Assembly (NCBI GenBank): GCA_004284765.1
Contig: NQJD01000027.1
Span: forward strand, 2,974-34,973
Length of the DNA: 32,000 nt
Source: Candidatus Electronema aureum
GTDB lineage: Bacteria > Desulfobacterota > Desulfobulbia > Desulfobulbales > Desulfobulbaceae
Reading direction: 5' to 3'
In this document: in pieces, positions 1 through 32,000 of the stretch
Layout of the letters: the number at the start of each line of letters is the position of its first letter
Position numbering within the stretch: the first letter of the stretch is position 1
Program-made: the position numbers and the translations under genes
Notes under the pieces: generated by a model
Databases searched by the model: none
Seen by the model: only the letters and a program-made list of their open reading frames with translations
What the model was told of the DNA's origin: nothing

Positions 1-343
1 ACGCGATCTCTTTAATATCTGAAACATTCTTCAATATTTCGGCAAATGCTCCCTGTAACTGTTCACGATGATATGATTTAGGCTCCTCATACGAGCTATT
101 AAGCAAATTCGATATCGAATCTCTTAAATCGGATTTCTCTGAAAAAGTAACTTTGACCCCAGGTAATCCTCTAATGGGTCTTCCTGTGACAGGCAGTTTT
201 GTTGCCGTTTCTTCAGCCTCAGTAATTGCCTTTTTGGGTCGTTCTCGCCAGTAAGGATAATCCTCTTTAAATGAATCAAGCGACCAGAGCTGTGATAAGC
301 TGTCGCATAGCGCATGAATGGTAGTTTCTAATTCAGGTGTCAT
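1..343 (-). CDS. hypothetical protein, 3' end cut by window edge (114 codons visible)
   Basis: Absent from the supplied ORF track because it has no stop inside the window. Hand translation of the minus strand from the ATG at 343-341 gives MTPELETTIHALCDSLSQLWSLDSFKEDYPYWRERPKK... and stays open to position 1. The start lies 5 nt after the stop (351-349) of the upstream gene, so the two look translationally coupled. No family recognised. Confidence 0.5.
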   Translation of the reverse strand, partial: MTPELETTIHALCDSLSQLWSLDSFKEDYPYWRERPKKAITEAEETATKLPVTGRPIRGLPGVKVTFSEKSDLRDSISNLLNSSYEEPKSYHREQLQGAFAEILKNVSDIKEIA

Positions 344-348
344 TTCAA

Positions 349-981
349 TCACCAAATTTCAATTTCCTCAATCTTCCCCTGCGCCTTTTTCAGCATATGC
401 GCCAACACCCCCATAATCTTGCCAATGCTGCTGATGTAATAAGAGGGCTTGTCTATAAACACCGTGTCTTCGGCAAGTTTCAGGAATTTCCATTCATCGC
501 CGGTGGTCACGGCCCCATAAATGCACGGCAGATGGCGATTCTCCTTTTCGTTATACAGCTTGGCCGCGTACATCTCCGCAATGCACTGGCCCAGTCCTGA
601 AATAATGTCCTCATTTTTCGCCTCAACCACTGCCAGAACGGGCACATCAAGGTAAAGCTGCTCGGCGGATTGGCTCAGAATGTAATCACAAAAGCCACTC
701 AGGCCCCGCTCACGGTCAACCGTGAAGTCAATCCCGGAAAAAAGACTGATGCTTTCCGCCAGCATCTCCTTTGCTTCCACCAAAATGTTGATAATGATCA
801 GCTCTGAGCGGGCTTTTTCCGTGTTGATTGACAATGCCAGCTGGACATTTCTGGTTAACGTCGTGGCAAGATAGGAACTGATCTCGGCCTCTGGCACCTC
901 GTCAAATAATGAAACAGACTCAACCGTCTTCAGCTGAAACTCAGCCTTTACTTTCTTCAGGGTAAAATCGCTATAGGCCAT
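349..981 (-). CDS. PD-(D/E)xK (restriction-endonuclease-like fold) protein, function unknown
   Basis: 210-aa ORF. GFCDYIL followed about 20 residues later by VLAVVEAKNEDI gives a D...ExK signature. The overall pattern resembles a conserved hypothetical family I recall from cyanobacteria and other filamentous bacteria (HsdR-N-like). By-eye assignment only. Confidence 0.55.
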   Translation of the reverse strand: MAYSDFTLKKVKAEFQLKTVESVSLFDEVPEAEISSYLATTLTRNVQLALSINTEKARSELIIINILVEAKEMLAESISLFSGIDFTVDRERGLSGFCDYILSQSAEQLYLDVPVLAVVEAKNEDIISGLGQCIAEMYAAKLYNEKENRHLPCIYGAVTTGDEWKFLKLAEDTVFIDKPSYYISSIGKIMGVLAHMLKKAQGKIEEIEIW

Positions 982-1019
982 GATAATTTTTGCTTATGTC
1001 TCGCTGTATTCAGCCTCTT

Positions 1020-1439
1020 TCAATGGACAAACAGCATGTTCTGAAACGGATAGGTATTCTTCCAGCGATATGTCCGAAAGTCACGCTGATCAATGCTGAG
1101 TATCCTTCCGTCACGCAGCTCTTCTGCCAAAATGACCAAGGACGCATCCGCCAAATCCATCGGCAGGTCAGCGTATTTTTCCATCAGATTTAGAATAAGG
1201 CTGTGATGCTCCTCACGAAGGTCGAAAACGATGAAACTCCCTTGACGGAGACTGCGGATGAAACCTAATTCCGCCTCGATTCCCATGCGTTTCAGCAGCA
1301 GATGACACGTTTCGGTCAGAACCGGCCATGTTGTTATCAGCGGTTCACGCAATCTGCTGAACGCATCTATGGCCACTTGATGATACTTATCGTCGGCATT
1401 TACCAAGGCAACCCAGAAGCCTGTGTCCGCAATAATCAC
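1020..1439 (-). CDS. vapC: PIN-domain ribonuclease toxin (VapC family)
   Basis: 139 aa. The four PIN acidic positions are visible (IIADTG, LTETCH, DLADAS, SIDQRDF). A 4-nt ATGA overlap joins it to the upstream small gene. Confidence 0.85.
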   Translation of the reverse strand: MIIADTGFWVALVNADDKYHQVAIDAFSRLREPLITTWPVLTETCHLLLKRMGIEAELGFIRSLRQGSFIVFDLREEHHSLILNLMEKYADLPMDLADASLVILAEELRDGRILSIDQRDFRTYRWKNTYPFQNMLFVH

Positions 1440-1684
1440 AGCTTATCGCTCCAATCCAATTCGTTCTTGTAATTTTCCGAAAGACTGCTGCCTCCATGCA
1501 GACAGCCGACCACGCCGTTCTTGCGGAAAATCTCCAGCGCATCTTGGCCGACAGCAACTTGATGCCGAGCATACAGCTCGTCAATGGCAAGCTCAAGCAC
1601 AGTGCGCGCATCTTTTCCCACCGTATGCTGAAGCTGCTGCAATTTTTCGTAATGCCGATTCCCCAATTCCAGATTGAGCTGCAT
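1436..1684 (-). CDS. vapB: antitoxin of the VapC toxin (RHH-like, VapB-type)
   Basis: 82 aa, directly upstream of and overlapping vapC. The N-terminal QLNLELGNRHYEKLQQL fits a beta-strand plus helix RHH start. The call rests mainly on position and size. Confidence 0.65.
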   Translation of the reverse strand: MQLNLELGNRHYEKLQQLQHTVGKDARTVLELAIDELYARHQVAVGQDALEIFRKNGVVGCLHGGSSLSENYKNELDWSDKL

Positions 1685-1724
1685 AATTTCCTCCGGTTTC
1701 CTTGCTTTCTGTCAGCTCGTTATT

Positions 1725-3701
1725 CTACTCTCCTTTCTCCAGCTCCTCAATCTTGCCCTGCGCCTCTTCCCAAGCCGCATACTGCCGCTCCAAAAGCTGC
1801 TTCACCTCGCCATATTCCTTGCTGGTTTTGGTCCATTGCTGCTGATTTGCATACAAAGCTGGGTCGGCCATCTGGGATTCCAGCTCAATCTTCTGCGTTT
1901 CCAGCCGCTCAATCTCCTTTTCCGCATCCACCGCCTTTTTCTTCCACGGCTTGACTTGGGCATTCACCTGCTCCCGCTGCTGGCCGCGCTGCTTCCGGTC
2001 TTCCTTGCGGTCAACACTGACTGCAACAGGCTGGACAACAGCAGGTTTTGGCGCGGCAGCTTTGGCATTCCGCAGGCTGCCTGCTGCTTCTTCCTCGCGC
2101 CGCTTACGAGTTTCCAAGTAATCGTCAATATTGCCGTCGTGGAGGAACGCCTGCTGGTCGCGGATTTCCAGCACCTTGTTGACAAAGGAATTAACAAAGG
2201 ATCGGTTATGCGAAACCACGACGATCGTGCCTTCGTATTGAGCCATCGCCTCTTGCAGAACCTCCTGCGAGGCAATGTCGAGATGGTTGGTCGGCTCGTC
2301 GAGCATCATCAGGTTGGCAGGCTTGATCAGCATCTTTGCCAAAGCAACCCGGCTTTTTTCGCCGCCAGACAGCACCTGCACCTTTTTATCCACATCATCG
2401 CCGGTGAAAAGGAATGCGCCCAGCAGTGAGCGCACCTTGGTTATGGTCATGTCCTGCGCATTGTGATACACCGTGTCCAAAATGCTGTACTGACCGTCTA
2501 GCTCCTGCGCCTGATGCTGGCCGAAATAAGTCATAACCACATTATGACCCCGACGCACAGTGCCTTCGGCTGGCTCCAGCCCGGCCATGATTTTCATCAA
2601 GGTGGTCTTGCCCGCGCCGTTCACGCCGACCACCGCCAATTTGTCGCCGCGCCGCAGCGTGAACGAGACATCTTTGAAAATCGTCCTGCCGTCAAACTGC
2701 TTGCTCACCCCGTTCAGCTCCAGCACGTCGCGCCCGGAAGCCGCCGCAGGGGGAAAGGCGAAATGGATGGTGCGCTCGCTTTCCGACAGCTCAATCCGCT
2801 CGATCTTGTCAAGCTGCTTGACCCGGCTCTGCACCTGCTTGGCCTTGGTTGATTTGGCCTTGAAGCGGGTGATGAACTGCTCGGTTTGCTTGATCATGGC
2901 CTGCTGGTTGTCGTAGGAGGCCCGCTCCATCTCCATGCGCAGGACTTTCTCCTCCAGATATTTGGAGTAATTTCCTTTATAGACCGTCAGCCTGCCCAGA
3001 CTTAGCTCCCAGGTTTTTGTTGTCACCCGGTCGAGGAACGAACGGTCATGGGAGATAATCATCATCGCACCTTGGTACTGCTGAAGGAATTCCTCCATCC
3101 AGGTCAGCGAGTCGAGATCAAGGTGGTTGGTCGGCTCGTCAAGCAGAAGCAAGGCGGGCTGGCGCAAAAGCAGCTTGGCTAAAAGCAGGCGCATGATCCA
3201 GCCGCCGGAGAACTCTTTCACCTCCCTGTCCAAATCCGCTTTGACAAAGCCAAGGCCGAAGAGGATGCGCTCAATCTGCGGGCGGATGCGGAAGACATCG
3301 TGGCCTTCGAGCAGATGCTGCAACTCGCCTTGGCGTTCAATCAGCGCGTCCAGCTCAGGGTCATGCTGGTCAATCCCGGCCATGCGCTGGCTGATTTCCT
3401 CAAACTCCCGCTGATGCTGCAAGGCTTCGTCAAAGGCTCTTTCCGCCTCCTCATACAGGGTGCGACTACCCAGCTCGATGGTGATTTCCTGCGGCAGATA
3501 GGCCACAGTGAACCACGAGGCCCGGCTGATCACACCGGGATCCGTCTCAATCTCCTTGCAGATGATCTTCATCAAGGTGGACTTGCCCGTGCCGTTGACC
3601 CCAGCCAGGCCGATGCGGTCGTTGACATGAATCTGAGCGGCGATGTCGCGGAAAAGATGCTTAGGGCCGTGCTGAAGGCTGAGGCTGCTGATAGTGAGCA
3701 T
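1725..3701 (-). CDS. ABC-F family ATPase (two ABC domains, no TM domain, C-terminal coiled coil)
   Basis: 658 aa. Walker A motifs GLAGVNGTGKST and AVVGVNGAGKTT, signatures FSGGWIMRL and LSGGEKSRV, a charged inter-domain linker and a K/E-rich C-terminal tail. Confidence 0.9.
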   Translation of the reverse strand: MLTISSLSLQHGPKHLFRDIAAQIHVNDRIGLAGVNGTGKSTLMKIICKEIETDPGVISRASWFTVAYLPQEITIELGSRTLYEEAERAFDEALQHQREFEEISQRMAGIDQHDPELDALIERQGELQHLLEGHDVFRIRPQIERILFGLGFVKADLDREVKEFSGGWIMRLLLAKLLLRQPALLLLDEPTNHLDLDSLTWMEEFLQQYQGAMMIISHDRSFLDRVTTKTWELSLGRLTVYKGNYSKYLEEKVLRMEMERASYDNQQAMIKQTEQFITRFKAKSTKAKQVQSRVKQLDKIERIELSESERTIHFAFPPAAASGRDVLELNGVSKQFDGRTIFKDVSFTLRRGDKLAVVGVNGAGKTTLMKIMAGLEPAEGTVRRGHNVVMTYFGQHQAQELDGQYSILDTVYHNAQDMTITKVRSLLGAFLFTGDDVDKKVQVLSGGEKSRVALAKMLIKPANLMMLDEPTNHLDIASQEVLQEAMAQYEGTIVVVSHNRSFVNSFVNKVLEIRDQQAFLHDGNIDDYLETRKRREEEAAGSLRNAKAAAPKPAVVQPVAVSVDRKEDRKQRGQQREQVNAQVKPWKKKAVDAEKEIERLETQKIELESQMADPALYANQQQWTKTSKEYGEVKQLLERQYAAWEEAQGKIEELEKGE

Positions 3702-3800
3702 TGAATTAAATACAGTCTATGGTTTTTTTATGCCAAAAAAGGAAAGTCTTGAGAAGTAAAATTCAGCAAAAATAGAAAATTGATGGAGAGTGCTGCTGTC

Positions 3801-4154
3801 TTATTCAATGGGACATTTATTACCATCTTTATCAATGCAGACAAACGTGACCATTGTGGAAAATATTTCCGAATCATCAACAGGAAATGCGCTTGCTAAA
3901 CTGACCTGCACCCGATAGGTGACTGAGGTTTTCCCTGTTTTCTCTTTCTCCACATTGAACACCAGAATGCTGCCCAGCTCCACTCGTTTCTTGTAGCTTA
4001 CCTTGTCCATACCAACCGTGACAAAGCTCTTGCCGGGATGGTCTAATCTGGCGCAGATGTAGGCAGCTTCATCCACCCACTTGAGCAGCACGCCGCCGAA
4101 CAGGTAGCCGTAGTGATTGAGATGCTCGGTAAGGACTAACTGGTAATTTTGCAT
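3801..4154 (-). CDS. hotdog-fold acyl-CoA thioesterase (YciA-like)
   Basis: 117 aa. The N-terminal HLNHYGYLFGGVLLKWVDEAAYICA is typical of the acyl-CoA thioester hydrolase hotdog family. Confidence 0.7.
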   Translation of the reverse strand: MQNYQLVLTEHLNHYGYLFGGVLLKWVDEAAYICARLDHPGKSFVTVGMDKVSYKKRVELGSILVFNVEKEKTGKTSVTYRVQVSLASAFPVDDSEIFSTMVTFVCIDKDGNKCPIE

Positions 4155-4187
4155 GAGTGATACTCGCTATTTCTTTCTTCTGCGGAT

Positions 4188-4223
4188 AAAAAAAGGCCGC
4201 AGCCAGAAGCCGCAGCCTTTTTT
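4188..4223 (-). terminator. rho-independent terminator after atpE (bidirectional shape)
   Basis: An A7 run, then the GC-rich imperfect hairpin GGCCGCAGC-CAGAA-GCCGCAGCC (7 GC pairs, 2 mismatches), then a T6 run. It lies 20 nt downstream of the atpE stop; on the minus strand the A7 reads as U7. Confidence 0.65.
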
Positions 4224-4242
4224 GTAAACTGACGGAGATGAA

Positions 4243-4506
4243 TCAGCCGCCGATCAGGGCTGCTTTGTACGGGTTAGCGAACAGCAGAATAAAGGCGATA
4301 ACCAAACCATAGATGGCGATGGACTCAATCAGGGCCATGCCGAGGATCATGGTGGTGGTGATCGCTCCTTTGGCCTCCGGGTTGCGGGCAATACCGCTAC
4401 ATGCGCTTTCAACGCCACGGCCCATGCCGAGAGCAGCAGCAAAACCAGTCAATCCGATGGATGTGGCTGCGGAAAAACATACCAGTGCGAGAGAAATCTT
4501 GTCCAT
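4243..4506 (-). CDS. atpE: F0F1 ATP synthase subunit c
   Basis: 87 aa forming a two-helix hairpin, with loop ARNPEAKG and the carboxylate helix ALIESIAIYGLVIAFILLFANPY. Confidence 0.95.
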   Translation of the reverse strand: MDKISLALVCFSAATSIGLTGFAAALGMGRGVESACSGIARNPEAKGAITTTMILGMALIESIAIYGLVIAFILLFANPYKAALIGG

Positions 4507-4568
4507 TTTTTACCTCCAAACAGTAATAGATAAATAGAGTTGGCCTTCTTCGTAGCTTATAGGAAATT

Positions 4569-5291
4569 TCAGTGGGCGTGTTCCATCGCTCCGACGCAGT
4601 AAATGACAGCGAGCAGAACAAAAACAACACCCTGAATCAGGGAAACAAGCACACCGAGGCACAGGATGGGCAGTGGCGCAAAAATCGCCCCGACCAGCAT
4701 GAAAAGAACACCGAGCAATATCTCTTTTGCTAAAATATTGCCAAAAAGACGCATGGAAAGGGAAACAAGACGAGCAAAGTTGCCGATCAGCTCAAGAATA
4801 ATCATAAACGGAGCCATAACTGCAATCGGCCCGGTGAAATGCTTGTAGTATTTCCAACCGTGATAGCGGAAGCCCAGAATATGATGAAGAAGCCAGACAA
4901 TGATGGTCATGGCGACGGTGATATTGAGACTGGAGGTGGGCGACATAAAGCCAGGCAGCAGGCCGATCATGTTAGCCAGCACGATGTAAATGAAAAAGGT
5001 CGCCAACACCGGGAAGAGCATCCGGGCTTTTTCGCGGCCCATGTGCTCGGCAAAAAAATCCATTAGCCCACCAATCAGAGCCTCCCAAAAATTCTGGCCA
5101 GTGCCTGGCACCAATTCCAATTTGCCTAAAGTCAGCTTCGGCACTACGAACAGAAAGGCCATGATCAGCCAACTGTAGGTCAGGTAAGGTTCAGTTAGCT
5201 TTTCCAGCAGCGTTCCGCCGATCGGCCCGTGAGGAACCGGTAGTCCGATCCAGTTGAGAATCACCGAGATGAAAAGTATTGGATGTTCCAT
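4569..5291 (-). CDS. atpB: F0F1 ATP synthase subunit a
   Basis: 240 aa, polytopic. It carries the conserved LSLSMRLFGNILAKE motif (essential Arg) and sits immediately upstream of atpE. Confidence 0.9.
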   Translation of the reverse strand: MEHPILFISVILNWIGLPVPHGPIGGTLLEKLTEPYLTYSWLIMAFLFVVPKLTLGKLELVPGTGQNFWEALIGGLMDFFAEHMGREKARMLFPVLATFFIYIVLANMIGLLPGFMSPTSSLNITVAMTIIVWLLHHILGFRYHGWKYYKHFTGPIAVMAPFMIILELIGNFARLVSLSMRLFGNILAKEILLGVLFMLVGAIFAPLPILCLGVLVSLIQGVVFVLLAVIYCVGAMEHAH

Positions 5292-5294
5292 GAC

Positions 5295-5735
5295 CTATGC
5301 TCCTTTCGCGTGTTTTCCTGAAAATTCCATCAAGCCACGGGCTAAGGTAACGAAAATGACGCTGACCATCACCGTGGACAATCCTGCAACTAAACCGATC
5401 AGGTGGATGCTGACGCTCATACTCACTACGGCCAGCAGCAGTACTAACACCATAAGACGGATATAAAATTTCACTGCGAAGCCTGCTGCTGGTCTCTGGG
5501 CATCCGGCAGGGCGATCCTGCTGACAATTTGCATCATTGTTCGTTTCAGGGCAAAAAAACTGCCACCGGACAGCGCACCACCGATCAGCACCGACTTGGC
5601 GCAATGCCAGCCAGACAGATACCAGCCAGACAGGGCAAGCAAGACCACGAAGAAGATATTAAATTGCTCGACCGTCCGCAGCAGGGAAAGGTCATCAGCC
5701 TGCTTTGCGTCTACGCTGACTGGCTCAGTCATCAT
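5295..5735 (-). CDS. atpI: ATP synthase protein I (AtpI-like small membrane protein)
   Basis: 146 aa with about 4 TM segments, 3 nt upstream of atpB, which is the usual AtpI position. Confidence 0.6.
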   Translation of the reverse strand: MMTEPVSVDAKQADDLSLLRTVEQFNIFFVVLLALSGWYLSGWHCAKSVLIGGALSGGSFFALKRTMMQIVSRIALPDAQRPAAGFAVKFYIRLMVLVLLLAVVSMSVSIHLIGLVAGLSTVMVSVIFVTLARGLMEFSGKHAKGA

Positions 5736-6006
5736 CCTTGGCGATTCTTTGGCTCAAATCCCAGAGATGCTTGAAGCCTGCTAAAATGCCGAAGCCGAGG
5801 AAAATGAAACTCAACCAAGGCGTAGTGCGACCTCCGAAGACTTTGTTGTCCAAATACCAGCCCATGCCGAAACCGATCACCACCGAGAGGGCGAAAGTCA
5901 TGCCGCTCTGACTGTAGTTTGCCAGATCAGAGAGGATGCCTTTTTCCTCTTTCCGCTCCCGATTTGATTGAGTCAATTTGATAGCACGGCGGCGCGGCAA
6001 GTGCAA
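5725..6006 (-). CDS. atpZ: AtpZ/AtpI-family small membrane protein
   Basis: 93 aa. GMTFALSVVIGFGMGWYLDNKVFG plus a second TM helix matches the AtpZ (ATPase_gene1) pattern. It overlaps atpI by 11 nt. Confidence 0.55.
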   Translation of the reverse strand: MHLPRRRAIKLTQSNRERKEEKGILSDLANYSQSGMTFALSVVIGFGMGWYLDNKVFGGRTTPWLSFIFLGFGILAGFKHLWDLSQRIAKDDD

Positions 6007-6013
6007 TATTTTT

Positions 6014-7306
6014 CTATGCGGCAGCCAATTTTGTCAGCGAGGCGACGGTAGCATCCAGAGCTTTCTGCAAATGCGTACGGTCGTGGGCGGCAGAGACAAA
6101 GGCGGCCTCGAACTGCGACGGAGCTAACCAGATGCCGCTGGCCAACATCTGCCGGAAATGCTGCCCGTAATGTTCTGTATTCGATTTCATCGCCGATACA
6201 AAGTCTGTCACCGGTGCGTCGGTGAAGAAACAGGTCATCATTGAGCCGATGCGGTTGAGCACCGTCGGCACCGGAGCCGCCGCGCCGATGGCCGCGAGCT
6301 TTTCTGCAAACCAGCTGCTCTTCTCCTCCAGCTCTTCATAAAAACCGGGCCGCCGCACCACCTTGAGCATCGCCAAGCCAGCGGCCATTGCCAGTGGGTT
6401 GCCAGACAAGGTGCCTGCCTGATACACTGGCCCAACTGGTGAGACCAAATCCATGATCGCTTTCTTGCCGCCATAGGCACCGACCGGCAAACCGCCGCCG
6501 ATAATCTTGCCGAGACAGGTCAGATCAGGCAGAATGCCGAAACGCTCCTGCGCTCCGCCCAAGGCCAGCCGGAAGCCGGTGATGACTTCATCAAAAATCA
6601 GGACGATGCCCAGCTCGGCGGTCAGCTCACGCAGCTTGCGCAGAAAAGCCAGCTCCGGCACAATCACGCCCATGTTGCCCGCCACTGGCTCGATGATCAC
6701 GCAGGCGATATCCAAGCTGGCATCGCGCAGGGTCTTTTCGAGAATTTCTATGTTGTTGTAGGGAATGGACAGCGTGTTTTTGACAATGTCCTCCGGCACG
6801 CCGGGGCTGCCCGGAATGCCAAGCGTGATCACCCCGGAACCGGCCTTGACCAAGAAGGAATCCGCATGGCCGTGGTAGCAGCCGTCAAATTTGACGATCA
6901 CTTTGCGCCCGGTGTAGCCCCGCGCCAGCCGCACCGCGCTCATGGTGGCTTCGGTGCCGGAGCTGACGAAGCGCACTTTTTCCATTGAGGGCACGGAATC
7001 ACAGACCAATTCGGCCAGCTCGACCTCCAGCGCGGTTGGCGCGCCGAAGCTGGTGCCATGAGGCGCGGTTTCGCAGATTGCTTTGATCACTTCAGGATGG
7101 CCGTGGCCCAGAATCATCGGTCCCCACGAGCCGACAAAATCAATGAATTCGTTGCCGTCCGCATCGGTGATCGTACATCCTTGGGCCTTGGCAACAAAAA
7201 GCGGGTCGCAACCCACAGATTTGCAGGCCCGCACGGGCGAATTCACGCCGCCGGGAATGACTTGGCAGGCTTGGGAGAAAAGAGCGGCGGAGTTTTTGGT
7301 CTTCAT
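6014..7306 (-). CDS. hemL: glutamate-1-semialdehyde 2,1-aminomutase
   Basis: 430 aa. IPGGVNSPVRA at the N-terminus, the class-III aminotransferase core and the PLP-lysine region DLTCLGKIIGGGLPVGAYGG. Confidence 0.95.
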   Translation of the reverse strand: MKTKNSAALFSQACQVIPGGVNSPVRACKSVGCDPLFVAKAQGCTITDADGNEFIDFVGSWGPMILGHGHPEVIKAICETAPHGTSFGAPTALEVELAELVCDSVPSMEKVRFVSSGTEATMSAVRLARGYTGRKVIVKFDGCYHGHADSFLVKAGSGVITLGIPGSPGVPEDIVKNTLSIPYNNIEILEKTLRDASLDIACVIIEPVAGNMGVIVPELAFLRKLRELTAELGIVLIFDEVITGFRLALGGAQERFGILPDLTCLGKIIGGGLPVGAYGGKKAIMDLVSPVGPVYQAGTLSGNPLAMAAGLAMLKVVRRPGFYEELEEKSSWFAEKLAAIGAAAPVPTVLNRIGSMMTCFFTDAPVTDFVSAMKSNTEHYGQHFRQMLASGIWLAPSQFEAAFVSAAHDRTHLQKALDATVASLTKLAAA

Positions 7307-7543
7307 GAATGATTTCCGGTTCCGGGTGCTGGTTCAATGATTCCGGGCTTTGCGTCTTGAACTGTCAGCCCCTTGTATGGTAAGCTGCACGGGCAAGGCA
7401 GTTCTGAATCAAGGGCTTGCAGGCGGCTGGTATTTTACCTATCCGCCGTCGCCCGCTGACTATAGCATGTTGCTTTTTCTTCTGTCAAAAATAAAAACGG
7501 ATTTTTGCTGTTCCCAGCTCTGCTGAGGAGGGCTGGGATTCGC

Positions 7544-7573
7544 TTGTCATGGGCAAAGGCACTTTAGTAGAAT
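7544..7573 (+). promoter_or_regulatory. possible sigma70-type promoter for the Excalibur-domain gene
   Basis: TTGTCA (7544-7549), an 18-nt spacer, then TAGAAT (7568-7573), about 65 nt upstream of the ATG at 7640. Sequence pattern only. Confidence 0.25.
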
Positions 7574-7639
7574 GATTTTATTTTTTACATGGTTCTCCCT
7601 TCAAAAGGAGAAAATATTTTTCATTCAATGGAGATTAGC

Positions 7640-7891
7640 ATGAAATTTAAACGTAATGTAGTGTTAGCTGTAAGCATTTTTTCTATAACTGTAGCAGCTG
7701 GCCTTGCCATGATAAATCCAGCAGGAGCTGAAAAGCAAGACGGCAATCAGAAGTATAAATGTGATGGACGCACACACTGCTCGCAGATGACTTCATGTGA
7801 AGAGGCAAAATTTTTCATCAAAAATTGCCCCAACACGAAAATGGATGGAAACAATGATGGTATTCCCTGCGAGAAGCAGTGGTGTAAATAG
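7640..7891 (+). CDS. secreted Excalibur calcium-binding-domain protein
   Basis: The track ORF starts at 7589. I prefer the ATG at 7640 (GGAG 6-7 nt upstream), which gives the signal peptide MKFKRNVVLAVSIFSITVAAGLAMINPAGA. The C-terminal CSQMTSCEEAKFFIKNCPNTKMDGNNDGIPCE fits the Excalibur DxDxDGxxCE motif. Confidence 0.7.
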   Translation: MKFKRNVVLAVSIFSITVAAGLAMINPAGAEKQDGNQKYKCDGRTHCSQMTSCEEAKFFIKNCPNTKMDGNNDGIPCEKQWCK

Positions 7892-7962
7892 CTAATAGCA
7901 ATTGGGAAAACTATCTCTGTTTTGTGCGCTGACAGGGATAGTTCACAATCAAGAGGAATACT

Positions 7963-8427
7963 ATGAAAAAAAACGTTCAACACACCATTGCTGCACTACT
8001 GCTAACCTTCCTTTCTTTTTCCTCAGCGTTGGCGAAATTCGATATTCCTGATTACGTTTATCCTGCCAGCCAGCTCAAAGAAGCGCAGGAAAAGGCGAAA
8101 AGCAGTAGAAAGCCCATTGCCTTTGTCGGCACTGACAAAGAAACTACTTGTCCGATAGCGACAGCAGCCAGCCAAGAGATTTTTCAAGGTCTGAAAGATT
8201 CCTGCATTATTGTCTATGTTGAGCAGAGTGATATCGACAATCTCCCGGACGTTGCAGGAAAGGCTCTGGATTCAGAAGAAGCAGGCAAGTATATTCCCAA
8301 AACAGCGGTGGTTAGTGCGGACGCAAGCACGCTGATCCTCATTCTTCCTGATGCTCAACCGGAGCAGCGGGCGATGAAAATCAAGGAAGCTCAGGGAAAA
8401 ATCGCCCAGTATATGGCAGAAAAATAA
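7963..8427 (+). CDS. secreted thioredoxin-fold (Thioredoxin_7-like) protein with degenerate active site
   Basis: 154 aa with signal peptide MKKNVQHTIAALLLTFLSFSSALA. The layout EAQEKAKSSRKPIAFVGTDKETTCPIA...IIVYVEQSD mirrors thioredoxin-like proteins, but the WCxxC site reads TCPIA, with a single Cys. Confidence 0.4.
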   Translation: MKKNVQHTIAALLLTFLSFSSALAKFDIPDYVYPASQLKEAQEKAKSSRKPIAFVGTDKETTCPIATAASQEIFQGLKDSCIIVYVEQSDIDNLPDVAGKALDSEEAGKYIPKTAVVSADASTLILILPDAQPEQRAMKIKEAQGKIAQYMAEK

Positions 8428-8481
8428 TTAACCCTTCTGCCTTTCATCTCACTACAAACACGCATAAAGGAGAACCAGATT

Positions 8482-8811
8482 ATGGCAAGTGACAAAGTTA
8501 TCAATGTGACAGATAGTTCTTTTGAGAGTACCGTGATCAACGGCGGACTTCCCTGCCTCGTTGATTTTTGGGCACCGTGGTGCGGCCCCTGTAAGGCCAT
8601 CGGCCCGGTTATTGATCAGCTCGCTGATGAGTTTGACGGCAAAGTAAAGATCGCCAAGATGAATGTGGATGAAAACCCGGAAACCCCGGGTAAATTCAGC
8701 ATCAGGGCCATCCCGACTCTGATTTTGTTCAAGAACGGCGAAAAGTTAGACATGATCACCGGTGCAGTGGGCAAAGGCCAGCTGGTGGCTCTGCTCAACA
8801 AGGCAGTCTGA
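8482..8811 (+). CDS. trxA: thioredoxin
   Basis: 109 aa with the canonical FWAPWCGPCK active site. Confidence 0.95.
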   Translation: MASDKVINVTDSSFESTVINGGLPCLVDFWAPWCGPCKAIGPVIDQLADEFDGKVKIAKMNVDENPETPGKFSIRAIPTLILFKNGEKLDMITGAVGKGQLVALLNKAV

Positions 8812-8880
8812 TCGTTTCAGCGGCGCAGTCTCCGGGGCGTTCCGCGCTCCGGGGGCGAAATTTAATTGCGGAAAATTCTC

Positions 8881-9816
8881 ATGAACAAGCCAGATTATCA
8901 GCTGATCATTATCGGCGGTGGCCCTGCCGGACTGACTGCCGGGCTGTACGCAGCTCGAGGGCGGATCAAAACCCTGCTCATTGAAAAAGGCGCAACCGGT
9001 GGCCAAGTGCTGCTCACCGACTGGGTCGATAATTATCCCGCCTTTCCTGATGGCGTAGCCGGTTTTGAGCTGATAGACAAGATGACCGCCCAAGCTGATC
9101 GCTTCGGGCTGGAAAAAAAATTTGCCGCCGTTGAGTCGCTGGATTTGCAAGCCGAGCTGAAAAGCGTTCGCTTGGATTCTGGCGAACAACTGACTTGTGA
9201 GGCGATTATCCTTTGCACCGGAGCCAAACCGCGTAAAATCGGTGTACCGGGCGAAGAGGAGCTGCAAGGCAAAGGTGTGTCCTATTGCGCTACCTGCGAC
9301 GGTCCTTTTTATCGTGATCAGGAAATTGCGGTGGTGGGTGGCGGTAATACGGCCATTCAGGAAGCGATCCATTTGACTAAATTTGCGAAAAAAGTAACGG
9401 TCGTTCACCGCCGCGACACGCTACGAGCCACGGCCATTTTACAGGAAAAGGCTTTGGCGAACGAAAAAATCAAGTTTATTTGGAACGCTCAGGTGAGCGA
9501 AATCATTGGCACGGAGAGCGTCGAGGCAGTGAATATCCGCTATAACGACGGCTCGACCTCTGTGCTGCCGGTGACAGGAATTTTTGTCCTCATCGGAGTG
9601 ATGCCTAACAATGAAATCCTGCCGCTGGAGCAGCTAAAAACCGACGAAGGCGGCTTCTTGATCACGGACAGTGAAATGGGCTGTCTCGACCTGCCGGGCG
9701 TATTTGCCGCAGGCGACATCCGCAGCAAGCTCTTCCGCCAGATTATCAATGCTGCCGGTGAAGGGGCCAACGCCGAACTTTCGGCTGAACATTATCTCGG
9801 CACCCGACCGAGCTGA
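8881..9816 (+). CDS. trxB: thioredoxin-disulfide reductase
   Basis: The track ORF begins at the TTG at 8866; the ATG at 8881 gives MNKPDYQLIIIGGGPAG (FAD site). Redox CATCDG and the NADPH site GGGNTA are present. Confidence 0.9.
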   Translation: MNKPDYQLIIIGGGPAGLTAGLYAARGRIKTLLIEKGATGGQVLLTDWVDNYPAFPDGVAGFELIDKMTAQADRFGLEKKFAAVESLDLQAELKSVRLDSGEQLTCEAIILCTGAKPRKIGVPGEEELQGKGVSYCATCDGPFYRDQEIAVVGGGNTAIQEAIHLTKFAKKVTVVHRRDTLRATAILQEKALANEKIKFIWNAQVSEIIGTESVEAVNIRYNDGSTSVLPVTGIFVLIGVMPNNEILPLEQLKTDEGGFLITDSEMGCLDLPGVFAAGDIRSKLFRQIINAAGEGANAELSAEHYLGTRPS

Positions 9817-9842
9817 ATATAAAAAACACTCAGGATACCGCC

Positions 9843-10676
9843 ATGCAGACCGCTGTTTCCAAGTACCGCACCACGCAACCGCGTTCCGTTATTTATGTAC
9901 TTCTCGCCGCCACGTGCCTTTCTCTGAGCGGCTGCGGCACGGTTAAAGATATGTTCAGCTCTTGGTCGTTCGGCGCGGATAAAGATGAGGCGTTTGAACA
10001 GGCGGATACCTTAGCGGCCAAGGGCATGGAAGATTACAAGATTGCTAATTATTCGGATGCGCTCAAGTCCTTTCAAAGCATTATTGATCACCACCCGTTT
10101 AGCCCACAGGCTCTGTTGGCCGAGCTGAAGGCCGCAGATTGCCAGTATTACAGCGGTAAATATGCAGAAGCCAAGGAGCTGTACAAAATTTTTGAAGAAC
10201 GGCATCCTACCAACGAGGCTGTGCCCTATGTCATGTTTCAAATTGGGATGTGCGATCTTTCCCGATCCAGCCGAATCGACCGCGATCCTACCGGTGCGCG
10301 TGACGCAGTGCAATCTTTTTCCCAGCTCCTGCGCGTTCATCCTGATTCGCCGTACGCCAGCGAGGCCAAAGCGAGGATACAGGAGGGAAAAGAGTTTATT
10401 GCCAGCCACGAGTATTTTGTCGCGGTTTTTTATGTCCGCACCAGCAAATATGAGCAAGCCCAGCATCGCCTAAAATATTTGATCGCCACCCACCCGGACG
10501 CTGCGGTCATTCCTAAGGCCAAAGAGCTACTGACTAAGTTAGAAGCAGGCAAGCCGCCCAAATGGGGCATAGAAAAATGGTTGCCAGATTGGCAGCTGCC
10601 GGACTGGGGCTGGTGGAAAAAGGGCAAGGACGTGGTCGAGGAAACCGGCAAAGAGGCGGAGAAATCCGCCCAATAA
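9843..10676 (+). CDS. bamD: outer membrane protein assembly factor BamD (lipoprotein, TPR-like)
   Basis: 277 aa with lipobox LSLSGCG. The helical-repeat body includes FSPQALLAELKAADCQY and HPDSPYASEAKARI, typical of BamD/YfiO. Confidence 0.8.
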   Translation: MQTAVSKYRTTQPRSVIYVLLAATCLSLSGCGTVKDMFSSWSFGADKDEAFEQADTLAAKGMEDYKIANYSDALKSFQSIIDHHPFSPQALLAELKAADCQYYSGKYAEAKELYKIFEERHPTNEAVPYVMFQIGMCDLSRSSRIDRDPTGARDAVQSFSQLLRVHPDSPYASEAKARIQEGKEFIASHEYFVAVFYVRTSKYEQAQHRLKYLIATHPDAAVIPKAKELLTKLEAGKPPKWGIEKWLPDWQLPDWGWWKKGKDVVEETGKEAEKSAQ

Positions 10677-10694
10677 CGGAGCGGGACGACATTT

Positions 10695-12509
10695 ATGGGC
10701 TTCCTTGACAGCGAAGAGCTGCTTGAGCTGCTGCTGCGGCAACGGCTGATCAACGAGCAGCAGAAACAATTTGTCCTCCGCAACAAGGAGCGACAAACGC
10801 AGTTGCTGCTCAAGCAACAGGGGATGCAGAAGCCCGGTAGTGGCCCGGCGGGTCGGGGTTATCCTGACATGGTAGATATTGTAGCTTCCATGAAGCTGGA
10901 AATGCCGGGCGGCAAAAAGAAAATTCTCACTGAAGAGACCGTGATGCGGACGGTCGCTCATCACCTCAGCATCCCCTTTAAAAAACTTGACCCGCTGGAG
11001 TTGGATATTGAAATCGTCACCAAAACGATTCCCCGTTCCTTTGCCATTAGCCATTTGATTCTGCCTTTTGAAGTCCGCAACGGCGTTCTTCAAGTTGTCA
11101 CCTATGACCCGGAAAATAAAAGTGCGCTGGAAGACATTGAGCAAGTCAACCAGATCAAGGTTAATCCTTGGTTAAGTACCCGCAGTGATATTAAGAAAAT
11201 CCTGTCGGAGTTTTTCGGTTTTCAACAGTCAATCACCGCAGCGGAAAGTCAGTTCAGTGGAAGTGGTGTCAGCGCAGCGGTCGATATCGGCAATTTGGAG
11301 CAGTATGTTAAACTCTCCAGCACCGAAATCAGCTCAACTGATCAGCACATCAAGGCGGCAGTCAATCATCTTTTCAAATATGCCATTGATCAGCGAGCCA
11401 GTGATATTCATATTGAGCCGAAACGCGATTGCTGCATGATCCGCTACCGGATCGACGGCATTCTCCATACCATCTACAAGCTGCCAAAGGCTGTGCATTC
11501 GGCCATCAGTTCGCGAATCAAAACCTTAGCTCGCTTAGACATCGCCGAAAAACGGCGGCCTCAGGACGGCAGAATCAAGATCAGCCAGCAGGACGGTAAA
11601 GAAGTCGAGCTACGTGTTTCGACTATTCCGGTCTCTTTTGGTGAAAAGACGGTTATGCGTATTCTTGATTCCAGCGTGATCTTTCAAGACTTAGACGAAA
11701 TTGGCTTTTCTAAACGAGATCGAGCGGTTTATGATTCCTTCATGAAAGCTCATCACGGCATTGTCCTTGTCACTGGCCCGACCGGCAGCGGTAAATCCAC
11801 CACGCTTTATTCCACCCTCAAGAAAATTGCCACGCCGGAAATCAACATCATTACGGTGGAAGACCCAGTGGAAATGGTGCATGAAGAATTCAATCAAATA
11901 TCTGTGCAACCACAGATTGATGTCACTTTTTCTACTATTCTTCGGCATATCCTCCGCCAAGACCCTGATGTGATTATGATCGGCGAGATACGCGACCTCG
12001 CCACCGCCACCCACGCGGTACAGGCCGCCCTGACCGGTCATCTCGTTTTTTCTACCCTCCACACCAACGATGCAGTTTCCACGGTCATCCGTTTGCAAGA
12101 CCTTGGTCTTGAGCCATTTTTAGTCGCTTCTACCATGCTCGGTGCCTTGGCCCAGCGTTTGGTACGCAAAATCTGCCCGCATTGCATTGAAGGCTATCAG
12201 GCCGATTTTGCTGAATTGCAGCGGATGGGCTTTCCGGTTTCTGGTGAAGGCACGATTGAACTCAAGCGCGGTAAAGGCTGCAAAGAATGTCGGAAGACCG
12301 GTTATGCAGGTCGGATGGGAATTTTTGAGATATTTCCTATGTCCGACAAGATCAAAAAGTTGATCACGGAAAAGGCTTCTGATGCCGAGCTGCGGCAAGT
12401 CGCTATCCGCGAAGGAATGACCACGCTCAACGAAGATGCTTGGCAAAAAGTGAAGAATGGCCTGACCACAGTGGAAGAAGCGAGACGAGTCTGCGGGGCA
12501 GATGCCTGA
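10695..12509 (+). CDS. GspE/PilB-family secretion ATPase (type II secretion / type IV pilus class), stand-alone
   Basis: 604 aa. Walker A GPTGSGKST, Asp box, Walker B DPDVIMIGEIRD, His box LVFSTLHTND and a tetracysteine CPHC...CKEC zinc site, preceded by an N-terminal GspE_N-like region. No pilC/gspF/pilM-Q neighbours are present in the window. Confidence 0.85.
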   Translation: MGFLDSEELLELLLRQRLINEQQKQFVLRNKERQTQLLLKQQGMQKPGSGPAGRGYPDMVDIVASMKLEMPGGKKKILTEETVMRTVAHHLSIPFKKLDPLELDIEIVTKTIPRSFAISHLILPFEVRNGVLQVVTYDPENKSALEDIEQVNQIKVNPWLSTRSDIKKILSEFFGFQQSITAAESQFSGSGVSAAVDIGNLEQYVKLSSTEISSTDQHIKAAVNHLFKYAIDQRASDIHIEPKRDCCMIRYRIDGILHTIYKLPKAVHSAISSRIKTLARLDIAEKRRPQDGRIKISQQDGKEVELRVSTIPVSFGEKTVMRILDSSVIFQDLDEIGFSKRDRAVYDSFMKAHHGIVLVTGPTGSGKSTTLYSTLKKIATPEINIITVEDPVEMVHEEFNQISVQPQIDVTFSTILRHILRQDPDVIMIGEIRDLATATHAVQAALTGHLVFSTLHTNDAVSTVIRLQDLGLEPFLVASTMLGALAQRLVRKICPHCIEGYQADFAELQRMGFPVSGEGTIELKRGKGCKECRKTGYAGRMGIFEIFPMSDKIKKLITEKASDAELRQVAIREGMTTLNEDAWQKVKNGLTTVEEARRVCGADA

Positions 12510-12667
12510 TAGGACTTGAAGCTGCACGCTCTTCCTTCTTTCCGCTGCACTTTGCTGTTGCTTTTCAAGCAGTCAGCAGTAAAATGCTTTTCTTTGCGAA
12601 AGCAAAACGGCAGGTTCTGCCGCACCGATTCAACAATGTAGAGTTCTTATCCGAGGAGAATGCAGCC

Positions 12668-13837
12668 ATGAAGCCCCGATTTGTCTTGCCCGCCGTTGTT
12701 TCTTTATTATGCGGCTTATCCGCAGCGCAGGCCCATGAGCTGCCCGAAGGCGCGGCTCCTTTAGAAAAATCCGAGCAGTGCGCTGCCTGCCACCCGACGA
12801 TCTTCCAAGAATGGCAGGAGTCGTTCCACGCCAAGTCCTCTGTGCATAAGGATTCAGCACACAAAGCCATGCATCAAGCCTTTAGCAAGGCGATGATCGC
12901 GAAGGGGCAGAAGGCTAATTATCACTGCGCTACCTGCCATGCGCCGATGTCGGATAACCTGAAAGCCCTGATGAGCGGCGAGGCCGAGCCGGACAGCAGT
13001 AATACAACGCAGGTAGAAGGTGTGGGTTGTACGTTCTGTCACCGCATCGAGGCGGTCAACAAGGGCAAGAGCTTTGATCAGTACACCTTGAGCAAGGAAG
13101 GTGCGTATCATACCAGTCGTCCGGCTAACAAGAAGGCCCCGCACCAGACCGCAACATCGCCGCTGTTTACTGATGGCCAAGTCTGCATGGGCTGCCACAG
13201 TCAGTATGTCAACCCGCACGAGGTGCCAGTTTGCGTGATGACTGAAGAAGGCAAGGGCAACTGTATCTCGTGTCACATGTCGCCAGCAGAAGGTAGCCCA
13301 GCAGTAGGATCAGCAGTCAAGACGCATTTTTCTCATCGGTTTCCGGGCGGTCATGATCAAGACATCCTCCAGAAAGCAGCTGCTTTGGAAGTGAAGATCG
13401 AGACCAAGGGCAAAGAGCGCAGCATCTCTGTGGCGATTAAAAACACCACGGAACACACCTTCCCTTCGACCAACCCGATGCGGATGGCCTTTGTCAAGGT
13501 GCGGGCGAAGGATAAGAAGGGCGCGGTGATCTGGGAGAACTTCAAGGCAGACCCTCTGCAAGAGGACAAGCAGGCCGTGTTCTTCAAAGCCTTTAAGGCC
13601 GGTGAGAAGGTGGGCGTGCCGTCTTGGGAGGCTGAAGCTATGGCCTTTGACACCCGACTAAAGACCGGCGAGACCCGCACGCTGACCTATCCGCTCTATA
13701 GCCCGGCCATCAGTGAGGTGGAGGTGGAGCTGTTCTACCTGCTCTTTCCGCCCAAGGCAATTGAGGGTTTTGGTATTCCCAAAGACGGGGTGAACGACAA
13801 ACGCTACTCCGTGGCGAAGAAGTCGGTGAAGATGTAA
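12668..13837 (+). CDS. periplasmic multihaem cytochrome c (5 CxxCH) with non-haem C-terminal domain
   Basis: The track ORF starts at 12440, inside the 3' end of gspE. I prefer the ATG at 12668 (GAGGAG 8 nt upstream), which gives the signal peptide MKPRFVLPAVVSLLCGLSAAQA. Haem motifs are CAACH, CATCH, CTFCH, CMGCH and CISCH. The last ~170 aa have no Cys and alternate like beta strands. Confidence 0.85.
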   Translation: MKPRFVLPAVVSLLCGLSAAQAHELPEGAAPLEKSEQCAACHPTIFQEWQESFHAKSSVHKDSAHKAMHQAFSKAMIAKGQKANYHCATCHAPMSDNLKALMSGEAEPDSSNTTQVEGVGCTFCHRIEAVNKGKSFDQYTLSKEGAYHTSRPANKKAPHQTATSPLFTDGQVCMGCHSQYVNPHEVPVCVMTEEGKGNCISCHMSPAEGSPAVGSAVKTHFSHRFPGGHDQDILQKAAALEVKIETKGKERSISVAIKNTTEHTFPSTNPMRMAFVKVRAKDKKGAVIWENFKADPLQEDKQAVFFKAFKAGEKVGVPSWEAEAMAFDTRLKTGETRTLTYPLYSPAISEVEVELFYLLFPPKAIEGFGIPKDGVNDKRYSVAKKSVKM

Positions 13838-13851
13838 GAGGTCTCTATAAG

Positions 13852-13878
13852 CAGGGCAGACACAGGGGTCTGCCCCTG
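13852..13878. repeat. GC-rich palindromic (REP-like) element / weak terminator
   Basis: CAGGGCAGAC-acaggg-GTCTGCC(C)CCTG forms a 10-bp stem with one bulged C, 15 nt after the cytochrome stop, with no T-run behind it. Confidence 0.5.
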
Positions 13879-14077
13879 AGATCTTTAACCTTGATCGCAA
13901 GCAACGGCGGCTGGCCGCTGCGTTTCTCGAAAGAAATGCCTTTCGGGTGGAGCTACTACCCAACGCCTTTGAATGTGAGAAATGGTAGTATTGTATATAT
14001 GGATTTACATAGTGAAAAAATATAAAGCTGAAAAGAAATACTGAAAATTTCTTCTAATATTTAACACATACCATTTA

Positions 14078-14416
14078 ATGGAGATGGATATAAAGAAAAC
14101 AATGATTGCAATTTTATGTTTATCAGTTATTTTTTTCTCAGTCGCCAATCTATTTGCCTTTGAAGATATCACTACAAAAATTAAAAAAGCTTATACTAAT
14201 GAAGAAGGTGCGCTTCTTATACAGGCTGAAGCGGCAAATGGTTCACCCGATGGCTGGCTGAAAGTTGGCAGCAACAATCTGGTCAGCAATCCTGCGGCCC
14301 GTATGATGTATGCCACCGCACTTATTGCATTGACCACAGGTAAAACATGTTGGGTACGAATTATTCCAACCGCTGAAGGGTACTGGGTTGCGGACAGAAT
14401 ATCGATCAACCAGTAA
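14078..14416 (+). CDS. small secreted protein P1 (unknown; possible OB-fold lectin / AB5 B-subunit-like)
   Basis: 112 aa in AT-rich DNA, with signal peptide ...MIAILCLSVIFFSVANLFA-FED (an alternative start is 14084). The mature part is about 85 aa and shares a pattern with the next gene. Confidence 0.6.
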   Translation: MEMDIKKTMIAILCLSVIFFSVANLFAFEDITTKIKKAYTNEEGALLIQAEAANGSPDGWLKVGSNNLVSNPAARMMYATALIALTTGKTCWVRIIPTAEGYWVADRISINQ

Positions 14417-14486
14417 TCGAAAATGTTGGGGGATTATTTCGCTCTCTTTAGCTTACTGAACTTCAAACAATGCGGAGGATAAATTC

Positions 14487-14837
14487 ATGAAATGGTATTG
14501 TCTTGCAGCTCTTATGGTGCTATGCCAAATATCTCAAGCAAAAGCTGAAGTTATTTTAGTGACAGGTGCGAAAATTATTTTCTATGCCCAAAGTCATTCT
14601 GACAGCGATGCCCATATGATTCAATCAAATATAGGGATTTACAAAGGAGGAGATCATCCATCGTGTATAAACAATCGTCTATATATAGATTTTACAGACA
14701 AGGAAATAATTGCAACCGCTATGGCGGCTTCTCTTGCTAACAAATCTGTTAGCTTTCTGTACGATGATGCCGCTGCAAGTAAACAAATGACAGGACACGC
14801 AATTAATAATTGTAGGGTGTTCAGTATATGGCAGTAG
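14487..14837 (+). CDS. small secreted protein P2 (divergent paralogue of P1)
   Basis: 116 aa with a strong SD (GGAGG) and signal peptide MKWYCLAALMVLCQISQAKA. EIIATAMAASLANKSVSFLY aligns with P1 MMYATALIALTTGKTCWVRI, and both proteins end in a short hydrophobic strand followed by Q. Confidence 0.6.
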   Translation: MKWYCLAALMVLCQISQAKAEVILVTGAKIIFYAQSHSDSDAHMIQSNIGIYKGGDHPSCINNRLYIDFTDKEIIATAMAASLANKSVSFLYDDAAASKQMTGHAINNCRVFSIWQ

Positions 14838-14915
14838 CCCTTTGATCAGCAAGAGCCGCTTGGCCGGGAAGATGCAGGGGCGTAATGAGCATAAAAATCA
14901 AACACGGTGTCAATC

Positions 14916-15173
14916 ATGCCGGTCATTTCCATGTTTTACGGAATCATCATCCGCATGTATCTGCTTGACAACAAGCATCACAATATTCCGCATGTTCATG
15001 CTGAATACGAGGCTTCCATCAGCATTGCCGACGGCGAGGTGCTTGCAGGGCAGCTTCCTCGAAAGCAGCTCAGGCTGGTGCAGGCGTGGATTGAGCTGCG
15101 CCGTGACGAGCTGACGGCGGACTGGGAGCTTGCCCTCAGTGATGAAAAGCCGTATAAAATTGCTCCGTTGTGA
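14916..15173 (+). CDS. DUF4160-domain protein
   Basis: The track ORF starts at the GTG at 14907; the ATG at 14916 gives MPVISMFYGIIIRMYLLDNKHHNIPHVHAEY..., the hallmark DUF4160 N-terminus. Confidence 0.8.
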   Translation: MPVISMFYGIIIRMYLLDNKHHNIPHVHAEYEASISIADGEVLAGQLPRKQLRLVQAWIELRRDELTADWELALSDEKPYKIAPL

Positions 15174-15179
15174 GATGCC

Positions 15180-15422
15180 ATGCACTGGGACGTGAAATTT
15201 GTTCAGCCTCTTGAAGAGTACCAAATTTATGTTGAGCTGGAAAACAGCCGGAAAGGAATCTTCGACATGAAGCCCTACCTGCATCGCGGTGTCTTTCAGG
15301 AACTCCGAGATGTGCATTATTTCAACCAAGTCGGCATCCTGTTCGGAGCCGTTACATGGCCAAACGAGCAGGACATCGCCCCGGAAACCCTGCTGGCGGA
15401 GATGGTTCAGGCGGATACATAG
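15180..15422 (+). CDS. DUF2442-domain protein
   Basis: 80 aa, 6 nt after the DUF4160 gene. YQIYVELENSRKGIFDMKPYL...VTWPNEQDIAPETL fits the DUF2442 pattern. Confidence 0.8.
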   Translation: MHWDVKFVQPLEEYQIYVELENSRKGIFDMKPYLHRGVFQELRDVHYFNQVGILFGAVTWPNEQDIAPETLLAEMVQADT

Positions 15423-15430
15423 GGCAGCTT

Positions 15431-15485
15431 GGCTATGAAGGTGTAGGCAGAGTTTCATAGCCTTCCCTTTCTTTGTTCTTCTTGA
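15431..15485 (+). terminator. rho-independent terminator after the DUF4160/DUF2442 pair
   Basis: GGCTATGAA (15431-15439) pairs with TTCATAGCC (15454-15462) across a 14-nt loop, followed by the T-rich tail TTCCCTTTCTTTGTTCTTCTT. Confidence 0.55.
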
Positions 15486-15537
15486 ATCTGTACCCCGTTC
15501 AGGCTACGATAAGGAAAAAATGAAGGAGATTTCGCCA

Positions 15538-15788
15538 TGAACAAAACCGCGACAGTACGCGCCCGCCTTGCCCCTGATTTGAAAGATCGGGTTCCGCCAG
15601 CTCGGTCTGACCACCACCCAAGCCATCACCATATTCTACAAACAGGTTGAACAACGAAACGGGTTGCCGTTTAATCTTGTCCTGCCAAACGCAACCACAC
15701 GCCAGACCTTTGACGACACAGATGCTGGGCGTGTGATCTGATTGTCTGCGAGAATGCCGACGATATGTTCAGCAAGCTGGGCATCTGA
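15538..15788 (+). pseudogene. decayed RelB/DinJ-family antitoxin gene (internal deletion plus frameshifts)
   Basis: Frame 1 reads MNKTATVRARLAPDLKDR and then runs into a stop. A second frame continues LGLTTTQAITIFYKQVEQRNGLPFNLVLPNATTRQTFDDTDAGR, and a third gives IVCENADDMFSKLGI*. Together these reconstruct a DinJ-like protein that lacks its middle. Confidence 0.7.
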
Positions 15789-15789
15789 T

Positions 15790-15936
15790 GCTGACCCCTG
15801 CGAATTCGCAGGGGTTGACCGCTACGACTTTTTAGAAGCCTGCCGCCAGCACCGCATTGATGTCGTTGACTATGACCCGGATGAACTGGAGACAGATTTC
15901 GCCGCGCTGATCAAAGGGAACGCGGCATCATGCTGA
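15790..15936 (+). pseudogene. 5'-truncated UPF0175-family antitoxin fragment (fused into chimeric ORF 15742-15936)
   Basis: The C-terminal half CEFAGVDRYDFLEACRQHRIDVVDYDPDELETDFAAL matches the UPF0175 HTH plus acidic-tail pattern. The N-terminal half is missing. Only a 12-codon stub (15930-15968) follows where a partner toxin would be expected. Confidence 0.55.
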
Positions 15937-16011
15937 TTCAGCGGACGCTTGCGCTGGCGGGAGAATAAAGGTAGAGCGGTTGCCATAGGCTGTGTGTTAT
16001 CTTTAAATCGG

Positions 16012-16110
16012 GTAGGGTGGGCAAACGGTTTTATCGTTTGCCCACGCGGAAGCTGATATAAATTGGTGGCAAGCAAAAAGACGTTTGCCCATCCTACGGT
16101 ACTACGGTAC
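16012..16110. repeat. nested palindromic repeat cluster (three copies of a CGTTTGCCCA core) plus an 8-bp tandem duplication
   Basis: GTAGGGTGGGCAAACG (16012-16027), the inverted partner CGTTTGCCCAC (16035-16045; 11-bp stem, 7-nt loop), and a second inverted partner ACGTTTGCCCATCCTAC (16081-16097; one mismatch to the full 16-mer). CTACGGTA then occurs twice in tandem (16094-16109). Confidence 0.8.
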
Positions 16111-16150
16111 TGGATTCGGACAGCATCTTTGATGGTACCTATCAAACGTT

Positions 16151-18097
16151 ATGAATCCTCTTGACGACCTTCCGCAACGCCATAATTCTCACGATACTGG
16201 AGAAGCGGCAGAAACTGCTTTCCGAAATGCTGTCAATAATCTGAATTATTTTGTTATCCAACGGGAAGACCGCAATGACTATGGAACAGATATTCAGATA
16301 GAAGCTCGCAAAGGCGACGCAATGACGAATATCCGTGTCCATGTTCAATTGAAGGGTACAGAGTCAACTACAAACAAAGATGATTCGGTCAGTATTTCAG
16401 TTGAACGCACGAATCTGAATTATCTTTTGGCACAACCAAATTCAGTTTACGTTTGTTATCATCTCCCTTCCAAGCGGTTGTTGGTTCGTTATGCAGAAGA
16501 TGTTTACCGCGAATATGAACATCGTGGCGGAGCTTGGATGCAACAGAGTAATTTAACAGTACGCTTCTTTCAACCATTTGACGAACATTTTCAGCAGCAG
16601 CTCAATGCACGGGTCATTGCTTCTGGAACAGCAGGAAGAGACAGGCGGCTTCTGTGGACAGGTACACCTCCTGATAAACTCTCGGCTTTAGTCCAGAGAT
16701 CGAATGAGGTCATTGAAGTGCCTGTTGACGAAGAACAGGCATTGAAGGTGCTTGAAGAGCTTTATGAGGTTGGCAAAGATAGCACAATCAGTAATTGTTT
16801 TGATCAGTTTGCTGCCGTGCTCGGTTCCGTCCCGCACGGAATGCTTTTTGCTTATTTGGCAGAAATCAACTTGGGGATTAATGCAATTCCATTCGACAGA
16901 GATAGGATTATCGAAGGAGTTAAGTTTCTTGATGAAATGATCGAGAAGCAAGAAGGACATCCTGGCTCAATCTTTTATTGCATAGGTAATGCAGGATTAG
17001 CTTTAGGTAATTATGAAATGGCTCAGGCTGCTTATTATAACGCTTTAAAATTGCTGCGTGTTACTCCTGAAACATATGAATTAGCAGCCAGATGCTGCAA
17101 GAATTGGGGGAGTGTCTTGAAAAAGATTTCGAGAATGCACGAGGCCCGTAATGCCTATGAAGGAGCATTAAAATTTGATCCTGATTTAGGGGAAGCGCAT
17201 TTGGCTCTTGGTCTCTGGCACCGTCAGCATGGAAATATATCTTTGGCATTAAAACATCTTGATAACGTAATTCAACAGAGCAATTCTGCTGTGCAGATGT
17301 CCACAGTGCATGGCTGGAGGATGACTCTGTTCTTTGAAAGCGGGGATACTGAAGGAGCATTCCGGGAAATAAACAATCTGATCGGCGAGGCTAAACAACA
17401 TGAATGGATTTGGCCATGCTGTGCAAGGCATGTCGCTCAATTTGGTGTAACATCTGCTGACTCTGCTCGAAAGGCTCTTATATTCTGGCGGCAGTATCTT
17501 CGTGAACACCCAAAGTATAGTCGTGCTGAACGGGAACGTTTGCTCTGTAATTGGTATTTACACTCACGGGGAGCACCTTGTGAAATTGACTTTCAAGGAT
17601 TCAAGACCGCAGTTGTCCAGTTGATAGAGAATGGCGATTCATCACCTGCATTTTTATGGGACAGAATAGGGCACTTTGCTCAAGATGACGGTGACTGGGA
17701 AGAAGCTGAACAGGCTTACCGGAAGGCATACCAAATAGAACCTGAACGATACGGTTATTGTTTGGGAACAGCATTAAATCTTCTTCGTCGCTACAGCGAA
17801 GCTCTTCCCATTCTGCTTCCTCAAGCCGAGCAGCATCTTCCTGACGCTATGAGTTGGTTTCAGGTGGCACAGGCACGCGGAGGCGTTGGCGACATCGAAG
17901 GTTGTATTTCTGCGTATGAGAAGGCTATAGAGCTTGATGACAGTTATGACCTTGCTTGGTTCAATCTCGGCGGCGTTTATTGGAACAACCGGCAGACAGA
18001 AAAAGCTGGTGAGATATGGAGAGAAGCGGTGAGACGTTTTCCAAATCATGAAATAGCCAAGAAGCTTCTCCAAGATTTGCTCAGTAGATCGGCCTGA
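16151..18097 (+). CDS. DUF4365 (PD-(D/E)xK / Mrr-like nuclease fold) N-terminal domain fused to a TPR array; no NTPase domain
   Basis: 648 aa. The N-terminal GEAAETAFRNAV...DYGTDIQIE...IRVHVQLKGTES fits the DUF4365 pattern (D43/D47 ... Q66-x-K68). At least six canonical 34-residue TPR units are visible, e.g. AFLWDRIGHFAQDDGDWEEAEQAYRKAYQIEPER and DLAWFNLGGVYWNNRQTEKAGEIWREAVRRFPNH. No GxxxxGK[ST] occurs anywhere in the protein. Confidence 0.7.
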   Translation: MNPLDDLPQRHNSHDTGEAAETAFRNAVNNLNYFVIQREDRNDYGTDIQIEARKGDAMTNIRVHVQLKGTESTTNKDDSVSISVERTNLNYLLAQPNSVYVCYHLPSKRLLVRYAEDVYREYEHRGGAWMQQSNLTVRFFQPFDEHFQQQLNARVIASGTAGRDRRLLWTGTPPDKLSALVQRSNEVIEVPVDEEQALKVLEELYEVGKDSTISNCFDQFAAVLGSVPHGMLFAYLAEINLGINAIPFDRDRIIEGVKFLDEMIEKQEGHPGSIFYCIGNAGLALGNYEMAQAAYYNALKLLRVTPETYELAARCCKNWGSVLKKISRMHEARNAYEGALKFDPDLGEAHLALGLWHRQHGNISLALKHLDNVIQQSNSAVQMSTVHGWRMTLFFESGDTEGAFREINNLIGEAKQHEWIWPCCARHVAQFGVTSADSARKALIFWRQYLREHPKYSRAERERLLCNWYLHSRGAPCEIDFQGFKTAVVQLIENGDSSPAFLWDRIGHFAQDDGDWEEAEQAYRKAYQIEPERYGYCLGTALNLLRRYSEALPILLPQAEQHLPDAMSWFQVAQARGGVGDIEGCISAYEKAIELDDSYDLAWFNLGGVYWNNRQTEKAGEIWREAVRRFPNHEIAKKLLQDLLSRSA

Positions 18098-18156
18098 TTC
18101 TATAAAAATGTACTAATTGCTCTTAACAATGTGGCCTGAAAGCATAGGAGTAAACC

Positions 18157-18315
18157 ATGTCCAGAACGATTACATTGGAACTTCCAGACGATATTTATCT
18201 TGCCTTGCAAAGAATGGCTGAAAAACGAGGAAAGAATATCAGCCAGATTGTTCTTGAATTGATAAAAAACATGCTGGCAGAAGATCAATTGCTGCAAGCA
18301 ATCCCCACGAACTAA
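18157..18315 (+). CDS. ribbon-helix-helix (CopG/Arc-like) small protein, orphan antitoxin-like
   Basis: Below the ORF-track size cut-off. AGGAG (18146-18150) lies 6 nt before the ATG. Translation: MSRTITLELPDDIYLALQRMAEKRGKNISQIVLELIKNMLAEDQLLQAIPTN (52 aa), a beta-strand/helix/helix RHH pattern. Confidence 0.65.
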   Translation: MSRTITLELPDDIYLALQRMAEKRGKNISQIVLELIKNMLAEDQLLQAIPTN

Positions 18316-18324
18316 CACACGCCA

Positions 18325-19425
18325 ATGGCTGAAACTAAACCCACCATCCCCCACGTCCGGCAGCGCATCGACGACATAGACGGCGCGATATTGTCCCTGC
18401 TTCAGGAGCGCCTTGACTGCGCCCTGACCATCGGCAGGCTGAAGAAAGAGGCCAATCTGTCGAGCTGGGACCCTCGGCGCGAGCGCGAAGTCTATAAACG
18501 CCTGCTGGCCGAGAACAGCGGCAAGTTCCCGGACAACGCCCTGCGCAGCATCTTTCATGAGATCATGACCACCTGCCGCTTGGCGCAGAAAGATGTGGAA
18601 GTGGCCTTTCTGGGGCCGGAAGCCACCTTCTCGCATCTTGCGGCAGTGCGGTACTTCGGCCCTGCGGCGCAGTACCGCCCGGTTGCCTCGATTGAAGATG
18701 CCTTCTTGGAAGTTGAGAAAGGCCGGGTGCAGTACGGCATCGTCCCGGTGGAGAACTCCATTGAAGGCTCCATCGCCCTGACCTTAGACTCATTCATGAA
18801 GTACAAGGTCATCATCTGCGGTGAGCTGCATTTAGCTGTGCGGCAGAACTTGCTGTGCAGCTCCGGCAATCTGAAGGACATTCAAATAGTGGCCTCTCAT
18901 GCCCAGCCCTTGGCGCAGTGCCGGGACTGGCTCCGCAAGAACCTGCCCGGCATTCCCACTTTGGATGTTTCCTCAACCGCAGCGGCGGCGCAGATGGCGG
19001 CGGACAATCCCAACATCGGCGCGATTGCCAGCGAATTGGCAATCAAGCACTACGATGTGCAGATCGCGGTGCCCAGCATTGAAGATCATCAGGGCAACAC
19101 CACCCGCTTTCTGGTGATCGGCAATCATGCCCAGCCACGCAGCGGCAGCGACAAGACTTCGCTCCTGCTCGGCACGGCGGACAAGCCCGGCGCGCTCAAC
19201 GAGGCCCTGAGCATCCTGTCGGCCAAGCACATCAACCTGACCAAGCTCGAATCGAGGCCGGTCAAGGGCAAGCGGTGGAAGTATCAGTTCTTTCTCGACC
19301 TGCTCGGTCACAGCGATGATCAGGTCATCCAAGAGGCCTGCAACGAGCTGCAACACATCTGCCCTTCGTTCCGGCTGCTTGGCTCCTATCCCAAGGCTGC
19401 GGAGCCTGAAGCGGAACATATCTAA
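18325..19425 (+). CDS. pheA: bifunctional chorismate mutase / prephenate dehydratase (P-protein)
   Basis: 366 aa. N-terminal chorismate mutase helix bundle (RQRIDDIDGAILSLLQERL), a PDT core and a C-terminal ACT domain (TSLLLGTADKPGALNEALSIL...ESRP). Confidence 0.9.
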   Translation: MAETKPTIPHVRQRIDDIDGAILSLLQERLDCALTIGRLKKEANLSSWDPRREREVYKRLLAENSGKFPDNALRSIFHEIMTTCRLAQKDVEVAFLGPEATFSHLAAVRYFGPAAQYRPVASIEDAFLEVEKGRVQYGIVPVENSIEGSIALTLDSFMKYKVIICGELHLAVRQNLLCSSGNLKDIQIVASHAQPLAQCRDWLRKNLPGIPTLDVSSTAAAAQMAADNPNIGAIASELAIKHYDVQIAVPSIEDHQGNTTRFLVIGNHAQPRSGSDKTSLLLGTADKPGALNEALSILSAKHINLTKLESRPVKGKRWKYQFFLDLLGHSDDQVIQEACNELQHICPSFRLLGSYPKAAEPEAEHI

Positions 19426-21258
19426 ATGGCTGACCTTCTTTCCTGCCGTGAACTCGGCAAAGCGTTCGGGGCACAGAGCCTCTTTTCCTCAGTCAATCTC
19501 TCCATCAGCGAGGGCGACCGCATCGGTCTGATCGGGCCGAACGGCTCCGGCAAATCCACTCTGCTGAAAATCATCAGCGGTATGATTGAGCCGGACGGTG
19601 GCGACATCTTCCGGCAGCGGCATGTCCGCAGCAGCTTCCTTGCGCAAGAGGATGCGTTTGCTGAAGACAAGAGCTGTCTGGATAACCTCTGCGCCGCAAT
19701 TGACGACCAGCATCTGGAGCCTGCCGAGCGAGAAAGCCGGGCGCAGGCTCTTCTCAGCCGGGCAGAATTCACTGATCCTGACTGCCCAGCAGGTTTGCTC
19801 TCCGGCGGCTGGCGCAAGCGGCTGGCCATCTGCCGCGCTTTGATCGTCCGGCCTGACCTGCTCCTGATGGACGAGCCGACCAACCATCTTGACTTGGAAG
19901 GCATACTCTGGCTGGAAAAGATGCTCAACGCCTCGCTGCCGGAAAGCCCTGCCGCGTTCCTGATGATCAGCCACGACCGCCGCTTTCTGGAGAACACGGT
20001 CAGGCGGGTGATTGAGCTGTCTGCCGCCTACCCGAACGGCACCTTGCAGGTGAACGGCAACTATTCCGCCTTTGTCGAGCAGCGGGAAACCTTCCTTGAG
20101 CAGCAGCAGGAGCAGGAGGAGCGACTGGCCAACAAGGTGCGGCGGGAGAATGAATGGCTCAGTCGCGGCCCGAAAGCCAGAGGCACCAAGGCCAAAGCCC
20201 GCAAGGACGCGGCCTATCAGCTTCAGGATGATCTGGTTGAGGTGAAGAACCGCAACCGGGTCGGTAAGGTGGATATTGCCTTTGATGCCACTGAGCGGAA
20301 GACGAAAAAGCTGCTGACTGCGGTTGGCATCAGCAAGAGCTTTGACGGCAGGCAGCTTTTCAGCAATCTTGATCTGACGCTCTCGCCCGGCACAAGGCTG
20401 GGCCTGCTGGGGCGGAATGGCTGCGGCAAATCCACCTTAATGCAGATACTCGCCGCCGCAGACCGCAATGACGGCCTCAAGCCGGACAGCGGCACGGTCA
20501 AGGTGGCGGACAAGCTGCGCATTGTCAATTTTGATCAGCGCAGGCAGCAGCTTGATCAAAAGCAGACCTTACGCCGTGCTCTATCACCGGACGGCGATTC
20601 GGTGCTGTATCAAGACCGGTCAATCCATGTGGTCTCTTGGGCGAAACGCTTCCTCTTCCGCCCAGATCAGCTGGAAACCCCGGTGGCGCGACTATCTGGC
20701 GGCGAACAGGCCCGCATTCTCATTGCTGCGCTGATGCGCCAGCCTGCGGACGTGCTGCTGCTTGATGAACCGACCAATGATCTCGACATTCCTTCCTTGG
20801 ATGTGCTGGAGGAAAGCCTGAGCGAGTTCCCCGGCGCATTAGTGTTAGTCACCCACGACCGCTTCATGCTCGACCGGCTCTGCGATCAGGTGCTCGGCTT
20901 TGACGGCAAAGGCAACGCTTCCTTCTTTGCTGAGTATGCGCAATGGCTGCGCACTCTTGCTGACGACGCAGGCCCAGTGCCAAGCAGCAAGAAAACGCCG
21001 CCTGCTGCGCCTGATGTCAAGAAAGCAACGAAAAAACTTTCCTACAAAGACCAGCGCGAGTATGATCTGATGGAAGAAAGCATCCTTGCCGCTGAAACCC
21101 GGCAGGAGGAGCTGGAGGCGCGGATGCACGAGCCGGAGCTTGTTGCTGATCCGGCCAAGCTCGCTGAATACTGGGAAGAGCAGGCAGCGGCGGCGCAGGA
21201 GGTCGCCCGCCTGTACGCCCGCTGGGAGGAGCTGGAGCGGCTCAAGAATGGCGAATAG
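19426..21258 (+). CDS. uup: ABC-F family ATPase, Uup-like (C-terminal coiled-coil domain)
   Basis: 610 aa. Walker A motifs GLIGPNGSGKST and GLLGRNGCGKST, signatures LSGGWRKRL and LSGGEQARI, and a C-terminal LSYKDQREY...ELEARM... coiled coil as in Uup. The ATG directly abuts the pheA stop (TAAATG). Confidence 0.8.
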   Translation: MADLLSCRELGKAFGAQSLFSSVNLSISEGDRIGLIGPNGSGKSTLLKIISGMIEPDGGDIFRQRHVRSSFLAQEDAFAEDKSCLDNLCAAIDDQHLEPAERESRAQALLSRAEFTDPDCPAGLLSGGWRKRLAICRALIVRPDLLLMDEPTNHLDLEGILWLEKMLNASLPESPAAFLMISHDRRFLENTVRRVIELSAAYPNGTLQVNGNYSAFVEQRETFLEQQQEQEERLANKVRRENEWLSRGPKARGTKAKARKDAAYQLQDDLVEVKNRNRVGKVDIAFDATERKTKKLLTAVGISKSFDGRQLFSNLDLTLSPGTRLGLLGRNGCGKSTLMQILAAADRNDGLKPDSGTVKVADKLRIVNFDQRRQQLDQKQTLRRALSPDGDSVLYQDRSIHVVSWAKRFLFRPDQLETPVARLSGGEQARILIAALMRQPADVLLLDEPTNDLDIPSLDVLEESLSEFPGALVLVTHDRFMLDRLCDQVLGFDGKGNASFFAEYAQWLRTLADDAGPVPSSKKTPPAAPDVKKATKKLSYKDQREYDLMEESILAAETRQEELEARMHEPELVADPAKLAEYWEEQAAAAQEVARLYARWEELERLKNGE

Positions 21259-21430
21259 TCCGCCAATTCCTTGTCCGGCCTGCGGCGGCAGCGGCCAGCT
21301 CAGTTCCTTCAAAGGCGAAAGCCGCTTCTTCCTCACGGTCGAGGAATGCCCGCTCTGCTGCGGTACCGGTCTGGCGGAAGAAACGCCGCCAGACTCTGGC
21401 CCTGATCCGTCAACTCAAGCCCCAAGGTGA
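21248..21430 (+). CDS. 60-aa zinc-finger miniprotein with two DnaJ-type CxxCxGxG repeats
   Basis: An internal Met of track ORF 21086-21430 gives MANSPPIPCPACGGSGQLSSFKGESRFFLTVEECPLCCGTGLAEETPPDSGPDPSTQAPR. The start overlaps the uup stop by 11 nt, and the next gene starts 4 nt after its stop. Confidence 0.5.
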   Translation: MANSPPIPCPACGGSGQLSSFKGESRFFLTVEECPLCCGTGLAEETPPDSGPDPSTQAPR

Positions 21431-21434
21431 TCCC

Positions 21435-22313
21435 ATGTATGCAGCTTTGCGCAAGCTGACCCCGTTCTTTCTGGTCTTTTTCACCCTCGCCTTTGCCGAT
21501 GCCGGCCTGGCGGTGCTGGACGCGGAAGCCCGTTCCCGCAGCGGCGGTCGTTCATTCAGGCGTTCCGCGCCCAGCGCACCGAGAAGTGCGCCTGCATCAG
21601 GGGCAACAGCTCGCCCGTCCAGCTCTGGTTTTGGCCGTGGCTTGGCGGGTGGTCTGATCGGCGGAGCCTTGGGCGGCCTCTTGCTCGGCTCGCTGTTTGG
21701 CGCGAACGGCTCTGGCATCGGCATTCTGCCCATCCTTCTGCTCGGCGTGGCCGGGTATTTCCTCTACCGCCGTTTCATGGCTAAACCGAGCAGCGGCCTG
21801 TCGGCGTATCAGCCATTGGGCAGCTTCAGCAGGTCTGCGCCTCCTCCTCCGCCTGCTGTTGATTCCCTTGAAGCAGGTTTGGCGGAACTCCGCAGCACGG
21901 ATCCTGATTTTGATCCGCAGCATTTCACTGAAGTGGCCTCTGATGTCTTTTTCAAGGTGCAGGCAGGCTGGATGCGCCGCGACCTGAACAGCTTCCGCCA
22001 CCTGCTCGGTAGCACACTGGCGGAAGAATATGCGGAGCATTTTGCCGAGATGGAGCGGAAAGGCATCATCAACAAGCTGGAGTCTATCGCCATCCGCAAG
22101 GCAGAAATCATCGATGCTGGCAGCATAAACGGCGAGGATTTTGTCACCATTCTCTTCACTGCCAACTTGCTGGATTACACGGTGGACGACAAAACTGGTG
22201 CTGTGTTGGAAGGCAGTATGACCGAGCCGGTCAAATTTGCGGAAAAATGGACGTGGGCCAGACCGGTAAACACCGAAGATTGGAAGCTCGAAGGGATTGA
22301 GGTTGCGGAATAA
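21435..22313 (+). CDS. Tim44-like-domain membrane protein
   Basis: 292 aa. Signal/anchor peptide, a basic Ser/Ala/Pro-rich linker, a Gly-rich TM segment, then a C-terminal domain (FDPQHFTEVASDVFFKVQAGWMRRDL ... WTWARP...DWKLEGIE) typical of bacterial Tim44-like proteins. Confidence 0.7.
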   Translation: MYAALRKLTPFFLVFFTLAFADAGLAVLDAEARSRSGGRSFRRSAPSAPRSAPASGATARPSSSGFGRGLAGGLIGGALGGLLLGSLFGANGSGIGILPILLLGVAGYFLYRRFMAKPSSGLSAYQPLGSFSRSAPPPPPAVDSLEAGLAELRSTDPDFDPQHFTEVASDVFFKVQAGWMRRDLNSFRHLLGSTLAEEYAEHFAEMERKGIINKLESIAIRKAEIIDAGSINGEDFVTILFTANLLDYTVDDKTGAVLEGSMTEPVKFAEKWTWARPVNTEDWKLEGIEVAE

Positions 22314-22353
22314 TTCTTCAACGTGATGTGAAAACTCTGCACAAGGAGGCGGC

Positions 22354-22785
22354 ATGAGTTCGGCAAAAAAAGGAGATTGCGTAAAAGTGCATTACACCGG
22401 CCATCTTGAGGACGGCACCACCTTTGATTCCTCACGGGGCGTTGAGCCGTTAGAGTTCACCTTGGGCAGTGGTCAGGTGATCGCTGGCTTTGATGAAGCC
22501 GTGACCGGTATGGAATTGGGCGCACGAAAAAACGTCATGGTTCCTGCGCACAAAGCCTACGGCGAGCGGCACGAGGAGATGGTTATCAATGTTCCCCACA
22601 ATCAATTTCCCGCTCATATTGTCCCAGAAATCGGGCAACAGATACAGTTGGCCGGGCCGAACAATCAGCCAATTTTAGTCAAAGTTGTTGGTATAAGCGA
22701 AGATTCTGTCCGATTAGACGCGAATCCCCCTTTAGCTGGATGCGATCTGATCTTTGATCTTGAACTAATTTCGATTGCCGAATAG
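22354..22785 (+). CDS. FKBP-type peptidyl-prolyl cis-trans isomerase (SlyD-like, with insert-in-flap, no His tail)
   Basis: 143 aa. VKVHYTGHLEDGTTFDSS, GSGQVIAGFDEAVTGM and the C-terminal NPPLAGCDLIFDLELI are all present. Confidence 0.85.
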   Translation: MSSAKKGDCVKVHYTGHLEDGTTFDSSRGVEPLEFTLGSGQVIAGFDEAVTGMELGARKNVMVPAHKAYGERHEEMVINVPHNQFPAHIVPEIGQQIQLAGPNNQPILVKVVGISEDSVRLDANPPLAGCDLIFDLELISIAE

Positions 22786-22870
22786 AAAAAGCAGCTCTTG
22801 CAGTCAGTGCAGCGGAGTGCTATAAGAAACTTAGTGCATTTATTCTTCAATCGATTGTTTGGTTGCATCT

Positions 22871-23818
22871 ATGTTTCTTGATAAAAAAATTGCGGTGGTT
22901 ATTCCTGCCCACGATGAAGAAAGGTTAATCAGCAAGGTCATCGGCACTATGCCGGACTTTGTCGATTATATCGTGGTGGTGGATGACAAAAGCAGCGATA
23001 GCACCGCCGTTGTGGTACGAAAATTGACCGAGTCAAATCGGAAAATAGTCCTGATTCCGCATGAGGAGAACCGGGGTGTAGGTGCAGCTATCGCCACTGG
23101 CTATAAATGGGCCAGAGACCATCAGGTAGACGTGACGGCGGTCATGGCCGCAGATTTTCAGATGGATCCCGCAGACTTGCCTCGCATCGTCAAGCCGGTC
23201 TGCACAGGGGAATGCGACTACACCAAAGGCAATCGGCTCTTCCGGGGTGAGTCATGGGGGATGATTCCTAAACACCGCTACATCGGCAATTCTTTTCTCT
23301 CGCTTTTCACTAAAATAGCCTCAGGATATTGGCACATTGCTGATTCACAGAGCGGCTACACCGCGATTTCGTTGCAAGCCTTGCGAGCGATTGATTTGGA
23401 TGCGATTTACCCGCGCTACGGAATGCCGAATGATCTGTTGATCAGCCTGAATATTGCAAATTTCAGAGTGCGTGATATCTCTATTCGCCCGGTCTATAAT
23501 GTGGGTGAGGTTTCTGGTATCCGCCTGAAAAAGGTGATTTTTACCATCCCTTGTATATTAGTAAAAGGCTTCAGCCGAAGAATGGTAGAAAAATATATCA
23601 TCCGTGATTTTCATCCGCTGATTTTCTTCTACACACTGGGGTTGATCTTTTTTTTCTTCACGGTGATTCTGACCATCCGAGCGTTCATTTTTCTTGGTAT
23701 TGACGGAAAATTGCCACCCATCAACACGCTAGCGGCGATGTTTTCATTTATGAGTTCCAGCATTTTTATCCTGTTCGGCATGTGGTTTGACATGGAGTAC
23801 AATAAGGAGTTGAAGTAA
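22871..23818 (+). CDS. family-2 glycosyltransferase, GtrB/ArnC-like (polyprenyl-phosphate sugar transferase architecture)
   Basis: The track ORF starts at the TTG at 22859; the ATG at 22871 gives MFLDKKIAVVIPAHDEE. VVVDDKSSD is present, and two C-terminal TM helices are typical of GtrB/ArnC. Confidence 0.7.
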   Translation: MFLDKKIAVVIPAHDEERLISKVIGTMPDFVDYIVVVDDKSSDSTAVVVRKLTESNRKIVLIPHEENRGVGAAIATGYKWARDHQVDVTAVMAADFQMDPADLPRIVKPVCTGECDYTKGNRLFRGESWGMIPKHRYIGNSFLSLFTKIASGYWHIADSQSGYTAISLQALRAIDLDAIYPRYGMPNDLLISLNIANFRVRDISIRPVYNVGEVSGIRLKKVIFTIPCILVKGFSRRMVEKYIIRDFHPLIFFYTLGLIFFFFTVILTIRAFIFLGIDGKLPPINTLAAMFSFMSSSIFILFGMWFDMEYNKELK

Positions 23819-23820
23819 AT

Positions 23821-24609
23821 ATGAATCAATTCCAGATTGGATACATAGAATCAATACGACGGTATGAGTTAGAGAAAGTTTTGTCTATCATGTGTGAAGA
23901 GAAAGGAGTAAACAGTAATATTAAAATATTAGAGATAGGAGCCGGAGCTGGTTGGCAAGCAAAAAAAATGTCTGAATGTGGTTATTCTGTTGAGGCCATA
24001 GATATCGCGAAAAGCAATTATTTAGAGCAACGTGTTTGGACTGTAAAAAATTATGACGGCAAAAACATACCGTTTGCGGATTATTCATTTGATGTAGTTT
24101 TCAGTTCGAGTGTATTGGAGCATATTTATAATTCACAGGAATTTCAACAGGAAATAAAAAGGGTATTAAAAAAAGACGGTATTGCCATCCATGTAGTGCC
24201 TGGAACAGCTTGGAGATTTTGGACAAGCATGACCCATTATCCTTTTCTGATAAAAGAAATTGGAACGTTAACTTGCAGAATGATATTTTCATCGCATACA
24301 AACCATCCTAACAAAGATACTGTAGAATCAAAACAAATAACAAAAAAGGAGCTGTTTAAGAGGACAGTAATTCCATGCCGTCACGGAGAAAGAGGGAATA
24401 GCTTCAGTGAGCTGTATTATTTCAGCAAAAAATATTGGAGCAGCTTGTTTGAAAATACAGAATGGAAAATAAAAAAAATCTATCAAAATGAGCTTTTTTA
24501 TACTGGCCATATGTTTTTAGGGGTACTATTGTCTATTTCTGCAAGAAAACATTTAAGTTTGTTAATAGGAAGTGTTTGTCATATCTTTCTTCTTGTAAAA
24601 AATGAATAA
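23821..24609 (+). CDS. class I SAM-dependent methyltransferase (MT-1)
   Basis: 262 aa, AT-rich. Motif I ILEIGAGAGW and the post-I acidic residue (VEAIDI), followed by VVFSSSVLEHI. Confidence 0.75.
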   Translation: MNQFQIGYIESIRRYELEKVLSIMCEEKGVNSNIKILEIGAGAGWQAKKMSECGYSVEAIDIAKSNYLEQRVWTVKNYDGKNIPFADYSFDVVFSSSVLEHIYNSQEFQQEIKRVLKKDGIAIHVVPGTAWRFWTSMTHYPFLIKEIGTLTCRMIFSSHTNHPNKDTVESKQITKKELFKRTVIPCRHGERGNSFSELYYFSKKYWSSLFENTEWKIKKIYQNELFYTGHMFLGVLLSISARKHLSLLIGSVCHIFLLVKNE

Positions 24610-24634
24610 GATTCATAGTCTACCGGAGTTTGAT

Positions 24635-24871
24635 ATGGCACAATATATCGAGACTGATGTAGATATTGCGGAATATTTGAGTCAAGTGCTTGAGGAGGGC
24701 GATGTTGGTGAACTTTGCTGCCGCGCTGGGGTATATCGCCAAAGTCTGTGGCATTAAGCGGGAAACACTTTATAAAACATGCGTCCAAATGTTCTGCCGC
24801 GTCTTGATACGATCCAACGTGTATGCAAGGTTCTTGGAGTTAAACTTACGGTACAAGTCACGAGTGCTTAA
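24635..24871 (+). pseudogene. frameshifted HigA-type addiction-module antidote gene (orphan)
   Basis: Frame A reads MAQYIETDVDIAEYLSQVLEEGDVGEL and then hits a stop. The middle continues in another frame as FAAALGYIAKVCGIKRETLYKT. The end returns to frame A as RPNVLPRLDTIQRVCKVLGVKLTVQVTSA*. This implies two compensating indels. No toxin gene lies upstream. Confidence 0.65.
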
Positions 24872-24889
24872 TTGTCGTTTTGAAAATAA

Positions 24890-24901
24890 TTTTTTTTTTT
24901 T
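24890..24901. repeat. T12 homopolymer tract upstream of the flippase gene
   Basis: Twelve consecutive T residues, 24 nt before the ATG at 24926. Confidence 0.9.
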
Positions 24902-24925
24902 GCTGAGGCTGTTTGTTTTTGACGG

Positions 24926-26203
24926 ATGAATTTTTCTATCAAAACCAAAAGGGTAAAGCTAATCATCTTTTGCTGGAAGAGCGTATTTCACCAAGAACCT
25001 TCTCTGGGAGTGATACGACAGGCTGAAAGATTTTTTCTCTTTGGGACAGGCATGATGGTAGCAAGATTTCTGTCCGTTGCTTCCCAAGTTATCATGGGCA
25101 GGAAGTTTGGGCCGGAAATCTACGGGCAGATTACAATAATTCTGCTCATATCAAGCTATTTTGCCATGCCAATAGTCAATGGCTGGGGTTTAGTTTTCAC
25201 TAAGATTGCCGTAAAAGAAATCGATGTCAGCAAAAAAAATCAAGCCCTAAAGTCCCTGCTGCTTGTCGTCTCTGTTTGCTGTATCCTAACCACGCTCGTC
25301 CTTTTTGTTCTGCAAAGCCCTCTTGCTGACTTACTGGATATCGACAGAAGAATGATGCGTTTGTCACTTATCATGACTGTTTGCTATGCTTGGTGGATAT
25401 TGACAAAACAGATAGCGCAAGGATTTCAGAATTGGCGGGCATATATTCTGATTGAAAATATTTGGGCATCTATTGTTCTTTCAGGTCTTCTGGTGCTGGC
25501 ATTCTGGGGAAAGTTTAATCTTTTTACGGTGAGTTGGGTCTTCTTTGCAGGGTATGTTGTCGCTGGCCTTGTTCTTGTCAAAGGCCTCTGGCAGTCTCTT
25601 CTTGTTAAAATTGATAAAAATTATATAAAGGATATCCTCTCACATGGCTGGTTTCTGTTGCTGAATAGCATAGTTGGCACAGCGGCTTTCAGCGTTGACA
25701 GAATAATGATCAACAAAGCTCTTGGTAGCCAAGAAGTCGGAATATATCAAGCGCATTTTATTGCAACTTATGGCATGACTTCAGCTATATTTACTGTATT
25801 TATCACATATATATTTCCAATTATTTGTCGAAACAACACAAACACTGTTTCTCTTTTAGAGAAGATAGCTTTTTTGCAGTATCCTGCCACAATACTTTTC
25901 ACTGCGGCGACGGGTTATTTTTCATTTAGTTTGTTTAGTTATCAATTCAACAGCATTCTTTTTATTTTTTTGGTTATGTTTTGTGCGATACAAAATCATT
26001 TACAGATAAATCTATGGTATATAGCAAGCAAGGGGATAGATGGCGGAAAAAAAACACTCATAAGTCAAGCAGTATTTTTTTTATCAAGCACGGTTATCTT
26101 AATTGTAATTTTACCATATTGTAAGACTTATTCTGGCGGAATAGCTTTAGCCGTTTCTTCATTAATAACATTAATTTTCTCAGGAGAGAAAAAAGGTTTG
26201 TAG
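24926..26203 (+). CDS. polysaccharide flippase (Wzx/MOP-superfamily-like polytopic membrane protein)
   Basis: 425 aa with about 12 hydrophobic segments. The N-terminal region FLFGTGMMVARFLSVASQVIMGRKFGPEIYGQ is typical of polysaccharide biosynthesis (Wzx-type) proteins. The start codon is uncertain. Confidence 0.65.
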   Translation: MNFSIKTKRVKLIIFCWKSVFHQEPSLGVIRQAERFFLFGTGMMVARFLSVASQVIMGRKFGPEIYGQITIILLISSYFAMPIVNGWGLVFTKIAVKEIDVSKKNQALKSLLLVVSVCCILTTLVLFVLQSPLADLLDIDRRMMRLSLIMTVCYAWWILTKQIAQGFQNWRAYILIENIWASIVLSGLLVLAFWGKFNLFTVSWVFFAGYVVAGLVLVKGLWQSLLVKIDKNYIKDILSHGWFLLLNSIVGTAAFSVDRIMINKALGSQEVGIYQAHFIATYGMTSAIFTVFITYIFPIICRNNTNTVSLLEKIAFLQYPATILFTAATGYFSFSLFSYQFNSILFIFLVMFCAIQNHLQINLWYIASKGIDGGKKTLISQAVFFLSSTVILIVILPYCKTYSGGIALAVSSLITLIFSGEKKGL

Positions 26204-26214
26204 GTAACTATACA

Positions 26215-27081
26215 ATGAACGGATCGATATCAACATGTTGTATTTGCAATAAAAATGGAATTTATGATTATCGTGCAACTTTGCAATTGCTATCGAATCC
26301 ATCAAAATACAATTTTAAAGTTTTTCGTTGCAAGGAATGTGATTTTCGTTGGCTACATCCTCTCCCTATAATAGAAAAAATATATACTAAAGATTATTTT
26401 AATTCAGAAGATAATAATTATTCAGATATATCGAGTGAAATGTCTAAATGTTTTACTGAAGATGCTATAAAATTTAAAGAATTATCCCTTGGAGGACAAA
26501 TACTTGATATTGGTTGCGCCACAGGAGAGTTTTTAGAAGCAATCCAGTCTGTTGGGTTGAATGGCGTTGGAGTGGATGTAGCAAATTATGCTGTTGATGT
26601 AGCAACAAGAAAAAAATTATCTGTTATACAAGGAGATATATTTTATAGCATATTTGATTCAAAACGGTTTGACGGGATACATATGAGTCATGTTTTAGAA
26701 CATATTCCACATCCAAATAGTTTTCTTTGCAGAACCAATGAGTTGTTACAAAAAAATGGTATTGTATATATTGAGGTGCCGTTACAGTTTGATAGCTGGC
26801 TTGAAAAGATAAGTCGTATTCAAGGAAAAATGCAATCTTTTGAATTATACAAATTTCATCATTGTTCTTTTTTTACTCCAAAATCAATAAGATTAATTCT
26901 TGAAAAAAATAATTTTCAAATTATCTCTTTAACTACATTTAGATCATGCAGGCGTTCACAGAGAAAATTGTCTGCGCGATATTTTTTATTAACATTAATT
27001 TTATGGGTTTCAGACAAAATTTATAAAAGAGGTGATGTTATTTCCGTATGGGCAAAAACATCGCTGTCGTCAGAAAAATAA
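26215..27081 (+). CDS. class I SAM-dependent methyltransferase with N-terminal Cys4 zinc ribbon (MT-2)
   Basis: 288 aa. CCICNK...CKECDF, motif I ILDIGCATGEF, and GIHMSHVLEHIPHP. Confidence 0.75.
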   Translation: MNGSISTCCICNKNGIYDYRATLQLLSNPSKYNFKVFRCKECDFRWLHPLPIIEKIYTKDYFNSEDNNYSDISSEMSKCFTEDAIKFKELSLGGQILDIGCATGEFLEAIQSVGLNGVGVDVANYAVDVATRKKLSVIQGDIFYSIFDSKRFDGIHMSHVLEHIPHPNSFLCRTNELLQKNGIVYIEVPLQFDSWLEKISRIQGKMQSFELYKFHHCSFFTPKSIRLILEKNNFQIISLTTFRSCRRSQRKLSARYFLLTLILWVSDKIYKRGDVISVWAKTSLSSEK

Positions 27082-27101
27082 ATAGAGGCTGAAAAAATAT
27101 C

Positions 27102-27923
27102 ATGTTGAAAGAGCGATTTTCCTTTGGTAAAAACTGGAAAAATTTTCTCGAAACCCTTAATGAAGACCGTATCAAAGAGGCGGAACATTCTCTGCAATCA
27201 ATGCTGCATCTCGACACCCTGAGGGGAAAATCTTTTCTTGATATCGGATCAGGAAGCGGACTTTTTTCTCTAGCGGCAGCAAGGTTAGGGGCAGATAAAA
27301 TTCATTCATTCGATTATGACGATCAGAGTGTTGCCTGCACAAGGGAACTAAAACAACGATTTTTTTCAGAATTTACAGCTTGGTCAATTGAACAAGGTTC
27401 GACCCTTGATCAAAAATACCTTCAAGATATTGGCATGTATGATGTAGTGTACTCATGGGGAGTTCTGCATCATACCGGTGAAATGTGGCAGGCATTAGAG
27501 AATGTCTCCCATTGTGTTGCTGAGAATGGATATCTCTTTATAGCAATCTACAACGATCAAGGCGTAATAAGTGATATTTGGACTCAGGTAAAGAAAATAT
27601 ACAACAAACTGCCAGGGTTTTTACGTCTATTCTATGTTTTCTCTATCTGGACTCCTTTTGAAATATTGCCATCAATAAAACAAGTTGCTACAGGACATTT
27701 GCCTTGGAATCACTGGGTCACATACAAAAAAAATCGTGGAATGTCACGTTGGCATAATATTGTAGATTGGATTGGAGGTTATCCTTTTGAGGTGGCTACG
27801 CCTGAAAAGATTTTTCATTTCTATCATGAGAGGCTATTTGTCTTGGTAAAAATGAAGACTAGACAGGGTTTGGGATGCAACGAGTTTGTATTCAGGAAAA
27901 TAAACAAGGATATTAAGGCATAG
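27102..27923 (+). CDS. class I SAM-dependent methyltransferase (MT-3)
   Basis: 273 aa. Motif I FLDIGSGSGLFSLAAARLGA, then SFDYD and VVYSWGVLHHTG. Confidence 0.75.
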   Translation: MLKERFSFGKNWKNFLETLNEDRIKEAEHSLQSMLHLDTLRGKSFLDIGSGSGLFSLAAARLGADKIHSFDYDDQSVACTRELKQRFFSEFTAWSIEQGSTLDQKYLQDIGMYDVVYSWGVLHHTGEMWQALENVSHCVAENGYLFIAIYNDQGVISDIWTQVKKIYNKLPGFLRLFYVFSIWTPFEILPSIKQVATGHLPWNHWVTYKKNRGMSRWHNIVDWIGGYPFEVATPEKIFHFYHERLFVLVKMKTRQGLGCNEFVFRKINKDIKA

Positions 27924-27928
27924 AAGTA

Positions 27929-29056
27929 ATGAATATCCTCGTAATAGCTAATATAGCTCCCTTTGAAACAGGTGGGGCTGAAGTACAAGTCAGAAGACTT
28001 GCTGAAGCATGGCTGAAACAAGGCCAACGTGTTACTATCGTTGGTAATCGTATTCCATCATGCAAAATAACAGTTAATAATTCCAAACATACCTTTAACT
28101 GTGTGCACATTTCGACAGTCTTGACCAATCGGTTTACGCGTGCTGTTAGTTACGCTGTGTCATTGTCTTGGTTCGTCATAACGCATCAAAAAGAGTTCGA
28201 TATAATTTATTGTCGTTTTTTACAAGAAGCAGCTCTTGTCATTGGTTTACTTAAAACACTCCGCATTGCCTCTCTTCCGTTTGTTGCTTGCCCAGCGTGT
28301 TCTGGTATAAAAGGAGATGTTGCTTTTATTGAGAAAATGCCGATTTCTAACCTGTTAAGGTGTATCCTTAATAAAACATGTAATACTGTCAACAGCATAT
28401 CCCCTCAAATTGAGAATGAACTCATAAAATTCGGCATATATAAAATTAAAATAACGCATATACCAAATGGTATTTCTCTACCGTCGAAATATGCACAAAA
28501 AAGGATTAGTTCCGGTAATAAATCGTGTATTTTTGTGGGTCGTCTTACAGAGCAAAAGGGATTACCTTATCTGATGGAAGCTATCCATAAGTTAGCACAA
28601 CAAAATCATTATCCTGATTTGACAATTATTGGCGAAGGCCCAGACAGGAAAAAACTTGAAGAATTAATTTGCAGGCTAAACATTCAGAGACAGGTAAATT
28701 TTTGCGGAAAGATTGCTCATGAAGAAATTAATGACCATCTCTGTAATCATGATATTTTTGTGCTGCCTTCTTTGTACGAAGGACATCCTAACGCCTTGCT
28801 TGAGGCAATGGCAATAGGACTCCCATCTCTTGTTACCAAGTGCGGAGGTTCCGAATATTTTGTCGATAATTCAGTTGGGCGGGTAGCAAAGGCGGGTGAT
28901 GCAGACTCTCTTGCTCAGGCGTTGCAAGAGTTATTAGAACTCAGCGATGAAGAACTACAGGCTATGGGCCAAGCAGCACGAGAGAGGGCAAAAAATAATT
29001 TTGATATTGATGTGATCGCTGATAAGTACATTCAGCTCTTCAAGGAACACATCTGA
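27929..29056 (+). CDS. family-4 (GT-B) glycosyltransferase
   Basis: 375 aa. The EX7E region reads LPSLYEGHPNALLEAMAIGLPSLVT. The gene is AT-rich. Confidence 0.8.
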   Translation: MNILVIANIAPFETGGAEVQVRRLAEAWLKQGQRVTIVGNRIPSCKITVNNSKHTFNCVHISTVLTNRFTRAVSYAVSLSWFVITHQKEFDIIYCRFLQEAALVIGLLKTLRIASLPFVACPACSGIKGDVAFIEKMPISNLLRCILNKTCNTVNSISPQIENELIKFGIYKIKITHIPNGISLPSKYAQKRISSGNKSCIFVGRLTEQKGLPYLMEAIHKLAQQNHYPDLTIIGEGPDRKKLEELICRLNIQRQVNFCGKIAHEEINDHLCNHDIFVLPSLYEGHPNALLEAMAIGLPSLVTKCGGSEYFVDNSVGRVAKAGDADSLAQALQELLELSDEELQAMGQAARERAKNNFDIDVIADKYIQLFKEHI

Positions 29057-30140
29057 CAAACGCCTCATCCCAATCAAACCGCAGTCTGTCCGCTATAGCT
29101 TCCTGCTCACGGATAAGCTCCCGCAGTCGATAATCAGGTTCGTTAGTGGAAAATGTTACCCATTTCCTCCAGCCTGTTGCATTACCCAAAGGAAGCAGGC
29201 ACTTTGCCGGCAATATCTCCCCATGCTCAGGTATATCGCTGGCAAGCACAGGCACCCCATATCCCAAGGCCTCCAGCACCGCATTCGGCGCACCCTCATG
29301 CAAAGAGGGCATAAGCAGCAGATCAACCTCTGGCCATATTCGCTCTGATGGCACCCAGCCCATGAAGTGAACCCGGTCTGTCATGTTCTCTCGCTGCACC
29401 CGCTCCCGCAATAGCTGCTCATCTGGGCCAGTGCCATACAGATAAAGCTGCGCCTGTTCCGCTTTAATCTCCTTGAAGACATCGAGAAGAAGCTGCTGAT
29501 TTTTGCCGTGCTCCAGCATTCCAACACAAGCAGCTCGCAGCGGCAGCTCCCGTTTCTGCGGCAAAGCCGGACATTGCGGAATGTCATTGCGGAGTATGCC
29601 GCATTCTGCCGGAAGCAACAGACTATGGCGGGCGGTGACTCTGTTCAACAGCACTTCTGAAACACTCTGCAATCTTGTTCCAGCGATGGCTAACCCTTCA
29701 AGAAAACGCTCTATAGCAACAAGCAGCTCCGTTCTGCCTGTGGTACGATGCTTTGCAAGTGTATCACCCCGCAGAAACAACGTCAGCGGCACACGCTTGA
29801 GCAGGCGCAGCGGCTGCAAGAACAGCGAATAGGTGTGCCCGAAGGCGAAGGCCCGATCTGTCCGATAACGGAAGCCCAGCCAGAGCAGCATTGGTGGCGC
29901 AAGCAGGTGGAAGCAGCCCCAGAACAGATAGCCCGAAGTGCGCTCCTCCGGCCAAGGAAAGCGGTGAAAATGGCAGTTCGGATGCTCAATCGGGAAGGGC
30001 ACCACAGCTAAATAATGCACCGTGTGTCCCCGGTCCAGCAAGGCCCTGATTCCCCGGAACAGCCGCTTGCAGAAGCCGCCCGGCTTGGGCCGGTAATAGC
30101 AGGTCAGGATGCGGAATGTTTCTGTCGTATCAGATATCAT
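29040..30140 (-). CDS. family-4 (GT-B) glycosyltransferase
   Basis: 366 aa, GC-rich. The EX7E region reads MPSLHEGAPNAVLEALGYGVPVLASD. Its 3' end overlaps the convergent GT4 gene by 17 nt. Confidence 0.8.
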   Translation of the reverse strand: MISDTTETFRILTCYYRPKPGGFCKRLFRGIRALLDRGHTVHYLAVVPFPIEHPNCHFHRFPWPEERTSGYLFWGCFHLLAPPMLLWLGFRYRTDRAFAFGHTYSLFLQPLRLLKRVPLTLFLRGDTLAKHRTTGRTELLVAIERFLEGLAIAGTRLQSVSEVLLNRVTARHSLLLPAECGILRNDIPQCPALPQKRELPLRAACVGMLEHGKNQQLLLDVFKEIKAEQAQLYLYGTGPDEQLLRERVQRENMTDRVHFMGWVPSERIWPEVDLLLMPSLHEGAPNAVLEALGYGVPVLASDIPEHGEILPAKCLLPLGNATGWRKWVTFSTNEPDYRLRELIREQEAIADRLRFDWDEAFVRCVP

Positions 30141-30177
30141 TGTTGAATGCCGCCGCTATATCGGTTATACACAGCCC

Positions 30178-31338
30178 ATGCACATCCTCTCCATCTTCGG
30201 CACCCGGCCAGAAGCCATCAAGATGGCCCCGGTCATTCATGCGCTCAAGGCTAATGCCGCCTTCACCGCCACGGTCTGTGTGACTGCCCAGCACCGGCAG
30301 ATGCTCGATCAGGTGCTGGAGCTGTTCGCCATCAGGCCGGACTATGACCTTGATATCATGCAGGAAGGCCAGGACTTATTTGGCCTCACCGCGCGGATGC
30401 TGCCTGCTCTGCGCAATGTGCTGCTGGCCGAGCAGCCCGACTTGGTTTTAGTGCAGGGCGATACCACCACCTGCTTTGTCGGCAGTCTCGCTGCTTTCTA
30501 TCTGCGCATCCCGGTGGGCCATGTGGAAGCTGGTCTGCGCACCAGAGACATCTACGCCCCTTTCCCGGAGGAGGCCAACCGGGCTATGACCTCCCGCCTA
30601 GCTGCATTGCACTTTGCGCCGACCGAGCAAGCCCGCCGCAATCTGCTCGCTGAGGGCATTGCCGCTGACACGGTTCATGTCACCGGAAACACGGTGATTG
30701 ACGCGCTGCTGCATGTGCGCGGCCAGCTAACTGCCGAACAGAATTGGCGCGGAGTCTTTGGCAGCGCGGACGCGGTCATCCACGAGCGCAGGCCGTACAT
30801 TCTCATCACCGGGCATCGGCGCGAGAATTTCGGCTCCGGCTTTCAGCGCATCTGCGAGGCTGTCGCCCTGCTTGCCGAACGCCGCCCGCACCTGCACTTC
30901 ATCTATCCGGTGCATCTCAACCCCAACGTGCAAGGCCCAGTGTACTCAATCCTGAGCAGGATTGCAAATGTCCATCTCATCCCGCCTTTAGATTACGCCC
31001 CCTTTGTTCATGCTATGAACCATGCGCGGCTTATTCTTACGGATTCCGGCGGTGTGCAGGAAGAGGCTCCGTCTCTTGGCAAACCGGTCTTGGTGACAAG
31101 GGAGACGACGGAGCGGCCCGAAGCTGTGGCCGCTGGCACTGTCCTGCTGGTTGGCACGGACAAAGCGCGCATTATCCAAGAAACCGAGCGACTGCTTGAC
31201 GACGAGGCTTTATACCGGAAGATGAGCGGGACGATCAACCCTTACGGCGACGGTCACGCGGCAATGCGGATCGCGGCCCTTCTTCAGCAGTGGGCGGATA
31301 CATGTCAAGACCCGACTGATTATATACCGATTTTTTAA
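30178..31338 (+). CDS. wecB: UDP-N-acetylglucosamine 2-epimerase (non-hydrolysing)
   Basis: The track ORF begins at 30109. An internal ATG at 30178 gives the canonical MHILSIFGTRPEAIKMAPV start. HVEAGLRT and DSGGVQEEAPSLGKPVLVTRETTERPE are present. Confidence 0.9.
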   Translation: MHILSIFGTRPEAIKMAPVIHALKANAAFTATVCVTAQHRQMLDQVLELFAIRPDYDLDIMQEGQDLFGLTARMLPALRNVLLAEQPDLVLVQGDTTTCFVGSLAAFYLRIPVGHVEAGLRTRDIYAPFPEEANRAMTSRLAALHFAPTEQARRNLLAEGIAADTVHVTGNTVIDALLHVRGQLTAEQNWRGVFGSADAVIHERRPYILITGHRRENFGSGFQRICEAVALLAERRPHLHFIYPVHLNPNVQGPVYSILSRIANVHLIPPLDYAPFVHAMNHARLILTDSGGVQEEAPSLGKPVLVTRETTERPEAVAAGTVLLVGTDKARIIQETERLLDDEALYRKMSGTINPYGDGHAAMRIAALLQQWADTCQDPTDYIPIF

Positions 31339-31410
31339 ACAATTCAGGATGAGTTTGTCTCCATTTTTTGGTAGTCCTTAAGGCGTAGTGGCTAAATTTG
31401 GAGGGTGAAT

Positions 31411-31508
31411 TCAAGTTCCAAGTGCAACCGTTAAGTAGTCTCCCAAAAATAGCTCTTTTGGTGTTTTAAATCCAAGAGATTTTCGAGGCCTGTTGTTGAG
31501 CTTTTCCA
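31411..31508 (-). mobile_element. IS30-family transposase C-terminal remnant
   Basis: The minus strand reads (M)EKLNNRPRKSLGFKTPKELFLGDYLTVALGT*, matching the conserved IS30 C-terminus (LNNRPRK.LG.KTP.E.F). Nothing of the catalytic domain remains upstream. Confidence 0.6.
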
Positions 31509-31583
31509 TAATATAGTATTTAAGTTTTAAATCAGTTGTGTTATAATTTATAACCTGAGAGGTTATTTTTTATTTAACTAATT

Positions 31584-31699
31584 TAGGAGTTACGCAGTTC
31601 GATTGCCAACCCATTGATTTTATTCACCTGGCGATTTATGCGACAAAAAGATAACTTGCTATAATGACTGAACTTTTAATTTCAACTGCGTAACTCCTA
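31584..31699. repeat. TA-flanked 14-bp perfect inverted-repeat pair (IS630 left end / MITE-like unit)
   Basis: TA-GGAGTTACGCAGTT (31584-31599) and AACTGCGTAACTCC-TA (31684-31699). A consensus TATAAT lies between them at 31660-31665. Confidence 0.6.
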
Positions 31700-31719
31700 T
31701 AATTAACGTGTTACGTGAA

Positions 31720-32000
31720 ATGGCTAAAGCATACAGCAACGACTTGAGAGAAAGGGTGATCAAGAGTTATGAATCAGGGATATCCAAAGGAGAAATTCTT
31801 AACATTTTTATCATAAGTTTGGACACCCTGAACAGATGGATAAGAAAATACAAAGAGACAGGAAGTGTTGAGCCTTATAAAAGGACAAAATATCGTGCGA
31901 AAAAATTCAGCGACGAGGCTCTTCTTGAGCATGTTCTGAAAAATCCTTCAGCGACTCTTGAGGAAAGAGCGATGTTCTTTTCTGTCAAGCATCAGTCTGT
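31720..32000 (+). mobile_element. IS630-family transposase, N-terminal HTH part (runs off window)
   Basis: MAKAYSNDLRERVIKSYESGISKGEILNIFIISLDTLNRWIRKYKETGSVEPYKR... is the typical IS630/Tc1-mariner N-terminus. The frame is open to position 32000. Confidence 0.8.

Follow-up and report, generated by a model that had tools for sequence, protein, structure and literature searches.

A DUF4365 (DREN) nuclease head joined to a TPR sensor in Candidatus Electronema aureum: a candidate NTPase-free, single-gene sensor-effector

A nuclease head on a helical-repeat protein

The stretch of DNA analyzed here (the window) covers 32,000 nucleotides of contig NQJD01000027.1 from Candidatus Electronema aureum and contains an intact gene that a sequence-only reading had singled out as a candidate single-gene defense protein with a nuclease head and a long array of tetratricopeptide repeats (TPRs). 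Our analysis confirmed this observation overall, and the gene and the parts of its protein product are located as follows:

16151..18097, + strand: complete DUF4365(DREN)-TPR gene including the stop codon (intact open reading frame, 648 aa)
16187..16582, + strand: DREN / DUF4365 PD-(D/E)xK nuclease head, residues 13-144 (PF14280, model, Foldseek)
16277..16291, + strand: DxGxD motif, D43-Y-G45-T-D47, predicted metal-binding/catalytic acidic residues (invariant in 32 homologues)
16346..16354, + strand: QxK motif, Q66-L-K68, predicted catalytic Gln/Lys of the PD-(D/E)xK site (invariant)
16583..16663, + strand: stalk helix, residues 145-171, the joint between head and sensor (AlphaFold model)
16661..18091, + strand: sensor module in common with a sister family, residues 171-647 (Pfam TPR, model, hhalign)

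A Candidatus Electronema aureum MAG carries an annotated protein identical to this 648-aa product, and the ATG start is borne out by the aligned N-termini (MxxLDDLP) of 32 homologues. The head is laid out as a first alpha-helix, a beta-sheet core, and flanking helices, and it is followed by the stalk helix with 2 arginines, R163 and R166, that are invariant among the same 32 homologues. The C-terminal end of this helix is the junction at which heads are swapped, and the hhalign alignment with the DUF4062-headed sister family (see below) begins at residue 171. According to the AlphaFold model of the whole protein (pLDDT 90.8), the sensor comprises a helical linker domain (residues 172-249) and about 11 TPR-like hairpins (residues 250-647, with 22 helices), and its helices are modeled at pLDDT >90. 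A Pfam profile search placed TPR families over residues ~276-642 (TPR_2, 4.6e-21; TPR_1, 1e-19). The TPR array of the sequence-only reading was thus real, while its count of six units gives way to the roughly 11 hairpins, linker, and stalk helix of the predicted structure.

The sequence-only reading had also stressed that the protein lacks a Walker A motif and had asked whether a cryptic P-loop might hide in residues 150-270. A motif search that covered the query and the 32 family members found neither Walker A nor Walker B in any of these proteins. No NTPase family profile matched anywhere in our protein, and residues 145-648 are purely helical in the model, without a single beta-strand. A cryptic P-loop in residues 150-270 is ruled out by this all-helical model together with the motif search. 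Beyond residue 145, the protein is TPR-type or otherwise helical throughout and holds no DNA-recognition or modification-reading domain, and profile searches detected no signal or delivery domain.

The head is a DREN-type nuclease with an intact catalytic motif

The assignment of the first residues to a DUF4365 / Mrr-like nuclease was upheld by a match to PF14280 over residues 19-118 (E 3.3e-16; 60.0 bits against a gathering cut-off of 24.3). Two PADLOC profiles, Aga_REase (2.3e-8) and PDC-M02A (2.7e-7), matched the head only, with the Aga_REase models spanning residues 11-124. Foldseek searches with the full-length model retrieved TPR solenoids only (OGT, SPINDLY, CTPR), and the head was therefore modeled separately (pLDDT 87.6). 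The best 15 matches of this head model in the PDB were all DREN-APAZ chains of SPARDA systems (probability 1.00, TM 0.58-0.64; PDB entries 9qcc, 9qbp, 9jt2, and 9vx6), led by one with E 1.3e-7, TM 0.64, and an rmsd of 2.9 A, and weaker matches to D212, Hjc, MspJI, and I-Ssp6803I followed. Sequence searches of the PDB with the head, using either the single sequence or a profile, gave no matches, and it was fold comparison alone that revealed the relationship to DREN.

The motifs and residue numbers quoted in the sequence-only reading (D47 and Q66-x-K68) proved correct by direct inspection, and D43, G45, D47, Q66, and K68 are invariant across the 32 homologues (43-78% identity), and 7 further family members have DxGxD...QxK in identical positions. 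In an hmmsearch alignment, the motif corresponds residue for residue to D42/G44/D46 and Q66/K68 of EAT16, a DUF4365 protein whose toxicity is abolished by mutating the residues of this motif (D42/D46/Q66/K68; PMC11297309). D47 is probably the counterpart of the catalytic D41 of NbaSPARDA because the D-to-Q spacing of 19 residues is identical (PMC12205087). Judged by motif order and spacing, Q66/K68 likewise appear to correspond to Q60/K62 of NbaSPARDA and Q62/K64 of TmuRE, which are needed for nuclease activity (NbaSPARDA: PMC12205087). Isolated DREN is an inactive monomer, and its activity requires forced tetramerization (PMC12205087; bioRxiv 10.1101/2025.04.08.647717). The head is a DREN-type PD-(D/E)xK nuclease by sequence and modeled fold, with its catalytic site intact, and we predict that it has metal-dependent nuclease activity.

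The gene lies in a small islet of deviant composition

The compositional mosaic seen in the sequence-only reading is evident from a GC content of 0.39-0.48 over ~14.0-18.0 kb compared to 0.53-0.60 in the flanks. The gene is part of a small islet of 4.4 kb that is flanked by housekeeping genes and is not a rich defense island, holding toxin-antitoxin-type fragments only: a DUF4160/DUF2442 pair, a UPF0175 fragment, and an RHH_1 miniprotein, i.e., the debris that had been described. Neither a tRNA nor flanking direct repeats mark the islet borders. There is no Shine-Dalgarno-like sequence within 20 nt before the ATG, again as described, and no recognizable sigma70-like promoter for the gene.

Upstream of the gene, nested palindromes with perfect 11-nt arms (16017-27/16035-45) lie inside 21-nt arms (16012-32/16077-97); these arms are real but are located 54-139 nt before the ATG and not at the 40 nt given previously. 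Downstream, the RHH_1 gene follows on the same strand 59 nt 3' of the stop codon without a terminator-like site in between, as had been noticed; a Shine-Dalgarno sequence of its own precedes it, and it is immediately adjacent to pheA. However, none of the ~90 other loci of the family, not even that of a relative with 78% identity, has the RHH gene, the palindromes, or the intergenic DNA. The candidate arrangement with RHH as partner or antitoxin and the palindromes as operator was dropped since it is conserved at no other locus, and with it the attachment of these elements to the gene. Both are local features outside the system.

A rare and mobile family in defense-related neighborhoods

Proteins with the DUF4365-TPR architecture have a near-constant length (~645-660 aa) and are encoded in at least 163 of 185,579 species genomes (~0.09%) from about ten phyla, a rare and patchy distribution of the kind produced by horizontal gene transfer. 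Twelve plasmid records, of which 8 are conjugative, contain a family gene, and the carriers include clinical Klebsiella and Enterobacter conjugative plasmids as well as Yersinia, Photorhabdus, Serratia, and Acinetobacter. Among the orthologues are WP_306589217.1 from a Klebsiella IncF plasmid and proteins of Yersinia thracica, Photorhabdus namnaonensis, and Acinetobacter sp. ANC 4805. Looking up the Photorhabdus protein by exact sequence among protein clusters returned no match. A phage genome collection held no family member, and only 2 loci were found among the viral contigs of IMG/VR. The sensor is conserved about as much as the head (column identity 0.61 versus 0.66), which is less diversification than might be expected of an arms-race surface.

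No neighbor is conserved family-wide, and ORF clustering found no neighbor family at more than 9 of 87 loci. The commonest recurrent partner, detected by tblastn, is a conserved upstream gene (protein X, which has a CapP-like neighbor) at 11 of the 87 loci (~13%), and near-identical two-gene cassettes are found across bacterial classes. The earlier description as a single-gene system stands insofar as there is no family-wide partner, but it does not hold strictly for every family member, and the presence of protein X implies that some members may need a partner.

The surroundings of the homologues include an MmeI RM system, GmrSD_C, HipA, a NERD-helicase, Type I RM, an ORC/CDC6 STAND protein, and AIPR, further PIN toxin-antitoxin genes, resolvases, and YhcG, and also Abi and transposase genes. 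Septu ptuAB is embedded in Type I RM operons in family neighborhoods, and a CapP-like regulator is found upstream. A conjugative IncF plasmid of Klebsiella carries the gene beside DUF3800, AAA+HNH, and AIPR genes. A census of nearest neighbors was led by integrases, ResIII/SWI2-SNF2, N6_Mtase/Eco57I, DUF4238, and SMODS, and by PtuB, Type IIG/IV REases, DrmMI, Avs2, and GajB. By this qualitative listing and by raw counts of neighbors, family members are recurrently placed beside known defense systems or on mobile elements rather than in the housekeeping contexts that would have spoken against the sequence-only reading. In the annotated contexts of family members, we found no secretion-system or eCIS genes, and a short Argonaute (MID-PIWI) gene was absent both from these contexts and from the window. 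The gene thus travels alone, without a family-wide partner, in defense islands and on plasmids.

The same sensor carries a different effector in a sister family

Some 20 representative proteins, 600-640 aa long, align with the query over residues ~170-645 only and have DUF4062 heads instead. Alignment of the sensor with these proteins by hhalign gave a probability of 100 and E 7e-105 over 472 columns, and reciprocal tblastn between the two sensor families gave 2e-54. The DUF4062 head of the sister family retains an invariant Glu (E83 in the representative P0177), and its genes adjoin RM genes as well. All members found in our census come from metagenomes, and neither this census nor a plasmid search yielded a match in Enterobacter or any other named organism. 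DUF4062/NIR is reported to be an anti-phage NADase effector in Swarozyc, Evangelion, Vulcan, and Avs2 (2026 preprints, including bioRxiv 10.64898/2026.09.04.749371). Judging from these alignments, one sensor of ~470 aa is found on either a nuclease head or a predicted NADase head, i.e., an effector swap. That the same linker and TPR module bears a DUF4062/NIR head in the sister family strongly supports the earlier proposal that a TPR sensor gates the nuclease.

Alternative explanations

We weighed several other functions for the protein. Its head belongs to the PD-(D/E)xK clan together with Mrr and MspJI, the weaker structural matches included MspJI, Hjc, and I-Ssp6803I, and the gene is repeatedly found within or beside Type I, IIG, and IV restriction loci. 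These observations would suit a solitary Type IV-like restriction endonuclease that is constitutively competent against foreign or modified DNA, with the TPR part as a scaffold or for localization only and not as a trigger-sensing switch. We nevertheless consider this explanation unlikely given that no domain for recognizing DNA or reading modifications is present beyond residue 145, that the nearest structural relatives are DREN domains (collateral nucleases without sequence specificity and without activity as monomers), and that the same sensor bears a NADase head in the sister family. Since a NADase is unable to restrict DNA, the common module is more parsimoniously viewed as an effector-agnostic activation switch. 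The strong conservation of the sensor across phyla, which would fit a conserved cellular partner, and the housekeeping genes that flank the gene in the window might instead point to a host process without any role in phage conflict, e.g., a factor in DNA repair or recombination, or a regulator that acts on another cellular machine by binding proteins with its TPRs. Such a role is very unlikely for a gene present in ~0.09% of species genomes scattered over about ten phyla, carried on conjugative plasmids and in DNA of locally deviant GC content, surrounded by integrases, transposases, RM, Abi, and toxin-antitoxin genes, and found in near-identical two-gene cassettes across bacterial classes.

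The RHH_1 miniprotein downstream on the same strand without an intervening terminator, the nested palindromes upstream, and the toxin-antitoxin-type genes of the islet could also be read as an addiction module that stabilizes the islet, with our protein as toxin, RHH as antitoxin or repressor, and the palindromes as operator. The absence of these elements from the other loci, the lack of any family-wide conserved neighbor, and the position of RHH, which has its own Shine-Dalgarno sequence and abuts pheA, make this extremely improbable, and a simple toxin has no need for a conserved 470-aa sensor. A secreted or injected toxin directed against other bacteria or eukaryotes, with the TPR part as a chaperone-binding or delivery domain, is suggested by the example of EAT16 from Photorhabdus, a predicted eCIS toxin with DUF4365 that is toxic in E. 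coli via DxGxD...QxK (PMC11297309), and by the occurrence of family members in Photorhabdus, Yersinia, and Serratia. However, EAT16 has a different architecture without TPRs, no secretion-system or eCIS genes lie beside family members in annotated contexts, the profile searches detected no signal or delivery domain, and the neighbors are defense and mobile genes, so that we give this possibility hardly any weight.

Proposed mechanism and significance

We think it likely that the DUF4365-TPR protein is an autonomous sensor-effector directed against phages (or other mobile elements) whose sensor would cluster DREN heads to cleave DNA and cause abortive infection, a function that we infer from its architecture, relatives, and context. 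In an uninfected cell, the nuclease heads would be inactive, as is the isolated DREN of SPARDA. Upon infection, a phage protein or assembly could bind the TPR/linker sensor and drive or rearrange oligomerization, whereby several DREN heads would meet to form an active tetramer. This tetramer would cut DNA nonspecifically with Mg2+ or Mn2+, and by destroying phage and host DNA alike it would end the infection at the expense of the cell, through abortive infection or growth arrest. All elements of the sequence-only reading that were open to computational testing were supported in their substance.

More tentatively, and with some doubt on our side, DUF4365-TPR and DUF4062-TPR proteins may together form a new class of NTPase-free pattern-recognition receptors in which a portable, effector-agnostic switch of ~470 aa assembles DREN or NIR heads without nucleotide hydrolysis or an Argonaute filament. 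If this were true, DREN would have its first mode of activation that does not depend on Argonaute. The unusually well conserved sensor might then detect a structural assembly that phages conserve, or guard a host factor, instead of following a phage protein that evolves fast.

Confirmation of the proposed function would add a compact single-gene immune protein and would mean that the DREN collateral nuclease, which has mainly been studied in SPARDA, can be switched on by a TPR sensor that binds protein. The pair of nuclease and NADase on one sensor would be ideal for dissecting how sensing is coupled to oligomerization without an NTPase. The presence of the family on clinical conjugative plasmids of Klebsiella and Enterobacter and in the four other genera named above would make it relevant to phage therapy and easy to test in E. 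coli. If confirmed, a DNase whose collateral activity is turned on by a trigger through a protein sensor could also be put to diagnostic use, as SPARDA can.

Comparison with known systems

The SPARDA DREN-APAZ proteins share the nuclease family (PF14280) with our protein, are the best structural match of its head, and have the same D...QxK arrangement with a D-to-Q spacing of 19 residues. By inference, the likeness would extend to a need for induced oligomerization and to collateral DNA degradation that results in abortive infection. In contrast to SPARDA, our protein has neither an APAZ domain nor an Argonaute partner and ends in TPRs. SPARDA senses a guide-RNA/target-DNA duplex, whereas the TPR solenoid presumably binds protein, and SPARDA tetramerizes DREN through an Argonaute filament, while no filament-forming scaffold is known for our protein.

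DUF4365 heads also occur in other settings. EAT16 has one with a toxicity-critical DxGxD...QxK motif, but its C-terminus is DUF1817 and it is interpreted as an injected toxin; as a 339-aa DUF4365+DUF1817 sequence it is ruled out as a family member and was kept as experimental support for the motif. Divona, a cassette of DUF4365 and crr6 in Vibrio integrons that is listed as anti-phage, has the same nuclease head with crr6 in place of linker and TPRs.

Avs/AVAST and other STAND NLR-like antiphage ATPases resemble our protein in joining an N-terminal effector (often of Mrr/REase type) and a C-terminal TPR-type sensor in one polypeptide, and also in being single-gene systems with a defense-island context. 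Avs2 heads include DUF4062/NIR (bioRxiv 10.64898/2026.09.04.749371). What sets our protein apart is that it lacks the central STAND P-loop NTPase (NACHT/NB-ARC-type) as oligomerization module. No relationship to Avs sensors was detectable by sequence, and the sole PADLOC match in the sensor region was a weak one to a generic "TPR" model (E 1.6e-4).

An NTPase-free combination of effector and repeats is not unprecedented, being already known from Vulcan and DSR2. DSR2 is an oligomer with a SIR2 NADase head and a large C-terminal HEAT-like alpha-solenoid, without an NTPase, whose solenoid binds a phage structural protein and which causes abortive infection. DSR2 resembles our protein as an N-terminal suicide effector on a C-terminal repeat sensor without an NTPase and differs in its SIR2 effector and HEAT-like repeats. 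In Vulcan (WP_050009967.1), NIR is fused directly to helical (HEAT) repeats in a single protein that is activated by a small phage protein (bioRxiv 10.64898/2026.09.04.749371). The likeness to Vulcan is one of architecture, i.e., an immune effector joined straight to helical repeats in an NTPase-free single-gene system, but Vulcan has a NIR NADase with a catalytic Glu where our protein has a DUF4365 nuclease. Vulcan, Swarozyc, and Evangelion all resemble it in combining an NTPase-free effector head with an auxiliary sensor in one protein. Swarozyc, which is activated through assembly on the phage portal (2026 preprint), differs in that its AUX domain is of winged-helix type and not TPR. We found no match to a named defense system in the resources searched, in line with the sequence-only reading, and no description of a DUF4365/DREN head joined to a TPR sensor in the literature searched.

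Architecture and catalytic site of the DUF4365-TPR protein

The candidate sensor-effector is encoded by an intact ORF, and the identical protein is annotated in a MAG of the cable bacterium Candidatus Electronema aureum.

16151-18097, + strand: DUF4365-TPR gene, 648 codons

The sequence-only reading had assigned a DUF4365 nuclease head with motif residues D47 and Q66-x-K68, and both the assignment (Pfam PF14280 at residues 19-118, E 3.3e-16, 60 bits versus a cut-off of 24.3) and the residue numbering proved right. PDB sequence searches with the head gave no match; a head-only model (pLDDT 87.6) retrieved nuclease relatives by Foldseek, in line with the predicted endonuclease fold. The best 15 of these matches are all DREN-APAZ chains from solved complexes of SPARDA, a defence system of short prokaryotic Argonaute and DREN-APAZ nuclease (XauSPARDA 9qcc, EaeSPARDA 9qbp, NbaSPARDA 9jt2/9jsz, and 9vx6; probability 1.00, TM 0.58-0.64, rmsd ~2.9 Å, ~22% identity), and lower matches include the PD-(D/E)xK nucleases D212, Hjc, MspJI, and I-Ssp6803I. 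PADLOC matched the head to Argonaute-associated REase models as well as to the candidate PDC-M02A and found a single weak generic "TPR" match (E 1.6e-4) in the sensor region.

The catalytic residues are kept, with D40, D43, G45, D47, E51, N60, R62, Q66, K68, G69, and T70 invariant across 32 homologues of 43-78% identity. Nuclease activity of NbaSPARDA, whose D-to-Q spacing of 19 residues is the same as between D47 and Q66 of our query, is abolished by D41A and Q60A and impaired by K62A, and D41A abolishes defence, too (PMC12205087); the TmuRE Q62A/K64A mutant is inactive (PMC10810196). Single mutations at D42, D46, Q66, and K68 of EAT16, a Photorhabdus DUF4365 protein, caused loss of E. coli toxicity in 3 of 4 cases (PMC11297309), and a head-profile HMM aligns D43/G45/D47/Q66/K68 of the query with exactly the mutated EAT16 motif residues. 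By alignment and model, the head is predicted to be a DREN nuclease with an intact catalytic site.

Many Pfam TPR families match residues ~276-642, and NCBIfam yields sub-threshold matches to generic TPR proteins only. In an AlphaFold2 model of the full protein built on 32 homologues (mean pLDDT 90.8, pTM 0.73), the alpha/beta head reaches to residue ~140 and is followed by a 27-residue helix (145-171); the remainder to the C-terminus is purely helical, and the 22 helices past residue 250 form ~11 TPR-like hairpins. The earlier claim that a Walker A motif is missing extends to Walker B and to 31 homologues. As no beta-sheet follows residue 145, the model leaves no room for a concealed P-loop NTPase core.

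One sensor with alternative effectors

The most informative new result of our analysis is an effector swap. Among its best matches, the exhaustive profile search returned ~35 family representatives at 50% identity and a second group of ~20 representatives (600-640 aa) that match the profile in one stretch from ~170-190 to ~645 with 230-350 bits, but not in the head. Instead, DUF4062 (PF13271) was found in all 10 of these sister proteins scanned by Pfam, 9 times at the N-terminus (E 1e-16 to 6e-21) and N-terminally cut in the 605-aa protein P0188 (4.6e-12); one member also matches TIR_2, and a further 544-aa fragment has no DUF4062 match in Pfam. Profile-profile comparison of both families gives 100% probability (E 7e-105) over 472 aligned columns, pairing query residues 171-647 with sister residues 152-623 and leaving out both heads. 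Conversely, when a sister protein serves as tblastn query, precisely the DUF4365-TPR plasmid genes are recovered, via the sensor region (E 2e-54).

P0176-P0252 (subset), loci L093-L095: sister family, ~24 clusters at 90% identity, metagenomes only

DUF4062, renamed NIR, is reported in three 2026 preprints as a TIR-like NADase and anti-phage effector: in Swarozyc, where it is activated by assembly on the phage portal (10.64898/2026.05.01.722283), in Evangelion (10.64898/2026.06.25.731849), and in Avs2, Vesta, and Vulcan, the last being a direct NIR-helical-repeat fusion without NTPase whose activator is a small lambda protein (10.64898/2026.09.04.749371). The Glu of a THxEY motif is invariant among the sister heads, in agreement with the catalytic "E-Y" region reported for DUF4062. 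Their genes neighbour MmeI-type RM, HsdS, PLD nuclease, and transposase genes, and we regard the sister family as an undescribed, putative NADase defence protein. It is characteristic of modular immune proteins that different suicide effectors are attached to the same conserved sensor. Since one sensor carries either a nuclease or an NADase head, these data argue that residues 171-647 constitute an effector-agnostic activation switch.

Distribution and genomic neighbourhoods

From clusters at 90% identity of 5.8 billion sequences, 8,000 candidates were scored, giving 201 matches at E <= 0.001; the best 120 of these 201 are family members, nearly all full-length, with a near-constant size of ~645-660 aa. 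The family occurs in at least 163 of 185,579 species-representative genomes (~0.09%) from Desulfobacterota, Alpha-, Beta-, and Gammaproteobacteria (including Bradyrhizobium, Agrobacterium, Achromobacter, Burkholderia, Photorhabdus, Yersinia, Serratia, Acinetobacter, Alteromonas, and Salinivibrio), Gemmatimonadota, Planctomycetota, Latescibacterota, Acidobacteriota, Nitrospirota, and Myxococcota. It is carried on 12 plasmid records (8 conjugative), among them six plasmids of Klebsiella and one of Enterobacter. No member was found in the phage genome collection, and IMG/VR yielded just 2 loci.

When ORFs within 6 kb were clustered, the commonest neighbour family was found at no more than 9 of 87 loci: No neighbour is conserved family-wide, and the gene is autonomous. 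Homologues do not sit mainly in housekeeping surroundings; where annotated, their neighbours are consistently defence or mobile genes:

Marinobacter: integrase island with MmeI RM, GmrSD_C, VspR, ResIII helicase, HipA
Microbulbifer: flanked by two integrases, adjoining a 1,671-aa NERD-helicase
Klebsiella IncF plasmid: adjoining DUF3800, AAA+HNH, and AIPR genes
L006:2831-16199 and L012:4685-16272: Type I RM operon with cargo (hsdM-hsdS, Septu ptuA/ptuB, DUF4365-TPR gene, hsdR)
Further annotated locus: adjoining ORC/CDC6-like STAND protein, Type I RM, PIN/MazE
Further annotated locus: AIPR, resolvases, PIN/RHH
Further annotated locus: YhcG nuclease, transposases

HsdR of the two Type I operons bears a C-terminal Peptidase_S24 (LexA-like) domain, an unusual fusion. 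Among 143 nearest-neighbour ORFs, raw Pfam counts are topped by Phage_integrase (9), ResIII/DEAD (6), and SWI2_SNF2 (4), followed by HTH_3, N6_Mtase, DUF4238, Eco57I, rve, and ORC-CDC6-like; SMODS, SLOG, and YhcG occur, too. Raw PADLOC counts for the same ORFs comprise PbeA-like (4), PtuB (3), and Type IV REase (3) besides DrmMI, Type IIG RM, Avs2, GajB, and PDC-S28. In a 78%-identical relative, N6_Mtase/Eco57I and HsdS-like genes come next after the gene; a small ORF upstream of it resembles, by inspection, an HsdR N-terminal fragment.

The largest recurrent partner, detected by tblastn at 11 of 87 loci, is a protein of ~210 aa ("protein X") whose gene precedes the DUF4365-TPR gene by 15-36 nt. 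It has no relative in Pfam, PADLOC, or PDB and is absent from the window.

L045, L046 (9354-9986), L048, L049, L053, L056, L060, L063, L064, L071, L082: protein X loci
L046, L048, and L064, each at 8411-9334: CapP-like M78 peptidase just upstream of protein X (PADLOC capP, E 3.5e-73)

Because protein X is 89-100% identical between genera (several alphaproteobacterial ones and a gammaproteobacterial MAG, i.e., different classes), recent horizontal spread of this two-gene cassette is suggested. CapP is a type of defence-system regulator; the presence of the peptidase may indicate that expression in this subclade is regulated.

The islet and its surroundings

The gene lies in a 4.4-kb islet bounded by a multiheme cytochrome gene and pheA. 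The mosaic island described from sequence is borne out, with GC of 0.39-0.48 over ~14-18 kb versus 0.53-0.60 outside, as is its toxin-antitoxin debris (the DUF4160/DUF2442 pair, UPF0175 fragment, and RHH_1 miniprotein):

14078-14837: two small ORFs, 112 and 116 aa, lowest-GC part (~39%)
14907-15422: putative toxin-antitoxin-like DUF4160 + DUF2442 gene pair
15742-15936: 64-aa ORF, C-terminal half of UPF0175 only (E 4.3e-6, just under the curated cut-off)
16012-16097: nested palindromes, 11-nt perfect arms (16017-27/16035-45) within 21-nt arms (16012-32/16077-97)
18157-18315: orphan RHH_1 gene, 52 aa (E 5.6e-5), own AGGAG Shine-Dalgarno

The N-termini of the two small ORFs at 14078-14837 are hydrophobic and resemble signal peptides, and neither ORF has a family match. 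UPF0175 is an antitoxin-type family, and the 64-aa ORF is probably a gene remnant. In a Latescibacterota genome, a homologous DUF4160 + DUF2442 pair (46-60% identity; L077:18033-18533) lies ~6 kb downstream of the DUF4365-TPR gene, which may be chance co-occurrence in variable islets. The RHH_1 gene is wedged between the DUF4365-TPR gene and pheA without a toxin partner.

As read before, the DUF4365-TPR gene lacks a Shine-Dalgarno sequence ahead of its ATG and a terminator-like site before the RHH gene; nor was a sigma70-like promoter found upstream. The palindromes exist but lie 54-139 nt upstream of the gene rather than 40. Their core, GTGGGCAAACG / CGTTTGCCCAC, is present three times, and they could serve as a local operator, terminate the upstream fragment, or mark a past insertion. 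The RHH gene, palindromes, and intergenic DNA of the window recur at no other family locus, the 78%-identical relative included.

Elsewhere, the window contains a second horizontally acquired region (the polysaccharide cluster), whose GT4 also matches "GT4-conflict" (PF20706, E 3e-9), and two ABC-F paralogues within 18 kb of one another:

1020-1439: PIN-domain gene
1725-3701, - strand, and 19426-21258, + strand: ABC-F family ATPases
22859-31338: low-GC (0.30-0.40) polysaccharide-biosynthesis cluster (GT2, three SAM methyltransferases, flippase, GT4, UDP-GlcNAc 2-epimerase)

Proposed mechanism and alternatives

We consider it likely that the DUF4365-TPR protein is a defence sensor-effector. Against this count the poor islet with only toxin-antitoxin-type fragments around the gene, the lack of obvious translation or transcription signals in the window, and a sensor column identity (0.61) close to that of the head (0.66). 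According to the SPARDA papers, DREN alone is monomeric and inactive and cleaves DNA non-specifically only once forced into a tetramer. A phage protein or assembly might bind the solenoid and cluster or rearrange the protein so that DREN heads would form an active tetramer, whose non-specific Mg2+/Mn2+-dependent DNA cleavage would abort infection; for this specific route of sensor-driven oligomerisation, we would put the chances at slightly under even.

The catalytic site could also serve a constitutive restriction-like nuclease, which we deem improbable given that a DNA-reading domain is absent and that the NADase-headed sister family speaks against it. A housekeeping role is very unlikely, being contradicted by the patchy distribution, plasmid carriage, and defence or mobile contexts. 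Still less credit is due to two toxin readings: The adjacent RHH gene invites a toxin-antitoxin module with RHH as partner, which its lack of conservation refutes, and an injected toxin would share its motif with EAT16, but the latter is built differently (DUF4365+DUF1817, 339 aa) and no secretion genes lie nearby in the annotated contexts.

Comparison with known systems

The earlier statement that no named defence system matches this architecture stands: PADLOC 2023 contains no corresponding model, and the combination of DUF4365 and TPR was not found in the literature searched. The protein resembles an Avs protein minus its STAND module, and Avs/STAND membership is ruled out as it has no NTPase. 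Its head belongs to the same DREN family as that of SPARDA, but without APAZ domain and Argonaute partner it is no SPARDA member. It can further be likened to Vulcan or DSR2 with a nuclease replacing the NADase. While not astonishing to the specialist, the architecture is clean, directly testable via enterobacterial plasmid orthologues, and poses the sharp mechanistic question of how DREN is activated without filament or NTPase. Effector, sensor type, and NTPase-free design are each known; their combination and the sister family are undescribed.
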